Shown piece after piece: positions 1 to 64,000 of a stretch of 64,000 nt of DNA. Location: contig CAYFHS010000001.1 of the NCBI GenBank assembly GCA_964342815.1, positions 32,001 through 96,000 on the forward strand. Direction: 5' to 3'. A program made the position numbers and the translations under genes. The notes beneath the pieces are model-generated. The model saw only the letters and a program-made list of their open reading frames with translations, was not told where the DNA came from and made no database searches. Within the stretch, counting starts at the first letter, position 1. The number at the start of each line of letters is the position of its first letter. The DNA is from an uncultured archaeon (GTDB taxonomy: Archaea; Thermoplasmatota; Penumbrarchaeia; JASLWR01).

Positions 1-3000
1 CTTCGGTTCTTCCTTGGACTGCCCCGTGACCTTCAGCTGCGGTAGTGTGACCTTGGGAGCCGGAGTGAGCGGTTTGTGATGGTATGACTGCTGCTTTGTC
101 GGTAAATTATAGCTTAGCCGACCCACGAAAGATGCACTTTGAGGTTGAGGGCTTGATATGGAAAGCATGTCGAGATCGGCTTTTGTTATTCCGCCTCTTG
201 GCCTTGCCTCGATCTCCGCTTCGATGACTTCGCTTTCATCCTCTTTTTTCTTCTTCGATCTCAGCACCAGGAATATCAGGATGGCGATGATAGCTATGAA
301 GAGAATAACGGCGATGATATACAGGGTCCAGCTTTTTGACCTGTTATCGGGGGTGACAGATGTTTCTCCTTCCACCACTTTCACTTTGATTGAAGCAATT
401 GTTTCCTCCTCAGAGTAGCTCGCCCTGATTGTGAGATCGTACGTCTTCAATTCGAGCTTCGATTCAGCAAATATTTTCACGCTGATGGATTTCTCCTCAC
501 CGATTTCCAGTTCAACCACATTATCCTTGCTGACGTGTTCTTTCAATTCACCCATTACCTCAAGGTCGATCTTTTCTCTCATATTTCCAACGTTTATGAA
601 GGTCAGATTTACTGTAACGGAAGCACCCTGTGACACTTCTATTGAATCGGCATTGAAGCTAATCTCCACTTTATGAATGGGAACAAAATCCAACTGGATA
701 ACAAAATGCCATATGTCGCTCTCAAAAATACCTGAAATTCCATTTAATTCCGCTGATATTTTCCAATAATACGTTTTATTGTCGCTGAGTTCTCCGATGC
801 GGAGAAATTTATTTTCAATCTCCTTTTCCCAAAGAGTCATATTTTGCAATGAATCACCAAGATACAAACGGTACGTACCGTACCCTTCATGACCTTGCAG
901 GATCCAAGACAGATTAACCGAATCGTTACTGATAATTGTTCCATTTTGTGGTGATTGAAGTAATATGGTTATTTTCGGGCGCTCCGAAGAATTTATTATT
1001 TCGGTGGTAATGTTCTTGTAGGCTTCTCCACCATCGTTATCCGTTACCCTGAACCGGATCTTACCAAGGCCGCTCTTTTCTGGAGAGACCGGCCATATCT
1101 CAAGGGCGGTTCTATTCTTCATATATGCATCGAAAAGAGATAACGGGGAATATTCAATTACTTCCCATGTTAGATCAACGGCTTTGTCTTCAAGATCGTT
1201 GGCATGATTGGAAAGATCGATTATCATTTTTCCATCGTTATAAACCGACAAGTCGGTGAAATTAATTTCTATGGAAGGTAGGTTGTTCTTAACAGTAATT
1301 GTATCGTTGAAATAGTACCAGATGCTGGATTTATTTTGCCGGTCTGAAGCCTTTACCCGAAAGGAATGCTTTCCTATTTCCATATCGAATCCCGGAGTGT
1401 ATGTGGCAGTGAAATTGTCACCGAGAAAATCATACCAGCTTTCAAGAGATTTCCAGGAAGATAGTGTAGAGCTTGCTTCAACCAAGGGGACATTGATATC
1501 GGTTCCGTTTTCCGGATCGGAGGCTTCAATATACAAATAAAGGTTCTGACCGCGGAAGACCTCTTTCGTTGATAAGTCGAAACCGATAATGGCCGGAGGA
1601 TCGTTTACGTCGATGATTCTTAGAACAAATTCCGTAAAGTCATGCCCTCCGTTGCCGTCATCTACTGAAATATTGATAGTGTATGAACCAACGTCTTCAT
1701 TTTCCGGGATCCCATTCAGAACTCCCGTTGAAGTATTGAAATTCAGCCAAACAGCATCGGTGGTCATCTGCCAGATGATTTCACCCTGGTCATCATCGGT
1801 GGAATTGTAGTCAACGTAATACAATTGATCTTGTCTTGCGGATATTTTATTTTCGGTGCTTATTTCTGGCGGGCTATTGTTGACCACGACGGTAAAATTA
1901 ATGAAATCGGAATAAATACCCCCCTGTACTCGTAGTTTTGCCCAATAAGTGCCCACGTGCAGGTTTGACGGAATGCCTGTTATGTTATTGTTCACATCGT
2001 CCCAGTAAAGCCATGATGAATTTCCAGTCAAAGTCCAGGCATCCGGATCAACCCCAAGGGTGGAAAAATGATACGAAAATAATTCATCTTCATTGACATA
2101 TTTTATTGAAGGTCTTTGCTCGAGTCTAATACCCAATCCTACACTGAGATTCACAAGTTTTGTCAGATCAGTCCGAGAGGATATTTCTACCCATCCTCCC
2201 AGAGATGCATTGATCCATTTATATCTAGTGTTCGTCCGGTTGGCGATTGTAATATTTCCACGATATTTACCAGTATTCGGACCTGTTTCGTGTAGCCTGA
2301 GCTCAAATCCTTTGGCCGGATTGGAACTGCCCTTGATGTTGGTTAAAGCGATATTTGCTCGCGTGGGATCGGCATCGGGAGCTTCCAGTTCGAGATAAAC
2401 TTTTTTGCCTGATTCCGCAGAAAAGGTTTGAAGGGTGAAGTCCGGATCGGAAAATGCTTTTATTGAGGTGATGGATGCGGGAGGGGTGTTGTGGTCAGGG
2501 AAGCTAAGATATGTTTGACCAGCCCAATCCCCTCCTCCCTCCCCGTTACCCGGAGCTCCAATTAAAATATCATCATATCCGTCGCCATTAATATCACCCC
2601 CTCCCATGAGGGATTGACCTGCACAATCATTATTATACTCACCTAGAAATGATGCTTCTGCTGTAGAAAGATCTTGATCCATCGACCAGCCATTATTCTT
2701 CCCCAAAATTATGTAAACTTGACCTCCTTTTGTTCCTGAACCTGAAGGATTAGCGTAAGCTCCTATGATAATATCATCAAAACCATCTCCATTAACATCA
2801 CCACCGCCTGATATGTAATCTCCAGAGCTATCATACTTGTCCTCACCGATAAAGGATGCATTTGCTCCAACAAGATCAGTGTCCCTATTCCACCCTGAGG
2901 GTTTGCCAAAAATCAAATATGTCTGACCAGCTGATAAATCTCCCTCCTCATCAAAGCTGGCTCCTATCACGATATCGTCATACATGTCACCGTTAACATC

Positions 3001-3981
3001 CCCTGCACCCGCAACACTTATTCCCGCCCTATCACTATCATCTTCACCCCAAAATGAGGCTCCGGCAGTTGAAAGATGATTTTGCCAAGACCATCCCCTT
3101 TTTTTCCCAAAAATAAGATAAACTTGACCCGCAGCCATGTCTTTTTCATCATTATAAGGAGCTCCAATTAAAAAATCGTCGAAGTTGTCTCCGTTAACAT
3201 CCCCAGCACCAGCTACAGACCCTCCCGCAAAATCACCGGCCCATTCACCAATAAAATATGCATCTGCAAATAATAGACTTGTGTTTCTTCGATTCCTCCA
3301 TCCTGAGGCCTTCCCGAATATCAAATAAGTTTTACCTGGGCGGTCACGTTGATAATCTCGCCCGGGTGCACCTATTAAAATGTCATCATAACCGTCACCA
3401 TTTACATCCCCTGCGCAAGATAAAGAAGCACCTGCAAAATCATATTCATTTTCCCCAATGAAAGAAGCATTTGCCGAATACAATGGAGTATTCTTAGACC
3501 AACCCCCCTTTTTTCCAAAAATCAAGTAAATTTTACCTGCTGCTTTACTAGGGAGGTTATGCCCTATTGCTTGAATTAAAATGTCATCATAACCATCTCC
3601 ATTCACGTCTCCGGCCCCAGAAACAGTGTTTCCAGAAAATTCCCTTTCTACCCCGATGAAATTTGCATCGGCATCTGATAGGGATGTATCTCTCGCCCAT
3701 CCAGATTTTTTTCCAAATATCAAGTATGTCTTGCCTGCGCTGGTACTTGCATCGGAATTATCTCTCCCCCCTATTAACAAATCGTCGTACCCATCTCCAT
3801 TTACGTCACCTGCAATAGCAACAGATAATCCCGAAGTATCCCTCTCCCCACCTATGAAAGAAGCATCCACATTCGCTAAACCGGTATTCGGTCCCACATC
3901 CAACGCATCCGTTGGTACAAGTACGATATAGGTTGTTGTTATTAAAATTGTGATCATCAACAATACGTGACATTTATCCAT
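1..3981 (-). CDS. Secreted FG-GAP (integrin-alpha-like) repeat surface protein with cadherin/Ig-like stalk and C-terminal TM anchor; 3' end runs off the window
   Basis: Not in the ORF track because no stop lies inside the window. Read manually from ATG at 3981 (GGTG SD upstream): MDKCHVLLMITILITTTYIVLVPTDA signal peptide, seven GD(V/I)NGDxxDDxxI repeats, Ig/cadherin-like DDG motifs, TM WTLYIIAVILFIAIIAILIFLVL followed by RSKKKK. The + strand ORFs in 158-3931 are its antisense shadows. Confidence 0.88.
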   Translation of the reverse strand, partial: MDKCHVLLMITILITTTYIVLVPTDALDVGPNTGLANVDASFIGGERDTSGLSVAIAGDVNGDGYDDLLIGGRDNSDASTSAGKTYLIFGKKSGWARDTSLSDADANFIGVEREFSGNTVSGAGDVNGDGYDDILIQAIGHNLPSKAAGKIYLIFGKKGGWSKNTPLYSANASFIGENEYDFAGASLSCAGDVNGDGYDDILIGAPGRDYQRDRPGKTYLIFGKASGWRNRRNTSLLFADAYFIGEWAGDFAGGSVAGAGDVNGDNFDDFLIGAPYNDEKDMAAGQVYLIFGKKRGWSWQNHLSTAGASFWGEDDSDRAGISVAGAGDVNGDMYDDIVIGASFDEEGDLSAGQTYLIFGKPSGWNRDTDLVGANASFIGEDKYDSSGDYISGGGDVNGDGFDDIIIGAYANPSGSGTKGGQVYIILGKNNGWSMDQDLSTAEASFLGEYNNDCAGQSLMGGGDINGDGYDDILIGAPGNGEGGGDWAGQTYLSFPDHNTPPASITSIKAFSDPDFTLQTFSAESGKKVYLELEAPDADPTRANIALTNIKGSSNPAKGFELRLHETGPNTGKYRGNITIANRTNTRYKWINASLGGWVEISSRTDLTKLVNLSVGLGIRLEQRPSIKYVNEDELFSYHFSTLGVDPDAWTLTGNSSWLYWDDVNNNITGIPSNLHVGTYWAKLRVQGGIYSDFINFTVVVNNSPPEISTENKISARQDQLYYVDYNSTDDDQGEIIWQMTTDAVWLNFNTSTGVLNGIPENEDVGSYTINISVDDGNGGHDFTEFVLRIIDVNDPPAIIGFDLSTKEVFRGQNLYLYIEASDPENGTDINVPLVEASSTLSSWKSLESWYDFLGDNFTATYTPGFDMEIGKHSFRVKASDRQNKSSIWYYFNDTITVKNNLPSIEINFTDLSVYNDGKMIIDLSNHANDLEDKAVDLTWEVIEYSPLSLFDAYMKNRTALEIWPVSPEKSGLGKIRFRVTDNDGGEAYKNITTEIINSSERPKITILLQSPQNGTIISNDSVNLSWILQGHEGYGTYRLYLGDSLQNMTLWEKEIENKFLRIGELSDNKTYYWKISAELNGISGIFESDIWHFVIQLDFVPIHKVEISFNADSIEVSQGASVTVNLTFINVGNMREKIDLEVMGELKEHVSKDNVVELEIGEEKSISVKIFAESKLELKTYDLTIRASYSEEETIASIKVKVVEGETSVTPDNRSKSWTLYIIAVILFIAIIAILIFLVLRSKKKKEDESEVIEAEIEARPRGGITKADLDMLSISSPQPQSASFVGRLSYNLPTKQQSYHHKPLTPAPKVTLPQLKVTGQSKEEPK

Positions 3982-4567
3982 TTTTTACACCAGAGTGAGA
4001 TTGCCTAGGAGCAAATAATATGTGACAATAATACCTCAATACTTATATGGACTTTCCGCTTAGTTTCTGACCGGCCTGAAGATTTTTGTACAATAATTAT
4101 AAACCATCCTTCGACGTGAAAATCTGAGGAAAAATAATAAAATTTCTTATACCAATTCTCTAAAATATCAAAAACTCTCATCAACATCCTTCGATATCAA
4201 CTTGTTCTCGCAAACCTTAAAATCCAATTTCTCTTCCCCGTCCTTACAAATATCCCCTCTCTCTCAAGGTACTCGTTTCTCATGCGTATAAAGTTGATAG
4301 AATCAATGAGCTTCCACTGCGGAGATGGACGCTGTCTCACCTATCAGATACACTTGCATCTTCGGCAGCTGTACCTATGGACATTAGCTGGAGTTCACAG
4401 CTCCTCCAGCCCAGAGAAAATAACTACGATAGTGTCGACAGGAATGGATAAAACGCAAAATCTCTAAACTATATGGAAAAAGAAAAAAAGGTCAATCACA
4501 GCAAACTGCTATTTAGGGAAACCGCTGCAATTGACCATGGTTAAGCAGATCATCACTTATACTGGAT

Positions 4568-6388
4568 TCATTGGCGTTTTCGTTTTATAATAAAAACAAT
4601 GGGGCACCCGATAGCAACCAGGACCAGGGCAATTTCGAAAATTGGAGGGGATATGATCTCCTTTTCTTCATGTTGGATGGAAGATTGAGAGCTCGTCCGA
4701 TTTTTATCGACTTTTATCACCCCAACTAGTATTTCCTCGGGCTCTTCAGACTCGTCGGCCTCATCAGTCTTTATTTCTTCCTCCTCTACCAATAGTTCTT
4801 TTATTTCCGCTTCTTCTTTGTCTTCTTCTGTAACCGCTTCATCGATTTCCTCTACGGGATCAATATCGTCGGGAACTTCTTCGATGCTTTCTTCATCGTC
4901 GCTTTCCGCGGTCACCTCTTCTTCGGTGCTTATTTCAACAATTTCTTCATCGGATTCCGGCTCGTCCACATCAAATTCCTCCATCTCAACCGACTCATCC
5001 TCCAATTCAGGGGTAACTTCGCTGACCTCATCGTCATATATTAGCTCCCCATCCGGCTCACTAACGTCGTCAGTATACGCCTCATCGGTATCGTTGGAGC
5101 CGCCCCCGCCCCAATCTTCATAGCTCTCATTTCCGCTATCGCCACCTCGGGTCACTGACCTCGTTTCATTATTTTCGTTCTTTTCATCCTCCGGATCGTT
5201 ATTGACAACCGGAAGGGCCACACCATCAACTACTCTACCCACAGTGCGTATGATGTCATTGTTGGCCGGCTCGACTCTCCTCCCGGACAGTTCGCTTTTT
5301 ACCACACGAACGAACAGGTTTTCCAAAGTTGTTACTATGAACCCCGGTAAATGTGGTTCACCGTGAGAGTCTCCAATACCAGAATCGTCCGTAAGAAACA
5401 GATAACGTCCATGTGTCAGGCATGCTGCTGTTCTTAATATATATTCGGCAGTATTGCCGGCGCCGCTGGCTACAAGCGGGTGGATGTGTATCCCCTTTTT
5501 CCTTGCTTCATATACATGGTCAAGAGTGTCCTGTAACTTGTCGCTGTGAGGGGGAGCATCGGCGATCAGGAACATCAGTCTTACAGTGTTTCCATCCCGC
5601 CACTGACACTCGGATGCCTTTTCTAGAGCCTGATCCATCGCTTCCGGCAGATCGCCCCCGCCTCCCGCTTCCTGGTCTGAAAGCTGCCCTTGCATAATAT
5701 CGAGAGAGTCCGTGAACTCATATGAGCGGACAACGTATTCATCTCCGGTATCACGGTAGACTACCAAACCATATCTCATGGAGACGCCAGGATATTCTTC
5801 GGAAATATTACCTATAATGGTTTTAAATTCGGTGGTGAGATAAGATAGTTCATCGGACATGCTCCCGGTGGTATCCACCACGAACATCAAATCCAGGGAA
5901 TCCGGAAGTACGGTTTTGTAATCTTCCAGCATGACGTTCATGACCCTGTTATCATTTAGATCATCCAAATTCAGATCGAGGATTACTTCGGAGCTTTCCC
6001 TGTCGGGCGCGGTGACGGTCACCGTGAAATTCACCTCATCACCGGCACTGTCGATTGTGGGAAAGAAGCGGAATATGCCGTTTGATCCCGCGTAGGTTTC
6101 GATGAGGGGAAGCTCCCCGCCTTCGGGAGTGATACTCACATATGCATTACTGACCACGTTCTCATCCGCATCCAGAATGCGAAACGTGACTCGGTCATCA
6201 AGCTGGACTCGGGGCAAAACCTCATCTAAGTCCAGATCCTGCATCGTTCCTAAAAAATTATTAAAAAATCCGAAATTGAGATTGTCATCGACATCTCCGG
6301 CCGTTAGCAGGGCACAGCTTGCATTTCCAAAAGGAAACGCGACTATCAAAAGAAAAATGATCAAACCGCTTATTCTTATATTGTCCAT
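4568..6388 (-). CDS. VWA domain surface protein with long acidic stalk and C-terminal TM anchor
   Basis: MIDAS motif DLMFVVDTTGSM, GGGDLPEA, LIADAPPH; E/D-rich stalk; TM plus KRKRQ. Start moved from 6505 to ATG 6388, which follows a GAGGTG SD and opens with a signal peptide. Confidence 0.85.
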   Translation of the reverse strand: MDNIRISGLIIFLLIVAFPFGNASCALLTAGDVDDNLNFGFFNNFLGTMQDLDLDEVLPRVQLDDRVTFRILDADENVVSNAYVSITPEGGELPLIETYAGSNGIFRFFPTIDSAGDEVNFTVTVTAPDRESSEVILDLNLDDLNDNRVMNVMLEDYKTVLPDSLDLMFVVDTTGSMSDELSYLTTEFKTIIGNISEEYPGVSMRYGLVVYRDTGDEYVVRSYEFTDSLDIMQGQLSDQEAGGGGDLPEAMDQALEKASECQWRDGNTVRLMFLIADAPPHSDKLQDTLDHVYEARKKGIHIHPLVASGAGNTAEYILRTAACLTHGRYLFLTDDSGIGDSHGEPHLPGFIVTTLENLFVRVVKSELSGRRVEPANNDIIRTVGRVVDGVALPVVNNDPEDEKNENNETRSVTRGGDSGNESYEDWGGGGSNDTDEAYTDDVSEPDGELIYDDEVSEVTPELEDESVEMEEFDVDEPESDEEIVEISTEEEVTAESDDEESIEEVPDDIDPVEEIDEAVTEEDKEEAEIKELLVEEEEIKTDEADESEEPEEILVGVIKVDKNRTSSQSSIQHEEKEIISPPIFEIALVLVAIGCPIVFIIKRKRQ

Positions 6389-6625
6389 TTTTTTCACCTC
6401 GTTTTTTAGCTCGGAGGGAAACCCGATATTGATAACAATGTCGGGTAATACCCCTCTCAGTCTAATTATGTCGAGGGAATCGGGTAAATATAAGAAGATT
6501 GGCACAATAACTTCCAGCCCCGGAGGGATTATATGAACAGATCGTAAAAACTAATTTATAATGAATTATAACACGGATCACCCATCCTCTCGGACCTCTA
6601 CTGGTTCCACCAACCCAACCAATAT

Positions 6626-7261
6626 CTATTGAATATAAACCAGATCCGGTTCCTTCGCCCCTTCCTTCTCTTTGATGGTGTCCATGATCTTCTTCATGAA
6701 CTCTTCGGCATAAACTTTCTCCATTCCCACCCGCTGGATCAGAAATTTTAAAATGTCGTCTTTGGAATCCCCGCCTTTTACCTTGTCGGAAACCATCTGT
6801 GCGGTGCGCTCGAGCATGGCCGTGGACAGCTCTTTGGTAAGACCAAGGGCCTCCACCACGTGGTGTGCACCGAAGGAAATGGCGGTGATGGCCTCGTTGA
6901 ATTCTGTTTTGTTAAGGCTCGTAAGTGACAGGTCCACGATAAGTACGACCCTCTGTTCTTCGCCTACCAGGCCGGTCTTCATCAGGTTGAGGTTCGTGTT
7001 CATGTAAAGCAGTTTCTTGTAAGCCCGCATCCTCATCTCCACCTCGATGGTATCAGTGGGTATTGCTGTATCCATGTAGATGTTCGCGAACTCTTCGGAG
7101 ACGTGGATCACTATGGGGAACGGTATCTTCGGGTGTGCCGCTGTAATAATATCTTTTTCCTCCTCCACCTTTACCTCTATATCCCACGGCATGTCGATAA
7201 CCCTGGAGGCTTCCTCTTTTCCCTTCTTCAGCCATCTTGTGAATTTTTCGGTCCATTCCAT
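6626..7261 (-). CDS. Hypothetical protein, possibly YbjN/type III chaperone-like fold
   Basis: Protein-like ORF; start moved to ATG 7261 (GGTGA SD). The central YKKLLYMNTNLNLMKTGL...VVLIVDLSLTSL segment resembles YbjN-like domains by eye only. Confidence 0.55.
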   Translation of the reverse strand: MEWTEKFTRWLKKGKEEASRVIDMPWDIEVKVEEEKDIITAAHPKIPFPIVIHVSEEFANIYMDTAIPTDTIEVEMRMRAYKKLLYMNTNLNLMKTGLVGEEQRVVLIVDLSLTSLNKTEFNEAITAISFGAHHVVEALGLTKELSTAMLERTAQMVSDKVKGGDSKDDILKFLIQRVGMEKVYAEEFMKKIMDTIKEKEGAKEPDLVYIQ

Positions 7262-7416
7262 CTTTTCACCCGGGCACTTACATGGTTTCATAGTAATTAA
7301 AACCAAGTCTTTGAAAGTCACCGAGGAGAAATATGAATCAATCGAAAGATCATCCAGAGTTATTTTTATGTGATCCAGGATAATATCTCTTCACCCATAA
7401 CTCTTCTATCCAAAGA

Positions 7417-7557
7417 GGACCGCCGACCCCCAGGTAAACGGCGGTCCGAGCCAAAATTAATGTCAAGAAACAGTGAATGGGTCGGCGGGAGCCGACCACT
7501 TTTGTGAACCTTTTTTTTATAAGGGCCTGCGTTGGCCCCAGTGGCCGCAGGCCCTTA
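7417..7557. other. Cluster of three GC-rich hairpins with a mutually exclusive alternative pairing and a T8 run
   Basis: Stems 7417-7425/7439-7447 (9 bp), 7480-7486/7491-7497 (7 bp), 7520-7531/7546-7557 (12 bp); 7420-7429 is also the exact complement of 7479-7488; T8 at 7511-7518. Confidence 0.6.
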
Positions 7558-7606
7558 CAAGATGGAAGAGAGAGACTAATAATAATCAGTAGAACCTATC
7601 ATCTCT

Positions 7607-10600
7607 CTAGTCCGGTTCACCCCATTCCACTTCCGTCTTTACACCGTCATCTTTATTCTCCGGACCACCGTAAACATCTTCATAGGCCTTTTTCCGCTCG
7701 GCCTCTTTCTCCTCCTCGGTCATCTCCACCTCCTCATCTCCCGCCGTGGCGGCTTTTTTCTTTGCTCTCATGAACAGGAAAAGAATTATTCCCCCAATGA
7801 CCGCCAGCAAAACTAAAATTACTATAACTATCAGTACGGCATTGCTCTTTTCCTTTTCTTTCCACATTTCCGAATCCCTGGGATAAGCATCCGACTCGTT
7901 CGGTACGCCGTCGCCGTCCATGTCCCCGTCGTCGCTGTCCTGAATGCCGTCGCCGTCAAGGTCGCGTATGAACACGGTGAAATTCTTCTCGCGGCTTCCC
8001 AGGTCTCCCGAATCATCCCTTACAGTGAGGTTCAGCGTGTAGTTTCCCGGCACCGTGAAAACATAACTGAACCGCTCACCGTGGTAGGATAGATTATCGT
8101 TACTGTTATTTCCCTTCAATTTCCAAGTGTAGTTAATGACCGATCCATCCGGATCAGTAGAAATTGACCCGTCGAACACTGCAGTTTCGTTCACGTAAAT
8201 CTCCGGAACGGCAAAGTCCGCAACTGGATAATCGGTATGAACGTATATCACAAAAGAGGTCCAGTTGGCGTCGCCATTATCGTCGGTAACAGTGAAATTC
8301 ACCTTGAACCTCCCTGCCCTGTTGTACGCGTGCCGCTCGTTTGCTTTCTCGGAAAACGTTCCGTCGCCGAAATCCCACAGATAGCTCAGCTGTTCCATTT
8401 CGTCGTCCACGTCATGGGTCCCTGTGGAAGTGAATGTGATCTCATCCCCCGGTGACGCCTCAAAAGTGCTGGCGGTTGCACGCACCTCGGGCGGGATATT
8501 GTTGACCTTGATGTGCTTCCACGTACTGACCTCGCGGGGTTCGTAGCCGAAACCGATGGTAAGTGAAATATTATGCGTACCGTCGTCCGAAAAACGCCAG
8601 ATGATCTGCTCACCCTTCCGCTCCTGTCCCCCGGGAAGCACCCAGTTGTAATCGTTCACCGCATCCATTGGATCGAAGAGGATCGGATAGAGAAGATAAT
8701 CGGTGGTGATATTTCCTTTGATGGGCCAAAAGCCGATCTCAACCGTGGGCTTCGGTAGTCCGATAAGAATATTCCGGGAAACGGTAACGTTGAATCCCGA
8801 ATCGTCAGTGACCGTAAGGTTTAGCTGATAACTTTTCTGCACGGTGTATATGTGTTTGACCAATGGTCCTGTAAGTATGAATCCGTCGCCCATGTCCCAG
8901 CTGTAATTCGTTATATTGCCGTCGGGATCATGGCTGCCCCTGCCGTCGAACTCCACCTCTTTGTGACTTTCCGCAGTTTCCGGTGCCGCAATAACTGCAA
9001 CTGGAGGAGCGTTCACGTGCACTTCCACCGAAAGAATGTTATCAGCCAGATTATCATCGATGACTTCAATTGGCAGCTCAAGCGATATGCGAATAATATG
9101 ATCCCCTGAAGCCAACGAGAGTGACTCCAAGGTGATTATTTTTTCACCGGGAGGAAGATACACACCTTCTTGTAGGATAACGTATCCCCCGTTGTCCGCC
9201 GTTACATCAACCATCACGGGACCTATTTCCACGTCACCCCTGTTGAGCACCCCGAACTCTAATCCCATCTCTTCACCCTCGGTAAGCAGTTCCGGGGTAA
9301 TCCTAAAACTATTGGCAGGTAAAGCTGCATCCGAGTAGATCACAGGTGCATACCAGATTCTCACCTCGCTGATGCAGGGGCTGATGGCCCTATCTATTTC
9401 ACTGGCCTGCAGTCCCACCCTTAACTGCAAGAAACGCTCTGGAAGCCATTGTCCCGAAAAACTGAAAACCGTTTCGTTATCTCTCGGAACGTCCCGCCAT
9501 TCCCCCCATGAGGTTCCGTTCTCCCACATTCTCATATTGACGGATACCTTGAATTCCTCGTAGAGCGGCCAATCTCCAAGCACCTCCACGTTCCACTTTC
9601 CAACGGGAACGGGTCCGAGATCCAACAGCTCGAAGCTTACGTTCCCTGACAATGTCCGGTTTGCGGAGCGGAGAGTTATATTGTCCACCAGAAGTGAATA
9701 ATGTTGAAAGGGAACCTCGAGCTCACTGTTCCGAATAAATATACGCAGGTGATTAAGATCGCTTATCCCCAGCTTCCCGATGTCTATAATAACATGATGC
9801 CATCTACCCGGCAGCGTTCCCGTTACGGAATATCGTCCGATCTCGTCATTCCAGCTTTCTCCATTATGGTCCAGCTCAATCTCAAAATTATATAGACTTA
9901 TATCTACTGGTCTGCAGTCGAATTCCAGTACTCCGAAATCGCTCCAATCCGTCAAGGTGAATGACCCATACTCTATACTGCCATAAGCTAACAGCGAAAC
10001 ATTTTCGTCGCTTCGCCAGAAACTGAGATTCAGCGCACCGATCCCCTCAACGTGCCCACCGTACGAGGTCTCAACCTCTACGGTGGAATTCACGCCGGAT
10101 TCGTTGTTTGGAATCCACCCGGAAGCACTGTCGCAGCCGGAAAGCAGGATTCCCGGCTCATCCATGGCCAGCTTCAATACTCCGTCACCGGACCAGGTCT
10201 TGGTGAGTCCTTCTAAAGTGGATATGCCGTCGTTCCCGTAATTATTGCCGGAACCGTGGTCATCCCAGGGTCCCGGGCCGCTTTTCGTCCCGTTCAGACC
10301 GTGCTGCCAGACTGAGAGATCATCATTGGCTCCCTCAATGGCTCTGGCAATATACTCCCGTACCCTGTAAAGATAGTCGCCGCTTACATCCATTTCGTTC
10401 ATAATCTCGAAATCGGATGCGGGCTGTATCAGACGGGCAACCGCCTCGGCACTTTCTCTTCCGAACTTCTCGGAATATTTCGTCAGATATTCGTAATCCT
10501 CCAATCCGTCCCGGGTAAGCTCCAGCCTAATGCTGATGATTATGTCGTCGTCAATGCCGATACTGGTGCCGGGGTACAGCATATAACCTTCCCCATCCGA

Positions 10601-12163
10601 TCTCGAACCACGCCAGGGGTCGTTGCCCACCGTATCGAAGTTCCAGTAGTTCATACCCCACTGTTTGATCCCGTCCACCCTCTGGTTGAAGCTATGCCAG
10701 TACATGGAGCGGAGACCCATTCCCGGTTTCTCGATTCCACCGCCCGCGTCGTGCCACCATATCTCCTCCCCGGCTTCCCGGCGGATGGCGGCGTCGTTGG
10801 GATGGTACCGGTTAAATTCTACGTCCCAGATTTTCCCTTCACCGTAGAGCGGAGGTTCTATTGAACGCACGATAAGGTGGTCAAGCCCGGGTGCATTTGC
10901 CTCTATTATATCATTTATATCCCGCTGAAGCGAATACGGGGGACTTGAGCGGGGGCTGGGACAGTTCTCGGTGAAGGGATACGGGTCCCCGCAGTAATAG
11001 AATATGCATCGATCCAGCCACCCTTTCTCGCGGTAATGGTCCGCCACCTTTTTTATATACTGCCCGATCACACGGCTGTAATTGACGCTTGGTTGGTAGG
11101 GCGGTGCGGAAAAATCGTAAATCCCGGAATCCCAGGGCACGGGATCGTTTGGTGTTATGGGAAAGGCAAAGCGAGCGAAGTCAAATTCGTCCAGATAATA
11201 TTCCATCAAGGGGTCGCTGCGGGTGAAGTTGACTGTTACGTTCAGATCGATATCCACGTCGATATCGCTGCCCCATGGCTCGGCCGTGCCCAGGCTTCCC
11301 GGGCTTATCCGGTGGGTCCTGAATTTTTCATATACCTTTTTCATGAGCTCGATGTGCTCGGGATCCCGATCATCAAAGGGATAATAAGCAGTATACAGGT
11401 CCGGTGACGAATCGAACCACGTCGTGAGGGTAGGATTCTCCGGTAGAACGAAGCTCCATATGGTTATTTCGAGTAACCGAGTAACTTGAGAATCTTTCTG
11501 GGCAAAAGTTATACCGGTACGATATGTGCCCGGAGGAATGTCCGAAGGAGCGTAAACGGTCACCCAAAGCGCTCTGGTTGTACCGCTTTCTAGCTCAATA
11601 TCCCATGATAGGCTTTCAGGCTCGGCGGTATCCGGATCAACCGATCCCGTGCGGTTCGGTTCCATTGGTATGAGAGGGTCCGGTGAAAAACTGCCCGCAT
11701 ATTCCACGTCGTGCATGCTGAAGTTTCCCGTGCCCAGTGTCCCGGGACCTTCTGCTTGGGCTAGGGTTATGTTCTCGCTGAAATCCTTCATTGGCCTGAA
11801 AGCCAGCTGGAAGGATTCATACTCGTTTCGTGCCATTGAGATCTTTATTGTATTTTCCGCTGCGGACCAGACCGGAGTAAGGTCTTTTGAGCGCGTGGTT
11901 GTGTATAATTTAAAGGTGGAGCATTCGGCCCAGAAATCGTCATCTATGAAATCGCCCCGCTGCCTGGTGAGTCCCACGCCAATTGGGGAATCGATATTAT
12001 TAAGCGTCTCGTTGTTGGGTGCCGGAGTCCAGTTTGACATTATTGTTGATAAAAGCAGTATAAGAAATACTGTCACGATCATGGGTAGTCGTATACGGAC
12101 TTTGCTCGCGAGTCCAGGGGGATGGTACCATGGGCCTTTCACTTTTTTTACAGTGTGTTTCAT
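7607..12163 (-). CDS. Membrane-anchored DUF4091/GH123-like glycoside hydrolase domain protein with CARDB, PKD repeats and TSP3-like repeat
   Basis: MARNEYESFQL N-terminal motif; WGMNYW...GEGYMLYPG...SIRLELTRDGLEDYEYL (DUF4091 signature); several PKD motifs (FDGRGSHDPDG..Y.WD.GDG); DLDGDG/DMDGDG repeats; C-terminal TM. Confidence 0.75.
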   Translation of the reverse strand: MKHTVKKVKGPWYHPPGLASKVRIRLPMIVTVFLILLLSTIMSNWTPAPNNETLNNIDSPIGVGLTRQRGDFIDDDFWAECSTFKLYTTTRSKDLTPVWSAAENTIKISMARNEYESFQLAFRPMKDFSENITLAQAEGPGTLGTGNFSMHDVEYAGSFSPDPLIPMEPNRTGSVDPDTAEPESLSWDIELESGTTRALWVTVYAPSDIPPGTYRTGITFAQKDSQVTRLLEITIWSFVLPENPTLTTWFDSSPDLYTAYYPFDDRDPEHIELMKKVYEKFRTHRISPGSLGTAEPWGSDIDVDIDLNVTVNFTRSDPLMEYYLDEFDFARFAFPITPNDPVPWDSGIYDFSAPPYQPSVNYSRVIGQYIKKVADHYREKGWLDRCIFYYCGDPYPFTENCPSPRSSPPYSLQRDINDIIEANAPGLDHLIVRSIEPPLYGEGKIWDVEFNRYHPNDAAIRREAGEEIWWHDAGGGIEKPGMGLRSMYWHSFNQRVDGIKQWGMNYWNFDTVGNDPWRGSRSDGEGYMLYPGTSIGIDDDIIISIRLELTRDGLEDYEYLTKYSEKFGRESAEAVARLIQPASDFEIMNEMDVSGDYLYRVREYIARAIEGANDDLSVWQHGLNGTKSGPGPWDDHGSGNNYGNDGISTLEGLTKTWSGDGVLKLAMDEPGILLSGCDSASGWIPNNESGVNSTVEVETSYGGHVEGIGALNLSFWRSDENVSLLAYGSIEYGSFTLTDWSDFGVLEFDCRPVDISLYNFEIELDHNGESWNDEIGRYSVTGTLPGRWHHVIIDIGKLGISDLNHLRIFIRNSELEVPFQHYSLLVDNITLRSANRTLSGNVSFELLDLGPVPVGKWNVEVLGDWPLYEEFKVSVNMRMWENGTSWGEWRDVPRDNETVFSFSGQWLPERFLQLRVGLQASEIDRAISPCISEVRIWYAPVIYSDAALPANSFRITPELLTEGEEMGLEFGVLNRGDVEIGPVMVDVTADNGGYVILQEGVYLPPGEKIITLESLSLASGDHIIRISLELPIEVIDDNLADNILSVEVHVNAPPVAVIAAPETAESHKEVEFDGRGSHDPDGNITNYSWDMGDGFILTGPLVKHIYTVQKSYQLNLTVTDDSGFNVTVSRNILIGLPKPTVEIGFWPIKGNITTDYLLYPILFDPMDAVNDYNWVLPGGQERKGEQIIWRFSDDGTHNISLTIGFGYEPREVSTWKHIKVNNIPPEVRATASTFEASPGDEITFTSTGTHDVDDEMEQLSYLWDFGDGTFSEKANERHAYNRAGRFKVNFTVTDDNGDANWTSFVIYVHTDYPVADFAVPEIYVNETAVFDGSISTDPDGSVINYTWKLKGNNSNDNLSYHGERFSYVFTVPGNYTLNLTVRDDSGDLGSREKNFTVFIRDLDGDGIQDSDDGDMDGDGVPNESDAYPRDSEMWKEKEKSNAVLIVIVILVLLAVIGGIILFLFMRAKKKAATAGDEEVEMTEEEKEAERKKAYEDVYGGPENKDDGVKTEVEWGEPD

Positions 12164-12361
12164 TTCAGCACCGTCCGTGAAAAAAAAATTTCATCGGGAC
12201 TTTTTGAAATTCCACCGGAACGTAAAGTTAACGGGGAATATAAAATTTATGTTTCAAGGGTGAACCCACCGGGTCCCACATCCTAGAAAATACATGAAAA
12301 TTTGGCTGACATTTAGCATAATATCATGGTAGATCATAATAATTTAGGGTTGAAAGTAGGC

Positions 12362-13201
12362 TCATTGGGTGCCTGTAAAACCCCTAAACGCGGAAAGGGC
12401 TCTCAATTCTACCGCCGCTTCCGCCATCATTTTCTCAATTCCCTCTCCCGGAATATCATATCTCTTTATTCCGTCTTCCACCTCGTCCGGCAGTTTTACC
12501 CGTTTTAAAAAAAGTCCACCGGGCGGATGGGATGGAAAACGACCTGTACCGCTGTCCGGCTCAAGTGCTTTTTCTAACTCCGTCATTCCGATCTTCCGCT
12601 TAGCCGCCAAAAGGGCTGCCTTCAGCATCTTTCTTATCTGCCCGTACAGAAAGAACTCCGCTCTGAAGGTCACCTCCACCATGTCCCGCCCCCACAGCTC
12701 CGATACCTCCACAGTAATTTTATCTATTTTATGCTCAGCTCTGAAATAGTCCTCGTTCTTGGTTCTGTCCTTTTTTGTAAATGAGTAGAATGAGTGAGTC
12801 CCTGTGAATAATTTCAATGCCTCTTTGAATCTCACCATGGATCGGCCCACCACGCTGCCGTCGATATAGTAAACGTATTCTCTGAAAACGGCATGACGAG
12901 GATTAAAATTTTTATCGACGTCCCCCACCCCGTAGAAATAAGCACCCTCGATCATTGAATTCAATCTTCGTAGCAGTTCGTCTCCGGGTACGACTGAGTT
13001 AATCATAAAATAATTCTGGAAAGCTCCGACGCCGCGGTCCGTTCTAGACGAACTCTTGAAACCGGCTTCTTCGATACTATGAACAGCACCTGTTCGGATC
13101 AGTACTTCTATAATCTCGCCTTCTACGGTTCGCCTTCCTGGCTGCCTCGCGAACCCTTCAAAACCCTCTGGTAAATATCCGAACTCGATCAAAATAGCCA
13201 T
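12362..13201 (-). CDS. truA: tRNA pseudouridine(38-40) synthase TruA
   Basis: FGYLPEGFEGFARQP, SSRTDRGVGA (catalytic Asp), FNPRHA..REY.YY, GTHSFYSF, FLYGQIRKM. Start moved to ATG 13201. Confidence 0.9.
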   Translation of the reverse strand: MAILIEFGYLPEGFEGFARQPGRRTVEGEIIEVLIRTGAVHSIEEAGFKSSSRTDRGVGAFQNYFMINSVVPGDELLRRLNSMIEGAYFYGVGDVDKNFNPRHAVFREYVYYIDGSVVGRSMVRFKEALKLFTGTHSFYSFTKKDRTKNEDYFRAEHKIDKITVEVSELWGRDMVEVTFRAEFFLYGQIRKMLKAALLAAKRKIGMTELEKALEPDSGTGRFPSHPPGGLFLKRVKLPDEVEDGIKRYDIPGEGIEKMMAEAAVELRALSAFRGFTGTQ

Positions 13202-13367
13202 ATCTATCCCGCAGATGATCACTACTGTTCCGGTGCATCGTGATGCGCCTGGACCTGTAGAAAACCGAAGGTTTTTGAAGGAGCAGCAACGCCGTAGGTG
13301 TTGCGGAGTGAAACGGGCTTCCTCGAAAACCATATTCGGGTTTTCTACGGATCTCACTGATGACGGA

Positions 13368-14768
13368 TCAACCTTCCTGGAACATCTTCTTCAGTAAGAA
13401 CATGTAAACGAGCCCGAACAGGCCGATGAGCAGAAGCAGAACTCCGCCGAAACTCAATCCTGCCAGTAAATACTCATTCTCCTCATGGCCGAAAACGAGA
13501 AAGTTACCCACGGCATCCCCGATTGTAAGGACGGCTAAAAGTATGAATATTGTGTTGAACGTCTTTTCCGACTTCTCCGACGCCGCCCTGCGCCGGTTCT
13601 CCTGGTATATCTTGAACGAATCGATGGTGTTCCGCAGTCTTGTCTGGGAGTTTTCGATGTTCTCCCTAAGATTGTTGAAAGCAAAGATTACCGTGTTCCG
13701 GATGCCCCTGAAGTTATCCATCAATGGGTCTATCATCAACGTACCTGTGTGACCTTCACCGATCCTCTTGATACCCAGGTCACCTTCCATTCTATCCATG
13801 ACACTTACATTGTCGTTCAATATCAGAATATTGTTGGATAGTTTCTCGTCCAGTTCCATGAGCTGTGTGAAATTTATCGAAGCATTATGGAGAAGTGCCA
13901 CCTCTCCCATTTCTTCTTCTTTCTTTTTGGACTTTTTTGATTTTGGAGAGTCCGAGGGTCCCTGGAGCAGTGCGTCTATCCTCTTGTTGAGCTTCTGGAT
14001 CCTTTCCCTGATCTTGGGAGCACTCCTCTTGTAAGCCTGGTATTCCTTGCCGTATATGGACAGGAACAGTAGCTGCAGCCCTATCAACCTGATAAGGGAG
14101 CTTGCAAAATCCCTTATCGCCGTATCGCTGGGCCCCTCCTCCTTCTCTCCAAAGGCTGACTCCTCCTGGGCCTCGTATTCCACGAGATAATTCTTTGGTA
14201 TGCTGTATTCGCTCTTTGTTTCCCTTTTCGCCGATGTGAATGAATAAATATTGGGTGTGAAACGGTGTGTGTCAAAGGAATTTCCCAGTATTGCCGATGA
14301 CGAGAAAAGTTCGTCGTTTATGGATTCAACCCTAACCTTGGATGTAATATCCGAAAGAGTGGCAGACCCCCCCCCGCTCACTCGAAAGGCATCCACGTCC
14401 ACCTCTGCTTCCAGCCAGTAATCCCGGGGCACCCCTCCCATTATGATATTGAAGGCTTCCATCTGAAGAAAATTGGTTTTGATAAGTTTAGTTCCCACAA
14501 GGGCTGCCAGACAAGTCTTCCTTGATGAGGAAATAACCCCCTGTATCTCGTCAGTGGAAATATCCTTCCAAATGGATTTACCTTCCTCAACCTTGCCCAA
14601 TTCCTTCTTCAATACCAGGAATGCCAGGTTCCCATCGCGGATGAAATCCACGTCACCTTCCAGTTTATCAGGTATTCTCCTTACGAGATCTTCCTTTATG
14701 TTTTCACCCGCCCGAAGGGCCACTACCCGAATTATGAAAGGGTCGAGGATCTTGAAAGTTTTTGCTAT
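13368..14768 (-). CDS. Hypothetical protein with long helical region and two C-terminal TM helices (CorA-like topology); probable ATA start
   Basis: The frame is open upstream of the track start (GTG 14723). GGAGG + 7 nt + ATA at 14768 gives IAKTFKILDPFIIRVV, which aligns with the paralogue's YELFDPQAFNVLV. Confidence 0.75.
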   Translation of the reverse strand: MAKTFKILDPFIIRVVALRAGENIKEDLVRRIPDKLEGDVDFIRDGNLAFLVLKKELGKVEEGKSIWKDISTDEIQGVISSSRKTCLAALVGTKLIKTNFLQMEAFNIIMGGVPRDYWLEAEVDVDAFRVSGGGSATLSDITSKVRVESINDELFSSSAILGNSFDTHRFTPNIYSFTSAKRETKSEYSIPKNYLVEYEAQEESAFGEKEEGPSDTAIRDFASSLIRLIGLQLLFLSIYGKEYQAYKRSAPKIRERIQKLNKRIDALLQGPSDSPKSKKSKKKEEEMGEVALLHNASINFTQLMELDEKLSNNILILNDNVSVMDRMEGDLGIKRIGEGHTGTLMIDPLMDNFRGIRNTVIFAFNNLRENIENSQTRLRNTIDSFKIYQENRRRAASEKSEKTFNTIFILLAVLTIGDAVGNFLVFGHEENEYLLAGLSFGGVLLLLIGLFGLVYMFLLKKMFQEG

Positions 14769-14830
14769 TGTCTCGCCTCCGTTTGATTCATGATTTTCCC
14801 AAGCGTTCTAGAGCGCTCATTATGTTTATG

Positions 14831-16429
14831 CTATTCCTCTTTCCACATCTTCCTCAATACAAATATGTAGATGAAAAATGCTATTATCAAGAGAAATCCG
14901 ATTGCTACAAGGAACATTGCTCCCGCACCGGCCCAATCGTACGGCTCCTGACCTAGAGCGTAGGTGATGAGGCCGCTGAAGAAATCGGACAACTCTACGA
15001 TGGCAAGCGCGATAAAAACGATATTGAGCATGTTGGCTGTCTTCTTCTGGTTCTTTCTTCTTTTGCTCTCCCGGTAAGAGTTGAAGACGTCTATTGTGTT
15101 TCTTAACCGGTTCTGGGAGTTGGAGAGATTGCTTCGCAACCTGCTGAAAGATTTGAGTATAGTCTCCCGCCAACTCTTCATCTCATCCGAGAGTGATATC
15201 AGCACGTCACCCAACTCTGGGACCTCTTCCATTCTATCGAATTGGGTTTCCGTCTCGGTCCGTTCCACTTTCCCGAAACGATCAGTGAGAAATAGGATGA
15301 GGTTAGATACGTTCTCGTCAATCTCAGTAAGGCCGGATGAGAAAACGGACGAGCTGTATATTATATCATCTTCCGTGGGAACCGGTGTGCTTTTCTTCTT
15401 CTTTTTCTTTTTTTTCCCTTCTTCGTCTTCCAGCAGTATAGAGTTGATATTGCTCTGCAGACCCTGGATATTGTCTCTGATCTGAGCAGCGTTCTTCTTA
15501 TATTCCAGATGATTATTTTGAAATAGATGGTTGAAGGTCAAATGATGACCCATGAACCTGGAGACAGCCTTTACAAGATTCTCCATATGTGTGCGGTAAT
15601 AGGTGTCCTTTTTCCCGGATGATGCGGCTGATTTCTCTTCCGGAGCGTCATGGCCGTAGGTAAAGGGAGTTTCCGATTGATTTGAAAACATATTGCCTGC
15701 TTTGCTCTCTGTTGTATCTCCGGAATCATCATCCACGTCGTAATCGAGAAGGATGTGTGTCGGTAGTATGTTCTCGGGGTCTCCCTGTTTTTTACTCCCG
15801 GACCTGAATGCGAAGAGATTGACGTCGAAGGGTAGGGAGTTAATACGGTTACCTCGGATCTCATCCGAAGCATAAATTCCCTGATTGAGTATGTCCAGTT
15901 TCAGGGTCGAGCTCATCCCGGTGAAAAATGTTTCCCTGGCCGACGCATCGCTGATAACCGCACTGAGGTTAACTTCGGGTTCGATCCAGTAGTTCTTGGT
16001 AGTTCCGCAAACAAAAAATTGAAGGCTGCCCACAAAATCATGATCCCTAAACCGGGATTCTAGCTTATTTCGTCTTTTCTTTCCTCCCACCGCCATGCTC
16101 TCCAGTTTTTCGTCAATAACCTTTATACTTACCTTTATCCACGAAGACGCATTATCTTCTGTTTCTTCGTTTTCAATCTGTTCCCTATTAATGATGAATA
16201 GTGAGTTACCTTCCTGAAAATATTCTTCACCTTCAAGCAGATAATCAGATATATTCGTCTTTCCTTTTCCAATCTGCTCCTCGGAACTTAGACCTTTGGA
16301 TTTGAAGACGAGAACGTTGAATGCCTGTGGATCAAAGAGTTCATAACTTTGCTCATAACCCCGGGGTTTATACGAATGAGCGACGTAATCATCGACTTCG
16401 GGTTGATACGCGCCGTAACTCTGTGCTAT
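14831..16429 (-). CDS. Paralogue of 13368-14768; hypothetical 2-TM protein; probable ATA start
   Basis: The frame stays open 111 codons upstream of ATG 16096 with no ATG/GTG/TTG, up to ATA at 16429 (GGGGGT + 7 nt). The extension ISDYLLEGEEYFQEGNSLF matches the paralogue's IPDKLEGDVDFIRDGNLAF. Confidence 0.75.
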   Translation of the reverse strand: MAQSYGAYQPEVDDYVAHSYKPRGYEQSYELFDPQAFNVLVFKSKGLSSEEQIGKGKTNISDYLLEGEEYFQEGNSLFIINREQIENEETEDNASSWIKVSIKVIDEKLESMAVGGKKRRNKLESRFRDHDFVGSLQFFVCGTTKNYWIEPEVNLSAVISDASARETFFTGMSSTLKLDILNQGIYASDEIRGNRINSLPFDVNLFAFRSGSKKQGDPENILPTHILLDYDVDDDSGDTTESKAGNMFSNQSETPFTYGHDAPEEKSAASSGKKDTYYRTHMENLVKAVSRFMGHHLTFNHLFQNNHLEYKKNAAQIRDNIQGLQSNINSILLEDEEGKKKKKKKKSTPVPTEDDIIYSSSVFSSGLTEIDENVSNLILFLTDRFGKVERTETETQFDRMEEVPELGDVLISLSDEMKSWRETILKSFSRLRSNLSNSQNRLRNTIDVFNSYRESKRRKNQKKTANMLNIVFIALAIVELSDFFSGLITYALGQEPYDWAGAGAMFLVAIGFLLIIAFFIYIFVLRKMWKEE

Positions 16430-16513
16430 AGGTCAAACCCCCTTGTCGAGTGAATTTCAGAATAATAAAATATTAAATTTATCAAGATTCGAAACCACGT
16501 TGATGATGGCCCG

Positions 16514-19500
16514 CTACCATTCCCATTCCTCTTCATCGTTCTCATCCTCGTAATATCCGTCATCGTCAGTTTCCGTAGTTGATCCGAAGGAGTCGAAGAA
16601 CTTGTCGAGATCGTCTCTCTCGCCAAGAGGTTCGTTCTCATCATCTTCGTCCTCGTAGTATTCGTTTTCATCATATTTATCATATTCGTCGTCGTAGTCA
16701 TCATCTATTGACTGGTAACGCCCGGAATCGTAGGACGAATCCTCATCATCATAGTAATCGTCGTCGTCATAGTAGTCATCTTCATCATCATAGTAATCAT
16801 CTTCGTAATATTCGTCATCATAATCATTGTCATCATCGGAGCCGTCCTCCCATCCCCAATCCTCATATTCGCCATCTTCATCGTAGTCATCGTTCCAGGA
16901 CGCAGCTTTCTTTTCATCCTCCTCCGTGAAGCCTTCGAAAGAAACGTCCGGCTCTTCGTTGTCCTCATCGTCCTCCCAATTGGTGGCCGCCGGTCTCCTT
17001 TTTCTCCCCCGGTCGCGTTTTCTTCCCTTTCGGTCTTTCGCGTCCTCTCTGTTCCCTCCTTTCTTTCTTCCCTTGCTTTTCCCGGTGCCCCTCTTCTTAT
17101 CCCCTGTTTTCTTCCCTTTGCTCTTTTTATTGGAGGATCTCTTATCTTTCTTTTCGGACTGGGTCCATCTATCCCGTTCTCTTTCCATATGTCTGGTGTA
17201 CCTGCTGCCGTATGAAGATGGAATGAAATCGGTATCGTCCCTAATATCCTTGTATCTGCTCTTTCCCGCTTTCTTTTTGGTACCAACCGGAAGTTGACAT
17301 TCGGGGCATTTCTCTTCCCACTCGTAAACTGGATAACTGCATCTGGGACAGTCCGACGTAACATACGTGGTCTTGTTCTTGAAGAGGGCTTCGTTGCATT
17401 TGGGACAGTAACCCCTGCCCCGGGCCACCTTTTCCCCACAGCTGGGACAGAATATGTGCGAATAATGTCTGGTTCTCACGACGACAAGTATCACTGCGAT
17501 AATAAGCACGAGAGAAACCACACCTATGGCAATTAGATACTGCCAGGGAATATCCCAAAAGAACTGCTCTGCCTTTGTTTTCGTCTCCTTATACGGTGCA
17601 ATATATTCCTCTTTTGCTTTTTCACCGTTTTCCAGCGTATAAACCCAAGTACCGGCATCAGCGGACCACCCCACATCTGTAATCGTATGCTCTTCTCCCT
17701 CATAGCTGATCTTTGCTCCAACCTTGAATTCAGGTCTTTCTATTACGATGGAGGTCTCCTCTGTTCCCGTTTTTCCAAGATTATCCCTTACCCGGAGACT
17801 TATCCAATGGGTTCCATGGGTGTCGAAGGTGTATTCAACCACAGCCCCGTAAAGATAGTTAATATCATCTATGGTCCATGTATAGTTATTAATTTCCCCG
17901 TCAATGTCACTGGAACTGTTGGCGTTGAACTTCACCGGGAAGGACAGATAACCCCTGTCGGGATGCGATATCCGGGCCTGGGGCGCGGCATTACTGAAAA
18001 AGCTCCAGGGAGCGCTCCAATCTGCCTCGTTACCTGCCTCGTCAACGGCTTTTACACGCCAATGGTACTGGTTGGCCGCTGAAAAGGATATCTCTGCAGA
18101 AAGCTCAGTGGTGTTCTTGTCAATCAGGAGATGGGTGAATGCTTCGGTATCGGCGACCTGATAACGGTAATATGCGATCTCGCTTTCATCTATACCTGTG
18201 GATATGGGATTCCAGGAGATAAAAAGGGTCTTTGCAGAGGTCTCCCTTGCGTCCAAGGGAGCGCTGAGACGCACGGTGGCCGGACCCTTCGAATCCTTTT
18301 TGAAAACCACTTCTCCTTCAACGAGGTGGCCTGCATGATCTCCCACCTCGATAAATATGGTATTGATACCCTCTTCCATCTCTAGGAAACCGAAAGACCA
18401 GTTTGCCGTGTAACGGGCAAGGGTGCCGGTCAGTGTATCGTTCTCCCGGAAGAGATACATCCATTCATCATCTTCATCCCACCGATACCGTAAAAAGGAA
18501 AGATTTGATCCGGTTCCATTCTCGAAACAATCCACGTCCACAACCAGACCAGGGTCGATGTTGTACCACCCGTATGAATCTCTGTTTATGCTGAGGACCG
18601 GGGGTAAAGAATCGTAATAGAGTATTATTTCTGTATCATTGGTGTCAGTGAAAAGGCCGTCCAAAACCCTTATACGAATGGTGTTAATGCCTTGGTCCAG
18701 CAGAGAGGAATTGACGTCCCATTCATATGTTATCTCGTCTATGGACATGTTGAAGATATCGTGCCATTCGACCGATGGGGCCACCCGGTACTGGGCTCGC
18801 TTGAGCATGGAACCGCTGCCGCGGTTGGAAAAAAATGTTTTCAGGGAAGCTCCGCCAAATATGAGATCATTTGTCTCGGAATAATTATAAACCCTTTTTG
18901 TCATGTTAACCCATGGATTGAAGAGGTCAACCATTATCCTTACCTTCTTGTACATCACCTTTGATATGTTCACTAGGTCGTATGCCCGCAAGTCCATGTA
19001 GTTAATTCCTTCATGCAGCAGAGAATAATCAAACTGCCATTCGTCGGTGAACTCGTCCACGGTCGTGTTGAAAACATTGGCCCAGCTGTTGTTTCCTATG
19101 CGGTACTGCCCTAGAACCAGCGGAGAACCGCCTCCCGATGAAAAATCGATGTCAGCAACCGCTCCCGGATCGCTATCGAACCAGCCAAGGTCCGGCGTAT
19201 TGATGATTATTTCCGGCTCCATATTGTCTTTTCTCACCTGGATTGCACTTTCGATATAATTCACATTGTCCGCCTGATCGTAGACCCTGATATCAATGTC
19301 GTTAATCCCCTGGGAGAGATGGGTGAAATTCACGCTCCAGTTGCTCAAGTAGCCGGTACGGTTACCGGTGAATATCTCACGCCAGATATCATCATTTCCC
19401 CTGTATGAAGCGTTCACCATCAATGAAACGTTCTCGTTAAAGAAATCCACGTCGATAACAGCACCGGGATCAGCGGTATAGTAACCGTAGGAATCGTTGT

Positions 19501-22303
19501 TTAAAATAACCGAGGGAAGCACAGTATCCTTTCGATAAAGCATGTTGGCATAGCTGCGGTCCCGGACCCCCAAAGTATCTACAACTGTAAAATTGATCTG
19601 ATTGACCCCATCTATCAGGTTCGCCCAATTGGGTATTATCTCTGCCTCGTGGTATTTTTTCGGACCTGAGAACACGTCGATCTCCGCTCCGTCGTTGATA
19701 GTGTAATAACCCCGGTCGAGATTATGGCCAACGCGCATGTTCAAGAATTGAACGTCAATACTGATGGGCGGATCGGATTTGAACCATCCAAACTCGGTGA
19801 CGTTGTAATGTATCTCCGGGGGATGAGAATCCTTATCGTAATTTATAGTGGTCTGATTTACATTGAGCGCCTTGTCAAAACAACGGATCTGAACGGTGAG
19901 ATCGCCATTTACCACGTTGACCCAATCCAGGGCCCAGTTGTCGGTGTAATCCGTGGTAACGGTACCATTGAATATGTCCGTCCAAACTCCCGGGGCACCT
20001 GCACGATACTGGGCGAACCAGAGATCGGATCCACTGCCGCCGTTGGAGAAATCCACATCGATCACAGCACCGGGGTCTTCATAGTACTGGCCGTAACTGG
20101 CAGTATTGACCGTGATGATCGGTGCGGTTGAATCGTCGCTTATGGGGATAGTAGTGTAAAATGGTTTCAGATCGTCTCCGGTCACAGTGATATTTGCCAG
20201 TCCCGCCACAGTAGGGGTACCCGACACCGAGGCATCTCCGTTGGCATCGGTGGTGTCATTGGCAAAGAGGTCGGGCCAGTTCACAAGATCCACCCTGGCA
20301 TTGGCTACGTTTGCGCTTAATGAGTCCTCCACATGGACTGGCAGTGGAGCGGCAGAGTCGGTATAGGTCATTGCGGGATGGGTCACGGTTAGAGGTTCAG
20401 GTTCGTTGAACCAGAAATTCATGGTGGGGTCGCCCATGTAGTTCACGGTGTAATAGATCCATCTCATATACCCCAGGTGATTGAATCCTGCCAGATCTTC
20501 CATTCCCAGCCGATTGGCTTTCCCGGCTTCCCTTACGCCTCCGTTGAAAAGTTTATCGAAGAATTCCAGGGCAAATTTATGCGAAGGCGAAGCAAGCATG
20601 TTCCCAGGTGAATATAGGCCGTACCGTGTATTCCCGATGAATACCACGCTGCCTCCGTTGGCATTGAACATCAGGTGCTCGCTTATGGCATCGCTGTAAT
20701 CAAATGCATTGGCATAGCAGCCCATTGTATAGAACAAATTGAATCTGTGATCGCTCACGTGGGCGTCCGCATCCGCGCGGTAATAACCAAGTGTTTCCGT
20801 AAGTGACATCACGTTGTAATTGGCATGCCCTCCATTGTAAACCACGTTCACCCCGTCGTTCATTGCCGTGTTGAAATTATTCTTTGTAGCATTTCCGAGG
20901 GTTTCGTACAGCTTGATGGAAGTCATCTGCGGTGGAAATGTCTTACTTTCCAGGTCATCGGAGGAGAGGCTGGCATCCGTATTATCATCCAGCCATGCCG
21001 CCGAAAGAAGGGCTTTCTCCACAAATCCCGTACGCGGGTCCCTCTCGTAGTCAAAAACCTTGTTGACGAAGGTATCTGCCTGTGCAGTGGTACTCACCGG
21101 TGCACGGCCGATGTATACTTCAGAAACCTGATCCACATCTCCTCCCGCGGTCCCGTCATTGGACTCGCCCCAACGCCCGTCTCCGTCATTGTTGTACGGT
21201 CCATCCAGACAACCGAAGTAATGATCTACCGGTATATTATCGTCCTCGCAAACACCGGAGACAAGCCCGTAAAGTCCCCTGAAAGGAACAACGTCCGTAT
21301 CCCCGCCTATCAGGATATATTCAGTGTTCCAGTTCTGGTAGGCATCGTTAACGAAATTACGTATCTCCGCAGGAGTGTCCACATCGTCATAGTCCGCATC
21401 CGAAGTAATGTCCGCAAGATCTACAATTTTCGTCGGAATACCCTTGTTTATCTTCCACTGGGCAAGTGGAAGGAAATGATCGTACAGGGCGGCGGAAGTA
21501 ATGATTACATAGGGATAATACTCCCCGGGTTGGGGTATGCTTCTTTCTCCTGCCATGGAAGCGAAATTGTACGAATCCAAAATGTGGTCAATAGAGGGTT
21601 CGCTTGTTACCAGATTCCGTTGAAGCAGCTCCTCTCTGTCGAGAAGGCCTCCCGCACCGTGTCTAAGCATGGGGAGGCTGTTATAGTCGGCGTTGTCGCG
21701 AAGGTTCAATTTCATTTCAGCTCCTGAATAAAACCGTAATTCGTGAGTGTCCGGTTCATAACAGATGGGATCGACGATTAAACTGGCAATGGCAAAACCC
21801 CTGAAATACTGGATGCCGGTATTTTTCACTGTGGGGCGGCGGGTATCCCTGGTTGGAAAGTTCTCCCCAGGACCATCTTTCTGATATGATTGAGGCCCTC
21901 CCGGATAAGTTATGAACGGAGCTTTCTCAAGTGGAATACTACTGGAGATCACCGTGGGATGCCCCCAGTCTATCTCGATATCAGCGATGTCCGCACCAGG
22001 AGGTAAGAGCGCATTAACGGTCCGGGAAGGGATATTGAATGCGCCCGGGGGAGTCACCGAGACCCATCCATCGCCCGATAAGGATATTGTATTCTTAGTC
22101 ACCCCTGAATTCACTTCGGGCATGGGGAAATCCAGAGACAACGATAACGAATCGCCGTTGCCCTGTTCATCACCTTCGCCATATTCCGGTTTAAGATCTC
22201 CAGTCGGGGCTGCAACCACAGGAGAAGCTATGTTCAGGACCAACAGTGCCAGAATGCCCAGCAGTAACATCCTCGCAATTGGGAATTTATTTTTTCGTGT
22301 CAT
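16514..22303 (-). CDS. Gingipain-like peptidase C25 with propeptide, repeated beta domains, FN3/PKD, TM, double zinc ribbon and charged cytoplasmic tail
   Basis: YVIITSAALY, WKINKGIPT, YILIGGDTDVVP, DHYFGCLDG, VYIGRAPV; catalytic His (GGHANY) and Cys (MGCYAN); CPSC/CPKC/CPRC/CPEC after the TM. Start likely ATG 22303. Confidence 0.88.
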   Translation of the reverse strand: MTRKNKFPIARMLLLGILALLVLNIASPVVAAPTGDLKPEYGEGDEQGNGDSLSLSLDFPMPEVNSGVTKNTISLSGDGWVSVTPPGAFNIPSRTVNALLPPGADIADIEIDWGHPTVISSSIPLEKAPFITYPGGPQSYQKDGPGENFPTRDTRRPTVKNTGIQYFRGFAIASLIVDPICYEPDTHELRFYSGAEMKLNLRDNADYNSLPMLRHGAGGLLDREELLQRNLVTSEPSIDHILDSYNFASMAGERSIPQPGEYYPYVIITSAALYDHFLPLAQWKINKGIPTKIVDLADITSDADYDDVDTPAEIRNFVNDAYQNWNTEYILIGGDTDVVPFRGLYGLVSGVCEDDNIPVDHYFGCLDGPYNNDGDGRWGESNDGTAGGDVDQVSEVYIGRAPVSTTAQADTFVNKVFDYERDPRTGFVEKALLSAAWLDDNTDASLSSDDLESKTFPPQMTSIKLYETLGNATKNNFNTAMNDGVNVVYNGGHANYNVMSLTETLGYYRADADAHVSDHRFNLFYTMGCYANAFDYSDAISEHLMFNANGGSVVFIGNTRYGLYSPGNMLASPSHKFALEFFDKLFNGGVREAGKANRLGMEDLAGFNHLGYMRWIYYTVNYMGDPTMNFWFNEPEPLTVTHPAMTYTDSAAPLPVHVEDSLSANVANARVDLVNWPDLFANDTTDANGDASVSGTPTVAGLANITVTGDDLKPFYTTIPISDDSTAPIITVNTASYGQYYEDPGAVIDVDFSNGGSGSDLWFAQYRAGAPGVWTDIFNGTVTTDYTDNWALDWVNVVNGDLTVQIRCFDKALNVNQTTINYDKDSHPPEIHYNVTEFGWFKSDPPISIDVQFLNMRVGHNLDRGYYTINDGAEIDVFSGPKKYHEAEIIPNWANLIDGVNQINFTVVDTLGVRDRSYANMLYRKDTVLPSVILNNDSYGYYTADPGAVIDVDFFNENVSLMVNASYRGNDDIWREIFTGNRTGYLSNWSVNFTHLSQGINDIDIRVYDQADNVNYIESAIQVRKDNMEPEIIINTPDLGWFDSDPGAVADIDFSSGGGSPLVLGQYRIGNNSWANVFNTTVDEFTDEWQFDYSLLHEGINYMDLRAYDLVNISKVMYKKVRIMVDLFNPWVNMTKRVYNYSETNDLIFGGASLKTFFSNRGSGSMLKRAQYRVAPSVEWHDIFNMSIDEITYEWDVNSSLLDQGINTIRIRVLDGLFTDTNDTEIILYYDSLPPVLSINRDSYGWYNIDPGLVVDVDCFENGTGSNLSFLRYRWDEDDEWMYLFRENDTLTGTLARYTANWSFGFLEMEEGINTIFIEVGDHAGHLVEGEVVFKKDSKGPATVRLSAPLDARETSAKTLFISWNPISTGIDESEIAYYRYQVADTEAFTHLLIDKNTTELSAEISFSAANQYHWRVKAVDEAGNEADWSAPWSFFSNAAPQARISHPDRGYLSFPVKFNANSSSDIDGEINNYTWTIDDINYLYGAVVEYTFDTHGTHWISLRVRDNLGKTGTEETSIVIERPEFKVGAKISYEGEEHTITDVGWSADAGTWVYTLENGEKAKEEYIAPYKETKTKAEQFFWDIPWQYLIAIGVVSLVLIIAVILVVVRTRHYSHIFCPSCGEKVARGRGYCPKCNEALFKNKTTYVTSDCPRCSYPVYEWEEKCPECQLPVGTKKKAGKSRYKDIRDDTDFIPSSYGSRYTRHMERERDRWTQSEKKDKRSSNKKSKGKKTGDKKRGTGKSKGRKKGGNREDAKDRKGRKRDRGRKRRPAATNWEDDEDNEEPDVSFEGFTEEDEKKAASWNDDYDEDGEYEDWGWEDGSDDDNDYDDEYYEDDYYDDEDDYYDDDDYYDDEDSSYDSGRYQSIDDDYDDEYDKYDENEYYEDEDDENEPLGERDDLDKFFDSFGSTTETDDDGYYEDENDEEEWEW

Positions 22304-22665
22304 GTTATCCCGTTTTTTATCTCGTTCAAATGATGTTGTAATATACCCTATTAAAAACACGTATTTCAGCGAGTTACTCGGCTCATATTCACTTATGTAG
22401 AATAGATGTGGGTAGCAAGAATGAATGATTATAACCGCGTTATATATATGGTTAATATAGGTTAAAAATATTATTGCGTCATTTCAAATTTTTTATTTTC
22501 ATTACAGGTTAACCGAATACGGTAACGACCCCATTAACAAAATATCTTTAACCTTGTTTTACAACAAAGTAAAAAATTATAAAAGGCACGACCCTAATCT
22601 TTTGCCCAGCTTCCAAGGGCCGGGGGTTGGTTAGTGGTTGTTCAATCGATTAAACGGAAGATATT

Positions 22666-23097
22666 ATGCCTGGCAGTTATTCAGAATATGGACGGGACCT
22701 TCTCGTTCTTACGAAAAAAGGAGTGGGTGACAAATTCACCACCGACCTGTCTGTGAAAAGGACGGGTGACCTTGAGACTGTGGAAGGACGTGATCTCATG
22801 ATTCAGGCAATAAGGCACAGGCTGCTAACGCGAAAGGGCGAACTTGCTCTGCTTGGTCATCCGGAGTACGGGTCTCTTCTGGAAGATGTTATCGGTGAGC
22901 CAAACATTCCGGATACCCATAGGATCATAGAGACGCTTATAAGAGACTGCCTGAAATACGAGGCCAGGATAAAAACCATAATATCGGTGAAAGCTTCTCC
23001 ATCCGAGAAAGACAAGGTAAATATATTGGTCCACGTAGAACTGCAAGGGGGAGATGGGGAACTAAAGATAACGTATCCCCTTTACCTGGAGGAGTGA
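22666..23097 (+). CDS. GPW/gp25 family baseplate wedge protein
   Basis: QAIRHRLLTRKGE...HPEYGS.L...IGEP...IRDCLKYEARI is a typical gp25 pattern. Confidence 0.85.
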   Translation: MPGSYSEYGRDLLVLTKKGVGDKFTTDLSVKRTGDLETVEGRDLMIQAIRHRLLTRKGELALLGHPEYGSLLEDVIGEPNIPDTHRIIETLIRDCLKYEARIKTIISVKASPSEKDKVNILVHVELQGGDGELKITYPLYLEE

Positions 23098-24593
23098 AAT
23101 TGGTTTTCAAAAAGAAAGAATACAAAAGTATCGTTGACGCAATTCTAAAAGATCTCCAGGAACGCTCGCAGGTGGCGGATACCAATGTGGGATCGGTGAG
23201 CCGGACACTCGTGGAATCCGTAGGACGTGAGATTTCGATAATGTACGAGCAGATGGAGGCGGCCTACAATGCCGGTTTTATAGATTCGGCCAAGGGAACC
23301 GCTCTGGATATGGTGGTGGCCGTTCTGGGAGTTCAGAGAAAATCTGCTCAGTTTGCAACGGGCTCAGTGACTTTTTCAAGAAGAAAGGCCAACCAGGATG
23401 TTACCATTCCACGCGGAACTATGGTTTCCACAGTTTCCTCGGATCCCTCCAAGGTAAAGGTTTTCGAGACCAGCGTGACGGTTACGCTGATCAGGGTAAA
23501 TAATGATATTGAAGTACCTGTAAAGGCGGTTATTCCCGGCAAGGAAGGAATGGCGGATTTTGAGACCATCGTGAAACTTGATAGTCCCATCATAGGTATA
23601 GACCGGGTGTTGAATAAAAAACCTACGACCATCGGAACAGAGAGGGAGACCGACGAGGAATTAAGGGCCAGAGCAAAGGCAGTGGTGCTTTCAGCCGGTA
23701 AGACCACTGTGGAATCCATAAGAAATGCTGTCATGTCCATCCCTGGTGTAAGAGGAGTGACAGTGAACGACATGCCCGATGGTGTCCCCGGCGAGATAGA
23801 CGTTATCGTGGATGGGCCCGACATCTCGGACCCGGAAGGAAGCACTTCTTTGGCCGTCTTCGAGACAGTGGAAAGGGTGAGACCGGCGGGGATAAGGGTC
23901 AATATTAAATCCACCACTCTCGTGAGGACCGATATTACAGCATTCGTCAATCTTACGGACGTTGCGAGAACCGACGAGGAGATGGACCGGACCCTCGATT
24001 CCATCCGAGACAGTGTCACAAATTACATTATTTCGCTTAACAGCGGGGACAATATCATAAGGAACCGACTGGTGACGGCATTGTTCGGCAATCCCAATAT
24101 TGACAATCTCGAAGATATGGTGATAATCACCAGGGTATTCGATGAAAAGGTAAGAGGAATGGTGGAAGATACCCGAAAAAGGATTGACGAGCGGACCCGT
24201 GATATCGAGATCGGCGAGTATGAGCGGGTGGACCTGTCGGGGGTTGATATCAGGACGCAGTTCACCCCCAGGCTCATCTCGTACGTGCAGATCGACCTTT
24301 CGGCACGAGTGATACCTACCAAAAAGACAATTTCCTTGGAAAGGCTCCGGGAGGGAATCGAGAACCAGATACACGCACATTTCGATAAACTGAGGACCGG
24401 GGAGACAGTGGATTACCAAAGAATATTCAATCTTGTGAAAGGTGTCGAGGGCATATCCGAACTGGTAGAACTGAATATCTCTGCCTTCCATGAGGAATCG
24501 GGATTGACCTTGAACGACGCAAATGACAACATAATTACATCCGATAACGAGATCGTAAAACTCAGGAATGTGGATGTCGATATGGAAGGTTAG
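23094..24593 (+). CDS. Baseplate J/gp47 (T4 gp6-like) protein
   Basis: FIDSAKGTALD..VAVLGVQRKSAQFATGSVTF, ETDEELRARAK, PGEIDVIVDG, VRPAGIRV; GTGA overlap with the gp25 stop codon. Confidence 0.88.
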   Translation: MKLVFKKKEYKSIVDAILKDLQERSQVADTNVGSVSRTLVESVGREISIMYEQMEAAYNAGFIDSAKGTALDMVVAVLGVQRKSAQFATGSVTFSRRKANQDVTIPRGTMVSTVSSDPSKVKVFETSVTVTLIRVNNDIEVPVKAVIPGKEGMADFETIVKLDSPIIGIDRVLNKKPTTIGTERETDEELRARAKAVVLSAGKTTVESIRNAVMSIPGVRGVTVNDMPDGVPGEIDVIVDGPDISDPEGSTSLAVFETVERVRPAGIRVNIKSTTLVRTDITAFVNLTDVARTDEEMDRTLDSIRDSVTNYIISLNSGDNIIRNRLVTALFGNPNIDNLEDMVIITRVFDEKVRGMVEDTRKRIDERTRDIEIGEYERVDLSGVDIRTQFTPRLISYVQIDLSARVIPTKKTISLERLREGIENQIHAHFDKLRTGETVDYQRIFNLVKGVEGISELVELNISAFHEESGLTLNDANDNIITSDNEIVKLRNVDVDMEG

Positions 24594-24639
24594 GGAATTT
24601 CATTATCTGGTTCAGTTCCACATATGCAGGTGAGCTAAG

Positions 24640-25785
24640 ATGCTTAACACGGAAAGGATGGCAAATCGGCTTCCCATGTACCTCGAGGCTTACCGGGAAA
24701 ACTCCACCATCAGAGCCGTTCTTGATGCTTTCGGGAGAGAGATGGAGAGGGCTGAGGAAAATCTCGGGAAACTGATGAAATCCAAATGGTTCTTCCATGC
24801 TGACCTCGGTGACCTGGAGAGGATGGGGCTGCTTTTCGGGATTCCAAGGCTCCCTGGCGAGATGAAGGTTCCATACCGCCAGCGCTTCTATCTCACTGTG
24901 AAAGAGCTGCTTACCGGAGCAGGCACGATAGATTCCATAAGCAAAATTGTAGAAGCCACAATAGGGACTTCCCCCGATATTGAAGAGAATCCCGCTGAGA
25001 TAGTTGAGAGCCCGGTCCGTGAACTTGGATCTGACAGCGCCTGGAGCGAATACAACAAAAGCGTGAAGGAGGACCGGCCCGTAATAACGATCCGCCCCCT
25101 TACCCGGGTCCGGGACCCCACGGTAACGAACATCACTACACAGGAATCCATCACATACAGGGGATTGCTTCGCAAAGGATCCATGCTGCGGATACTGCCG
25201 GATGGGACCGCTTCACTTGCAGGGATCGACGTATCGTCCCGCTTGGAATTTTATAAGGACGACCAACGGCAGACCGAGGTGCTGACGCCCAGGGTGCCAA
25301 AGATGCATTCCGAATGGAAGTATACGGATGGAACCGGATTTTTCGATTACGCGCATTTCTCGGAAGCTGTTTTCGCCGCTGCTGCAAAAAATCAGGTAGC
25401 AGTGCAGTTAAGGTGGATAAGATACAGACCTGCCACGTTCAATGTCAGGATGGCGCTGTACTCCAAGGGAGGCCGGTCCACCGAATCAATCGGTTACGAA
25501 AAACACCTCCGACAGGAAGTGCGCCATCTAGTTGATCACGTGAAGAGCGCCGGCGTAAAGGCCAATATTAATTTCTACGACAATTTCACGGAGAAAAATA
25601 CGGTGCGGGATCAGGGGATCGAGCCCTCCTTTGGAATCCATCATACGGACCGTGAAACCCTAGGGGAAGAACTGGAGATGAATGTTGTGATGGAGTTCTG
25701 CGAGCAGCAGACCCTGGGGGACCGAATCTATTCCTGCGGAGTATTCGATATTACTGAATTCGACTCGGCGAATGTGTGGGGATGA
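24640..25785 (+). CDS. Phage tail protein I / gp7-like baseplate wedge protein
   Basis: DLERMGLLFGIPRLPGE...YRQR...GAGTIDSI N-terminal pattern and VKSAGV C-terminal pattern; follows baseplate J with its own SD (GGTGAG). Confidence 0.7.
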   Translation: MLNTERMANRLPMYLEAYRENSTIRAVLDAFGREMERAEENLGKLMKSKWFFHADLGDLERMGLLFGIPRLPGEMKVPYRQRFYLTVKELLTGAGTIDSISKIVEATIGTSPDIEENPAEIVESPVRELGSDSAWSEYNKSVKEDRPVITIRPLTRVRDPTVTNITTQESITYRGLLRKGSMLRILPDGTASLAGIDVSSRLEFYKDDQRQTEVLTPRVPKMHSEWKYTDGTGFFDYAHFSEAVFAAAAKNQVAVQLRWIRYRPATFNVRMALYSKGGRSTESIGYEKHLRQEVRHLVDHVKSAGVKANINFYDNFTEKNTVRDQGIEPSFGIHHTDRETLGEELEMNVVMEFCEQQTLGDRIYSCGVFDITEFDSANVWG

Positions 25786-25829
25786 ATTTTTTATCACAAA
25801 TACTCAATCTTTGCCTCTATCATCTCCAC

Positions 25830-25863
25830 CCTTCTCAACCCTCCCGGGCTCATGGACCGCACC
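25830..25863 (-). repeat. Degenerate non-coding copy of the 3' end of the FG-GAP gene (28097-28130)
   Basis: ccttctcaaccctcccgggctcatggaccgcacc vs cctttccaaccctccccaactcatccaccgcacc, 27 of 34 identical by manual alignment. Confidence 0.55.
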
Positions 25864-25959
25864 TTTTTTTCCCCCTCTCATCAATAAGGGCTCGCATAAG
25901 AATAAGTTCCCATTCTTGCATCCCATCTACCAAGTGGCACACCCGTAGAAAACATTTCT

Positions 25960-27273
25960 TTACTTCCATTGTGATGCGGAATAGCTCAGTAACCATTCCC
26001 ATAGGGGTATGTAATCGATGGTTTTCCCTTCTATGTCCTTCATATCTCTGGTATCTCCTGAAATAATCGTGCCCTTATCGAGGTCGAATTTATCAAGAGC
26101 GGATAGAAGAGATCTTGTTTCTCTTTCATCTGCGGCAGATACATCACAGCAGACCTGGATCGCCTCAACGATCTCATCCCCCTTCATTATCAGGAAATCC
26201 ACCTCCCCGGAACTGTCCTTCCAGTAGTACATCTCATCATTATATCTCTTAAGTTCCATGAATACGATATTTTCGTACAGTCTTCCGAGGTCGCGGCTGA
26301 ATTTGAATCCCACTGCGTTCCTTATACCCGTATCCGTACAGTATATTTTCTTCGGGTTGACCTGCTGCTTTTTGAGTGAATGGGAGAAGATGGACAATGA
26401 GAAAAAAAAGTAAGCTTCTTCCATGGCATGCAGGTAGCTCGATACGGTATCGGATGAGATTCCCAGGTGTTTTGCGATTTTACTGTAATTCAGCAGATTT
26501 GATATATTTGGAAAGAGATAATTCTTCAGGTTTTCCACCTTGTCGGTCTTCGTAACGTTCGACCTCTTGATCACATCCCGGTATAGAATGCTGTCGGAAT
26601 AGAATTTAAGAAGTTCCTTCTTGAAGCTTTCATTTTTTTCAAGGACGATCTCAGGAAAACCGCCCCACTGAATATATTCTCTCAGATGGTTTTTTATCAT
26701 ATGCCTTTTTGAGATGATCTCCAGCTTTCCATCGATTGTTACATTCTTTGCTTTGATAAATTCCCTGAAAGACAGGGGGTACACCTCGAAGTAAACGAAT
26801 CGACCGGCCAATGAGGTGGACAGTTCGCTCTTAAGCAGCCTGGAGCCGCTCAAGAATATCTTAACATCTTTATCCAGGTCATATATCCTTTTTACCGTTC
26901 GATCCCAATCCTTCTGTTCCTGCACCTCGTCCAGAAAGATATACACCTTTCCCGTCGGGTTGAACATTTCGAGATGCTTGGTCCTGGCACTTTCGATAAG
27001 GTTTTCTTCCTGAATTCTCTCATCATCGCATTTGATGAATAGAATATTCTCTCCGGGGACCTTTGTCAGCAGATATTTTATCAGAATGTACATTATCGTT
27101 GTCTTGCCGGACCTTCGACAACCGGTAATGGGAATAACCTGTTTCTTGTCGATCCACAATATTATTTTTTCCAGGACTTCCCGTTCCAGATAATCCGATT
27201 TGAGATCCCCTGTCCACCAGGGATTCCATTCGACGAGTATTTGCTCTTGCATTATAGTTGTAATACGGCTCAT
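25960..27273 (-). CDS. AAA+ ATPase, AAA_14 + DUF4143 family
   Basis: EWNPWW start, Walker A GCRRSGKT, Walker B IFLDEVQ, SGS motif, GGFPE, KKIYCTDTG, YENIV, EVDF. Confidence 0.9.
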   Translation of the reverse strand: MSRITTIMQEQILVEWNPWWTGDLKSDYLEREVLEKIILWIDKKQVIPITGCRRSGKTTIMYILIKYLLTKVPGENILFIKCDDERIQEENLIESARTKHLEMFNPTGKVYIFLDEVQEQKDWDRTVKRIYDLDKDVKIFLSGSRLLKSELSTSLAGRFVYFEVYPLSFREFIKAKNVTIDGKLEIISKRHMIKNHLREYIQWGGFPEIVLEKNESFKKELLKFYSDSILYRDVIKRSNVTKTDKVENLKNYLFPNISNLLNYSKIAKHLGISSDTVSSYLHAMEEAYFFFSLSIFSHSLKKQQVNPKKIYCTDTGIRNAVGFKFSRDLGRLYENIVFMELKRYNDEMYYWKDSSGEVDFLIMKGDEIVEAIQVCCDVSAADERETRSLLSALDKFDLDKGTIISGDTRDMKDIEGKTIDYIPLWEWLLSYSASQWK

Positions 27274-27419
27274 GGCAAATAAATCTTCCGAATGAAATCG
27301 TGTAATTTATGAATTTTACGCGATTTAAATCGTGTGTTCTACAAAAATGAGACGACCAGCTATGGAAAAATCTACATTATTTCCGGTCCCTTCCGCTAGA
27401 ATTCATCTTCGTCGTTCCC

Positions 27420-27983
27420 CTACTCCTCCTTACCCTTTCTTCTCATTCCAAACATCAAGATACCAACGATCGCTCCTACCAAGAACACTACAAGCACAAC
27501 CCCCACGAGCCACAACACCTTACCATCCCCTTCTTCCGCATTTTCTTGTCTTTCCCACCGTTCGCTGTCATCAGGATAAGCATCGTCCACGTTCAGTACC
27601 CCGTCCCCATCTCTGTCCGGATCGATGAAACCGGGTATCCCTTCTCTATTTTGATCTCTTGGATACAATGTATAATAAAGGGAATCTTCATCCGTTTCGG
27701 TATCCGGATACCAGTAAAAATAAGCTGTAAATGAAATAACAACAAGGGAGATGATAACTGCAACAAGAAAAAGTAAACGACCCTGTTTCTTACTCTTATA
27801 TTCTATCTGTTTTAGGCGTTTCTTCTCTTCTTTCATGGATGAATGTTCGAAATAATAGTTGCAACTGGGACAGAACTTTTTGTTTCTTTCCGCTGTAAAA
27901 ACGAATTTCTTGCATTTGGGACATATTCGTATCTTAGTGTCGGCTTTGCCACCTTTCACTTTCGACATAATATCCACCATCAT
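27420..27983 (-). CDS. Small membrane protein: zinc ribbon, TM, TSP3-like Ca-binding repeat, TM
   Basis: CPKC...CPSC; two hydrophobic segments; DPDRDGDGVLNVDDAYPDD nearly identical to the C-terminus of 28083-31427. Confidence 0.7.
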   Translation of the reverse strand: MMVDIMSKVKGGKADTKIRICPKCKKFVFTAERNKKFCPSCNYYFEHSSMKEEKKRLKQIEYKSKKQGRLLFLVAVIISLVVISFTAYFYWYPDTETDEDSLYYTLYPRDQNREGIPGFIDPDRDGDGVLNVDDAYPDDSERWERQENAEEGDGKVLWLVGVVLVVFLVGAIVGILMFGMRRKGKEE

Positions 27984-28082
27984 ACGTTATATGCACCAAT
28001 GTTACCTTCAAACTTCTACATTTAAATGTTCGTTCTCTAAATTAAGCTTTATTGAATATCATTCATCCCCTTCTTCCCTTTT

Positions 28083-31000
28083 CTAGCCATCACTATCCTT
28101 TCCAACCCTCCCCAACTCATCCACCGCACCACCTTCTATCTTCTCCTCACCCGTACCCTCCTTCCTTCTGACCAATATCACTCCCCCAATCACTACGAGC
28201 ATCAACACTGCACCCAAAATTATCACTAGCCACCATACCGTACCGTCCCTTTCTTCCACTATTTTCTCCGCTTCCCATCGATCTCCGTCATCGGGATAAG
28301 CGTCGTCCACGTTCGCTACCCCGTCTCCGTCTCTGTCTGGGTCCAGGGAATCGGGTATGCCGTCTCGGTCGATGTCCTGTGGGACCGATAAATTATTCCG
28401 GGGATCCGTACCGACTTGCGTCTCAATGGTGTCATTCCAGCCGTCACCATCTGAATCTAATGGGGTCTGGTTGTTATAATTGTATTCTACATACATTGTT
28501 AGTAAATCCTCGTTCGTAGGAATTCTACAATCCTGGTTTCCATCAGTTGCGATAAAATAATATCCATGAAATCCCTCGGGCAAATTTAGAGAATATTCGT
28601 ATCTAATTCCATCCGAAAAATTAAACCGCTTGGGATCATCCTTAATCATTGAATACCAGAAATTACCAATTATCAAACTAATATTCGCCGGGGGATCATT
28701 ATCAACATCCATGTAATGCACGTAGAATGTGAAATTCATGGACGTATCTCCATTATTTGGTGTGACATTCCCATCATACAAGATTGGCGGATCGTTGACG
28801 TTCCATACGCGAAGCAGGAACTCGCTGTAGCCCCAACCGTCATTTCCATCTGAAACAGTGATATTGACCATATAGATACCTACATCGTCATTCGTTGGTG
28901 TTCCATTCAATATGCCAGTATTGGAATTTATCGACAGCCATGTAGCATTCGTCATAAGGGACCATGAAATCAACCCCTGCCCATCATCAGTTGAATTGTA
29001 TTCGTTATAGTATACCTCATCCTGATATATTTCAACGATATTTCGAGTGGTAATAATAGGAGGTGTATTCAATACATCGAAAATGAAATTGAAAAAGTCT
29101 TCACCGTCGTTACCGTCATCTATAGAAACGTTTATGTTATACTTTCCCACATCGTGATTCGTTGGATGACCGAATAGAACTCCAGATGTCGAATTCTGGC
29201 TTAACCAATCTGCATTTGTATCAAGATCCCATGTAGTGCTCCCCTCGCCCTCATCGGTTGAGTTTAGGTCTAAAAATAATTCTTCATCCTCATAAACGTA
29301 ATACCTGTCGGGTAAAAAGATTTCGGGGGATGTATTATTAACAACAATAGTGAAATTTATCTCATCCCAATAAATAATACCTTGAACATGGAGATTGACC
29401 CAATATGTACCCACATGGAGATTGAAAGGGAATCCAACGAGGCTGTTAGTGAATTCATCCCAGAATAACCAGGGCGCATTGGTATTGAGGGTCCACGACT
29501 CAGGTTTCTCTCCTGTAGTATTGAAATGTAGTGAGTAGTTATCATCCTCGCTCAAATATACAATTGTAGGTCTTGTCTCAAGATATATGCCTGGTCTAAT
29601 GCTGAGATTGATTAGTATCGTTAGGTCTTTCATGGATGAAATCTCAACCCAACCCCATCCACTTGCATTGATCCATCTATAGCGGTCGTGGGTGCGGTTG
29701 GCAATGGTAATCTCACCACGGAACTTCCCAGTGTTTTCTCCGCTCTCTAATAATCTCAATCTGAATCGATTATTAGGGTTAGATTTTCCTTTGACCCAGA
29801 CCTGGGCAACATTCTTCCGAGATGGATTTCTATCGTTCGCCCTCAGTTCTAAGAATATCTTGTTACCAGCGTATACGTAGGAAATTTCTTGTGAGTATTC
29901 ATCGTCAGAATAGGCTTTGACAGAGGTGATGGATGTGGGTCGGGAGTTGAGATCCGGAAAGATGAGGTATGTCTGGCCAGCGTCACTACCTCCCTCGTCA
30001 TTTTTGTTTGCTCCAATCAGAATGTCGTCATATCCGTCTCCGTTGACATCGCCCCCACCTGCTACTGAATATCCAGACCAGTCGTATGCGTCTTCTCCCC
30101 AGAATGATGCGTCCGATGCGGATAGATCGGTGTCCATAACCCAGCCGGAGGGCTTGCCTAATATAAGGTATGACTGGCCTGCTCGATAATTATTGTTGCG
30201 GTTTCGATATGCTCCAATCAGAATGTCGTCATATCCGTCCCCATTAACATCTCCCGCACCTGCAACCGAACCTCCAGAACTGTCCCATTGGTCTTCTCCT
30301 AAGAAGGATATGTCTGATGTTGAGACGTCCATATCCATGAACCAGCCAGAAGCTTTGCCGAGTATGAGGTATGTTTTCCCTTTTGACTGACCGAAGCCGG
30401 GAGCTCCAATCAGAATGTCGTCGTATTCATCCCCGTTAACATCACCCCCACTTGCGACTGACCATCCGGAAACACTGCCTATGCCCTTTCCCCAAAAAGA
30501 TGCGTCCGAATCGGAGAGGTTTGTGTCCATGGCCCATCCCGAACCTTTTCCAAAGATGAGGTATGTTTGGCCGGAAGCTAATCCACCACTTTCATCCTCG
30601 TATGCTCCAATCAGAATGTCGTCATATCCATCTCCGTTGACGTCTCCTGCACCTGTGACGGAGCATCCAGAACAGTCGCCTCCGTCCTCCCCTAAAAACG
30701 ATGCGTCTGAATCAGAGAGGCTTGTGTCCATGGCCCAGCCTGAGCTCTTGCCGAATATGAGATATGTCTGACCTGTATAATCACCACCGCTGTTCTCGTC
30801 ACCGAATGCTCCAATCAGAATGTCATCGTATCCATCCCCGTTGACGTCTCCTGCACCTGCGATCGATATCCCCGAATAGTCTTGTTGGTCTTCTCCCCAA
30901 AATGATGCGTCCGAATCAGAGAGGTCGGTGCCCATGGACCACCCGGAAACCTTTCCTAGTATGAGATATGTCTGGCCTGCACGAGAACCACCGTCCTCAT

Positions 31001-31427
31001 CATAGACTGCTCCAATCAGAATATCGTCATATCCGTCTCCGTTGACATCCCCCGCTCCAGCAATCGAGGCTCCAGAGCCGTCATCAGAGTCCTCTCCCAG
31101 AAATGATGCGTCTGAATTGGAGAGGTTTGTGTCCATGGACCACCCGGAAGCTCTGCCGAATATGAGATATGTCTGACCTGAATGATTCCCAGCATCATCG
31201 TCACCGTTTGCTCCGATCAGAATGTCGTCATATCCATCTCCGTTGACATCCCCCGTAACTGCGATCGAGCCCCCGGACCAGTCATCGGCGTTCTCCCCCC
31301 AGAATGATGCATCAACATTCCCGAGATCCTGGTTCATCCCATAATCCAGCGCCTTAGAAGATATTGGAATGAGAAGCATTGAGACTATCATCAGGAATAT
31401 CGTGCCCAAAGCGAATTCTTTTCTCAT
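28083..31427 (-). CDS. Secreted seven-repeat FG-GAP surface protein with cadherin/Ig-like domains, TSP3-like repeat and TM anchor
   Basis: Signal peptide; seven GDVNGDxYDDILIGA repeats; DTNADWLS/DDGNDG cadherin-like motifs; DSDGDG/DRDGDG; TM plus RRK. Confidence 0.9.
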   Translation of the reverse strand: MRKEFALGTIFLMIVSMLLIPISSKALDYGMNQDLGNVDASFWGENADDWSGGSIAVTGDVNGDGYDDILIGANGDDDAGNHSGQTYLIFGRASGWSMDTNLSNSDASFLGEDSDDGSGASIAGAGDVNGDGYDDILIGAVYDEDGGSRAGQTYLILGKVSGWSMGTDLSDSDASFWGEDQQDYSGISIAGAGDVNGDGYDDILIGAFGDENSGGDYTGQTYLIFGKSSGWAMDTSLSDSDASFLGEDGGDCSGCSVTGAGDVNGDGYDDILIGAYEDESGGLASGQTYLIFGKGSGWAMDTNLSDSDASFWGKGIGSVSGWSVASGGDVNGDEYDDILIGAPGFGQSKGKTYLILGKASGWFMDMDVSTSDISFLGEDQWDSSGGSVAGAGDVNGDGYDDILIGAYRNRNNNYRAGQSYLILGKPSGWVMDTDLSASDASFWGEDAYDWSGYSVAGGGDVNGDGYDDILIGANKNDEGGSDAGQTYLIFPDLNSRPTSITSVKAYSDDEYSQEISYVYAGNKIFLELRANDRNPSRKNVAQVWVKGKSNPNNRFRLRLLESGENTGKFRGEITIANRTHDRYRWINASGWGWVEISSMKDLTILINLSIRPGIYLETRPTIVYLSEDDNYSLHFNTTGEKPESWTLNTNAPWLFWDEFTNSLVGFPFNLHVGTYWVNLHVQGIIYWDEINFTIVVNNTSPEIFLPDRYYVYEDEELFLDLNSTDEGEGSTTWDLDTNADWLSQNSTSGVLFGHPTNHDVGKYNINVSIDDGNDGEDFFNFIFDVLNTPPIITTRNIVEIYQDEVYYNEYNSTDDGQGLISWSLMTNATWLSINSNTGILNGTPTNDDVGIYMVNITVSDGNDGWGYSEFLLRVWNVNDPPILYDGNVTPNNGDTSMNFTFYVHYMDVDNDPPANISLIIGNFWYSMIKDDPKRFNFSDGIRYEYSLNLPEGFHGYYFIATDGNQDCRIPTNEDLLTMYVEYNYNNQTPLDSDGDGWNDTIETQVGTDPRNNLSVPQDIDRDGIPDSLDPDRDGDGVANVDDAYPDDGDRWEAEKIVEERDGTVWWLVIILGAVLMLVVIGGVILVRRKEGTGEEKIEGGAVDELGRVGKDSDG

Positions 31428-31575
31428 TATGACTACCTTTTAAAAATAGTTTCTCGACTTTACAATTAATATATGAATTTATAGTTACAATAATAATTAA
31501 ATTTTTGTCCTACATTTTCAATTCTTGGGTTATTGTCGTATCCTTGCTCCATTGCACTTCATTGTCGTTTAGGGA

Positions 31576-31714
31576 ACATAACGGACCGGTCTGTATGCTA
31601 AGTTCTGCGGGTGGGGATAGTATACGGTCGATCCAACAGTACGGTGAGGGAAAATAGGTCGGAAGCCGTAAGAGCGAAAACCGCCAAGTTGTTGGTTATG
31701 CAAAGTCGTTAGGA
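31576..31714. other. Solitary attC-like imperfect palindrome (139 bp)
   Basis: Ends ACATAACG...CGTTAGGA; inner arms tgtatgctaa/ttggttatgca and gcgggt/accgc; imperfect match to the RYYYAAC/GTTRRRY core; no integrase in the window. Confidence 0.35.
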
Positions 31715-31828
31715 GCAAGCTTTTAAGTGCCTCGGTTTGCCATTTGAGTGGAAAAAAGCTCATCTATTCATCAAGAAGTATTTTGAAAGAGGAAACTATT
31801 TAAATTAGTTTCCCTCTATGAAATACTT

Positions 31829-33148
31829 ATGAAGCGAGATGTATTCATTGAAATTATACAGGACTTTAAAGAAAAATCACTCCCGGAATTGGTGGAACGT
31901 GAAACGATACTGAAAAGACCTACCGTAAAAAAAATAATTTCTGTGATCGGGCCTCGCAGAGCAGGTAAAACCTATTATATTTTCAATATTATAAAAAACC
32001 TAATCTCCGAGGGGATCCCGAAAGAGAGGGTGATTTACGTTAACCTTGAAGATGAGCGTTTATTTCCTCTTGAAGTAAAAGATATGGATTTATTTCTCCG
32101 GACCTTCTTTGAAATTCATTCTGTTGATAAAAATGAAGAAATCCATCTTTTTTTAGATGAAGTTCAAAATGTGGATAATTGGGAAGCATTTGTAAGGCGT
32201 ATAATGGACACATACAATATTCAAATATATATAACAGGTTCATCTTCGAAATTGTTATCTAAAGAAATTGCAACTTCATTGAGGGGTAGATCATTATCAA
32301 CAACTATACTACCATTTTCTTTTCGAGAATATTTAAAGGCAGGAAAAATTGAAATAAATAAATTTCTATCTTCATCAAAAAAAGAAAAAATCCGCTCTAA
32401 GCTTTCAATTTTTTTAAAATATGGCAGCTTTCCCGAAATCACCCTCGAAAAGGATAACGATCTAAAGCATAAGATCATTAAAGAATATGTTGAAGTTATG
32501 CTTCTTCAGGATATTATTGAAAGGTATAATATTAAAAATACAAAATTATTGAAAATATTATTTGATGGTATCATATCATCAACTTCAAGTACATTTTCAA
32601 TCCATAAATTCTTTAAATTTCTACGTTCACAAGGTATGAAAATTAGCAAGAATACCCTGTATCAGTATGTTCAATACCTTGAAGATGCCTACGCGATCAT
32701 ATTATTGAGAAGTTTTAATTTTTCAGCTCGTATGGTTGAACAGAGTTTACCGAAGGTCTACCCAATCGATCCCGGTTTCATATTGACACATTCCACTCGT
32801 TTTTCAAGGGACTTGGGGAAGGCTATGGAAAATGTAGTGGCAGTTGAACTTTTCAGGAGAAGATCCGAACAACCCAGTCAAGATATATATTACTGGAAAG
32901 AACAGAATAGCAAAGAAGTGGATTTTGTTATTAAAGAGAATCTGAAAATTACCAAATTAATTCAGGTTTGTTATGACATTGATAATTTCAATACCTACAG
33001 ACGTGAGATTGATTCTATACTCAGATCCAGTGAAATATTGGAATGTAATGATCTGTGTGTTATAACCTGGGATAAGGACGAAATAATTGAGGTAAAGGGT
33101 AAAAAAATAGAATACATCTCGCTCTGGAAATGGCTGATAGCTCATTGA
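31829..33148 (+). CDS. AAA+ ATPase, AAA_14 + DUF4143 family (AT-rich)
   Basis: GPRRAGKT, FLDEVQ, ITGSSS, SLRGR, GSFPE, KVYPIDPG, MENVV, EVDF; visibly more AT-rich than its neighbours. Confidence 0.9.
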   Translation: MKRDVFIEIIQDFKEKSLPELVERETILKRPTVKKIISVIGPRRAGKTYYIFNIIKNLISEGIPKERVIYVNLEDERLFPLEVKDMDLFLRTFFEIHSVDKNEEIHLFLDEVQNVDNWEAFVRRIMDTYNIQIYITGSSSKLLSKEIATSLRGRSLSTTILPFSFREYLKAGKIEINKFLSSSKKEKIRSKLSIFLKYGSFPEITLEKDNDLKHKIIKEYVEVMLLQDIIERYNIKNTKLLKILFDGIISSTSSTFSIHKFFKFLRSQGMKISKNTLYQYVQYLEDAYAIILLRSFNFSARMVEQSLPKVYPIDPGFILTHSTRFSRDLGKAMENVVAVELFRRRSEQPSQDIYYWKEQNSKEVDFVIKENLKITKLIQVCYDIDNFNTYRREIDSILRSSEILECNDLCVITWDKDEIIEVKGKKIEYISLWKWLIAH

Positions 33149-33365
33149 TTGTTATTTTCTTGTATATTCACGCTTCATCAGTCATCGTCGAAAAATCTTC
33201 TTCAATCTTCCGATCGTGAAATTGAATTTTAATCCCAAGTCATGTATCAAAATTCGCCATAACACTTTGGTTTCCGAGTGTACCCTTTTGACAAAATACC
33301 ACATTACCAATATCTCCTTCCCACCAGTTACCAGCCAACATAGAAATAAAATATCTGAATTACCC

Positions 33366-35570
33366 ATGGCTACCATGCAGGAATTGATCTCAAAATTTCT
33401 GAAAATAATCGCGGATCGGATATCCCGCCACAGAATTCTCTATATTATCATAGTGGTATTGATAACCGCGGCCCTCATCTATCCTCTTTTACAGATAAAG
33501 TTCAACGCCGATATGGATGTTTTTTCACCGGATGAGCCCGTGGTAGTGGCAAAAAAATATGTGGAAGATAATTTTCTATCCGAAAAAGTGATATTAATAA
33601 TCGCAATTCCTACTTCAGGCAGGGTCAACGATACGGAATTTCTGGGTGATCTAATAGAAACGGGGGATTGGATCGAGGTTAATGAAATAATTGAAAATAC
33701 GTTTTCCATTGCGGATTATATCGAAATAGTATTAAATATGTCGAATCTGACGATGTCCGAATGTCCACTCGAGATGCTCGATTCTTTACTGTATCAGGCC
33801 ACAATGGATCGGAATGTTTCCGGACTCTTTACTTCGGAGGCGGCCCTTATAATGGTCAGTCCTTCGGATTCCTCGGATGAGGGCGAATTGAGCGAGTTTC
33901 TGCGGAAGGATGTCCGTGATACTCAAAATGTTCAATACAAAATTCTTGCCGGGTTCGATGAGGATCTGAACGATGGGGCAATACGAAGTCTTTACCTGTT
34001 CCCCGTAACCATTGCCCTCATCATCGCCGTGCTGTATCTCAGTCTCAGACGCTGGTTCGATGTGGTTCTGACAATGTTTGCTATTCCGGTCGTATTGATT
34101 TGGACCTTCGGAATCTCCGTTATCGTGGGACTTGAGATCACCATCCTGGGTATGGCTGTGCCATTTATAGTGCTTGCCCTGGGTATCGATTACGCCATTC
34201 ATTCCATGAACCGCTATACCGAGGAGAAGGAGCGGGGATTGTCTGGCGAAAAAGCAGCGGGCACGACCATAAAATACCTAGGTGTGGCGCTTCTACTCTC
34301 CTCCATAACCACGGTGGCGGCGTATCTGTCCAATGCTGCGTCATCCATACCCGCAGTTGTGGATTTCGGGATAATGGTGGGAATCGGGATCACCAGCTCA
34401 TTTCTGATAATGGGTCTCCTTTTACCGGTTGTCCGATCACTTTTCGGCAAGGGTAACATCGGGAAAAAACGAGCCGATCCCGTAGGAACAATATGGAAAA
34501 AACTGAGCCGGAAACTAGGTCGCTTGTTCAATAAACCACGGAACGCCGCAATTGTCCTTGCCTTCATTTTGATAATTACAGCCATATCCGCTTCCATGGC
34601 CTTGAAATTGGACTCGGAATTCGAGCCCGACGATATTCTTCCCGAAGACTCCGAATGGTTGGATGCACAGAGAACATTGGTCGAGCATTTTCCCATAAAC
34701 CTGAATAGTTACCAGGTCCTGATAACGGGAGATATCGCCAATCCCGAAACATTGAGGGCCATCGAATCGGTGACCCTGAACAACCAGGTCAGTGATTCGC
34801 TAGTGCACCATTTAACAAACTGGTCATCTCTCGACAGTGAAGGTATTGCCGAGTTATTGGACCAAATATTCATTGAAGATCCGTCCATGGGCCATGTGCT
34901 CCATAAGGACGGAAACGTATACGATGCAACGGTGATCTGGTTGGATGGTGCCCATGAGAACGATATCGATCTTACGTCTCTCGAAGGCGTAAAGGGGATC
35001 GATTTCATCATTACCGGGGAAAAACTCACGGGCGATCTGGTGGTGGATGAACTTTCGTCGTCGATGCTGACCTCGCTTTTTATTTCCATCATTGTCTGCG
35101 CAGTGGTGGTATCTCTCGTTTATCTCTCCCCCAGGATCGGAATTATTACTTTGCTGCCTGTCAGCATAGTTACAGTTTGGCTATTATCGGCCATGCGGAT
35201 CTTGGGTTTTTCTCTGAATGTTGTTACGATAATAATTGCAGTCACATCCATCGGAGTGGGCATTGATTATTCCATCCATATCACTCACAGCTTTCTCAGT
35301 GAAAGGGCGAAAAATATCGTAAGACAGAAAGCGATTATCAACTCACTCGGTCGCAGCGGGATCTCGCTTGTGGGAGCGGCTCTCACCACCTCGCTGGGTT
35401 TTCTTGTTTTGGCATTTGCTCCGATGAAAGGGTTTATGGCTTTTGGTATCCTCACCCCAATAATGATCATTTTCAGTCTTTTCGGAGCGATTCTTGTATT
35501 GCCGCCGTTACTGCTGTTATCGGACCGGCTCCCGTACATTAAGAATATTCTGGGTCGACGTAATAGATAA
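33366..35570 (+). CDS. RND/MMPL family transporter
   Basis: Two repeats of 1+5 TM; LGIDYAIH and VGIDYSIH motifs; start likely ATG 33366 or 33375. Confidence 0.88.
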   Translation: MATMQELISKFLKIIADRISRHRILYIIIVVLITAALIYPLLQIKFNADMDVFSPDEPVVVAKKYVEDNFLSEKVILIIAIPTSGRVNDTEFLGDLIETGDWIEVNEIIENTFSIADYIEIVLNMSNLTMSECPLEMLDSLLYQATMDRNVSGLFTSEAALIMVSPSDSSDEGELSEFLRKDVRDTQNVQYKILAGFDEDLNDGAIRSLYLFPVTIALIIAVLYLSLRRWFDVVLTMFAIPVVLIWTFGISVIVGLEITILGMAVPFIVLALGIDYAIHSMNRYTEEKERGLSGEKAAGTTIKYLGVALLLSSITTVAAYLSNAASSIPAVVDFGIMVGIGITSSFLIMGLLLPVVRSLFGKGNIGKKRADPVGTIWKKLSRKLGRLFNKPRNAAIVLAFILIITAISASMALKLDSEFEPDDILPEDSEWLDAQRTLVEHFPINLNSYQVLITGDIANPETLRAIESVTLNNQVSDSLVHHLTNWSSLDSEGIAELLDQIFIEDPSMGHVLHKDGNVYDATVIWLDGAHENDIDLTSLEGVKGIDFIITGEKLTGDLVVDELSSSMLTSLFISIIVCAVVVSLVYLSPRIGIITLLPVSIVTVWLLSAMRILGFSLNVVTIIIAVTSIGVGIDYSIHITHSFLSERAKNIVRQKAIINSLGRSGISLVGAALTTSLGFLVLAFAPMKGFMAFGILTPIMIIFSLFGAILVLPPLLLLSDRLPYIKNILGRRNR

Positions 35571-35654
35571 GATAATAATTATACTCCACATTGCAGAATT
35601 GAAGCCCAAAGCGATTCCGTGTTCCGCTGCTTGCCTATAAAAACTTCTTTTCCT

Positions 35655-35948
35655 TCATTTTGCAAGAGTAAAAAGGCGGTGGTCCTCTTCCACATCGAAT
35701 AATCCCAGGCGAGCGCCGGCGTCAAGCCACCCGTGAGCGTAATTTATCGCTGCAAAAGCGTTCACGTAGTCGTCGTTATCGTAGAAATGATTCGCATCGC
35801 TGTAGTACCTACCAGCCATATCGAAAAAATCCTTTGCCACCTCAGAAATATGAGAGCTGCCCGGGGCGATTATGGCGGCTTTCTCCATGGCAAGGCGCGT
35901 AATATCGAGGTATTTGAGTATCTTTTCCTTGCTAATAACATCTTTCAT
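35655..35948 (-). CDS. DUF357 domain protein (archaeal)
   Basis: MAGRYYSDANHF...DYVNAFAAINYAHGWLDAGARLGLF. Confidence 0.88.
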   Translation of the reverse strand: MKDVISKEKILKYLDITRLAMEKAAIIAPGSSHISEVAKDFFDMAGRYYSDANHFYDNDDYVNAFAAINYAHGWLDAGARLGLFDVEEDHRLFTLAK

Positions 35949-36012
35949 TGTATCTCACCAGTTCGACGAGCTAAAAGCCAGCCTACTCGGCACTTGCCAT
36001 TTTCCGGATGTA

Positions 36013-36774
36013 CTATTCTTTGTCGAAAACGAATCTCCACAGAACAGCAGCAAGCACTCCGCCAATAATGGGCGCCAGCAGGAATAACCACAACTGCGAA
36101 AGGGTTTCTCCTCCCACGAACACGGCCGGTCCGAGACTGCGTGCCGGATTTACCGAAGTCCCGGTTATTGGTATCCCGATAAGATGAATCACAACGAGGG
36201 AGAAGCCTATGGCGACACCGGCGAATCCCTTTGGCGCTCCCTTGCTGGTTGCCCCGAAGATAACGAATAGAAATAATGCCGTGAGAACCACCTCGGCGGT
36301 GAAGGCCGAAACCACCGAATAACCTCCGAAATTATCCGGACCAAAGCCATTTTGGCCTAGGCCGTTCTCTGCAAGTGAATAACCGTCCCTCCCGCTTGCT
36401 ATGGCATACAAGGTTCCTGCTGCAATGATCGCTCCTATGCACTGGAATAGTATATACATCACAGCGTCCCTTGATTTTATCTTGCCCGCAACCAGCATGG
36501 AGAGTGTTATGGCAGGATTGATGTGACAGCCAGAGATGTTCCCTATGGCATAGACCATCATCATGACGGTCAAACCGAAAGCAAATGATATGCCCAGATA
36601 ACCAATTTGTCCACCCATATTAAAGGAATTCATGGCGATATTTTCAGCGGAGAGGTTTCCCGACAGGGTGATACTGCTCTTTCCGGCTATCACGGCACTG
36701 CCGCAACCTATCAGGACCAGTGCGAAGGTCCCGATCATTTCAGCTACGTACTTGCTCATATTATTCTTTTCCAT
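36013..36774 (-). CDS. aqpZ: Aquaporin Z-like MIP channel
   Basis: ISGCHINPA and TSVNPARSLGPA motifs; AEMIGTF. Start moved to ATG 36774. Confidence 0.9.
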   Translation of the reverse strand: MEKNNMSKYVAEMIGTFALVLIGCGSAVIAGKSSITLSGNLSAENIAMNSFNMGGQIGYLGISFAFGLTVMMMVYAIGNISGCHINPAITLSMLVAGKIKSRDAVMYILFQCIGAIIAAGTLYAIASGRDGYSLAENGLGQNGFGPDNFGGYSVVSAFTAEVVLTALFLFVIFGATSKGAPKGFAGVAIGFSLVVIHLIGIPITGTSVNPARSLGPAVFVGGETLSQLWLFLLAPIIGGVLAAVLWRFVFDKE

Positions 36775-36992
36775 TTCATTGACCCCCAATCTTGTGGGCG
36801 TGTCATTTCTGGGAGATTTGAATGACTTAAAGAGACAAATAACGAACTTATATTCAATATTTTTCATATTTTGGCTGGATTATCTTTTTTTCGGAGACTC
36901 GAGACTATGGTTCGTGAATAAAACGGAACTTCGATCTCCAACATCAATCCACCTACCTCATATCGTCAAATTGCATCATATTGTCTATGGTG

Positions 36993-37016
36993 AAAAGCTT
37001 GATGCATCAAGGTTTT
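36993..37016. promoter_or_regulatory. 24-bp near-perfect palindrome, candidate operator
   Basis: aaaagcttgatg|catcaaggtttt, arms match at 11 of 12 positions; lies between the divergent aqpZ and parvulin genes. Confidence 0.4.
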
Positions 37017-37032
37017 TAGCTTGACGATGTTC

Positions 37033-37144
37033 GCGGAATCGCGGGCCTGTAGGCTTACCGGCCGAAGGCTCAGCAGAGCCGTAGGGTCTGCGGAGCGAAG
37101 TGGGAGCCCGAAGGAAAAAGTATGTTTCCGAGGGCCGATTCTGC
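37033..37144. other. GC-rich structured intergenic element
   Basis: Closing stem gcggaatcg/cgattctgc with internal hairpins; contains tgcggagcgaagtggg, also present with one change at 54333-54348. Confidence 0.4.
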
Positions 37145-37195
37145 ACAATAAAATTGAATTATTATATGTACCCTAACGTTGAGCGGTGTGAGAAC

Positions 37196-37477
37196 ATGGC
37201 AAAACAGATACGAGCTAGTCATATACTGGTTGAAGATGAGAAATTGGCAAACAAACTCTATGAGCGGATCAACAAGGGAGCGGATTTCCCTTCACTCGCA
37301 AAGAAACATTCCAAGTGCCCTTCGGGAAAAAAGGGGGGCGATCTGGGATATTTCCGCAAGGGACAGATGGTTCCGGAATTCGAGAAGGCCGCTTTCGAGC
37401 TTGATATGAACGGTCTAACAAAGCCAGTGAAGACCAAGTTCGGTTATCATCTGATAAAGCTTACGGGAAAAAGATAG
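37196..37477 (+). CDS. ppiC: Single-domain parvulin-type peptidyl-prolyl isomerase (PpiC-like)
   Basis: [50 protein letters not shown]. Start moved to ATG 37196 (GGTG SD, TATA-like ttatatgta upstream). Confidence 0.92.
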
Positions 37478-37573
37478 ATTAGACTCGTCAAGATCAATTG
37501 TCAGTCTTCGAAGTTTTTGATATCACGGGTTTCCACTGCATAGATGAATTGACCGAGAATTTATATTAAATTT

Positions 37574-40500
37574 CTACCTATTTACTGAATCTCCCGGCCC
37601 ATTATTCGGAGCACTTTCCATTGGCGGCTCAGGGAGTTGCGGTACCGAATGTTCAACCGGTCCGATAATGTTAGGTTTGATGCTGCCATCATTCATCCTC
37701 ATACCGCAGGACATACAGAACAAATCTCCGTCTCTCATCACGGCACTGCAGCTCGGACAATGGACCAAAATGCTCTCGATTTCAGCCGCCTGTCCCGTGA
37801 TTTGCTCGATGGATATGTTTTCTGATGTGCCCCCATCTTCATCGTCCTCTTCTTCGTCATCTTCATAGTCTTCATCCTCATCGTCATCATCGTCCTCTTC
37901 CTCCGCGCTCCTGCCCAGCTTGTAGAGTTCTTTGAAATCGTTGGATGAGAAAAATATTGACCGCCTCAACCGTGAGAATATAGATTTTTTCACCTTTATC
38001 CTCTTTCCCTTCAAGCGTCTCATCTTCTCCTTCTCGTAGATGGCCTTCAGCTGTTTGCTTCCCTTGTAATCTACCTTGCCGTGTTCGATGGCCAGTGCTA
38101 TCTGGTTGTGGTACCACCTGTCCAGCTCTTCTATGGATTTCGCTTTGCTGAGCATTTTGTCAAATCTCAGATATCGTACTTTCTGGAATATGGAACCGAT
38201 CATCCAGATAAGAACGATACCGCCTACTACCTGGAAGAAACTCAATATCGTAGACCAGGGAAGTTTATCCTGTATCAACCAGCCGGTGTTCGGATCACTG
38301 TCATCGGTATCGGAGTAATCAAAGAAGAAGAATACCCGGGCGTTCTTTTTCAGGCCGTCATTATCCGCATCCTCGTCAGCGTTGTCACCAATACCGTCTC
38401 CATCCGTGTCTTGAGATTCCGCGGGATTCAAGCGAAACCTGTAATGCTCTTCGATATCGGGATAACCGTCTGCATCGTCATCGGTATCCTCAAGTAGCTT
38501 GTACCCGGTATCGAACCACACATGGTCGGTGACATCCAATAAGGTATCCGGGTGGCCATCGCCATCGGTATCCACAGCTCCGCTGGGATTGAGTGGAAAA
38601 GCGTCGGTGACATCCGGGTAACCGTCATTGTCGTCGTCCGAATCAACGCTGTCCGGGATAAAGTCCTTATCCAGGTCGGCAGGGTATGAACTTGCGTTAA
38701 TGGGATCGCTTCCCTGACTCAATTCCAGATCGTTACTGTACCCGTCGTTGTCTATATCGTCGTCTTGATAATCCAGAGTTCCGTCATTATCAATGTCCTT
38801 GGGATTGGATGTATTATCAAACTGGTCGAAACCAGACGATTTTTCAACCTCATCGGAATATCCATCGTTATCGTCGTCGGTGTCAATATCATCGGGAATC
38901 AGGTCTTTATCATTATCCGGGGGAGTCTCGTTCGAAGCCGTGGTTGATGTTCCGTAATTGGACTCCATTATGTCGGAATACCCGTCGTTGTCATCATCGT
39001 CATCGGAAGAATCGGGGACGAGATCTCCATCACTGTCTTTCGGTATGGATATATTATTATACGGATCAGAGCTCTCCTTGAGCTCCAATAGATCCGGATA
39101 TCCATCATTGTCATCATCGTCGTCGGTATTGTCACCGAGCCCGTCGTTATCGAAATCGCCCCTTTCCGTTGAATCCAGTGGGAATAGATCCCCTCTCGTG
39201 CCGTTTGGATTGTCTCCGTAGCCATCCCCGTCGCTGTCCTTCTGCTGGCTGGCATCACGAGGCATGAAATCGCGATTATCTCCAACTCCGTCGCCATCGC
39301 TGTCTGCCCACTCGAACGAATCGTCGGGAAAGGCATCCCCATTGGTACCATTGCCGTTATCCCCGTAACCGTCACCATCCGTATCCCGAGACTGGCTGTC
39401 ATCGAAAGGCATGAAATCCTTGTTATCGCCAAGGGTATCGTTATCGCTGTCTGCCCATTCTAGCGGATCAAATGGGAATGCGTCGCCGATCCTTACGGTT
39501 TGGTTATTTCCGTTAATCATCACGACCGACCAGGGTATATTATCCCCGTAACCGTCGCCATCGGTATCGCGCCACTGGGTTATATCATTAGGAAAGGCGT
39601 CTTCGTAATTATTGCCGAAACCGTCCCCATCAGTATCGTTCCATTCGAGGGGATTGTCTGGGAATATGTCTCCCATTGTGACTTTCAATTCGATTCCGCG
39701 ATAGTGTACGTTGATTCCGGGAAAATTATCCCCAAAACCGTCCCCGTCCCGGTCATTCCACTGGCCTTCATCACGTGGGAATGCGTCGGAGAACATATCC
39801 CCATGGAGGTCTCCGTCAGCATCGATGTACTCGAAGTTGTTCCATGGAATCGCATCTATATTATCACCATACCCATCGCGGTCACCGTCGATCCATTCTT
39901 CTCCGTCATCAGGAAATGCGTCAGCGAAATCGGGGAATCCGTCCCAGTCCCTGTCGATGTTGAAACTTCCATCCCCATAGTTCATTCTGATTGTGACGGT
40001 ATCATTTCCCCTGTTCCCTATTGCAAGATCGAGGGAATAATCCCCGTTCAGATCCGCAACATCCACGTAGTGGGTGCCGAAACCGACCTCATAATCGTCT
40101 GTCTCAAAAAACCAGCCCCGGCCGTCGTTCATGAGTATGGAGATGATGGGTGAATTGGCAGATAATATGATGTCATTGTCATAGTCGTGGTCGAGATCGG
40201 CCAGGCTTATAGCTACGGGTTGTGTGCTCACAGATATCGATGTCCAATTACCGAATCCGCCATAACCGTCGTTTCCAAGGATGGAAATTGAATTACCTCC
40301 GTCATTCGTTACTAAAATCTCCGGATATTCGTCACCGGTGATGTCACCTACGCAGACATGCCTCCCCTTATGTGGAACATTGATAACTTCGGTATTATTC
40401 AACGTACCGTTTCCCTCGTTTCTGACTACCGTTACCGTTGACGATTGTAACCAGTTCCCAGCAATTACGTCCATATCTCCATCTTTATCAACATCGTCGA

Positions 40501-42202
40501 GGACCATCTGTTGAACTATAGAACCGGTAGAATAACCAGGGCCTTCGGAAAACTGCCCAGAGCCGTTATTGAAAAGCACATATATCGAAAAGAGGGAGGT
40601 ATAGACAACATCGAGGTCTCCATCGCCGTCCATATCTCCAATGTCCATGTTTGTGAAGAACCCATCATAATATTCCCTCGTTGGAAAGGTCCCATCCCCA
40701 TTATTGAAAAGAACTGCGAGTTTGAAATCCGAATCAACCACCACATCCACGTACGAATCGTTATTGAGATCTCCGATCACCATTGAATCCGCCGTGTCTC
40801 CGATTGACGTTTTATATGAGTCATACATGGAACCAAAGCCATCATTCCATAGTATGGTGATGGAATCGTCGCCAAAATTACAGGTTATGATATCCAGGTC
40901 GCCGTCAGAATCAAAATCGGCGATATCGACATCTTCGGGTTTGTCACCCACCATGTAATCTCGTCTCAATCCAAACGAACCGTGGCCGGTATTATATAGG
41001 AAGTATAGGGATCCACCAATCCAATTAGATACTAATATGTCCTGGTCACCATCGAGATCCAGGTCTCCCATACATAATCCTACCGGAAAATCCCCCACCG
41101 CATAATCTATACGGCTCGAAAAACCTCCGTCACCATTGTTCATAAGTAGCGTTATTGTCTCATCCGCAAGGTTAGCAACAGCAATATCAATGTCACCATC
41201 GGTATCCAAGTCCCCTACGCATAATTTCTCGGGATCGGTGCCGACCGGGTAATCCCTTCGGAGGCCAAAACCGCCCACACCATCGTTCTCAAGGACTGTG
41301 ATATCACGATCGAGTTTATTGGTTGTAATTGCATCCAGATCCCCATCAGAGTCAATGTCAACAAGCCGAATGCAATATGGATAATCTCCCGCAATATAAC
41401 TCCTCCGGTTCCCGAATATCCCCCCATGGTTAGTGAGGATTGAAACAGTATCGGAATTTTTATCGGCAGTGATGATGTCCAGATCGAGATCGCCATCGAG
41501 ATCGCCCAGGCATATGCTGGAAGGGCCATCTCCAACTGAATAAGTGGTGTGTTGACCGAAACCGCCCAACCCATCATTAAGAAGAACCGAAACATTATCA
41601 TCAGCACGATTCGCAGTAACGATATCCAGATCTCCATCCCCATTGATATCGCCGACATCCACCCAATACGGAGTGGTTCCTACATTATAATCCGTTTTAG
41701 CCCCGAACGAACCAGCTCCCGTATTAAGCAGTACCGATACAGTATCATAACCCCTATTCGCACATACAATGTCCAAACCGTTCCCGCCATCCAGATCTCT
41801 CATCTTGACTGATCCGGGTGCTAATCCCACGGAATAGGAAACTTCTGAGGTGATGTTCCCATTATGATTGCGGAGCAGTACCGAAACGGACTTATTGTCG
41901 AAGTCCGTGGTGATAATATCAACAACTCCATCATTATTAACGTCTTCGAGATCTATGTCACATACATTATTGCCAACAATGATAGATGGGAAGCTCACTT
42001 CGATCGCCCTGTTTCGAATGTCCCGGGTTCTTGGAATCTGATCCGCTTCTTCAAACTCAAACTGTTCCACATAGGTATCAATGTTGCGTTCATTATCGTT
42101 ATGGCTGATGAATGGAATCAAATTCATCATTCCCATGACACAATTCAAAACGATCAAAAACAAAATGCCTTTCGCTATCGATTTTCCAGCTGTTTTTTTC
42201 AT
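37574..42202 (-). CDS. Large surface protein: VCBS/FG-GAP repeats, thrombospondin type-3-like Ca-binding repeats, TM, acidic tract, zinc ribbon
   Basis: Many DxDGDGDLDI repeats, then many DxDGDGxGD repeats, TM WSTILSFFQVVGGIVLIWMIGSIF, CPSC...CMSC near the C-terminus. Confidence 0.88.
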   Translation of the reverse strand: MKKTAGKSIAKGILFLIVLNCVMGMMNLIPFISHNDNERNIDTYVEQFEFEEADQIPRTRDIRNRAIEVSFPSIIVGNNVCDIDLEDVNNDGVVDIITTDFDNKSVSVLLRNHNGNITSEVSYSVGLAPGSVKMRDLDGGNGLDIVCANRGYDTVSVLLNTGAGSFGAKTDYNVGTTPYWVDVGDINGDGDLDIVTANRADDNVSVLLNDGLGGFGQHTTYSVGDGPSSICLGDLDGDLDLDIITADKNSDTVSILTNHGGIFGNRRSYIAGDYPYCIRLVDIDSDGDLDAITTNKLDRDITVLENDGVGGFGLRRDYPVGTDPEKLCVGDLDTDGDIDIAVANLADETITLLMNNGDGGFSSRIDYAVGDFPVGLCMGDLDLDGDQDILVSNWIGGSLYFLYNTGHGSFGLRRDYMVGDKPEDVDIADFDSDGDLDIITCNFGDDSITILWNDGFGSMYDSYKTSIGDTADSMVIGDLNNDSYVDVVVDSDFKLAVLFNNGDGTFPTREYYDGFFTNMDIGDMDGDGDLDVVYTSLFSIYVLFNNGSGQFSEGPGYSTGSIVQQMVLDDVDKDGDMDVIAGNWLQSSTVTVVRNEGNGTLNNTEVINVPHKGRHVCVGDITGDEYPEILVTNDGGNSISILGNDGYGGFGNWTSISVSTQPVAISLADLDHDYDNDIILSANSPIISILMNDGRGWFFETDDYEVGFGTHYVDVADLNGDYSLDLAIGNRGNDTVTIRMNYGDGSFNIDRDWDGFPDFADAFPDDGEEWIDGDRDGYGDNIDAIPWNNFEYIDADGDLHGDMFSDAFPRDEGQWNDRDGDGFGDNFPGINVHYRGIELKVTMGDIFPDNPLEWNDTDGDGFGNNYEDAFPNDITQWRDTDGDGYGDNIPWSVVMINGNNQTVRIGDAFPFDPLEWADSDNDTLGDNKDFMPFDDSQSRDTDGDGYGDNGNGTNGDAFPDDSFEWADSDGDGVGDNRDFMPRDASQQKDSDGDGYGDNPNGTRGDLFPLDSTERGDFDNDGLGDNTDDDDDNDGYPDLLELKESSDPYNNISIPKDSDGDLVPDSSDDDDDNDGYSDIMESNYGTSTTASNETPPDNDKDLIPDDIDTDDDNDGYSDEVEKSSGFDQFDNTSNPKDIDNDGTLDYQDDDIDNDGYSNDLELSQGSDPINASSYPADLDKDFIPDSVDSDDDNDGYPDVTDAFPLNPSGAVDTDGDGHPDTLLDVTDHVWFDTGYKLLEDTDDDADGYPDIEEHYRFRLNPAESQDTDGDGIGDNADEDADNDGLKKNARVFFFFDYSDTDDSDPNTGWLIQDKLPWSTILSFFQVVGGIVLIWMIGSIFQKVRYLRFDKMLSKAKSIEELDRWYHNQIALAIEHGKVDYKGSKQLKAIYEKEKMRRLKGKRIKVKKSIFSRLRRSIFFSSNDFKELYKLGRSAEEEDDDDDEDEDYEDDEEEDDEDGGTSENISIEQITGQAAEIESILVHCPSCSAVMRDGDLFCMSCGMRMNDGSIKPNIIGPVEHSVPQLPEPPMESAPNNGPGDSVNR

Positions 42203-42347
42203 GGTGACCACTCTTTTTATTAAACAAAATTTAACGGAGATATGATTGAATATACGTTCACCTTAATAAATTAAACTTTACCCCTGTAAGTAAGTGAAAA
42301 TTTTCAGTATGTTTACAATGCATTGAAGGTCCGGAATTCGTAAATTA

Positions 42348-43325
42348 TTAAATTTCCTTATCCATTTCCATCATGTATAATATCCGAATTATCTTTTCCG
42401 GCTCATTTATATTGTACTGAACCTGTTCATCAATCCAATCCTTTTTTAAAATATTCGTTTTTAATAGCAGATCAATATGTTGATTCAGCATTGTTGAATT
42501 TAATCTGGTTCTTTTCGATAGGTCTTTCAGAGTGCATCCATGACGCTTGATTATAAGTCTAATTATTTCCTGGATTGTCGCATTCTCCAACGGAGATTCT
42601 TTCCAAGATGATAAGTCGGCATATTTTTCCCCATGAGTATCGGTCCTCTTATTTCTCCACTTTTCATTGATCTCATCATCGGGGTTTGGAGTCCACTGCA
42701 GTGCTCTTATGGCAGCTACGATCTGTAAAATAACAGAAAATGAAAATGCCAGCTCCATTACCACGATGAAAGCACGTTCGCTTTTTGCAATGGAAAAAAT
42801 AATTGTCAGAAACGAGCTGAATACGATTATTATCATCGCAATTATAAACTGTGTTTTTCCTCCGATCCTGTAGATAGGTAGCCCCACCGAAATGTTTATC
42901 CAGAATAACAAAGGAATAAAAAGACTTGCCTTATATGGCAAAATGGAGCTCAATCCACCGTAATCAATTTCAAGATTTATGATTCGATAACATCCAATTG
43001 GAATGAATATCGTCCACATTATCAAACCTATCAAGGACTTACCGAAATTGTCACCATGTCTAGTACCTAAAAAAATCAAGGAAAGAGCAAAAAGTGTAAT
43101 TAGACAAACTGCAGGTAAAATATAGTAAGGGAAGATTTGCACTGAGAAAACAAGCACCAATATTTCAAAGGATGTAAGACCTGAGGGAAAATCTCCTTTT
43201 CGTTCATATGATTCTTCAATAAAATTATTCTGTTCAATAAGAAAAGTGATCGATATTATTCCAAGTAATAGCATGAAGAGAGAAATAATCAGAAGGATTA
43301 ATCCCACCTTGCTTTTTTCTACCAT
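42348..43325 (-). CDS. Multi-TM membrane protein with C-terminal winged-helix domain
   Basis: About six hydrophobic segments, then QEIIRLIIKRHGCTLKDLSKRTRLNSTMLNQHIDLL...Y; AT-rich. Confidence 0.65.
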   Translation of the reverse strand: MVEKSKVGLILLIISLFMLLLGIISITFLIEQNNFIEESYERKGDFPSGLTSFEILVLVFSVQIFPYYILPAVCLITLFALSLIFLGTRHGDNFGKSLIGLIMWTIFIPIGCYRIINLEIDYGGLSSILPYKASLFIPLLFWINISVGLPIYRIGGKTQFIIAMIIIVFSSFLTIIFSIAKSERAFIVVMELAFSFSVILQIVAAIRALQWTPNPDDEINEKWRNKRTDTHGEKYADLSSWKESPLENATIQEIIRLIIKRHGCTLKDLSKRTRLNSTMLNQHIDLLLKTNILKKDWIDEQVQYNINEPEKIIRILYMMEMDKEI

Positions 43326-43400
43326 TTTATCGCCTGGTCCGGAAGTGCAAAGCCTATTTTTTTCCTAATTATGGATTCTGAATCCGCTCAATCACATTCT

Positions 43401-43964
43401 CTAACCGCCCTTAATCCGGAAAACCAGCTTCCGCGGTCCTGGTTCGTCGGTATCTACGTCCTCATCCTCGTCATCATCCGATATTACCTCTGTAAATCCA
43501 TCAAGATCATCATCATCCCGGTAAACCTCGGCGAAATCCTCTTCATCTGATCCATCCATATCTTCAGGATAATCGTAATAATCTTCGTTGTCGTAATACT
43601 CATCCTCAAAACCGTCTTTTTTACTGGAAAAAGCCCGAATGACGTCTTTATTCGCTGCTAGATAGACCGCAATCGCCAGGACTATTATAATATTGACTAT
43701 TGCACAGATCTGGCCCAGTGCTATGGCCATGAGCCCGAACAGTACGCTTAAGAAAGAAAGGATTATTGCTGCGAACCTTGCCCAATTCTGACACAGTAAT
43801 AGGCAAATACCAACGACGATGACCAGAACACCCTGAACGATTTGGAAAATAATCATTGCCGGGACCGCTGCATAATATATAATACCCGAGATCATGTTCA
43901 TTGGTCCGGTGATGAGAAAAAGTATTCCAATAACCATCACACCCGTAGGAACCTCTCGTGCCAT
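43401..43964 (-). CDS. Membrane protein with acidic C-terminal tail
   Basis: About four TM segments with a WAR motif, followed by a D/E/Y-rich tail. Confidence 0.7.
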   Translation of the reverse strand: MAREVPTGVMVIGILFLITGPMNMISGIIYYAAVPAMIIFQIVQGVLVIVVGICLLLCQNWARFAAIILSFLSVLFGLMAIALGQICAIVNIIIVLAIAVYLAANKDVIRAFSSKKDGFEDEYYDNEDYYDYPEDMDGSDEEDFAEVYRDDDDLDGFTEVISDDDEDEDVDTDEPGPRKLVFRIKGG

Positions 43965-44083
43965 GGATACTTCTTATACGTTTTTCATTAATATATTTTT
44001 TGACTTTATATTTCATCCTTTACCATATGAAGAATTCAGTTTTTCATGGTGAAAATAATTCATGCTGGAATGCCGCAAAACCA

Positions 44084-44356
44084 TCATTTTTCTTCAGCTT
44101 TCCCTTTTCGCGTGAAAAGGAAGAATATGGCAAAGTAGATTCCCAGCATCACAACTACGCTCAATATCTGACTCAAAGTCCCTTTCTCGATCCCTTCGAA
44201 GAAAAGTTCAAGATCGAGTATGTTGAAATAGTTCATTATGACCGGGTCTGCGGTGCTCACCGATTTATATGCGAGAATCAACATATGCGTTATAGCCGAG
44301 AACAGCACTAGTTTCAACAATGCGTCGAGATACCGGTTCTTTGCTATTTGTCTCAT
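44084..44356 (-). CDS. Small 2-TM membrane protein
   Basis: AGGTGA SD, two hydrophobic helices, co-oriented with and adjacent to 44368-46215. Confidence 0.65.
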   Translation of the reverse strand: MRQIAKNRYLDALLKLVLFSAITHMLILAYKSVSTADPVIMNYFNILDLELFFEGIEKGTLSQILSVVVMLGIYFAIFFLFTRKGKAEEK

Positions 44357-44367
44357 TTACATCACCT

Positions 44368-46215
44368 TTACCAGAGATGTTCGTTGCATATTCGTTCATC
44401 GAAATCGTAACAATCTTCACAAACCCATTTTTTACATTCTGTGCAGTAATTTACAGCGGCAAGTATACCTTCTTTTCGCAGTTTTTTTACCATCCGGTCC
44501 CTTTCCTCGGTGGTGAGAAACAGATCGTCCTTGGGCAAGTCGTCCAGGGCTTTCCCGGTAAAATCGGAATATAACTTTCTGATGCCCTTGATCCCCATTT
44601 CAGGGCGCAGTGTGGCGGCTCCGATACCCGCCATGGCGGCCCCCGCTCCCATGTTCACCCATCTTGCCCACCGCCGGTCTCTGATTGTTCCTACACCCTT
44701 GTCACAAACTGCGCATCTGAACTCGATTATCAGCGTTCCGGTCTTCTTTCTCATTCCGTAGGGGGTCGGAAGCTCCTTTGAGATATCGTTCATGTGCCGC
44801 TTCATCTTTTTCGACATTTTTCTCATATCTTCCCTAAGGTCTTTTTGTCCCTTTTTCAGTTCCCGCGTCCTTTTCCGGCTCCTCTCGTCCATGCCCTCCA
44901 GCTTTTCCCTCATCGCTTCCTCGTCCAATCCACGACTCACCTTGATGTCCTTTCCGATATTCGACCTCTGTACAACACTGTCCCGTATATCCACCTTCGA
45001 GGCACCTTCCGCGAGATAATCCCCCGTCACATTTAGGATGGTCGTGGGAGGTGGCCTTCCGTCTTCAGGGTCGGCTACGCTTAGTATAGCAGATTCCTTC
45101 TGGCGGAACTGTTTGTTCGCTGCATCCTGATACATGATCACGAGATTTGCCTTCGGTTTTCCCGCTCTTAGCGGTACCACGGATAGACCTGCGTGCGTGG
45201 TCACCCCCGGGGGCAGGCTTCCTAGAGCCGCGATCTTTTCCCCCTCGAAGAATGGCGATTCGAGCCTGACGGAAATATCCTTGGCACCGCCGTCACCGGA
45301 ATTCACAACCGACAGCGATAGAGTGGACACCAGATTCTGAACCATTCCTTCCATGGCCCTTAGCTTCACGTCCAGCCTGGGTTTTCCGGTTTCAGCAGCG
45401 GCCATCATATTTAGCCGTTCGGCTTCGGCTTCCCTGCGTATTTTCGATATCTCCTTTTTCAAGGTCTTTAACCAGGCCTTGTCCTGTTTGAGATTGTTCT
45501 TGATGTTCCGATCGCTCTTTATCTTGTATGATTTTCGATGAAGCTCCACCGCCTTCTCTCGAAGTTCCCTTGATCTCACGTACTCGTGCAAAGCAGATGA
45601 CCAGTTCTCCATTTCCCTCTCGGCACTGGCCTTGTAATAGTGATAGCCGGACCGATCCCGATAGTAGATGCCAAGGCGGTTGTTGTACCCTGACATGTTC
45701 TTGCTGGTCCTGCTGAGTTCGGCTGCCAGTTTCATAGTGTGGGCGCCGCTCAAACGGTATTCCGCCGCCCTCTCGAGATGCTCGGCCTTACCCTTTCCGG
45801 ATTTGGCGTTGGCCCTCTCCACTTCCGCATTGGCAAGAGATGTATATTTATCCCCTTCGGTGAAACGCATGTTCCCTTCGGTTACCGGATAGCTCGGGTC
45901 CCCGGGGTCCAGGTAGCTGAGGGAGTTATTGTCCGCTTGGATAGAATTGTCATAATATTCACCAACAAGGATCGAATCCTCTACGGTCTCCTCGTTTATC
46001 GCCCTTGCCCTGCTTGACCAGCCCCAGCTCTCGCAGTGTTTCTCCCAATAACTCTCTCCGGCATTGGAATAATATTCCGCGGCCTGGAAATATAATTCCG
46101 ACGCTTCCATATCGTCATTGTCGTCCACCGCTTTTACCGCCTTTTCCCTTAGCTTATCCGCTCTCGCAATTGAACTAAAATCCCCTTTCTTTGCGGTCTT
46201 TCCGAAAAATCCCAT
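44368..46215 (-). CDS. Multidomain hypothetical protein: helical repeats, CARDB-like Ig domain, coiled coil, Cys-rich zinc-binding C-terminus
   Basis: GAGGTG SD; A/E/Y-rich helical repeats; LSVVNSGDGGAKDISV; CAVC...CTEC...CEDC...C.EH. Confidence 0.75.
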   Translation of the reverse strand: MGFFGKTAKKGDFSSIARADKLREKAVKAVDDNDDMEASELYFQAAEYYSNAGESYWEKHCESWGWSSRARAINEETVEDSILVGEYYDNSIQADNNSLSYLDPGDPSYPVTEGNMRFTEGDKYTSLANAEVERANAKSGKGKAEHLERAAEYRLSGAHTMKLAAELSRTSKNMSGYNNRLGIYYRDRSGYHYYKASAEREMENWSSALHEYVRSRELREKAVELHRKSYKIKSDRNIKNNLKQDKAWLKTLKKEISKIRREAEAERLNMMAAAETGKPRLDVKLRAMEGMVQNLVSTLSLSVVNSGDGGAKDISVRLESPFFEGEKIAALGSLPPGVTTHAGLSVVPLRAGKPKANLVIMYQDAANKQFRQKESAILSVADPEDGRPPPTTILNVTGDYLAEGASKVDIRDSVVQRSNIGKDIKVSRGLDEEAMREKLEGMDERSRKRTRELKKGQKDLREDMRKMSKKMKRHMNDISKELPTPYGMRKKTGTLIIEFRCAVCDKGVGTIRDRRWARWVNMGAGAAMAGIGAATLRPEMGIKGIRKLYSDFTGKALDDLPKDDLFLTTEERDRMVKKLRKEGILAAVNYCTECKKWVCEDCYDFDERICNEHLW

Positions 46216-46423
46216 TTCCGTCCACCTCTAGTTGGGCCTTAATCGATTAATGACATTAAAAAACTATCGCTATCGCTGGATTTCCGGATTCTTTGTTAAT
46301 GAGAAAAAATGAGTAACAGAAAGATTAATGAATATAGTCATCATATAACATCCGTTCCCCAAAGTTCTAATTGAAAAATCTAATTACTTTGGGCCGGAAA
46401 TCGGACAGGGATGTTGAGGACCG

Positions 46424-47755
46424 ATGTCAGATATAAGTGCCATAATCTACAAGAGCATATTTTCAAGGCTAATGGAGCCCATATGCATAGTGGATTCCAG
46501 TGGAACCATCATTGACGTAAACTTCAGTATGGAGATGCTCCTTGGATATGAAACCGGCGAGCTTACCGGAAAAATATTGCATTCCTTGCTGATAAAGGAG
46601 TCAGCATTGATGATGGGGGAGATATTGAAGGAAACAGAGATTATATCCAAGCGTACGGAAGAAGTAACCCTTGTCCGAGCCGACGGGACCTCCATAGTCC
46701 GCAACATCAAATTTTTTTCCGTTCTCGATGTTCAGGCTAATAAGATATATTGTTTCCAGATACCGCTGCTTGCCCAGAAATACTCATGGCTTGGAGATAT
46801 CTTCTCAGCAACCGGAGAAATGAACGATTCGGATATTTTATTGAAAGATATTATCGCCGCACTGCCACCCGATCCTCGTGATGTGTCAGAAGCCTTGGTT
46901 CCAGCCCCAGTTCCGCGAGAATTCATTCAGCCCGTCCCAATTGACAGGGAAGTGAAAGAACTTACAAAGGACATCGAGGAATTGATGGAGACCTTTGGGC
47001 CGCCGCCGGAGGAGGGCCTGGTGATGACTGATGCGGAGGGAAAGATCACCGAATATAACGATTATTTTCTGAAGATAATAGGTCTTCCGGATCAAACGAG
47101 GGTAGCTGAGTCTGAAAAACAGCGGGAAAAGGATAAGGTGGCAGGAAAATATTTTGGGGATTTTCTGGCTGCGGACCGTAAAGATGATTTCGAAGAAATA
47201 TTGAAATCCCTGAGGGGAACTGCCTCGGTGGAAGGGATCAAAACAGTTTTTACCTCATTGGACGGTAAAAATTTCCCCGTAGCTCTGAACGGGATTACAA
47301 TAAAAGACGAGAATGCTGACATATTGGGTTTCATACTGGTCATTCAAAAGATCGAAGTTATGGGTGTAAGAAGAGACAACCTTCAGTTGTCAAGTGCGCC
47401 CTCGCTCGATATCCCGCCGGTTGTAAAATCTGTGGTAGAACTTGTAAAGGAAGGTATTGTGGTAACCGATACTAATGGTACGATAACCGGGCTAAATTCC
47501 TACATGGAAGAGATCATCGACCGAAAATCCGCGGACTTGCAAGCGAAAGAAATGCTCGAACTGTTCCCGGAAGAAGATCGGGAGAGGGCATCCTTGATAA
47601 TCGAGAACATCGAATCCGAGGGTAAGGTGGAAAACCACGAATTCCGGTTGATAACGGGTAACGGATCCGTCATCTCCGTAATGCTCGACTGGTCCCTTAT
47701 CGAGGATATCGACGGCACCGGTGTGGGAATGATGTTGGTGGTCCGTAAAGGATAG
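46424..47755 (+). CDS. Protein with three PAS domains and no output domain
   Basis: Three xxxDxxGxIxxxN motifs (IVDSSGTIIDVN, MTDAEGKITEYN, VTDTNGTITGLN); the ORF ends right after the third PAC strand. Confidence 0.85.
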   Translation: MSDISAIIYKSIFSRLMEPICIVDSSGTIIDVNFSMEMLLGYETGELTGKILHSLLIKESALMMGEILKETEIISKRTEEVTLVRADGTSIVRNIKFFSVLDVQANKIYCFQIPLLAQKYSWLGDIFSATGEMNDSDILLKDIIAALPPDPRDVSEALVPAPVPREFIQPVPIDREVKELTKDIEELMETFGPPPEEGLVMTDAEGKITEYNDYFLKIIGLPDQTRVAESEKQREKDKVAGKYFGDFLAADRKDDFEEILKSLRGTASVEGIKTVFTSLDGKNFPVALNGITIKDENADILGFILVIQKIEVMGVRRDNLQLSSAPSLDIPPVVKSVVELVKEGIVVTDTNGTITGLNSYMEEIIDRKSADLQAKEMLELFPEEDRERASLIIENIESEGKVENHEFRLITGNGSVISVMLDWSLIEDIDGTGVGMMLVVRKG

Positions 47756-47863
47756 GGCAAGAGCTCAATGATCCTGTTCTTCAGTTTTCGGCGGAATAAA
47801 TCACGTTAGGGGAAATTATTAATCTTTTAGAGACTTTCAACATGAAATGTATATGATGATTGA

Positions 47864-49450
47864 ATGGTGTTTAAAGATTCATCGTCTATCGATCAACTAA
47901 TGAAAAGAAGTGATATATTGCGGTTCTTTCTAAAGGGCAGATTGAAGTTGAGTAGATATGCAGAAGAGGCCGTGGACGACCTCGAAACATTTTTTACGGA
48001 AGCCAACGGCACGCTTCTTGCCAGAGGTGCCTCCCCGGGGGATGGAGCAAGGGTTCTGTCGTGGTCTCTTGAGGATGATGTAATCCATTTGGAGATAGGC
48101 AGCGAAGGGCCGATAAGGGCTCACGATGCGCTGCTTCGGTTAAAGAACGGGATCGGCAGGGAACTGGGAAAGAAACACCGACTGGGTGTTCGAAACAGCT
48201 ACGTTGATCTATACGAGATTACCTTTTCCCTGGAATACCCTCCCGTGGATGAGCTGACGATCCCTTATGCTGCCTCTGTACGTTTCGAAGGGATGGAATG
48301 CACCCTTCGTCTTGAAAATGTCGATGAAGTGTTTCTCAGAGAGAATTACATCGACCGAATGATCAGCCTTATCCGTGACAAGACTGCTGGCCAGCATTAC
48401 AAGGGCAAGGGCGAATACTGGGAGGAAATATGGAGGTCGCCTCAGCGCGAAATCGTATATCAAAATGACCCTACAGAGGATATGGTTGAAAAGAAATGGA
48501 TCAAACAGGGGCCCACAAAGGGAAAATGGTTTCTCCGGCCCGAGATCACGAAGATAATGAGGATAATGGAGCAGATCGCCATCAATGAGGTTTTGGCTCC
48601 CCTGGGATTCCAGGAAATCATTGCCTCACATATGGTACCATTTGAAATATGGATAAAGACAGGTCATATGGCAGGCTCGCCAAATGAATTTTATTACGTG
48701 TCGGAACCCGCTACCAGAGATCCGGCGGCCTGGGAGACCTTCTCGGACCTCGTGAAGATAACGCGAAAGGTTCCGTACGAGGAACTGGGAAAATGTCTGG
48801 CCGGACCCCGGGCCGGCATCTGTTATGCCCAGTGCCCTGTCATCTACTGGTCCTTCAAGAGCGAGACCCTGGCCGATGATTCCCTGCCCGTTCTTTTATT
48901 CGAACGGACCGCAAATTCGGGGAGGTATGAATCCGGGGGCCGACACGGTATGGAGCGGGTGGACGAGTTCCACCGCATAGAGCCAGTTTACATCGGGACG
49001 AAGGAGCAGATGCTGGAGATAAGGCATAAAATGCTCGATGCATACAAGCACGTGTTCAACGATATTCTGGAACTGGAATGGAGAATGGCAAGGGTCACAC
49101 CCTTCTACATGCAGCAAAGTGGGGGATTCGGATTGGATGATCCGGGATCCGAAGAAGAAACGGAAAAAAGCAAGGGGACCATCGATTTCGAGGCATATAT
49201 GCCTTACAGGGGAGGGAGAGAGGATAGCGAGTGGCTCGAGTTCCAGAATTTCTCCATAGTGGGGGATAAATACACCAGGGCTTTCAATATCAAATCCCAG
49301 ACGAAAGAACTGTGGTCGGGCTGTTCGGGGATAGGTCTCGAGAGATGGAGCACGGCCTTCCTGGCGCAATATGGGCTATCACCTGACTCTTGGCCTTCGG
49401 AATTTCGAAGAATATACGGTAAGATGCCCAGCGGTATTCGTTTTCTATAG
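47864..49450 (+). CDS. serS: Seryl-tRNA synthetase, methanogen type (type 2)
   Basis: Zinc-site motifs CYAQCP, RYESGGRHGMERVDEFHRIE, WSGCSGIGLERW; N-terminal AHDALLR. The exact start is uncertain. Confidence 0.9.
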   Translation: MVFKDSSSIDQLMKRSDILRFFLKGRLKLSRYAEEAVDDLETFFTEANGTLLARGASPGDGARVLSWSLEDDVIHLEIGSEGPIRAHDALLRLKNGIGRELGKKHRLGVRNSYVDLYEITFSLEYPPVDELTIPYAASVRFEGMECTLRLENVDEVFLRENYIDRMISLIRDKTAGQHYKGKGEYWEEIWRSPQREIVYQNDPTEDMVEKKWIKQGPTKGKWFLRPEITKIMRIMEQIAINEVLAPLGFQEIIASHMVPFEIWIKTGHMAGSPNEFYYVSEPATRDPAAWETFSDLVKITRKVPYEELGKCLAGPRAGICYAQCPVIYWSFKSETLADDSLPVLLFERTANSGRYESGGRHGMERVDEFHRIEPVYIGTKEQMLEIRHKMLDAYKHVFNDILELEWRMARVTPFYMQQSGGFGLDDPGSEEETEKSKGTIDFEAYMPYRGGREDSEWLEFQNFSIVGDKYTRAFNIKSQTKELWSGCSGIGLERWSTAFLAQYGLSPDSWPSEFRRIYGKMPSGIRFL

Positions 49451-49540
49451 CTCCGTATCACTATTCTGATTTCCCACGCTTATGCTGGCTGCCGAATTAC
49501 TCCAAAATACTTATAATAAACCAACTTGATGTGGCCACTG

Positions 49541-50251
49541 ATGGAATCCGTCATAGAGGTTGCGAAAGTACAGAAGGTATTCAACAAATTCCGGGCTCTT
49601 GATGACGTATCGTTCAAGGTTAAAAAGGGTGAGTTCTTCGGATGTTTTGGACCCAACGGTGCCGGGAAGACCACATTGATCCGCATTCTCACAGGACAGC
49701 TTCCAAGGACCAAGGGACACGTTCGTGTTCTGGGAATAGATCCAAGTGAAAATCCAATCGACGTAAAGAAGAGAATTGGTATCGTTCCCGAGTCTGAATC
49801 GCCTCCTTCCTTTTTGACGGGGTGGGAGTACCTCTATTTCGTTGCCCATATTCGGCGATTGCCGAATATTGAGACGAAGATCAAACACTGGTTGGAATTT
49901 TTCGATATGACGGGACACGAGAGCACCATATGCAAGGATCTGTCCAAGGGAATGCGACAAAAGCTGATGCTGTCTGCGGCTCTAATACACGAACCGGAGC
50001 TTCTGATTCTAGACGAACCGCTGATAAACCTCGATCCGATATATCAGAGAAGGGTCAAAGACCATCTCAAAAATTATGCAAAGAAGAGGACCGTGTTCAT
50101 GTGCACGCATATTCTCGAAGCTGCTGAGAAACTTTGCGGCAATTCCGTCATCCTGAACAAGGGCAAGATTGTGGGCAGGGGTAAGATCGCACAGCTTCGT
50201 GCCAAGGATAGCGAGAACCTTGAAGATATTTTCCTTAGACTAGTAGAATAG
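49541..50251 (+). CDS. ABC transporter ATP-binding protein (stand-alone)
   Basis: GPNGAGKT, LSKGMRQK, LILDEP, H-loop CTH; no permease adjacent. Confidence 0.9.
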   Translation: MESVIEVAKVQKVFNKFRALDDVSFKVKKGEFFGCFGPNGAGKTTLIRILTGQLPRTKGHVRVLGIDPSENPIDVKKRIGIVPESESPPSFLTGWEYLYFVAHIRRLPNIETKIKHWLEFFDMTGHESTICKDLSKGMRQKLMLSAALIHEPELLILDEPLINLDPIYQRRVKDHLKNYAKKRTVFMCTHILEAAEKLCGNSVILNKGKIVGRGKIAQLRAKDSENLEDIFLRLVE

Positions 50252-50365
50252 GCGAGACCGCAAAAGGCTGAAATTTATTCCTAACAGCAATCAAAATCTA
50301 TATATATAAATCGCACCATCTTGCGCATTCCAAATTTTTTTTCCATTCAATGAAGGTGTTTTCCG

Positions 50366-53221
50366 GTGAATCCTGGTGACCCCCATGATGACGGGACCGA
50401 TAGAGCTGTCGAGGTGGAACCCCTCACCCCAAAACACAATAGAGCGGTTGGAAAGATCGACGGATACCTTGATACTGCTCTGTCTAGGTTTATGGGGAGG
50501 GCGAGAAATTCCCAGGAAAAATATCAAGAGGTCGCCCCGAAGATAAAAACGAAGGTGGCGGGGGTGGCAAAGGAGGGTGCGGACATATTAAGATCCCTGG
50601 ACAAAAAAGGGGACGAGATGTCCGGCAGGATAAAGGTATCCAAATTCACCGATTGGTTTCTCACTCCCCTGCTGAACCATCCCAGGATCCCTCTTATGGT
50701 GATCATCTTTATTGTTTTAATAGCCAGCATGGGTATACTGAACATCAGAGGGAACATACGGGGCGATATGGAAGTTTATCTTCCTTTGGACGAGGAGATC
50801 ACTGACGTTATTGAAGAGGTAAGGGAAGATTGGACAATCGACATACTGATGTTGTACGTGGAAACTAACAATGTGAAGGACCGTACCGACGAGACCAACA
50901 TCACCGACATCAATGTATTGAAGGAAATGTCCGAGATAGAGGAAACGTTGAACCACCAGAGAGGTGACAAAGGGGTGAACGATACCGTACTTTTCGTCTT
51001 ATCGCTATCAACGCTGGTAAAGGAATTGAACTCAACCCCATCAAGACTCACCAATGCCATTCTCGACGAGTTACTTCCACCCGAGATCGATAATCCGGAG
51101 TACCGATTATTACCCGGAGAATATGCTATTCCCAACAGCCAGGATACGGTTGACTCCATGTTTACCCAGATACCGTCCGAATCATTGTCCGCAATGGTGG
51201 CTGATACCAATGGTGACGGAACGTTTGATTCAGCCATCATCATCATAGGCATGGCAAAGGACGTTGACCAAGCCGATTTCATGAAAAAGGTCGAGGGAGC
51301 CATCGGTGACCTGTCCTTCTGCGAAATAACGGCAACGGGACCCATTCCCATGACCCAGGTGGTCACCGAGAGAACCTATGAAGAAATGACCAGGGTGTTA
51401 CCCATTTCCATTCTGCTGATAGCTTTCTCGCTTTTTTTGTTTCACCGGAACTGGAAGATACTGATCATCGAAGGCGTTCCGCTGATCTCGGAGCTTATCA
51501 TCACCTTCGGCGTCATAGGAGCGCTGAACCTGGACCTCACACCCCAGGTAGTGCTCGTGGCTCCCATCATCGCCGCGCTGGGGGTGGCCAACGGCCTCTA
51601 TATTACGAACAAATACATGGAAGAATCCCACATAAAGGACGAAAAACTCCGAATGAGGGTGACGATCCACGGCACTGCCCGACCCATCCTTTTGGCAGCG
51701 GCTACCACCTCCTTTGGATTTGCATCACTGATGACCATAAACATGCTGCCCATGAAGGTATTGGGATTCGGCCTTGCCTTTGGTATTGTGGTCGATTACA
51801 TCGTGACCTTCCTTACAGTACCTGCACTCATTAGGCTGTTAAAATATGAGAAGAAGACGAAGGTGGACAAGGAAGGATGGCTATCCCGGCTTCCCGTGAA
51901 CCATTCGAAGAAGATACTTCTCGTGGTGGGCATTCTGGTTTTTTCCTCCATTGTCATGATATGGTATCCAGGAGTGGAGGCAAACATGGACTACATGGCC
52001 ATGTCGCCCCAGGACGAGCCAGTGATACTGAAGATGGAGGACTACACGGAGAAATTCGGCGGTGGGCAGATAAACATGTTCTTGGTAAGGGGAAGGCCTG
52101 GGGTGGATGATAACTACGATGAAAAGACGGATCAGTTTGAGGCTAGGTACAGTTTGAAGGATGTTGAATTGTTGGACAACCTGGATTATCTCCAGGTTCA
52201 GATAAACGGCAATCCCAACAAACCCGAGGACCTTGGTATTGAGAATTCGGTATCCATAGGTATAACCGATATAATGAAAGCCATCCAGATGCCCAATATC
52301 ACCGATATCGACCAGATCGAGGATCTATTTGAAAGCGTCCCGGTACTGGAAGAGTTGTTTTATAGTTATTTTAACGAAAATTATACTTTCTGGGAGCTTC
52401 TGCATAATACTAATATCGACGAACAGAGACAAACCCAGCTTTTGAACGTATTTTACAATACCATAACCTACGAGATGCGCGGAATGCTGGTGAACGACGA
52501 TTATTCCCGGACTCTTGTATACGTAACCATGCCGAATATGGACACGGTGGATACGGAAAAGGCTGTGAACCAGGTGGATGATGCACTAAAGAAGTACCCG
52601 GTGGGGGACTCGACTTCCGTCCTCACGGGTTTTGGTCCAATTGTTGTAACAGTGAACAACCTTCTTGTGGAGAGCAGTCTTATCAGTACCGTGATGGCTA
52701 TACTAGTGGTGTTCACGTTGCTTGTGATCGCCTTTAGGTCTTTTAAATATTCTCTTATCACCGTCATCCCGGTGATATTCGTGGTGCTGCTCCAGCCCAT
52801 TACTTTCTATTACATAAGATATATCGGTGCTGCTTTCAACTGGGAGTTCACAGGCGTACTGAACCTTTTCACCGCTATGATAGGTGCCATCATCATAGGA
52901 TTGGGAATTGATTTTGCCATTCATATGACCGAGACCATACGGGAAAAGGGGACAACCATATATGCGGTAAAGAGCGGTGTGACCACAACGGGAAGAAGTT
53001 TTCTCGAGACCACCATAACCATGATAATGGGTATCTCGGCTGTGTTACTAGTGAATATTGTTTCCATACGCGAGTTCATTTTTCTGATAGCGATCCTACT
53101 TTTCTACTCTATGGTGGGTGGTCTGGTCATTCTGCCCAGCCTGTTCACATATTATATAAGAAGCCGGACGGAGTCGGCTGAAAGGAAGGAAGCTGCCAGA
53201 CGGGAAGAAAAAGCTGCTTGA
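50366..53221 (+). CDS. RND/MMPL family transporter
   Basis: 12-TM pattern, LGVANGLY and LGIDFAIH motifs; GTG start with AGGTG SD. Confidence 0.88.
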   Translation: MNPGDPHDDGTDRAVEVEPLTPKHNRAVGKIDGYLDTALSRFMGRARNSQEKYQEVAPKIKTKVAGVAKEGADILRSLDKKGDEMSGRIKVSKFTDWFLTPLLNHPRIPLMVIIFIVLIASMGILNIRGNIRGDMEVYLPLDEEITDVIEEVREDWTIDILMLYVETNNVKDRTDETNITDINVLKEMSEIEETLNHQRGDKGVNDTVLFVLSLSTLVKELNSTPSRLTNAILDELLPPEIDNPEYRLLPGEYAIPNSQDTVDSMFTQIPSESLSAMVADTNGDGTFDSAIIIIGMAKDVDQADFMKKVEGAIGDLSFCEITATGPIPMTQVVTERTYEEMTRVLPISILLIAFSLFLFHRNWKILIIEGVPLISELIITFGVIGALNLDLTPQVVLVAPIIAALGVANGLYITNKYMEESHIKDEKLRMRVTIHGTARPILLAAATTSFGFASLMTINMLPMKVLGFGLAFGIVVDYIVTFLTVPALIRLLKYEKKTKVDKEGWLSRLPVNHSKKILLVVGILVFSSIVMIWYPGVEANMDYMAMSPQDEPVILKMEDYTEKFGGGQINMFLVRGRPGVDDNYDEKTDQFEARYSLKDVELLDNLDYLQVQINGNPNKPEDLGIENSVSIGITDIMKAIQMPNITDIDQIEDLFESVPVLEELFYSYFNENYTFWELLHNTNIDEQRQTQLLNVFYNTITYEMRGMLVNDDYSRTLVYVTMPNMDTVDTEKAVNQVDDALKKYPVGDSTSVLTGFGPIVVTVNNLLVESSLISTVMAILVVFTLLVIAFRSFKYSLITVIPVIFVVLLQPITFYYIRYIGAAFNWEFTGVLNLFTAMIGAIIIGLGIDFAIHMTETIREKGTTIYAVKSGVTTTGRSFLETTITMIMGISAVLLVNIVSIREFIFLIAILLFYSMVGGLVILPSLFTYYIRSRTESAERKEAARREEKAA

Positions 53222-53233
53222 GGAAGTATTTAT

Positions 53234-54016
53234 ATGAGGGCTCTAGGGAAATGCATTATAATATCGCTCCTGATCGTTGCTATTGTATTCATGGGGTGTA
53301 CCGGGAATGACGAGAAGCTCAACGATAATGAAAACAATAACGGGAATGGCGACGGCGATATGGATGGGAATGGGAATGTATCACCCCATGCTTCCATGTG
53401 GTTCCCGCGGAGCGCTGTCGTTGGTCAATCGGTCAAGTTCGATGCTTCGAACTCAAGCGATCCGGATGGTGAGATCGTAGAGTTCTTCTGGGATTTTGGC
53501 GATGGCAGCAATGACACGGGAAAGATTGTTTATCACACGTACGAGATTGCTTCCTATATGGGCGTTTCGCTGAGGGTCACCGATGACGACGGGTATGTCG
53601 ATTTCACATCCGATTCCATCAGCATCACGGAAGATGGAACTAATGGAACACAGCTAACGGCGCCCGAAGCTGATCTAAGCTGCAGGAAGATCGAAAAGAT
53701 ACCCGGAATAGTGAAATATTTCATTACCGTCTCCAATGTAACGGGAGATAATACCGAGATAGTCAATATGAACTATTCGATAATTGATGGGGGCAGCAAT
53801 GAAATTCTTTTAAATGGGTCGCTTACTGAAGCAACCCAAAGTTCGGATAACGGCGTGGCTTTTGCTACCTTTGACTACTATCTGAGTGACGGCGACCTTT
53901 TTACCATTTCACCGGAGACCATACCTGGACTGGATGATGGGGATATTTTCCGGATAGATTTTATTCCGAACGGCGACGTGGTGGGCGCCTGCCTGCTTGG
54001 GACCGATGGATTATAA
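53234..54016 (+). CDS. PKD domain lipoprotein
   Basis: Lipobox-like VFMGC; VKFDASNSSDPDGEIVEFFWDFGDG. Confidence 0.8.
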   Translation: MRALGKCIIISLLIVAIVFMGCTGNDEKLNDNENNNGNGDGDMDGNGNVSPHASMWFPRSAVVGQSVKFDASNSSDPDGEIVEFFWDFGDGSNDTGKIVYHTYEIASYMGVSLRVTDDDGYVDFTSDSISITEDGTNGTQLTAPEADLSCRKIEKIPGIVKYFITVSNVTGDNTEIVNMNYSIIDGGSNEILLNGSLTEATQSSDNGVAFATFDYYLSDGDLFTISPETIPGLDDGDIFRIDFIPNGDVVGACLLGTDGL

Positions 54017-54088
54017 TTCGACATTTGCGTTTGGGGTAATAAAACAGTCTTGTACCGAAGCGGAAATTTTATCCGTAAGAAACAGCAG

Positions 54089-54360
54089 AAGACCCCCGTT
54101 TTAAACGGGGGATGAATGGACCTGTAGCTAGACTTGGCGAAGATGCAGCAAAGCCTGAAAGGGTTTGCGTAATGAAATGCGCATCTTCGGCTGTTTCTGA
54201 GGATGATACCCACATTTCATACGTAGAAAACCGGTTCGGTTTTCGAGGATGTAGCAATGCCCGTAGACGTACTTGTCGAGGGCACAGGAATGCCTGAAGG
54301 GTATTTCAGAGCGCAGTGGGTGCCAAAGGTGTTGCGGAGCGAAGCGGGCAAATGTGGGTT
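54089..54360. other. About 270-nt highly structured intergenic element beginning with an IS200/IS605-end-like hairpin
   Basis: aagacccccgttttaaacgggggatgaa; 9-bp stem 54138-54146/54181-54189; 10-bp long-range stem 54208-54217/54350-54359 enclosing several hairpins. Confidence 0.5.
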
Positions 54361-54362
54361 GT

Positions 54363-55613
54363 TCATTTTACCTTTATAGAAAACCGTTCGATATAATCGC
54401 CAAATCTTTTAATTATCTCGTCGCGGTCCAGGCCGAACTGTTCCGGACTGTAGCGATGTTTCCCAGGCTTATCGCCACGGTGTCGCTGAAGATATTCACG
54501 GACTCTCCCGTCGGATTCCTTGTCGTATGGAAGGTTAAAATACCTCTTTATATCAGAGACGGCACGGGGAATGTTCTCAATCAAGGTCTCGAAATTTATG
54601 TCATAGAATCGATCATCTCCCTCAAGCTGGCGGAATTTCATTAGCTCATCTACCCCGGAATGGAATCGGTCCTCCATCATTTCACCCACCAGTTCCGCAT
54701 CGATATGTCCGTAAAAAATTCTCCGCCCGAGCCCCATGAGACTGCAGAAGGAGGCAATGCTGTTCACGGGATTGCGGTGCGACCATACTATGCAGGCATC
54801 CGGAAAGGTCTTGAGTATGAATTTGAGATTCCATATGTGAGATGGACATTTCAGAACGAATCTCTCGGTTGGAGTGACATGGGCCTGGATCTGCAGCATG
54901 CGCTTGTAGTCCTCGAACACCCAGGTTCGGTCCATTGCCATGAGCCATTGGTTCCACTGGTGGAGGCCTGTTGCTATATCCGTGTTCCCCAGGGCCAGGG
55001 TGTTTGCCAGCAGTATCCAGCACTCTTCTACGGAATCTGCCTTTACCTCATGGGCCACAGACATTTCGGGTACTCCAACTCTGATCAGGCGGAGCGGTAG
55101 GTCAACCTTGCGGATACGCAGTTTACGGTCAAGCTCACGGGATTCATGCAGCGGGTACGGTGTTGCAAGTTCCCACAGATACAATGCCCGATAAGCGGGC
55201 CCCAGGGAAAGAACGTTCTGCAAGAGGGTGGTCCCGGTACGGGGGAAACCCACGACGAAAACGGGTGACTCTATGGGGATATTTTCCACATCGGAATTTC
55301 TTCGAATGTAGTCCTCAATGTACAGCCGGTTCATGGCGGTCTTGAGCGCAAGAAAATATATAGCGTAGATCCCGAGGGGAGTTATTTCCGTATTTCGCGC
55401 ATTATCTATCAAGCGGTCGAGAACCTCGACATATTTCTCGTTGCCGAGATCGGTCAATCCCGTTTTCATCCGGGCCCGCTCGAGGATGGAATCCCGGTCG
55501 AGCTCCCAAATTTTCAGCCCCAATTTCTTACCAATGTCCATCAGCATATTAACAAGTTTTACAGAGGGCTGCGCTTCCATACGGTTGACCGTGTAATGCG
55601 GGATCCCGTCCAT
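54363..55613 (-). CDS. Sulfotransferase family protein (Sulfotransfer_3-like)
   Basis: PVFVVGFPRTGTTLL (5'-PSB loop), VLKCPSH, IVWSHRNP..SIAS (3'-PB). Confidence 0.88.
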   Translation of the reverse strand: MDGIPHYTVNRMEAQPSVKLVNMLMDIGKKLGLKIWELDRDSILERARMKTGLTDLGNEKYVEVLDRLIDNARNTEITPLGIYAIYFLALKTAMNRLYIEDYIRRNSDVENIPIESPVFVVGFPRTGTTLLQNVLSLGPAYRALYLWELATPYPLHESRELDRKLRIRKVDLPLRLIRVGVPEMSVAHEVKADSVEECWILLANTLALGNTDIATGLHQWNQWLMAMDRTWVFEDYKRMLQIQAHVTPTERFVLKCPSHIWNLKFILKTFPDACIVWSHRNPVNSIASFCSLMGLGRRIFYGHIDAELVGEMMEDRFHSGVDELMKFRQLEGDDRFYDINFETLIENIPRAVSDIKRYFNLPYDKESDGRVREYLQRHRGDKPGKHRYSPEQFGLDRDEIIKRFGDYIERFSIKVK

Positions 55614-55861
55614 GATGGGGTATTGGAGTAAAATTAGAAAAGAATTTCGGCAGTTACTAAGTACACCTGTGAAACCGATATCCGAAATTATTTATACTAT
55701 TCGATTGTTTATGCGGCAAAATAGATTTTAATCGAATAGATTATTAAAGATTATAATTTAATATTATTGAGTATAAAATAGACAGATTAGACTTGAGCTT
55801 TGAATCAAATCGAATCATTCTATATTATAATATGATTGTTAAATTAGGGAAGTGAGAATGA

Positions 55862-56134
55862 ATGATAATAAGTAAAGTGATCGGAACTCCCACCTCGACA
55901 TTCAAGATAAAGGAGCTAAACGGCAGTAAATTACTGGTCGTTCTACCTTTGAATCCCATGAATATGAGACCCGAGGGAACACCTTTCATCTGCGAGGACA
56001 GGCTGGGAGCCGGGAGGGGTAATCTCGTCCTGATCAGCAGCACCAACCGCAAGGGCAGCCTGGTGGATGCCTGTGTGGTGGGTATACTGGATTCGCTGGA
56101 GATAGAGAACCGGGTGGTCTACGAAACGGAATGA
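55862..56134 (+). CDS. BMC pentamer (vertex) protein, EutN/CcmL family
   Basis: MIISKVIGT..STFK...LNGSKLLVV...D.LGAG.G.LVLI...DACVVGILD matches the EutN/CcmL pattern along its full length. Confidence 0.92.
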   Translation: MIISKVIGTPTSTFKIKELNGSKLLVVLPLNPMNMRPEGTPFICEDRLGAGRGNLVLISSTNRKGSLVDACVVGILDSLEIENRVVYETE

Positions 56135-56317
56135 GCATAAACCGACAGAGCCCTATAATTTTCGATCAAATAATTGGAATAGCTTTCATTTGGATAATCG
56201 AATTATTTCGTAACAAAATGAGATTAGTTGCCTTGCAAAAATAATTACAATCAATTAATATTTGAACTCTTTACGAATCTAAAAAAACAATAATAATAAA
56301 AAACGGACCGGGATAAT

Positions 56318-56857
56318 TTGGTAAGTTTTGGAATAATTGAGATGCGCTCACCCGTCAAGGGATTGAAACTCGTCGCTGAGGTCCAGACCGGAGGCGATGT
56401 GGAGCCCATAATGATAAAGGCGGATGATCCGAAATATTTCATTGTCATATTCCGAGGAAGGCGGGACGAGCTTATTACCGTACTCGACGCGGTTTATAAA
56501 AGCAACGGGCGTGATTACCTAAAAAAGACTATTATACCATCACCTCACCCGGAGCTTTTAGAGGTCCTTCTGCTGAAAGGTACCGGAGAAAACGTGAAGC
56601 ATCTAGGATTGATGGAGATCAATGGTTACGGAGCAATGATGAAATGTGCCGATATTGTTCTGAAGACCCCCGCAATGGCGGTTCTGAGCATTGTTTTCGA
56701 TACTTTGACGGGAACAGGTCAATTAGCCATAGCAGGCGTGGACACGGTTTTTCCGTCGCTGTTCATGGAGATGAGAGGGATCTGCGGCAGCCTGAATATA
56801 CGAAGCGCATCCGTGATCAGCACCCCTGGAAAAAAGATCATAGAGGCAATTTTGTAA
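56318..56857 (+). CDS. Divergent tandem BMC-domain shell protein (BMC-T-like)
   Basis: Two BMC-sized halves: FGIIEM...IIPSPHPELLEVL and LGLMEINGYGAMMKCADIVLK...VISTPGKKIIEAIL; TTG start. Confidence 0.72.
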   Translation: MVSFGIIEMRSPVKGLKLVAEVQTGGDVEPIMIKADDPKYFIVIFRGRRDELITVLDAVYKSNGRDYLKKTIIPSPHPELLEVLLLKGTGENVKHLGLMEINGYGAMMKCADIVLKTPAMAVLSIVFDTLTGTGQLAIAGVDTVFPSLFMEMRGICGSLNIRSASVISTPGKKIIEAIL

Positions 56858-56910
56858 ACGTGGCAGTATTTACGATTAATGATATTGAATAAATGAATAG
56901 AGGTGAATAT

Positions 56911-57570
56911 ATGGCGAACAAGACCATAGGTGTGATAGAGACCGAGGGACTGCTCGATGCGTTCCTGGCGAGCGATGCAATGATCAAAGGGGCAAACGTG
57001 GAATTGACCGCAAGATATCTTCTTGGGGGGGGTGTGGTGACCCTTGTCATTTCCGGTGCTCCCGCGGCTGTAAAATCAGCTATTGATATTACTGAAAAGG
57101 ATTTTATAAATAAGAATATCCGAACTGCCATCATACCGAACATTTCCGGCAAGGTGGCGGAAATCATGCTCTCCACCGGAGAATCGCCGAAGAAACATCC
57201 CTCAAGCCGTGGCGGGATACTTAAAAAACGCGAACGTGAACCGTCAGCAGCACCCAGGGCTGCCCCGGGTCGAGGCAGCAGCGTACCATCCATATTCGAT
57301 ACGAATCTTGGATCGGATGACCATCTCGAAAGTTCATACAAGAAAAGACGCGCTACCGTTGAATCGGAAAAGGACATCAAAAAACGGCAGGCTCTGATAA
57401 TCCAGTATCTGGTGGCCAACAGGCACAACAAGGTATCCATAAGCAATATGGAAAAGGTGATACCAAATGCTTCGAAGGTCACTCTGAGGCGGGACCTGCA
57501 CGAACTGATCGACCAGGGAAAGATCGAGAAGGTGGGTCGGGGCAGGGCCACACATTACAAGATACGCTGA
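56911..57570 (+). CDS. BMC hexamer shell protein fused to a C-terminal winged-helix (DeoR-like) domain
   Basis: IGVIETEGLLDAFLASDAMIKGANVEL...GGGVVTLVISG.PAAVKSA; basic linker; RQALIIQYL...TLRRDLHELIDQGKIEKVGRGRATHY. GAGGTGA SD before ATG 56911. Confidence 0.92.
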   Translation: MANKTIGVIETEGLLDAFLASDAMIKGANVELTARYLLGGGVVTLVISGAPAAVKSAIDITEKDFINKNIRTAIIPNISGKVAEIMLSTGESPKKHPSSRGGILKKREREPSAAPRAAPGRGSSVPSIFDTNLGSDDHLESSYKKRRATVESEKDIKKRQALIIQYLVANRHNKVSISNMEKVIPNASKVTLRRDLHELIDQGKIEKVGRGRATHYKIR

Positions 57571-58668
57571 TCAAAGGCATCTTTCGGCTTTGGTTAGTAC
57601 CACGGGCGAGCCGTCCTCGATCAATATGTCGTCTTCTATTCTGACACCGCCCTTGCCGGGAATATAAATACCCGGTTCAACGGTAAAAACGTGGCCGTTC
57701 TCCATTTTCTTCTTCATATCGAATCTTATACCGTTGGGGGCCTCGTGAACTTCCAGGCCGATACCGTGTCCGGTGGAATGGACAAAGTGTTTACGAAGGT
57801 CCTTTTGGGCGAACAGGTCCCGTATTGATTTGTCGATGACGCCGTAGGGTTCTCCCTTCTTCGCGAGAGCGATCCCATTTTGCTGTCCCTCGAGGACCAG
57901 ATCATAAACCTCTTTCATCTCCCTGCTCGCTTCACCCACTGATATGGTACGCGTACAATCGCTGCAGTAGCCGTTCACGTAAACACCAAAATCGATTATG
58001 ACCAGGTCGCCCTTTCGCAATTTCCGGTCCGTGACGTCATGATGGGAAAAAGCCGATTTCGGCCCGCCTGCCACGATTGTCTCGAAGGAAGTTGTCTGAA
58101 CTCGCGGGTCCTTCCGCAAAAGAGAATTCAGTTCTCTTGCAACATGGCGCTCGGTGACTCCAGGCACCGCCATCTCCCTCAATTCTTCGGCCGCCGTGTC
58201 GGTGATCTTGGTTGCATACTTTATGTAGCCGATCTCGTCTGCGTTCTTTTTAATTCTCATCTCTTCTACGAATCCCGACGTTTCCTGTTTTACTAGACGG
58301 GTGGAAACCCTGGTGTCGGAAACGGCGGTTTTCCACTTCTGCTTCCTGATGAGGTCCTTCAGAACGGCAAGACCTGTCTTCCCGTCCGAGCGTATCCCCG
58401 GGTATGGGGAAAATATCTTCAGTTCATCAACCTCGGCCTCCTCCATTGCGCGGAACTGCTCCAGTGATGAAGTTATTCCGTACATATGTCCGGTCCTGTC
58501 AACAATAACATGGTTCAGGAGCGGAAATGAGGGTATGTGGGCACAGGATAGATATCTCACGTTGCCGGGATTTGTCGCGATAAAAATATCTTTGTCCTTT
58601 TCTTCCAGGTGGTTCTGGATTTTCTGCCAGCGTTCTTCGTAGACCTTCCTTGCTATCTGCTCGTTCAT
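57571..58668 (-). CDS. Xaa-Pro aminopeptidase / prolidase, M24 family
   Basis: IDFGVYVNGYCSDCTRT, HSTGHGIGLEVHE, TVEPGIY, GVRIEDD; start moved to ATG 58668. Confidence 0.92.
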   Translation of the reverse strand: MNEQIARKVYEERWQKIQNHLEEKDKDIFIATNPGNVRYLSCAHIPSFPLLNHVIVDRTGHMYGITSSLEQFRAMEEAEVDELKIFSPYPGIRSDGKTGLAVLKDLIRKQKWKTAVSDTRVSTRLVKQETSGFVEEMRIKKNADEIGYIKYATKITDTAAEELREMAVPGVTERHVARELNSLLRKDPRVQTTSFETIVAGGPKSAFSHHDVTDRKLRKGDLVIIDFGVYVNGYCSDCTRTISVGEASREMKEVYDLVLEGQQNGIALAKKGEPYGVIDKSIRDLFAQKDLRKHFVHSTGHGIGLEVHEAPNGIRFDMKKKMENGHVFTVEPGIYIPGKGGVRIEDDILIEDGSPVVLTKAERCL

Positions 58669-58730
58669 AGAAACACCCATCAATCTAAAAATCCCCTGAA
58701 CCCCCCTGTGGATTACTTCTAAAGTCACCA

Positions 58731-58875
58731 CTTGACAAGTATGACACGCCCTTAGGTATACTTGCCGAGGGCGCCCATTGCATTCCGTTGGATTGGAAAT
58801 CCAACTGCGCCCTTGTCAAGTATGACTACAGGCCCAGCAACGCCTGAACGGTGTTGCGTAACGAAGTGCGCGCCA
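58731..58875 (-). other. Structured leader/sRNA candidate with two CTTGWCAAGTATGAC copies
   Basis: 15-nt repeats at 58731-58745 and 58812-58826; nested stems agggcgc/gcgccct, gttggat/atccaac, gcaac/gttgc. Confidence 0.4.
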
Positions 58876-58949
58876 TCAGGTGTTTCTTTAGATATTAATT
58901 GGGATATGAATCACCCACAGAATCTGTGGCTTGAAAAGTTAGCGGTGGA

Positions 58950-59108
58950 TTATTTGACCCAGTTAAACCCTCTTCTCTTGGCGGAACTGCCGAAACCGCA
59001 TGACGCGCATTCCTTCTTCCTTGCGTGATAGGAATGATTCCCGCATCTTCTGCAGGATATATGGGTCTTTTTGTTCCTCTTGCCGTACGAGGGCGTTCCC
59101 TTTGACAT
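58950..59108 (-). CDS. rpl37e: 50S ribosomal protein L37e
   Basis: Too short for the ORF track; manual translation [52 protein letters not shown]. Confidence 0.97.
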
Positions 59109-59140
59109 AATTATGACCTCAATTATTTAACGTAGATTCA

Positions 59141-59359
59141 TCAGGGAGAGATGTAGACCACATTGTCCCCCCGGACGATCACCAGCTCCAGTTTTCTCAT
59201 GACCTCGTTGTCATGGATCTCCTCCGCCGTCTTCAGCACGAGATTCATGTGGGGATCGTAGCCCACCAGCACGCCGCGGTATTCGCGTTTGTTCCTCAGT
59301 TCCACTATCACCCTGTTTCCGATGCTCTTGTTCAGTATGTATAGTGGTCTATCGGGTAT
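59141..59359 (-). CDS. Sm-like archaeal protein (LSm/SmAP); probable ATA start
   Basis: RPLYIL...GVLVGYDPHMNLVL...VIVRGDNVVYISP; conserved linkage to rpl37e; GGAGG + 7 nt + ATA at 59359. Confidence 0.93.
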   Translation of the reverse strand: MPDRPLYILNKSIGNRVIVELRNKREYRGVLVGYDPHMNLVLKTAEEIHDNEVMRKLELVIVRGDNVVYISP

Positions 59360-59401
59360 GCTGATGCCTCCTGATTCGAGCGGGCACAATAACTGCATCG
59401 A

Positions 59402-59418
59402 TACTTAAATGTTTTTTC
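59402..59418 (-). promoter_or_regulatory. BRE/TATA promoter of the LSm-rpl37e operon
   Basis: The minus strand reads gaaaaaacaTTTAAGTA, about 45 nt upstream of the proposed ATA. Confidence 0.6.
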
Positions 59419-59599
59419 GAAATCAGCGCTTGAGAGCACTTATGTCCGCGCAGTGTCAGACGTAACAAATTTCGATATTAAGTTTCACGACAAATGTCCA
59501 CCATCATATTGATCGATTTTACTCAGTTATTTCCATTATATCTTGTGAACCACACCGAGATAGAACTGATAAGAAGTTTGCTTTTTATTCTTCGTCAAA

Positions 59600-59711
59600 T
59601 GTAGTATTTACTACACTTATCTTCGCCCATTTAATGATGTTACTACACTAATTTTCTAATTTTTAATGACATTACTACATCAATTTTTCATTTTTTAGTG
59701 ACATTACTACA
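59600..59711. repeat. Four TACTACA-anchored units at exact 32-bp period; the first is a perfect palindrome
   Basis: TACTACA at 59609, 59641, 59673 and 59705; TGTAGTA-TT-TACTACA at 59600-59615. Confidence 0.8.
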
Positions 59712-59736
59712 GAAGTTCCCAAATATCATCATAAGA

Positions 59737-61041
59737 TCAATCGGCACCCATCCGGTCAAAAAAGTCCATGGCCTCGCCCACCAGATATACCGAGCCGCAT
59801 ACCAGTATCATATCCTTCACTCCAGCGATTTTCAACGCCACAGACAAAGCCCTCTCCGTATTATCGACCTGTGTACTTTCACGCGTTGTCATCCCGGCCA
59901 ATACCTCAGCTAGTACAGCTCGTTCCACCTGGGTTTTGGTAAATATAATCGTATCCGCAACCGGCACTATCATATCAATTAATTTTCGGACATCCTTCTC
60001 CTCGCATACTCCGAATACCAGATGTAATCTATCGTAACTGTAGCTCTCCAGCCCCCGGATGAGCTGTTCCATAGCGTTGGGATTGTGCGCGCAATCGGCC
60101 AGTACCAATGGTTTCTCGTGAAGAATATCCATTCTTCCGGGCCACCTGCACCTCGCCAATCCCTCCCGAATGTCGTTTTTGGAAATTTTGTAACCCTTAC
60201 GAACCAATTCTTCCGCCGCCAAGACAGCCAGCGCCCCGTTCTCGGCCTGGAATTCGCCTGCAAATGGTACTGTCAGTTTTTCATATTCTAATTGCCGGGT
60301 CGTAAACGAGAATACGGTTTCCCCCGGGCCGGACCTGATGACCCTTATATCGGATGGCGTAATGCCTTCGAACGACGCATTTTTATCGTTCGTTACTTCC
60401 CCGATCAATCGGAGGACATCCGGTAGATTGCAGCTCACGCAGACTCCCCCCGAAGGAACCGCGCCCGCCTTATCCTTTATAATCCCCTCAATACTGTCAC
60501 CCAGCTTGTCCGCGTGGTCCATGGCGATCCTCGTTATTACGACGATAATTCCTTCTGTCACCTGTGTTCCGTCGCTTTTACCACCTATACCTGCTTCGAG
60601 AATGGTGAGATCAATATTTTGTAGTCGAAAATATTCCAGCGCCATGGCCGTCGTTACCTCGAAATATGTCGGCCCTCCCATTTCGGGGTCCTGCTTCATT
60701 CTCTCTATCAAGGGACGGATATTTTCGTAAAGCGCCACTACCTCGTCGCGGGATATCTCGGCTCCATCTATCCTGATGCGTTCTGTGAACTCCTGGAGAT
60801 GGGGTGACGTGTTCATGCCGACCCTGTAACCCGCTTCCACAAGAATGGAGGAAAGCATGGCCGAAACCGATCCCTTCCCGTTGGTACCCACTATTCTTAT
60901 TATTTTTTGGTCTCTGTGAGGATTTCCTAAAAGCTCAAGAAGTCGCGTGATCTTTTTCAGACCTTCCTTAACGGTGTAAAAACGCAGATCGAAAATTTGC
61001 TCAACGGCTTCCCGGTATCCAGCGGTATCTCCCACGCCCAT
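59737..61041 (-). CDS. folC: Folylpolyglutamate synthase / dihydrofolate synthase
   Basis: IVGTNGKGS, TSPHL..F.ERI, TYFE..T, LEAGIGG, WPGRM, DCAHNP, CGSVYLVG. Confidence 0.92.
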   Translation of the reverse strand: MGVGDTAGYREAVEQIFDLRFYTVKEGLKKITRLLELLGNPHRDQKIIRIVGTNGKGSVSAMLSSILVEAGYRVGMNTSPHLQEFTERIRIDGAEISRDEVVALYENIRPLIERMKQDPEMGGPTYFEVTTAMALEYFRLQNIDLTILEAGIGGKSDGTQVTEGIIVVITRIAMDHADKLGDSIEGIIKDKAGAVPSGGVCVSCNLPDVLRLIGEVTNDKNASFEGITPSDIRVIRSGPGETVFSFTTRQLEYEKLTVPFAGEFQAENGALAVLAAEELVRKGYKISKNDIREGLARCRWPGRMDILHEKPLVLADCAHNPNAMEQLIRGLESYSYDRLHLVFGVCEEKDVRKLIDMIVPVADTIIFTKTQVERAVLAEVLAGMTTRESTQVDNTERALSVALKIAGVKDMILVCGSVYLVGEAMDFFDRMGAD

Positions 61042-61053
61042 ACCTCATTTTTT

Positions 61054-61860
61054 TTACTGCGGAAACTCGCCCGGGACCAGCTTTTCCAAAATATTTTCAA
61101 CAGCTTCAATGATGGGCTGATTTCCTTTGGTCCCGAAAAGGGAAATACCCTTAAGGTCAGATTCCATGGCTTTTTCTGAATATGGGATCGATCCGATCAT
61201 ATCGATACCAAGGTCTTTAAGGCGTCTTCCGATCTCCTCGTCATGGGATCGTCCCCGGCTTTTATTCAGAACCGCCACAATTCGGGGGAGGCCAAGGTCC
61301 TTAGCCAGTTTTTTTATTCTTGATGCTGTCTCAACCGACCTCTGTCCCGGCTCCACCACTATGAGCAGAACATCGATGTTACGCGTCGTACCCCTTCCCA
61401 GGTGCTCCACCCCTGCCTCCATATCCATTATAAGGATCTCTTCCTTTCTAACGAGATGACTCAACAGACGTCTTAATAGTGCCGATTCGGGACAGAAACA
61501 CCCCCCTCCACCGGTCTGTATGGTGCCAAGTACTATAAGGGTGACGTTATCCTTTCCCTTCACCCCGTATTTTCCCAGAAGATCATCCACCTCCGGATTG
61601 ATCTTGTATATCTTACCCTGGCTTTCCCCCGGCCTTACGCCGGTTCTTTCCGCCACCAGATCATATAAATGGCATAAAGGTACGATTTTTTTTCGCTCCT
61701 CCTCAGAAATACCCAGAGAAAGAGCGAGATTCGGGGAAGGATCGCAATCGACCAATACCACTTTCTTTCCGGAGCGTCCCATGAGTCTTGCCATGGTGCT
61801 CGCAAGAGTCGTTTTCCCCACTCCGCCTTTTCCGGACACGGCGATCTTAATGGAGCCCAA
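61054..61860 (-). CDS. cooC: CooC-type nickel-insertion ATPase
   Basis: IAVSGKGGVGKTT, DCDPSPNL, GGGCFCPES (CxC Ni site), DMEAGVEHLGRGT. Confidence 0.88.
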   Translation of the reverse strand: MGSIKIAVSGKGGVGKTTLASTMARLMGRSGKKVVLVDCDPSPNLALSLGISEEERKKIVPLCHLYDLVAERTGVRPGESQGKIYKINPEVDDLLGKYGVKGKDNVTLIVLGTIQTGGGGCFCPESALLRRLLSHLVRKEEILIMDMEAGVEHLGRGTTRNIDVLLIVVEPGQRSVETASRIKKLAKDLGLPRIVAVLNKSRGRSHDEEIGRRLKDLGIDMIGSIPYSEKAMESDLKGISLFGTKGNQPIIEAVENILEKLVPGEFPQ

Positions 61861-62052
61861 TCAGATTTCCTCCAGTATCAATTCATGGTCCATGAGATTT
61901 GCCTCGGTAATCTTCACATTATCGACAGTTCTGGTCTCGCCCAGAATGTCCATTAGCGTTACACTCCCGTGGGAGAATTTAATTTTTGCAACATCTTCCA
62001 TTATTATCTCTTTTATACCGTTCCTGATAAGCACTACTGTTGATTCGCACAT
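61861..62052 (-). CDS. cooT: CooT family nickel-binding protein
   Basis: MCESTV...IMEDV...DILGE...NLMDHELIL; Cys2 and a distal His; abuts cooC. Confidence 0.8.
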   Translation of the reverse strand: MCESTVVLIRNGIKEIIMEDVAKIKFSHGSVTLMDILGETRTVDNVKITEANLMDHELILEEI

Positions 62053-62313
62053 CATTATCACCCAAATCGGTATGTTAAACACCTCCTGTAATTTATTTCT
62101 TATTCGAACTATTACGGATTTATTTTAAAAAAATCGTCCAAATGTGTATTCTACGTTCTTATCTCGATAAAAAACCCGTCAATCCGGCTGTTACAAAGAC
62201 CTATTTTAGAGAGTACCACCCAAAAAGATATATCCAATCGACATTAATTCCATGCATAATCATTAAGCGGTATGATCCCAAGATCAATATCATCAGCAAA
62301 GGAGAAACGTTCC

Positions 62314-63660
62314 ATGCTCCCTCATGATCCGTTCAGGCTTTCTTTGACTACAAGAGATATTGAGAGATTCAGAAATGGATTGGATGCTCTTGAATATTCT
62401 CGATTCAAGGCGAAAGAGCGCGAAATACTTGTTATAAGGTCGCCTTCTCTAAAAGTCAGCCTGGTGGAAGACCTGGAGCTGATGGTTGAGATGATAGATA
62501 TCGAGGATGCACTGGGACTTGATGAAGCGTACCTTATCGGGGATGAGGACTATGAGCCGGTAGCTCCGGAGATATTGACGAACATTGCAAGTGCACGGCT
62601 GCGTATCGAAAAGGGATATCTTGAAAAATACGGGCCGATACTGCTAAAAGAATACAGTTCAAAAGAATTCATAGATCCCAAAGATCCACTGGAATTGTTG
62701 AGATTGATCGTTCGGGTTCCCTTGAAGGAGAGCGAATACATATCCACCCCTCTCGCGGAGATAATCTCCCATGTCTATATCCCAAACGATATAAGTATAG
62801 TTTTTCTCATGCTCGAGGATTCCTACAGACGGATCATCAAGGATGATATTGTCGCGGCAAAGGCTGAAAAAGAAAGACCGAAACGCAAAGCGAAGATAGA
62901 ATCACTACCGGAATCGTTGAGCCCTAAGGAATGGGACGAAGAGGCGTGGTTATTGAACGAACTTGCGAGGATTGGTCTTCCCCAGGGATCTGAAGTCGTT
63001 CAATCACATAAAAAAGTTATAGGTGACGAAAGCCCTGCAGATATAGACGGCCATTTCCCGGAAGGGTCGATAAAAACGGGCGAAATTCTGGCCCTGCCTG
63101 CCCCCAAAGGCAAAATGGATAATATGCCAGAACCCGGCGGAATTGATCGCAATGATGTTTCCTCATTTCCAAAATACACTCACAAGGAGTCACGCGGTAA
63201 AGATACCCCTGAGGCATTTATTGATAACATCTTCCGAAATCAAGGTGAAAAACAGGAGATAGTTGAAACTTTCCCTGTTGCCGCCCACCCAAGCTCGGAC
63301 AAAGGAAGAACCGGAAAGCAGTTTCCGGAAAATACCCTGGACAAATACGCCAGTATCATGGAAAAGCTGAAAATGGATGGGATCCAGTTTCATGAAGTGG
63401 AAGGTATTGAAAAAACCATTCTTATACAGCGGAATGACCGGACGAGAATTCTTGCAACTTACACGAAAAAATGTGAGATCGAGGATATGGTCGCTCTCGA
63501 AAAGAACGTTGCTGAGAAAGACGCAGACCTTGGATTGATGATTTCATTAGAATTTTCCTATGACTCGAAACTGTTCGTGGTAGGACGGGATCTGGATCTT
63601 TTAAAATGGGATGTGTTCTTAAACGACGGGCTTGTAGTTGAACCCTCTTGGTTCTATTGA
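62314..63660 (+). CDS. Hypothetical protein with possible degenerate Mrr-like restriction-endonuclease fold at the C-terminus
   Basis: Start moved to ATG 62314 (GGAG SD); C-terminal DLGLMISLEFSYDSKLFVVGRDLDLLKW is reminiscent of the end of Mrr_cat. Confidence 0.6.
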   Translation: MLPHDPFRLSLTTRDIERFRNGLDALEYSRFKAKEREILVIRSPSLKVSLVEDLELMVEMIDIEDALGLDEAYLIGDEDYEPVAPEILTNIASARLRIEKGYLEKYGPILLKEYSSKEFIDPKDPLELLRLIVRVPLKESEYISTPLAEIISHVYIPNDISIVFLMLEDSYRRIIKDDIVAAKAEKERPKRKAKIESLPESLSPKEWDEEAWLLNELARIGLPQGSEVVQSHKKVIGDESPADIDGHFPEGSIKTGEILALPAPKGKMDNMPEPGGIDRNDVSSFPKYTHKESRGKDTPEAFIDNIFRNQGEKQEIVETFPVAAHPSSDKGRTGKQFPENTLDKYASIMEKLKMDGIQFHEVEGIEKTILIQRNDRTRILATYTKKCEIEDMVALEKNVAEKDADLGLMISLEFSYDSKLFVVGRDLDLLKWDVFLNDGLVVEPSWFY

Positions 63661-63678
63661 TCGGGGGAGAACGTTCAT

Positions 63679-64000
63679 ATGTATCTCAAAAGCAACTGCA
63701 GACCGCTTGATGCGCTTCTAGGGGGCGGTATAGAGAAAGGGACCATAACCGAGTTCTTCGGGGCAGGGGGCAGCGGAAAGACAAATATCTGTCTGATGTT
63801 CGCAAAACAATGCGTCCTAGAGGGCAAAAAAGTGATCTATATCGATACGGAGGGTGTCTCCCCTATTCGTATGAAGCAGGTATTCGGCGAGGAAGTTGAA
63901 CGGATTACCGGCGACATCCTGATGTTCAAGCCCTACTCGCTGGAGGAACAGGTTGATTCTCTCATAAAGGTCAAGAACCTCGTAAAAAACCTCAACGTCG
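63679..64000 (+). CDS. radB: DNA repair and recombination protein RadB (partial, runs off the window)
   Basis: Manual translation MYLKSNCRPLDALLGGGIEKGTITEFFGAGGSGKTNICL...KKVIYIDTEGVSP. Confidence 0.9.
   Translation, partial: MYLKSNCRPLDALLGGGIEKGTITEFFGAGGSGKTNICLMFAKQCVLEGKKVIYIDTEGVSPIRMKQVFGEEVERITGDILMFKPYSLEEQVDSLIKVKNLVKNLNV

What the first reader, a model, noticed from the sequence alone, without database searches (positions are those of the whole stretch)
22666..25785. Orphan contractile-tail baseplate wedge operon in an archaeal chromosome
gp25, baseplate J and a gpI/gp7-like gene form a tight three-gene operon with its own AT-rich upstream region. These are the wedge components shared by myophage tails, R-pyocins, eCIS (Afp/PVC) and T6SS (TssE/F/G). 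There is no sheath, tube, spike, tape measure, capsid, terminase or integrase anywhere in 64 kb. The genes are intact, with host-like SD sites and base composition. This suggests a domesticated, split-locus contractile injection system rather than a prophage. The divergent neighbour is a large surface protease.
Basis: partly seen in the sequence, partly recalled or inferred. Interest (0 to 1): 0.72.

Follow-up and report, generated by a model that had tools for sequence, protein, structure and literature searches.

The report
Baseplate module of a scattered archaeal injector
These three genes encode the baseplate wedge of a headless, phage-tail-like injection machine whose other parts are encoded at six or more separate places in an archaeal chromosome, a layout kept across several families that cluster-based searches for such machines would miss.

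Summary
Window 22666-25785 is a tight three-gene operon:
- a gp25-like sheath initiator;
- a Baseplate J protein (TRI-2 type);
- a gpI/TRI-1-like wedge protein, with a wedge-type helical N-terminus and a Dit-type galectin-like domain.

The same genome encodes every other part of a simple contractile tail, at separate loci flanked by cellular genes:
- sheath;
- XkdM/diffocin-like tube;
- XkdN-like assembly chaperone;
- tape-measure-like proteins;
- hub;
- spike and PAAR;
- fibre genes.

No terminase, portal or HK97 capsid family was found.

In four metagenomic contigs (IMG/VR), homologues of these genes form one continuous cluster in phage order.

Among the 37 genomes of the class, J, sheath, spike and hub occur only in the same nine genomes. 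None was found in the other 28, nor was J found in 364 further genomes of the phylum. J phylogeny follows host families, and non-synonymous change is far below saturated synonymous change.

One same-genus relative has lost J, I, the hub and the tube through separate deletions.

The system resembles a PBSX/diffocin-type tailocin, not an Afp-type eCIS or a T6SS. Its mode of action is inferred. Other agents in this scan had already reached the same system from other modules of this genome.

The parts
22361..22665 (+). AT-rich promoter and leader region, shared with the divergent C25 protease gene
   Evidence: It has 34% GC against 50% in the operon. It holds TATA-like boxes (GTTATATATATGG and AAAATTATAAAAGG). 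No motif is shared with the promoters of the other modules beyond what random gene sets give.
22666..23097 (+). gp25-like sheath initiator (143 aa)
   Evidence: Family and profile hits:
- PF10934 2.3e-8 and phrog_975 2e-20.
- Profile hits to phi812 ORF61 (4e-14), diffocin sheath initiator CD1370 (2.7e-4) and Pvc9.

The gp25/TssE-type EPR motif reads EAR here, but EPR in most orthologues.
23094..24593 (+). Baseplate J / TRI-2-type wedge protein (499 aa)
   Evidence: - Baseplate_J 1.3e-30 and phrog_6 6.7e-56.
- Profile hits to phi812 ORF62 (6.9e-35) and diffocin TRI-2 CD1371 (1.9e-24).
- 50-66% identical orthologues in six genomes of the class.
24640..25785 (+). gpI / TRI-1-like wedge protein (381 aa): helical N-terminus, galectin-like middle domain, conserved C-terminal tail
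   Evidence: - phrog_1160 2e-12 on residues 3-123.
- Profile hits to the phi812 TmpF N-terminus (0.004) and to Bas63 wedge protein 1 (0.066).
- AF2 model, mean pLDDT 67.6. The 117-264 domain scores above 90 apart from a low-confidence loop at 234-248.
- VIA Z 13.3 to the monocin tip 9j1k_K and 13.1 to SPP1 Dit for residues 117-264. Z 5.8-7.1 to Bas63, PhiTE and Mu baseplate helices for residues 1-93.
- Only 19 homologues were found (18 besides the window's own copy), all in this lineage.
25786..25800 (+). Oligo-T stretch directly after the last stop codon (likely archaeal terminator)
   Evidence: The sequence ATTTTTTATC starts right after the TGA. This is an inference from known archaeal oligo-T termination.

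Best explanation
The operon encodes the wedge of a contractile baseplate.

**Wedge assembly (inferred from solved homologues).** Two copies of the J protein and one copy of the I-like protein form the wedge triplex through their N-terminal helices. Six wedges close around a hub-spike-PAAR centre. The gp25-like protein sits on the wedge and starts sheath polymerisation around an XkdM-like tube. The galectin-like domain and the conserved C-terminal tail of the I-like protein face outwards and probably dock the fibres or bind sugars.

**Dispersed partners (shown).** All partner proteins are encoded in the same genome as small units at other loci:

| Part | Position in G000 |
|---|---|
| Sheath | C10:47121-48551 |
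| Tube, a 1051-aa tape-measure-like protein and a 415-aa protein | C36:38372-43702 |
| Assembly chaperone with an overlapping second frame | C1:107297-107966 |
| Hub and a 1179-aa tape-measure-like protein | C14:14883-19969 |
| Spike and PAAR | C52:1899-3437 |
| Fibre genes | C8:17643-19450 |

**What the whole is.** Together they make a headless, phage-tail-derived particle of the PBSX/diffocin tailocin kind. An ancestor of several families of one archaeal class domesticated it, and its once continuous gene cluster was broken up and scattered.

**Shown versus inferred.** Shown: the identity of the parts, their dispersal, their joint distribution, vertical descent and purifying selection. Inferred: that they assemble into one particle, and that the particle is released to puncture other cells.
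For: **Identity of the three proteins:**

**Other parts in the same genome**
- Sheath: PF04984 and PF17482.
- Spike: Phage_base_V. PAAR: 5.5e-20.
- Tube: profile hits to diffocin CD1364 (4.5e-4) and to an XkdM-like protein (4.8e-4).
- Chaperone: helical AF2 model matching viral tail assembly chaperones, and Phage_TAC_5 in two homologues.
- Hub: phrog_4930 1.5e-5. Tape-measure PHROGs: 6.6e-12.

**Flanks are cellular**
- ScpA/ScpB and PAC2 lie near the sheath.
- NAD-dependent ligase and Cdc6/Orc1 lie next to the chaperone.

**The same genes occur as one cluster elsewhere.** Contigs L054, L055, L068 and L052 hold homologues (20-53% identity) of these genes as one continuous cluster in phage order.

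**Joint distribution in the 37 genomes of the class**
- J: seven full copies, one fragment and one weak hit.
- Sheath: the same nine genomes.
- Spike: 7. Hub: 7. Tube: 4.
- All lie inside those nine genomes, and none in the other 28.
- In the 401-genome phylum sample, J family members (50% identity or more) were confined to this class. The only hit outside it was 28% identical and stop-interrupted.

**Descent and selection**
- The J clade has SH-aLRT 100, and its inner branching follows host families.
- pN is 0.21-0.29 against pS 0.73-0.82, which is saturated, for gp25, J and I compared with G002 and G003.

**No head genes:** no Terminase_6N, TerL_ATPase, Phage_portal or Phage_capsid.
Against: - No expression data and no particle evidence exist.
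- No lysis or release genes, regulator or cargo toxin was identified.
- No promoter motif shared among the modules was found.
- The gp25 EPR motif is EAR in this genome.
- The same-genus genome G001 lacks J, I, the hub and the tube. So the system is dispensable, and this genus may be relaxing selection.
- The tube was found in only 4 of the 9 genomes with a short query.
- All genomes are draft MAGs; this one is 89% complete.
- Only four head-gene families were searched.
Confidence: 0.78

Rival explanations
1. The operon is a non-functional remnant. An old provirus or tailocin cluster was broken up by rearrangements, and the pieces are slowly decaying with no present role.
For: - G001 (same genus) has a clean 12.4-kb deletion that removes J from about codon 44 and all of I.
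- G001 also lacks the hub region and the tube.
- The EPR motif of gp25 is altered in three genera.
- No regulator or lysis genes were recognised.
Against: - Intact ORFs of 143, 499 and 381 codons persist in six genomes from four families at 42-67% amino-acid identity. Synonymous sites are saturated and pN is 0.21-0.29.
- Every tail part is still present and intact in G000, G002 and G003.
- Sheath omega is 0.04 and gp25 omega is 0.18 even against G001.
Confidence: 0.08
2. The genes belong to a gene-transfer-agent-like or complete virus-derived particle. Its head and packaging genes would also be scattered and too divergent to detect.
For: - Multi-locus encoding is known for alphaproteobacterial GTAs (PMC5721377).
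- Only four head-gene Pfam families were searched.
- The genome is 89% complete.
Against: - No match to Terminase_6N, TerL_ATPase, Phage_portal or Phage_capsid at E <= 0.1.
- The HSTV-2 ORFs lying between its capsid and sheath genes found nothing in the genome, and neither did the ORFs of 46 viral loci find head-like genes.
- The related continuous clusters on L054, L055 and L068 hold tail genes only, over 10-14 kb.
Confidence: 0.06
3. The machine is cell-anchored and fires from inside the cell like the haloarchaeal T6SS-like CIS. It would not be a released tailocin.
For: - Archaeal CIS bound to the cytoplasmic membrane and acting by contact are documented in haloarchaea (PMC11566945).
- No lysis cassette was found here.
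Against: - The parts are of the phage-tail assembly type: an XkdN-like chaperone with an overlapping frame, tape-measure-like proteins and an XkdM-like tube.
- Fibre genes with Ig-like domains are present.
- The haloarchaeal system belongs to the eCIS clade and lacks a tape measure.
- No membrane anchor was identified, but none was sought.
Confidence: 0.15
4. The apparent scattering is an artefact of metagenome assembly or binning.
For: All genomes involved are MAGs with 40 to 980 contigs.
Against: - Every module except spike-PAAR lies inside a long contig between cellular genes on both sides: C1 343 kb, C10 122 kb, C8 133 kb, C14 111 kb. C36 (44 kb) ends about 0.8 kb beyond the tube gene, and C52 (spike-PAAR) is only 12.9 kb.
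- The wedge and the chaperone lie 50 kb apart on one contig.
- In G002 the tube and the hub lie 108 kb apart on one contig.
- Independent MAGs show the same separate units.
Confidence: 0.02

Closest known systems
R-type tailocins and PBSX-type defective phage tails (diffocin CD1363-CD1372; B. subtilis PBSX XkdK-XkdV)
   Same: **Same part list, without a head:**
- sheath;
- XkdM-like tube (profile hit to CD1364 at 4.5e-4);
- XkdN-like chaperone;
- tape measure, hub and spike;
- sheath initiator (CD1370, 2.7e-4), TRI-2 (CD1371, 1.9e-24) and TRI-1;
- fibres.

The local gene order initiator, TRI-2, TRI-1 is also the same.
   Different: - The known systems are single continuous clusters in bacteria, with regulators and lysis genes. 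Here the genes sit in at least seven units around an archaeal chromosome, and no lysis or regulatory genes were recognised.
- Sequence identity to the bacterial proteins is low.
Baseplate of Staphylococcus phage phi812 (PDB 9euf: ORF61, ORF62, ORF63/TmpF)
   Same: These are the best solved-structure matches of all three proteins, and they come in the same gene order:
- ORF61, 4e-14;
- ORF62, 6.9e-35;
- TmpF N-terminus, 0.004.
   Different: - phi812 is a complete lytic myovirus with a complex two-layer baseplate.
- TmpF has 1019 residues. The protein here has 381 and carries a Dit-type galectin-like domain instead.
Haloarchaeal myoviruses (HSTV-2, HRTV-2/11) tail modules
   Same: - They hold the closest J homologues among cultured viruses: 30% identity over residues 5-330.
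- The gene order sheath, tube, chaperone, tape measure ... gp25-like, J, I-like is the same.
   Different: - They are complete viruses with capsid and replication genes.
- Of the HSTV-2 tail proteins, only J finds a match in this genome by sequence.
Archaeal and bacterial eCIS / T6SS-like CIS (Afp, PVC, Halogeometricum CIS; PMC11566945, PMC8213781)
   Same: They are headless contractile machines with a gp25, J and gp7-like wedge, a spike and PAAR. They are known in archaea and are used in antagonism.
   Different: - Those systems are recognised as gene clusters. They use an Afp1/gp19-type tube, a Pvc16-type cap and an AAA ATPase.
- No PF06841 or CIS_tube match was found here.
- Assembly here appears to use a phage-type chaperone and tape measure.
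Alphaproteobacterial gene transfer agents (RcGTA)
   Same: A domesticated, phage-derived particle that is vertically inherited and encoded at several loci (PMC5721377).
   Different: - GTAs keep head and packaging genes and one main cluster.
- No head genes were found here, and no main cluster remains.

Membership tests
Contractile-tail baseplate wedge (sheath initiator + J/TRI-2 + I/TRI-1) | gp25-like sheath initiator domain | tested here: met
   PF10934 scores 34.5 bits, over the cut-off of 32.9. phrog_975 2e-20. PDB profile hits to several sheath initiators.
Contractile-tail baseplate wedge (sheath initiator + J/TRI-2 + I/TRI-1) | Baseplate J (gp6/TRI-2) domain | tested here: met
   PF04865 scores 107 bits, cut-off 21.1. 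Diffocin TRI-2 1.9e-24 and phi812 ORF62 6.9e-35.
Contractile-tail baseplate wedge (sheath initiator + J/TRI-2 + I/TRI-1) | Third wedge protein with a gp7/gpI/TRI-1-type N-terminal helical segment, encoded directly after J | tested here: met
   - phrog_1160 2e-12.
- TmpF N-terminus 0.004 and Bas63 wedge protein 1 at 0.066.
- VIA Z 5.8-7.1 to Bas63, PhiTE and Mu baseplate helices.
- No Pfam hit.
- The evidence is weaker than for the other two genes.
Contractile-tail baseplate wedge (sheath initiator + J/TRI-2 + I/TRI-1) | Conserved Glu-Pro-Arg motif of gp25/TssE-type proteins (recalled from the T6SS/T4 literature) | tested here: inconclusive
   At the aligned position the motif reads EAR in this genome, ETR in G001, ESR in G003, and EPR or DPR in the other orthologues and in the related clusters.
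R-type tailocin / headless phage tail | Full set of tail genes: sheath, tube, chaperone, tape measure, hub, spike, wedge, fibres | tested here: met
   One-to-one mapping onto the continuous clusters is shown.
R-type tailocin / headless phage tail | No capsid, portal or terminase genes | tested here: met
   No match to PF03237, PF03354, PF04860 or PF05065 in the 89%-complete genome. Other head-gene families were not searched.
R-type tailocin / headless phage tail | Genes in one contiguous cluster with lysis and regulatory genes | tested here: not met
   There are at least seven separate loci on six contigs, each flanked by cellular genes. Lysis and regulatory genes were not identified.
R-type tailocin / headless phage tail | Released particles that kill or puncture target cells | not testable with these tools
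   Needs culture or enrichment, electron microscopy and killing assays.
Afp/PVC-type extracellular contractile injection system | gp19/Afp1-type tube (PF06841, CIS_tube) | tested here: not met
   No match at E <= 1 in the genome. The tube that is present matches XkdM/diffocin tubes.
Afp/PVC-type extracellular contractile injection system | Pvc16/Afp16-type cap (PF14065) | tested here: inconclusive
   There was no match, but the control genomes gave no match either.
Afp/PVC-type extracellular contractile injection system | Core genes in close proximity (the operational definition in PMC8213781) | tested here: not met
   The genes are dispersed.
Type VI secretion system | TssB/TssC sheath, ClpV, membrane complex | not tested
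   The sheath is of the Phage_sheath_1 / Phage_sheath_1C type. No search was made for TssBC, ClpV or TssJLM.
Integrated provirus | Integrase, head and packaging genes next to the tail genes | tested here: not met
   None among the window ORFs scanned. None of four head-gene families anywhere in the genome. An integrase family was not searched genome-wide.

The most novel reading that the evidence does not exclude
A whole archaeal clade, spanning at least four to five families of one class, has kept a working contractile nanomachine for a long evolutionary time. Its roughly 15 structural genes are encoded as single genes and two- to three-gene units scattered around the chromosome, like a cellular organelle regulon and unlike a mobile-element cluster. 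This would be the first dispersed, vertically inherited tailocin-like system, and the first of its type in this archaeal phylum. It would also imply that cluster-based censuses under-count such machines.
Probability: 0.6. Interest if true: 0.8.

Novelty: new variant of a known kind. Interest (0 to 1): 0.7.

Why it matters
Contractile injection systems and tailocins are found in genomes by looking for clusters of core genes (PMC8213781). A fully dispersed but conserved system would be invisible to that approach. So such machines in archaea, and perhaps elsewhere, may be under-counted.

It also gives a natural example of how far a domesticated virus-derived machine can be absorbed into the host genome. 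The cluster is dissolved and the modules move between contexts in different genera, yet all parts stay under selection. One relative has been caught losing several modules.

It also points to an untested means of cell-cell interaction in an uncultured marine archaeal lineage.

Tried and rejected
**Tube and hub searches with named families**
- The Pfam tube families PF06841, PF09393, PF19266 and PF04985 gave nothing usable in the genome.
- Phage_GPD and LysM also gave nothing.
- The tube was found only through the continuous clusters on IMG/VR contigs. It was then confirmed by a profile against PDB.

**Virus-based searches**
- phmmer with the HSTV-2 tail proteins found only J.
- tblastn of the sheath against 50,697 phage records found nothing.

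**The gene after the sheath.** I first suspected that the 157-aa gene following the sheath in relatives was the tube. Its AF2 model is helical, and it matches tail assembly chaperones.

**Shared promoter motif.** The most widely shared 7- to 10-mers among the seven module promoters were no more frequent than in random sets of upstream regions.

**Other checks that led nowhere**
- The bacterial-type promoter and terminator scan was uninformative.
- The 96-aa ORF 25776-26066 has no homologue and is not conserved in G002, so I treat it as spurious.
The contexts of metagenomic J homologues on long contigs therefore could not be read.
- The search of genome contigs gave only one locus.
- One class-wide search repeated the genome set.
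Full report
**1. Observation**

Window 22666-25785 holds three co-directional ORFs.

- **First gene (143 aa).** It passes the Pfam threshold for Sheath_initiator (PF10934, 2.3e-8). It also matches GPW_gp25 and the baseplate family phrog_975 at 2e-20.
- **Second gene (499 aa).** It is a Baseplate_J protein (1.3e-30; phrog_6 6.7e-56). Its GTG start overlaps the stop of the first gene and sits behind a GGAGG.
- **Third gene (381 aa).** It starts 46 nt later behind an AGGTGA. It has no Pfam hit, but residues 3-123 match baseplate phrog_1160 at 2e-12.
- **Boundaries.** The upstream 305 nt have 34% GC, against 50% in the operon, and carry TATA-like boxes. An oligo-T run follows the last stop codon.
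- **Host-like usage.** Codon usage correlates with other window genes, r = 0.87.
- **Neighbours.** The divergent neighbour is a 1948-aa Peptidase_C25/PKD surface protein. Downstream lies an AAA_14/DUF4143 ATPase. None of the other window ORFs I scanned carries a tail, head or integrase domain.

**2. The three proteins in detail**

Profiles built from orthologues hit solved baseplates:

| Protein | Best matches |
|---|---|
| gp25-like | phi812 ORF61 (4e-14); diffocin sheath initiator CD1370 (2.7e-4); Pvc9 |
| J | phi812 ORF62 (6.9e-35); diffocin TRI-2 CD1371 (1.9e-24) |
| Third protein | N-terminus of phi812 TmpF/ORF63 (0.004); Bas63 wedge protein 1 (0.066) |

The gene order therefore equals ORF61-62-63 of phi812 and initiator, TRI-2, TRI-1 of diffocin.

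An AF2 model of the third protein has mean pLDDT 67.6. It shows three regions:
- A helical N-terminal region (1-108). Its helices align with Bas63, PhiTE and Mu baseplate proteins at Z 5.8-7.1.
- A beta-sandwich at 117-264, with pLDDT above 90 apart from a low-confidence loop at 234-248. It matches the monocin tip protein (Z 13.3, rmsd 1.8 over 109 residues) and the galectin-like domain of SPP1 Dit (Z 13.1).
- A low-confidence C-terminal tail (313-381) that nevertheless ends in a conserved motif.

This protein family has only 19 members in 5.8 billion proteins (18 besides the window's own copy), all 44-85% identical.

In the gp25-like protein, the position of the EPR motif reads EAR here, ETR in G001, ESR in G003, and EPR elsewhere.

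**3. The rest of the machine is in the same genome, elsewhere**

The assembly has 4.35 Mb in 116 contigs and is 89% complete. The window is C1:32001-96000.

| Part | Position | Evidence |
|---|---|---|
| Sheath (476 aa) | C10:47121-48551, alone; ScpA/ScpB two genes upstream and a PAC2 gene about 9 kb upstream | Phage_sheath_1 and its C domain |
| Spike and PAAR | C52:1899-3437 | Phage_base_V/DUF2345; PAAR 5.5e-20 |
| Tube (about 133 aa) | C36:43208-43702 | See below |
| 1051-aa protein, then 415-aa protein | C36:38372-42771 | Follow the tube gene |
| Assembly chaperone (157 aa) | C1:107297-107770, next to NAD-dependent ligase and Cdc6/Orc1 | See below |
| Hub (496 aa) | C14:14883-16373 | phrog_4930, 1.5e-5 |
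| 1179-aa tape-measure-like protein | C14:16430-19969, directly after the hub | Tape-measure PHROGs, 6.6e-12 |
| Fibre-type genes | C8:17643-19450 | phrog_5417, a tail-fibre PHROG, Big_1/Invasin domains |

The tube escaped four Pfam tube families. I found it another way. A scan of IMG/VR with a J alignment returned 46 loci. I compared all their ORFs with all ORFs of the genome.

Four contigs (L054, L055, L068, L052) carry one continuous cluster in phage order:
- sheath, tube, chaperone with an overlapping second frame, tape measure;
- a post-tape-measure protein, hub, spike, PAAR;
- gp25, J, I and fibre genes.

Its members map one by one, at 20-53% identity, onto the dispersed genes listed above.

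A profile of the tube matches the diffocin tube CD1364 (4.5e-4) and XkdM-like proteins (4.8e-4 and 0.04).

The 157-aa protein folds as a helical protein with a hairpin (pLDDT 80.6). It matches tail assembly chaperones of archaeal and bacterial viruses. Two of its homologues hit Phage_TAC_5, the XkdN family. Its conserved overlapping downstream ORF recalls the chaperone frameshift of tailed phages. That last point is an inference.

**4. No head**

Terminase_6N, TerL_ATPase, Phage_portal and Phage_capsid gave no match in the genome at E <= 0.1. The HSTV-2 ORFs lying between its capsid and sheath genes found nothing either. This covers four families in an 89%-complete MAG, so it is strong but not exhaustive.

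**5. Distribution, descent and selection**

All 37 genomes of the class were searched:

| Part | Genomes with a match |
|---|---|
| J | Seven full copies, a 47-residue fragment in G001, a weak 24% hit in G007 |
| Sheath | The same nine genomes, 57-91% identity |
| Spike | 7 |
| Hub | 7 |
| Tube | 4 |

- All hits lie within those nine genomes. None lies in the other 28, including 24 genomes of one family.
- In a sample of 401 genomes of the phylum, J family members (50% identity or more) were confined to this class. The only hit outside it was 28% identical and stop-interrupted.
- In the large protein database, about 50 proteins of 43-85% identity and nearly constant length form a tight group. 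Below them identity drops to 33% or less.
- One homologue carries the label "Thermoplasmata archaeon". That label and earlier notes of this scan are my only evidence for the phylum name.
- In a J tree this group is one clade (SH-aLRT 100). The genomes of family f1 and of family f8 each group together. The nearest outgroups are the continuous clusters, one beside a protein labelled Verstraetearchaeota, and bacterial J proteins.
- Identities of J, sheath, hub, spike and tube fall in parallel from same-family to other-family genomes.
- The operon gp25-J-I is intact in G002, G003, G005 and G006. G006 has an extra ORF between J and I. J-I is seen in G010 and gp25-J in G014, both cut off by contig ends.
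- Against G002 and G003, pN is 0.21-0.29 while pS is 0.73-0.82. Synonymous sites are saturated and amino-acid change is held back.
- Sheath omega against G001 is 0.04.

**6. The scattering is real and old**

- Most modules lie well inside long contigs between cellular genes. Exceptions are C52 (12.9 kb) and the tube, which lies about 0.8 kb from the end of C36.
- The wedge and the chaperone are 50 kb apart on C1.
- In G002 the tube and the hub are 108 kb apart on one contig. The tube there stands alone, and the sheath has other neighbours than in G000.
- In families f3, f4 and f8 the sheath is still followed by the chaperone gene, but the wedge operon lies on other contigs.
- So the cluster was already broken up in the common ancestor of these families, and further splits followed in f1.

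**7. Loss in a close relative**

G001 belongs to the same genus (about 80% nucleotide identity).

- Its alignment jumps from window 23224 to 35654. This is a 12.4-kb deletion that removes J from about codon 44, all of I and five more genes.
- The hub and its tape-measure-like neighbour are missing between orthologues of C14:13743 and C14:23262. G002 keeps the G000 context there.
- The tube was not found, and only a 178-aa piece of the 1051-aa protein remains.
- gp25 (omega 0.18), sheath, spike and the 415-aa protein are still intact.

Several independent deletions in different modules of one genome fit parts that are useful only together. They also show that the system is dispensable. Strain mixing within the MAG cannot be excluded.

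**8. What it is and how it probably works**

The operon encodes the wedge: a sheath initiator and a (J)2-I triplex. This follows from solved baseplates of T4, diffocin and phi812, which is established knowledge. Six wedges surround the hub-spike-PAAR centre. The initiator seeds the sheath around the XkdM-like tube, whose length the tape measure sets with help from the chaperone. The I-like protein's outer domain and tail probably hold the fibres or bind glycans.

The whole is a headless contractile tail of the tailocin kind. Whether it is released or fires from within the cell is open. I favour release because of the fibre genes and the phage-type assembly genes. No lysis genes were seen.

**9. 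Comparison with known systems, and novelty**

- Archaeal CIS described so far are gene clusters of the eCIS lineage. These are the haloarchaeal T6SS-like CIS and the ANME and methanogen PLTS (PMC11566945, PMC12180501, PMC8213781).
- The census method requires core genes in close proximity.
- Five full-text searches found no description of a dispersed contractile system, or of one in this phylum.
- Multi-locus encoding of a domesticated phage-derived particle is known for GTAs (PMC5721377), which keep heads and a main cluster.
- I therefore class this as a new variant of a known kind.

**10. Relation to earlier notes of this scan**

Notes on other pieces of this genome had already described the sheath, spike-PAAR, hub, tube and fibre modules, and had called the whole a scattered injector. 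I used them as leads. I then located and tested each module independently, as set out above. No look-alike stretch was noted in other scanned genomes.

Noticed in passing
window 23225-35653 and 37478-42347: Two large segments are absent from the same-genus genome G001. The first holds J, I, two AAA_14/DUF4143 ATPase genes, a zinc-ribbon protein, a 1114-aa FG-GAP/He_PIG surface protein and an MMPL transporter. The second holds a 1545-aa FG-GAP protein. This looks like a variable surface-protein region.
   Followed up: partly
G000:C1:107297-107966 (outside the window): The XkdN-like tail assembly chaperone gene has a conserved overlapping downstream ORF in a different frame. The overlap is also seen in G010, G014 and the IMG/VR clusters. 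It is reminiscent of the programmed frameshift of phage tail chaperones. The gene lies next to NAD-dependent DNA ligase and Cdc6/Orc1.
   Followed up: partly
G000:C36:43020-43139 and C40:5007-5119: A palindromic element of about 115 nt lies between the tube gene and the tape-measure-like gene. It has two identical copies in G000 and at least 16 copies (84-88% identity) in G001. It looks like a miniature mobile element, and it sits at a place where G001 has lost the tube.
   Followed up: partly
G005 (L031, L033, L035, L049, L103-L108): One genome of another family carries three to four sheath copies, two of them in tandem, and six tube copies. This suggests amplification of tail modules, or several systems.
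   Followed up: no
G000:C14:16430-19969 and C36:39616-42771: The genome has two long tape-measure-like genes, one after the hub and one after the tube. Only the first matches tape-measure PHROGs. Which of them sets the tube length is unclear.
   Followed up: no
window 22666-23097 (residues around Y-E-A-R-I): The proline of the gp25-type EPR motif is replaced in three genera of family f1 (A, T, S). It is kept in G002 and in the other families.
   Followed up: partly
protein P0019: A J homologue 53% identical to the window protein is labelled [Eubacterium] cellulosolvens at NCBI. It sits on a 15-kb contig, which is probably mis-binned or a contaminant.
   Followed up: no
window 1-22360 and 28083-46215: The window has an unusual density of very large predicted surface proteins: PKD/GH123-like 1518 aa, C25 protease 1948 aa, FG-GAP 1114 and 1545 aa, VWA 645 aa, and an ORF of more than 1327 aa running off the window end.
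   Followed up: no

Follow-up and report, generated by a model that had tools for sequence, protein, structure and literature searches.

Background

A preprint by Du et al. from November 2025 (bioRxiv 10.1101/2025.11.08.687404, PMC12747264) was the first to report archaeal microcompartments (AMC), mainly from Asgard archaea. It describes them for Hodarchaeales together with shell assembly experiments, and the JASLWR01 order of Thermoplasmatota is listed as well, along with SpSt-1190. According to the preprint, the main operons of JASLWR01 have lost one BMC-H, and the microcompartments of Hodarchaeales bind DNA via basic tails on their pentamers; the analysis concerned main operons and set aside, as 'incomplete', any locus lacking AldDH and DERA. 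Neither a satellite locus nor an HTH or winged helix is mentioned in the preprint text (PMC12747264).

EutK of the Salmonella/E. coli ethanolamine microcompartment combines an N-terminal BMC-H with a C-terminal, positively charged HTH. It controls the subcellular distribution of Eut compartments, which remain at the cell poles upon its deletion, and it has been suggested to act in a ParB-like manner (PMC12487888). Other described systems that bear on the locus reported here are the model shell of Haliangium ochraceum (5v74, 5dih, 6n06), with the same three tile classes, and PduT, a tandem BMC protein carrying a 4Fe-4S cluster.

Here, these systems are compared with a trio of shell genes from a marine Thermoplasmatota genome of JASLWR01, the namesake MAG of which is a congener. 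A sequence-only reading of the same DNA had stated that no archaeal BMC had been characterized, which is outdated given that the preprint describes AMC and names JASLWR01. The archaeal organelle itself is not new; what is new is a family of proteins in which BMC-H is fused to a winged helix-turn-helix (wHTH), the most distinctive feature of the locus, to which the earlier reading gave no weight.

The shell gene trio and its genomic setting

The window, that is, the whole stretch of 64,000 nucleotides that was analyzed, contains three co-directional shell ORFs at 55862-57570 (Table 1), which ORF calling and Pfam identify as BMC-P (P), a tandem BMC-T (T), and BMC-H (H). The claim that all three shell building-block types lie together on one strand holds: P matches PF03319 at 58.5 bits (cut-off 25), H matches PF00936 at 56.7 bits (cut-off 24.5), and T has the tandem BMC fold in its predicted structure. 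The profile search with these two families that the sequence-only reading had proposed thus returned both above cut-off.

Table 1. Features of the trio and its surroundings, in window positions
Feature	Position	Strand	Basis
Upstream region of the trio, AT-rich (73%), candidate promoter and operator	55614-55861	+	Conserved block, repeated sites
BMC-P, EutN/CcmL-type vertex pentamer protein, 90 aa	55862-56134	+	PF03319
P-T spacer, AT-rich, fourth AATCGAAT site at 56196	56135-56317	+	Sequence
Divergent single-layer tandem BMC-T (PduT/HO-5812-like), 179 aa, TTG start	56318-56857	+	PF00936, fold
H gene, ORF; likely start ATG 56911 (MANKT...), then 219 aa	56893-57570	+	Homologue starts
GAGGTGA, Shine-Dalgarno-like	56900-56906	+	4 nt upstream of likely H start
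BMC-H domain, residues 1-88 of 219	56911-57174	+	PF00936, AF2, Foldseek
Basic linker modeled as disordered, residues 89-152, net charge +5	57175-57366	+	pLDDT <50
DeoR-type wHTH, residues 153-219, and stop codon	57367-57570	+	PF08220, AF2
Context genes, outside the system: M24 peptidase 57571-58731, L37e 58950-59108, LSm 59141-59398	57571-59398	-	Profile matches

The trio lies on a 343-kb contig of a 4.35-Mb MAG with an estimated contamination of 3.2%, and it is the sole BMC locus in the assembled genome. The archaeal neighbors named earlier, rpl37e, LSm, and an upstream type-2 serS, were recovered as L37e (79 bits), LSm (88 bits), and a methanogen-type SerRS at 47864-49450, all less than 8 kb from the trio. 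However, radB, which had been placed about 6 kb away, is absent from the scanned neighbors, where the ATPases are an ABC ATPase (49526-50251) and a CooC/MinD-like ATPase (61054-61860). As had been noted before, no AldDH, glycyl-radical enzyme, or Rubisco gene adjoins the trio. An Rfam scan of 55300-57800 gave nothing notable, with a single sub-threshold snoRNA match (E 0.77), and the sigma-70 and terminator scan is uninformative for archaeal DNA.

The shell proteins

The match of P covers the whole PF03319 profile (positions 1-83 of 83), and the protein is 98%, 83%, and 58% identical to its counterparts in the family genomes G001, G003, and G002, respectively, with a dN/dS of 0.029. T is more divergent, with only 66% identity within the genus. 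Its start codon TTG is kept in G001, and its match to PF00936 (31.5 bits) falls into two stretches. The AF2 model (pLDDT 87.9, pTM 0.86) consists of two beta-alpha-beta-beta-alpha-beta units, and in Foldseek comparisons it reaches TM scores of 0.80-0.85 to 5dih and 8uf0 (BMC-T HO-5812) and 0.68-0.71 to PduT. PduT shares the tandem topology and a similar length with T and provides its best NCBIfam match (TIGR02526, E 6.6e-12), but the score of 45.5 bits is far under the equivalog cut-off of 250.3. Given that the only cysteines of T are at 110 and 156, leaving domain 1 Cys-free, unlike PduT, a PduT-like cluster site is not expected.

The GAGGTGA motif previously assigned to the H gene is present, but the start of the gene has to be moved to ATG 56911, the most likely start since homologues begin at MANKT and the motif lies just before it. 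The BMC-H domain is modeled with a pLDDT of ~83 and resembles PduA, EutM, CsoS1A, and HO BMC-H in Foldseek (target-normalized TM 0.79-0.87, rmsd 1.5-2.9 Å). The alignment confirms the edge D-x-x-x-K motif (SDAMIK) recognized earlier: within SDAMIKGAN, D22, K26, and N29 (PduA numbering) are kept, and the pore loop is GGG. The Arg of the assembly triad (PduA R79/CsoS1A R83), in contrast, is replaced by Asn77 (IIPNIS) in all satellite copies aligned, unlike in the main-operon H, which retains it (IPRPH). Judging from these residues, satellite H may tile poorly. Compared with the Haliangium ochraceum model shell, the trio has TM scores of 0.80-0.83 (T to HO-5812) and ~0.8 (H), but the proteins are only 15-35% identical, and H lacks the edge Arg and adds a DNA-binding-type extension; a shell made by the trio would be putative.

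Conservation and the separate main operon

The trio is found at the same chromosomal position in all four family genomes (G000, which is the one studied here, and G001-G003). The order of trio, M24 peptidase, L37e, and LSm recurs in G001, G002, G003, and two independent metagenome contigs, the three context genes being convergent to or downstream of the trio in all trio-bearing genomes. With dN/dS values of 0.03 (P), 0.23 (T), and 0.07 (H), against 0.09 for the neighboring M24 peptidase, all three shell genes are under purifying selection, which rules out pseudogenes or a relic. Word-based searches with P and H identified no bacterial donor, returning only 5 and 11 proteins, respectively, all lineage-internal. 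The locus shows that Thermoplasmatota microcompartments include an accessory set of shell genes, inherited vertically across at least three genera, and its placement among core informational genes points to long domestication rather than recent transfer.

Away from the trio, the sister genomes carry an SPU-type operon encoding AldDH, an RnfC-like protein, TIM, RpiB, and a DeoC aldolase, with shell genes for one BMC-H (two in G003), one BMC-T, and three BMC-P. In terms of the order and the shell protein families, this agrees with the AMC preprint, the sister operons being of the SPU type described there, without PTAC. The main operon with AldDH and DeoC/DERA is present in G001, G002, and G003, and at least its shell genes are present in G005. 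The latter has no satellite trio, so a shell can do without the satellite.

In the genome studied here, the SPU core genes are absent from the whole 4.35-Mb assembly, where tblastn with all main-operon proteins of G001 and G002 hits only weak paralogs (26-33% identity). The flanks of the G001 main operon map to different contigs of this assembly at ~56% amino acid identity, so that a clean operon deletion is not demonstrable. Run X1, the probable source metagenome, contains a 32,058-bp contig collinear with the G001 main operon (L016:623-11948) at ~80-85% nucleotide identity, a divergence that fits this species given that the window itself is 82.8% identical to G001, and that is the sole basis for assigning the contig to this organism. 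The SPU main operon has probably been left out of this MAG. In G001, G002, and G003, the trio comprises shell genes only and the main locus lies elsewhere; here, the main locus is deduced from the metagenome. Of the earlier suggestion that cargo is encoded elsewhere or is unconventional, the first half probably holds, given the SPU operon of the sisters and the orthologous contig in X1, and the second is unnecessary since the sister genomes encode a complete SPU-type operon.

A BMC-H fused to a winged helix

In H, a 64-residue basic, disordered linker joins the BMC-H domain to a DeoR-type winged helix, giving the C-terminal 131 residues a net charge of +14. Within the linker, the motif VPSIFD (residues 125-130, nt 57283-57300) is nearly invariant in the homologue alignment. 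The match of the wHTH to PF08220 (HTH_DeoR) scores 24 bits (cut-off 21) and runs over residues 165-214 of the 225-aa ORF; the domain has a net charge of +9 and the recognition helix SKVTLRRDL, and is modeled with a pLDDT of ~91 in the topology H-H-H-E-E. Searched by itself against PDB sequences, the wHTH gave nothing significant, the best match being an HxlR-family protein (E 0.05).

DeoR-family regulators share PF08220 and the T-x-RRDL signature of the recognition helix with H, but in these the HTH is N-terminal and followed by the DeoR_C sensor, whereas here it is C-terminal and partnered with a BMC shell fold; the DeoR_C sugar-phosphate sensor has no Pfam match in H. The DeoR family typically regulates sugar-phosphate catabolism, which would link it to the SPU cargo.

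An exhaustive profile search of 1.84 billion proteins yielded only seven full-length representatives of the BMC-H-wHTH architecture. The H-wHTH proteins form one clade, and the branch that sets it apart from every other BMC-H domain is long and well supported. The contigs bearing P0014 and P0016 are shorter than 2 kb, and their gene context is uninformative. EutK has the same layout but is not orthologous: H scores 36.9 bits against its cut-off of 218 (NF012010), through the BMC domain only (residues 11-66), and differs in its DeoR-type C-terminal domain, its 64-residue linker, and its separate BMC-H clade. The fusion probably arose independently of EutK. In Hodarchaeales AMC, as described in the preprint, DNA is bound by a disordered K/R tail that extends from the pentamer, whereas the corresponding element here is a folded wHTH and belongs to a hexamer subunit. 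A hexamer fused to a DNA-binding domain of a sequence-specific type is a convergent parallel to both EutK and the Hodarchaeales pentamer tails.

A probable satellite module with a putative DNA coupler

With moderate confidence, we favor the view that the trio is a satellite shell module of an SPU-type archaeal microcompartment, the cargo genes of which lie apart in a main operon, and that H serves as a DNA coupler. Given that AMC are known from JASLWR01, that the sisters carry the SPU operon elsewhere, and that the X1 contig is collinear with it, the trio is best read as a satellite and not as a self-contained minimal organelle. The main operon would supply the cargo (aldehyde dehydrogenase, DeoC-type aldolase, TIM, RpiB, and RnfC-like flavoprotein), and the satellite proteins, presumably co-assembling with the main-operon shell, would contribute a vertex pentamer (the fourth), a rapidly evolving single-layer trimer, and a minor hexamer subunit with the linker and the DeoR-type wHTH. 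Satellite H could also replace the BMC-H lost from JASLWR01 main operons.

For H itself, the preferred reading is that of a EutK-like DNA anchor or regulator, DNA binding being predicted from sequence. To our knowledge, the C-terminus of BMC-H lies on the concave, cytosol-facing side in every solved shell, from which a hexamer of H would be expected to show six DNA-binding domains on the shell exterior. Displayed in this way, the wHTHs could couple the organelle to DNA, as proposed for EutK in spatial partitioning, and thereby take part in tethering or positioning. This makes organelle positioning, partition, and regulation testable in cells without known McdAB-type systems.

Alternative explanations

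It is possible, though on the unlikely side, that H acts mainly as a transcription factor, with BMC as a hexamerization module or a handle for sequestration by the shell. P and T would still be shell parts, and the wHTH would bind ATCGAAT operators of the trio and perhaps of microcompartment genes, such that regulator availability reports the state of shell assembly. The HTH_DeoR match above cut-off and the TLRRDL-type recognition helix argue for this, and so does the upstream region. There, AATCGAAT/ATTCGATT sites occur three times before P (55699, 55730, and 55808), in addition to the one in the P-T spacer; nowhere else in the 4.35-Mb genome do three or more AATCGAAT sites fall inside a span of 600 bp. 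ATCGAAT is present in five of the six orthologous upstream regions, and one copy is directly 3' of a TATA-like block, AAATTATTTATAC, which is kept in G001, G003, and the metagenome contig L031. Such a place just after the TATA-like block is typical of archaeal repressors. The motif was identified post hoc, however, and 267 of 4353 1-kb bins (6%) contain some 8-mer four times in an unbiased scan, which makes the cluster weak evidence and a lead. In addition, the motif is absent upstream of the G002 trio and not convincing upstream of the main operons. Strong purifying selection acts on satellite H, in which the edge Lys and Asn are retained and the pore loop is canonical; this would be unexpected if tiling were irrelevant, and the invariable linkage of H with P and T suggests a structural role. 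As to the coupler that we prefer, it should be noted that a DeoR-type helix and repeated ATCGAAT at its own promoter are no less compatible with a sequence-specific regulator than with a tether.

More doubtful is that BMC-wHTH is a hitherto unrecognized archaeal DNA-binding family exapted from shell proteins, in the form of hexameric discs with six tethered winged helices, the satellite copy of which docks the organelle at the ATCGAAT array (as a centromere-like site or operator), with the orphans being shell-independent chromatin proteins or transcription factors. In each of the four family genomes, a solitary H-wHTH paralog lies away from the shell genes, so that the family can evidently function shell-free, which speaks against the satellite reading and also for a transcription factor. 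The edge D/K is lost in the orphans of G000 and G003, which lie amid unrelated housekeeping genes, and kept in that of G002. The fusion family together with its shell-less orphans clearly exemplifies the recruitment of a shell fold to DNA-binding-type proteins and, if the exaptation and docking reading is true, an archaeon would have an organelle-partition or assembly-feedback system.

It is improbable that the trio forms an autonomous minimal shell of H, T, and P, similar to the model shell of Haliangium ochraceum, independent of SPU and with its cargo elsewhere or with a DNA/RNA partner. All three tile types are co-encoded at the only BMC locus of the assembly, the proteins are just 32-43% identical to their main-operon paralogs, and the H clade sits on its long branch, but all trio-bearing sister genomes have the SPU operon, with an X1 orthologue at matching divergence. 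Moreover, the only H of the set is without the edge Arg, and no conserved enzyme gene accompanies the trio, the conserved neighbors of which are housekeeping genes.

Bacterial contamination, a chimeric assembly, or the decaying remnant of a transferred operon is scarcely credible: BMC genes are overwhelmingly bacterial and the MAG has some estimated contamination, but contamination and misassembly, against which the sequence-only reading had also argued, are ruled out by junctions that are identical across four MAGs as well as two independent assemblies, and by the archaeal markers on the 343-kb contig, and the ORFs are all intact with a local GC content like that of the flanking DNA and dN/dS values of 0.03-0.23.

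Shell genes of the proposed satellite module

The three ORFs at window positions 55862–57570, all in the same direction, encode BMC-P, tandem BMC-T and BMC-H proteins (P, T and H; see the table), and the Pfam matches together with the fold of T bear out the sequence-only reading that all three shell genes are real. The TTG start of T recurs in the congener G001. Its top NCBIfam match is PduT, with a score far under the equivalog cut-off, and the confident AlphaFold model (pLDDT 87.9, pTM 0.86) resembles the single-layer tandem BMC-T Haliangium HO-5812 and derived cages (TM 0.80–0.85) more closely than PduT (TM 0.68–0.71). In the third ORF, PF00936 scores 56.7 bits and, in the C-terminal part, PF08220 (HTH_DeoR) scores 24 bits (cut-off 21); the start of this ORF was placed at 56911 because homologues begin with MANKT and GAGGTGA lies 4 nt 5′ of that ATG. 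Satellite H retains the edge residues D22/K26 and N29, and the Arg of the Asn-Arg-Lys edge triad is replaced by Asn in every satellite copy; sister main-operon H proteins carry IPRPH.

Features of the satellite locus, the orphan paralog and the G002 main operon
Feature	Coordinates	Strand	Description
P	55862–56134	+	90 aa; PF03319 (EutN/CcmL) at 58.5 bits across the entire profile
T	56318–56857	+	179 aa; TTG start; PF00936 matched in two stretches
H	56911–57570	+	219 aa; best gene placement, from the start ATG shared with homologues
BMC-H fold	H residues 1–88	+	pLDDT ~83; TM 0.79–0.87 to PduA, EutM, CsoS1A
Linker	H residues 89–152	+	disordered; net charge +5
VPSIFD	57283–57300	+	nearly invariant motif in the otherwise variable H-wHTH linker
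Winged helix	H residues 153–219	+	pLDDT ~91; net charge +9; recognition helix SKVTLRRDL
Orphan paralog of G000	C6:136432–137088 (L030:4432–5088)		218 aa; BMC-fold-wHTH; no Pfam match
G002 main operon, order 1			BMC-domain protein, 263-aa protein without family
G002 main operon, order 2			BMC-P, aldehyde dehydrogenase, RnfC/Nuo51-like flavoprotein
G002 main operon, order 3			BMC-T, BMC-P, triosephosphate isomerase, RpiB
G002 main operon, order 4			BMC-P, BMC-H, DeoC-family aldolase, DHH protein

Archaeal neighbours, a gene order kept in relatives and in other samples, and dN/dS values exclude contamination, chimerism and decay of the trio. The contig that carries the window, at 343 kb, is the longest in a MAG of 4.35 Mb (88.9% complete, 3.2% contamination), and the GC content of the trio region is unremarkable. 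As had been claimed in arguing against contamination, L37e and LSm lie 1.4–1.8 kb downstream and a methanogen-type (type-2) SerRS gene (47864–49450, + strand) 6.4–8 kb upstream, with a tRNA_bind_4 N-domain and a class II core of weak score, in a host genome of Thermoplasmatota; the radB gene said to lie about 6 kb away was not confirmed in the neighbourhood of the trio. The order P-T-H followed by an M24 peptidase gene (then L37e and LSm) is shared by the sister genomes G001, G003 and G002, whose P/T/H proteins are 98/66/91%, 83/36/61% and 58/27/35% identical to those of the window's genome (G000), and the P-T-H/M24 peptidase order recurs in other samples, on an ENA contig of 77.8 kb and on a Logan contig. 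Between G000 and G001, dN/dS is 0.029 for P, 0.226 for T, 0.073 for H and 0.089 for the M24 peptidase. T evolves much faster than its neighbours P and H, as the within-genus identities show, and its orthologues on the metagenome contigs have lost the Pfam match. A conserved satellite P-T-H module set among core archaeal genes is new here.

The BMC-H-wHTH family

Also new is a lineage-restricted family of BMC-H-wHTH fusions, which includes orphan paralogs. A profile built from 11 members and run against 1.84 billion representative proteins recovered 4760 BMC-domain proteins. Only seven had an E-value under 1e-30: six matched over their full length, and the seventh is a C-terminal fragment. Word-based searches returned close relatives only. 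In a quick maximum-likelihood tree of BMC domains, built on 91 columns only, the H-wHTH proteins all group in a single clade (SH-aLRT 99). A long branch sets it apart from 99 other BMC-H domains, among them the H proteins that these genomes encode in their main operons. On one side of the G000 orphan lie genes for MCM, DUF424 and an SPFH protein, and on the other those for PdxS and NAD kinase; its orthologues are on G001:C147, G003:C49 and G002:C3. The G002 orphan, of 341 aa with two wHTH-like stretches, retains the edge D/K pair, which is gone in those of G000 and G003.

The main operon and its cargo

Among the 37 species genomes in the class, five have BMC genes, namely all four of the G000 family and one (G005) of another family. 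G001, G002 and G003 possess a second BMC locus, much stronger than the trio, which is of the sugar-phosphate-utilisation (SPU) type, and G005 has shell genes of the same operon kind on short contigs (only shell genes annotated there). The first two genes of the SPU operons (together L015:6595–7990 in G002 and L016:670–2067 in G001) encode a protein of ~210 aa with only a partial, C-terminal BMC domain (residues 144–200) and then one of ~250–263 aa without a Pfam family. Neither satellite P nor H-wHTH was found in G005 despite its main operon; the satellite is thus an add-on specific to the family of G000. Satellite proteins share 32–43% identity with their main-operon paralogs, and the searches returned no bacterial proteins that are more closely related.

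A November 2025 preprint centred on Hodarchaeales described SPU-type loci as 'archaeal microcompartments' and named the JASLWR01 order of Thermoplasmatota as a second carrier, with operons that are without PTAC and have lost one BMC-H (PMC12747264). JASLWR01 is the accession prefix of G001, 'Thermoplasmatota archaeon ETNP2_MAG_1'. The premise that no archaeal BMC is known has thus been overtaken; of the sequence-only reading, the observation of shell genes stands and the interpretation holds in part, and the archaeal novelty falls, being already published for this order. The pipeline of the preprint dropped loci that lack AldDH and DERA, classing them as 'incomplete', and nowhere in its text is there mention of a satellite locus or an HTH (PMC12747264); the trio itself is not a subject of that analysis.

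No main-operon genes were found in the 4.35-Mb G000 assembly. Contigs of the four metagenome runs best matching the window were aligned to the G001 main operon. Run X1, a possible source of the window, with 97% of its words, yielded a single 32,058-bp contig (depth 12.5) collinear with L016:623–11948 in eight pieces at ~80–85% identity, and no near-identical copy of the G001-type operon. Over 9.4 kb, the window and G001 share 82.8% identity. On the simplest reading, which we regard as likely, the G000 population has the SPU operon and the X1 contig was left unbinned.

Proposed roles: DNA coupling, regulation or an autonomous shell

In solved shells (the HO structures), the termini of BMC-H are found on the concave side, the one directed to the cytosol. 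An H hexamer would display six basic tethers outside the compartment, each tipped with a DNA-binding winged helix, and VPSIFD could be a short linear interaction motif. EutK shares the architecture of H and is the closest functional precedent: in Salmonella its deletion leaves the Eut compartments at the poles, where they do not move, and it has been proposed to act as a link to DNA in the manner of ParB (PMC12487888). In Hodarchaeales, basic tails of pentamers are claimed to bind DNA (PMC12747264). Given these precedents, we favour a satellite shell module whose H subunit would couple the compartment to DNA, a joint proposition that seems somewhat probable; within it, a positioning or tethering role is suggested more tentatively.

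The main rival, in which the H-wHTH protein is chiefly a regulator, appears rather unlikely, although both readings could hold together. A recognition helix of DeoR type suggests sequence specificity, and the orphan paralogs resemble stand-alone DNA-binding proteins. The sequence AATCGAAT occurs four times within 55699–56203, the sole such cluster in the genome, but this motif was picked post hoc and its statistics are weak. ATCGAAT is present in five of six orthologous upstream regions, once directly 3′ of a conserved TATA-like block, but was not found upstream of the G002 trio. A noncoding stretch of ~35 nt at 55680–55720, AAATTATTTATACTATTCGATTGTTTATG, recurs in the orthologous upstream regions of L019, L020 and the metagenome contig L031; it is conserved across three genera and lies 150–250 nt 5′ of the start of P. 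It resembles a TATA box with an ATTCGAT site after it, in which case the 5′ leader would be long. The edge Lys and Asn, retained by satellite H under strong constraint, also argue against a mainly regulatory protein. An autonomous minimal shell built from the trio is improbable, since the trio constantly co-occurs with the SPU operon and satellite H lacks the edge Arg.

Other features of the neighbourhood

A Sulfotransfer_3-family sulfotransferase gene (54363–55613, − strand), divergent from the trio, is intact in G000, broken into two ORFs of 241 and 155 aa in G001, and absent beside the trio in G002, G003 and the metagenome contigs. ORFs 62272–63660 (+, 462 aa) and 44368–46215 (−, 615 aa) match no Pfam family at E ≤ 1e-5. 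The gene at 61054–61860 (− strand), 3.5 kb from the trio, encodes a P-loop ATPase of the MinD/ParA/CooC type that contains the CxC motif GGGCFCPE. A CooC-like maturation factor is its probable identity; a positioning ATPase of ParA type, so close to shell genes, would be an alternative of interest. The intergenic stretch 59600–59711, upstream of LSm, is 74–79% identical to G001, against 95% for the adjoining L37e and LSm genes.

Follow-up and report, generated by a model that had tools for sequence, protein, structure and literature searches.

A Three-Gene Shell Cassette in an Archaeal Genome

We analyzed a 64,000-nucleotide stretch of DNA (the window) from a marine archaeon of the phylum Thermoplasmatota, order JASLWR01, and found three co-directional genes for microcompartment shell proteins, in the order BMC-P, BMC-T and BMC-H, with no enzyme gene among them. 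The last of the three (56911–57570, plus strand; 219 amino acids and a stop codon) codes for a BMC-H domain that is joined through a linker to a winged helix-turn-helix (wHTH) domain. The original prediction of an archaeal host was borne out, and the window contains archaeal genes such as LSm.

The first gene of the cassette (55862–56134, plus strand) codes for a 90-aa vertex pentamer protein of the EutN/CcmL type, matching PF03319 with an E value of 9.8e-16 and 58.5 bits (cut-off 25). It is the sole such gene in the assembly and has the same position in the orthologous loci. The second gene (56318–56857, plus strand) codes for a 179-aa BMC-T of the single-layer tandem type, recognized by a Pfam BMC match on its first domain and a PduT-like NCBIfam match. 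Its AlphaFold2 model contained two BMC repeats (pLDDT 87.8, pTM 0.86) and resembled, according to Foldseek, both BMC-T1 of Haliangium ochraceum (HO) and PduT along the full length with a TM score of about 0.8. Homologs of the cassette BMC-T formed only seven clusters, all from the same clade. A BMC-P and a true BMC-T precede the fusion in five lineages, with identities down to 61%. Downstream of the fusion, the opposite strand carries an M24 peptidase gene and then L37e/LSm, an arrangement kept in every locus examined. The upstream neighbors, a 951-aa membrane protein (50366–53221), a PKD-domain protein that begins with what looks like a lipoprotein-type leader (53234–54016) and a sulfotransferase (54363–55613, minus strand), vary between lineages and are therefore not part of the cassette.

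The open reading frame containing the fusion gene spans 56893–57570 (plus strand), and an alignment with nine homologs places the start codon at the ATG at 56911 (MANKT...), which is also the start that had been proposed for the gene. The frame is unbroken in all full-length orthologs seen, at identities down to 61%, and on the strength of this continuity the BMC-wHTH fusion is genuine and not an artefact. Mean pairwise identity among the orthologs was 76% for the BMC domain, 83% for the wHTH and 42% for the linker; the wHTH, with 40 of 62 columns invariant, is thus the best-conserved part. At the level of sequence conservation, the BMC and wHTH domains are both under purifying selection.

Domain Structure of the Fusion Protein

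The BMC-H domain (56926–57171, plus strand), delimited with Pfam, pairwise alignments and Foldseek, matched the Pfam family BMC (PF00936) with an E value of 2.3e-15 and 56.7 bits (cut-off 24.5) at residues 12–83, residue numbers for the Pfam matches being counted from 56893. The AlphaFold2 model, built on the family alignment, gave the domain (pLDDT about 70) a canonical, non-permuted topology, the order of elements being strand-helix-strand-strand-helix-strand-helix. The domain has the beta-alpha-beta-beta-alpha-beta fold and is superposable on solved BMC-H structures: Foldseek aligned it with PduA, EutM, CsoS1A and HO BMC-H at target TM scores of 0.75–0.85 and an rmsd of 1.6–2.2 Å, and VIA-align gave Z scores of 11–13 against solved BMC-H. 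A word-based search for stand-alone close relatives of the domain returned only two fragments, both from the same family.

Tiling of hexamer against hexamer requires an edge triad of Asn, Arg and Lys, which was defined in PduA. Aligned to HO BMC-H and C. difficile EutM, and compared also with the BMC-H from the SPU-type loci of relatives (below), the fusion has kept the Lys, within the edge motif D-A-M-I-K, and the Asn, and its pore loop reads G-G-G. The Arg of canonical IPRPH is replaced by Asn in the fusion (IPNIS) and by His in two orthologs. Two of the three triad residues of PduA are thus present, and with the Arg replaced, flat tiling cannot be taken for granted. In the most divergent ortholog, an Arg stands in place of the edge Lys.

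The linker (57172–57318, plus strand) is the variable part of the protein. Residues 94–142 were disordered in the AlphaFold2 model (pLDDT <50), giving a linker length of about 50 aa, and the composition is basic, with 13 K+R against 7 D+E and a pI of 10.4 at residues 89–150. Within it lies an invariant short motif, VPSIFD (57283–57300, plus strand), which reads VPSLFD in the most divergent ortholog; VPS[IL]FD is found in all copies of the cassette, and the second paralog of the fusion (below) does not have it. From its conservation in the ortholog alignment, we consider the motif to be probably a docking site for some partner. A complex prediction of the linker (residues 94–165, VPSIFD included) with the BMC-T trimer yielded no answer (score 0.00, no controls) and speaks neither for nor against binding.

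The C-terminal part (57319–57567, plus strand) consists of a long charged helix and a DeoR-type wHTH, as identified with Pfam, AlphaFold2 and VIA-align. It matched HTH_DeoR (PF08220) with 24.0 bits (cut-off 21) at residues 165–214, and the AlphaFold2 model placed a long helix at residues 143–175, followed by a helix-helix-helix-strand-strand winged helix with pLDDT >90. The recognition helix reads S-K-V-T-L-R-R-D-L and the wing G-R-G-R-A-T-H-Y. In an exhaustive VIA-align search, residues ~158–225 matched winged helices of the Zalpha, Rrf2/IscR, IclR/TtgV and MarR types as well as archaeal Rpa2-WH, with Z scores of 9–10.7 and an rmsd of 1.0–1.5 Å over 60–65 residues. When 1.84 billion representatives were searched with the last 106 residues, 49 proteins matched; HTH_DeoR is present in 39 of the 47 relatives scanned, and a BMC domain in only two further ones.

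The architecture claimed in the original prediction, a BMC domain joined by a basic, low-complexity linker to a DeoR-like wHTH, was thus found to be correct by Pfam, AlphaFold2 and the fold searches. The claim would have fallen with a C-terminal domain of another kind, and the HTH_DeoR match, the confident model and the fold matches agree that this domain is a winged helix. As judged from its sequence, the wHTH is probably a DNA-binding module that recognizes specific sequences. Its conservation above that of the BMC domain, together with an invariant recognition helix of the DeoR type, fits a sequence-specific regulator. DeoR regulators combine an N-terminal HTH with a C-terminal effector domain that binds sugar phosphates. 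The fusion shares with them the DeoR-type HTH with its T-L-R-R-D-L recognition helix, but its HTH sits at the C terminus and an effector domain (DeoR_C) was not found, on which grounds we rejected a classification as a DeoR regulator by full architecture.

Distribution and a Second Paralog

The fusion family is small, with 11 clusters among 5.8 billion proteins and identities down to 61%. The closest public contig, JASLWR010000022.1 from "Thermoplasmatota archaeon ETNP2_MAG_1", is 91% identical, and DNA of the window stretch occurs in several marine or seawater metagenome studies. A search for the same fusion in other archaea had been suggested as a check. We found fusion and cassette in all four species genomes examined of the order JASLWR01; across 401 genomes sampled from the phylum, seven had any BMC match (E up to 0.001), and the fusion was absent from those outside the order. 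Within this sampling, the cassette is restricted to one archaeal order.

The fusion had also been described as the only hexamer gene. In the 4.35-Mb, 89%-complete assembly, Pfam BMC matches were indeed confined to the cassette locus, but a profile search with the fusion family detected a second BMC-wHTH paralog of 218 aa on another contig (G000:C6:136432–137088; L045:8432–9088), such that the claim holds for the sole Pfam BMC locus and not for the protein family. The paralog aligned with the fusion along its full length at 29% identity (E 2e-24). In the BMC domain, now degenerate, Pfam finds no match and the edge Asp and Lys are lost; the winged helix is intact. It has no shell partners and lies between an SPFH/zinc-ribbon gene and the PdxS gene (pdxS), near MCM and DUF424, in a synteny that is preserved in a genome of the same genus (G077). 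Since the paralog contains the only other close copy of the winged helix in the genome, the two proteins would both derive from one ancestral fusion, and its solitary position and lost edge residues indicate that BMC-wHTH proteins of this clade can exist without shell partners.

A relative of 341 aa (L031:4679–5704, from G083:C3) combines one BMC domain with two DeoR-type winged helices. It is weakly RepL-like by Pfam, and its genomic context is unlike that of the other copies.

An Enzyme-Bearing Microcompartment in Sister Genomes

Three of the four genomes of the order, including the one of the same genus, and one genome of another family contain a full microcompartment locus of the sugar-phosphate (SPU) type (in the sister genomes, L028, at G083:C6:72000–91999; L029, on G077:C119; and L030, on G170:C50). 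The locus comprises genes for a permuted BMC-T, BMC-P, an aldehyde dehydrogenase (AldDH), an RnfC-like flavoprotein and BMC-T; for a BMC-P with a K-rich tail, triosephosphate isomerase (TIM), RpiB and a further BMC-P; and for a canonical 97-aa BMC-H and a DeoC/DERA-type aldolase. In G083, the second BMC-P (L028:11836–12351) has a tail of 76 residues, 28 of them K or R. The 150-kb contig that carries the locus there surrounds it with large genes for PKD and transglutaminase domains, which have 43–48% identical homologs in the genome of the window.

Two sister genomes supplied SPU proteins for a tblastn search, which found no ortholog of the SPU enzymes or shell proteins in the 89%-complete assembly; nothing in it corresponds to the 18-kb contig that bears the SPU locus in the same-genus genome. 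For this absence, a real loss and an unassembled region are indistinguishable. The shell proteins of the cassette are too divergent from the SPU ones of the same genomes for a recent duplication to be called: the identity was 32% for P and 43% over 44 residues for H, and T gave no match. The SPU-type loci are defined by shell P and H together with AldDH and DERA, and the cassette, having no enzymes, does not belong to them. In the three genomes of the four that have both, the cassette resembles a shell-only satellite of the SPU locus. A shell tiled solely by wHTH-bearing hexamers, as originally envisaged, is possible for the assembly studied here but not established, given the second paralog and the ordinary BMC-H of the sister genomes.

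Upstream Region and Transcription

Comparison of the regions upstream of the cassette in five lineages revealed a candidate archaeal promoter at 55683–55696 (plus strand), consisting of a BRE-like CGAAAT and the TATA box TATTTATA. The TATA box, at 55689–55696, is the only 8-mer that all five lineages share upstream of the cassette, and in four of them it lies within a conserved block; in the window it is preceded by the BRE-like element. Taken together, the two elements are probably the promoter of the cassette, with an orientation that we infer from the position of the BRE. The box is located 173 nt upstream of the BMC-P start codon in the window and 173–246 nt across the five lineages, which implies an unusually long leader of about 140–215 nt, with about 140 nt in the window. 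An Rfam scan of 55400–57800 gave nothing meaningful.

The region contains further repeats. Four of the five AATCGAAT boxes of the window are inside about 500 bp upstream of and around the start of the cassette (including 55808–55815 and 56196–56203), among them a perfect inverted repeat, CTATTCGATT (23 nt) AATCGAATAG, at 55697–55739. In four of the five lineages, the region upstream of BMC-P holds a cluster of ATCGAAT boxes. We do not claim ATCGAAT as an operator: its count over the whole window was not above chance, the clustering concerns four lineages of five, and no box was found near the second paralog. A 154-nt marine metatranscriptome contig matches 57159–57310 exactly and is a weak hint that the cassette is transcribed.

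Comparison with Known Systems

EutK had been named as a precedent, and by domain order the analogy is apt: in both proteins, an N-terminal BMC-H is followed by a small, positively charged C-terminal domain of the helix-turn-helix type. EutK proteins were also the nearest neighbors of the fusion by protein-language-model features (score 0.83), which we take as a lead only. The families differ, however, in their C-terminal domain, which is EutK_C (PF16365) in EutK and HTH_DeoR in the fusion; PF16365 gave no match in the fusion at E up to 0.01. The NCBIfam equivalog of EutK (NF012010) scored 36.9 bits against a cut-off of 218, and on residues 11–66 of the BMC part only. EutK is bacterial and encoded in the eut operon, whereas the fusion comes from an archaeal host, contains about 50 disordered basic linker residues with VPSIFD and lies in an enzyme-free P-T-H cassette beside M24 peptidase, LSm and sulfotransferase genes. 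Membership in the EutK family was thus rejected (PF16365 absent, equivalog score below the cut-off, no ethanolamine utilisation operon), and, the C-terminal domains being of different families, the fusion would have arisen independently of EutK, by convergence. Apart from EutK, we found no BMC-H linked to a winged helix in the literature.

In Salmonella, deletion of eutK leaves Eut compartments polar and static, and the positively charged C-terminal domain of EutK has been proposed to bind nucleotides and to act like or with ParB (PMC12487888). The deletion phenotype suggests a positioning role for EutK.

Archaeal microcompartments (AMCs) were described in Hodarchaeales by Du et al. (bioRxiv 2025; PMC12747264). 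The preprint also notes SPU-type operons in the order JASLWR01 (Thermoplasmatota), where a permuted BMC-T is added and one BMC-H gene is "apparently lost," and reports that the K/R-rich disordered tails of Hodarchaeales (Asgard) shell pentamers bind DNA and RNA, for which capture of DNA for deoxyribose-phosphate catabolism was proposed (PMC12747264). The K-rich tail of the second BMC-P in G083 is the equivalent of these tails. The main text of the preprint contains neither "helix-turn-helix" nor "winged" and describes no such fusion or cassette. The SPU-type AMCs occur in the same order as the fusion, and the two have in common the idea of a shell protein with a nucleic-acid-binding appendage; there, however, the vertex pentamer bears a disordered tail, and here the hexamer bears a folded winged helix. 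The AMCs further contain AldDH and DERA, and the cassette, with neither, would be an "incomplete locus" by the rules of the preprint.

Two further comparisons concern the shell genes themselves. The cassette has one gene per shell class, like the minimal shell of H. ochraceum (BMC-H, BMC-T and BMC-P); its BMC-T resembles HO BMC-T1, and its hexamer differs by the DNA-binding-type domain. It consists of shell genes only, as do the shell-only or satellite loci of Sutter et al. (2021; PMC8217296). By the definition given there, one H and one P are enough for a "main locus"; the cassette formally qualifies, but without enzymes.

Possible Functions of the Fusion

The data directly support the architecture of the fusion and the folds of its parts, and they show that both domains are conserved and that the P-T-H cassette is likewise conserved and confined to one order. 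On this basis we favor a reading, to which we give an even chance, in which the fusion is an outward-facing, DNA-binding tile of a shell that either tethers and positions the shell on DNA, as in the proposal for EutK, or captures DNA. The BMC-H domain would form the usual cyclic hexamer and take its place in a shell facet, and the BMC-T trimer and BMC-P vertex pentamer, expected to be co-transcribed with it, would complete the shell; where an SPU microcompartment is present, the tile may enter the SPU shell instead.

The orientation of the tile would follow from published shell structures. The concave side of shell proteins faces outward, the termini of BMC-H are naturally external, and inward-pointing termini require an engineered permutation (Kirst and Kerfeld, PMC6787980). 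The original prediction had called for a structure prediction of the side on which the C terminus exits; the AlphaFold2 fold is non-permuted, which would place the C terminus on the concave outer face. Each hexamer would then show the cytoplasm six flexible, basic linkers of ~50 residues, each tipped by a DeoR-type winged helix, and these arms may bind DNA multivalently. One possible task for them is to fix the shell to the nucleoid or place it there, which is the proposal made for EutK in Salmonella; another, in line with the proposal for the pentamer tails of Asgard archaea, is to supply DNA to a compartment in which deoxyribose phosphate is broken down. By analogy, the presence of an SPU microcompartment and a K-rich BMC-P tail in the same order would favor a coupling of shell and DNA. 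Against a shell tile stand the loss of the edge Arg, the failure to find an SPU locus or cargo enzyme in the assembly and the lone, degenerate paralog.

The same observations count in favor of the strongest rival, which we consider unlikely but worth serious attention: the fusion may be a DNA-binding hexamer of shell ancestry that acts as a transcription factor or nucleoid-associated protein and in which the BMC domain serves oligomerization only and no longer tiles. It would accord with the wHTH being the best-conserved part and with its invariant DeoR-type recognition helix, and with the loss of the edge Arg. The paralog with the degenerate BMC domain stands alone by MCM and PdxS in a position kept in a sister genome, one relative carries two winged helices, no enzyme cargo was found in the assembly, and ATCGAAT boxes lie upstream of the cassette in four of the five lineages. 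The boxes, however, are at chance level over the window, and the TATA box is the only 8-mer common to the five lineages. The cassette copy has, moreover, retained its pore loop along with two edge residues, Lys and Asn, and a free regulator leaves unexplained the vertex pentamer and the well-folded BMC-T upstream of it in every lineage. We know of no role for a vertex pentamer outside closed shells. The constancy of the BMC-P and the well-folded BMC-T as partners argues that the fusion still works in a closed shell.

A combination of the two ideas appears rather improbable. The fusion would be a minor component of the shell whose wHTH represses or activates microcompartment genes, with incorporation into the shell titrating it off the DNA, such that shell assembly would feed back on transcription. 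This would unite the features that speak for a tile with those that speak for a regulator, and it would suit the conserved promoter and the long leader of about 140–215 nt with its repeated boxes; separate shell loci are also thought to permit separate regulation (PMC8217296). Yet no shared operator emerged when the cassette was compared with the second paralog and with the scanned regions of the SPU locus, the SPU locus to be regulated was not found in the assembly, and the idea is purely inferential. Packaging of DNA or RNA inside a capsid-like particle with luminal winged helices, one of the roles originally proposed, would draw on the union of a basic linker and a nucleic-acid-binding fold in one protein and on the complete P, T and H set without enzymes, but it is disfavored to the point of being hardly credible by the non-permuted BMC topology, by the external termini of such hexamers in known shells (PMC6787980) and by a stable M24 peptidase/L37e/LSm synteny with no packaging, replication or mobile-element genes nearby.

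Implications

Microcompartment shells were long regarded as purely bacterial. Those of archaea have been reported only recently, in a preprint (PMC12747264), and the same order being covered there lowers the surprise of the present finding, as does the ordinary hexamer that is likely in the sister genomes. New are an archaeal design like that of EutK but invented independently, in which a shell hexamer is joined to a domain of the DNA-binding type; an enzyme-free P-T-H cassette that is lineage-specific; and a small paralog family that is apparently drifting from shell tile to free DNA-binding hexamer.

If the fusion is indeed a DNA-binding shell tile, the three-gene system would be a compact test case for the positioning and inheritance of microcompartments and also for shell–DNA contact in the service of nutrition, as proposed for Asgard archaea, and the fusion would be an off-the-shelf module for tethering synthetic shells to DNA. 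A bolder version, which we think unlikely, has the cassette build an autonomous, enzyme-free polyhedral shell with six sequence-specific winged helices per hexamer, a scaffold for DNA organization or segregation that stays attached to the chromosome and is no metabolic organelle, with the second paralog on its way to a soluble hexameric transcription factor.

Sequence Variants at the Locus

In one lineage (L006:9391–10657), the BMC-T gene shares 11 nt with the fusion gene, an overlap that points to coupled translation of the two shell proteins. The codons of the GGG pore loop form a run of eight G in the window (57025–57032), and one contig of the metagenome run X3 has nine G at this place, by which the frame would shift. 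Orthologs carry four to five G there, and since the run is not conserved among them, the nine-G variant probably reflects an error in assembly or sequencing and not phase variation.
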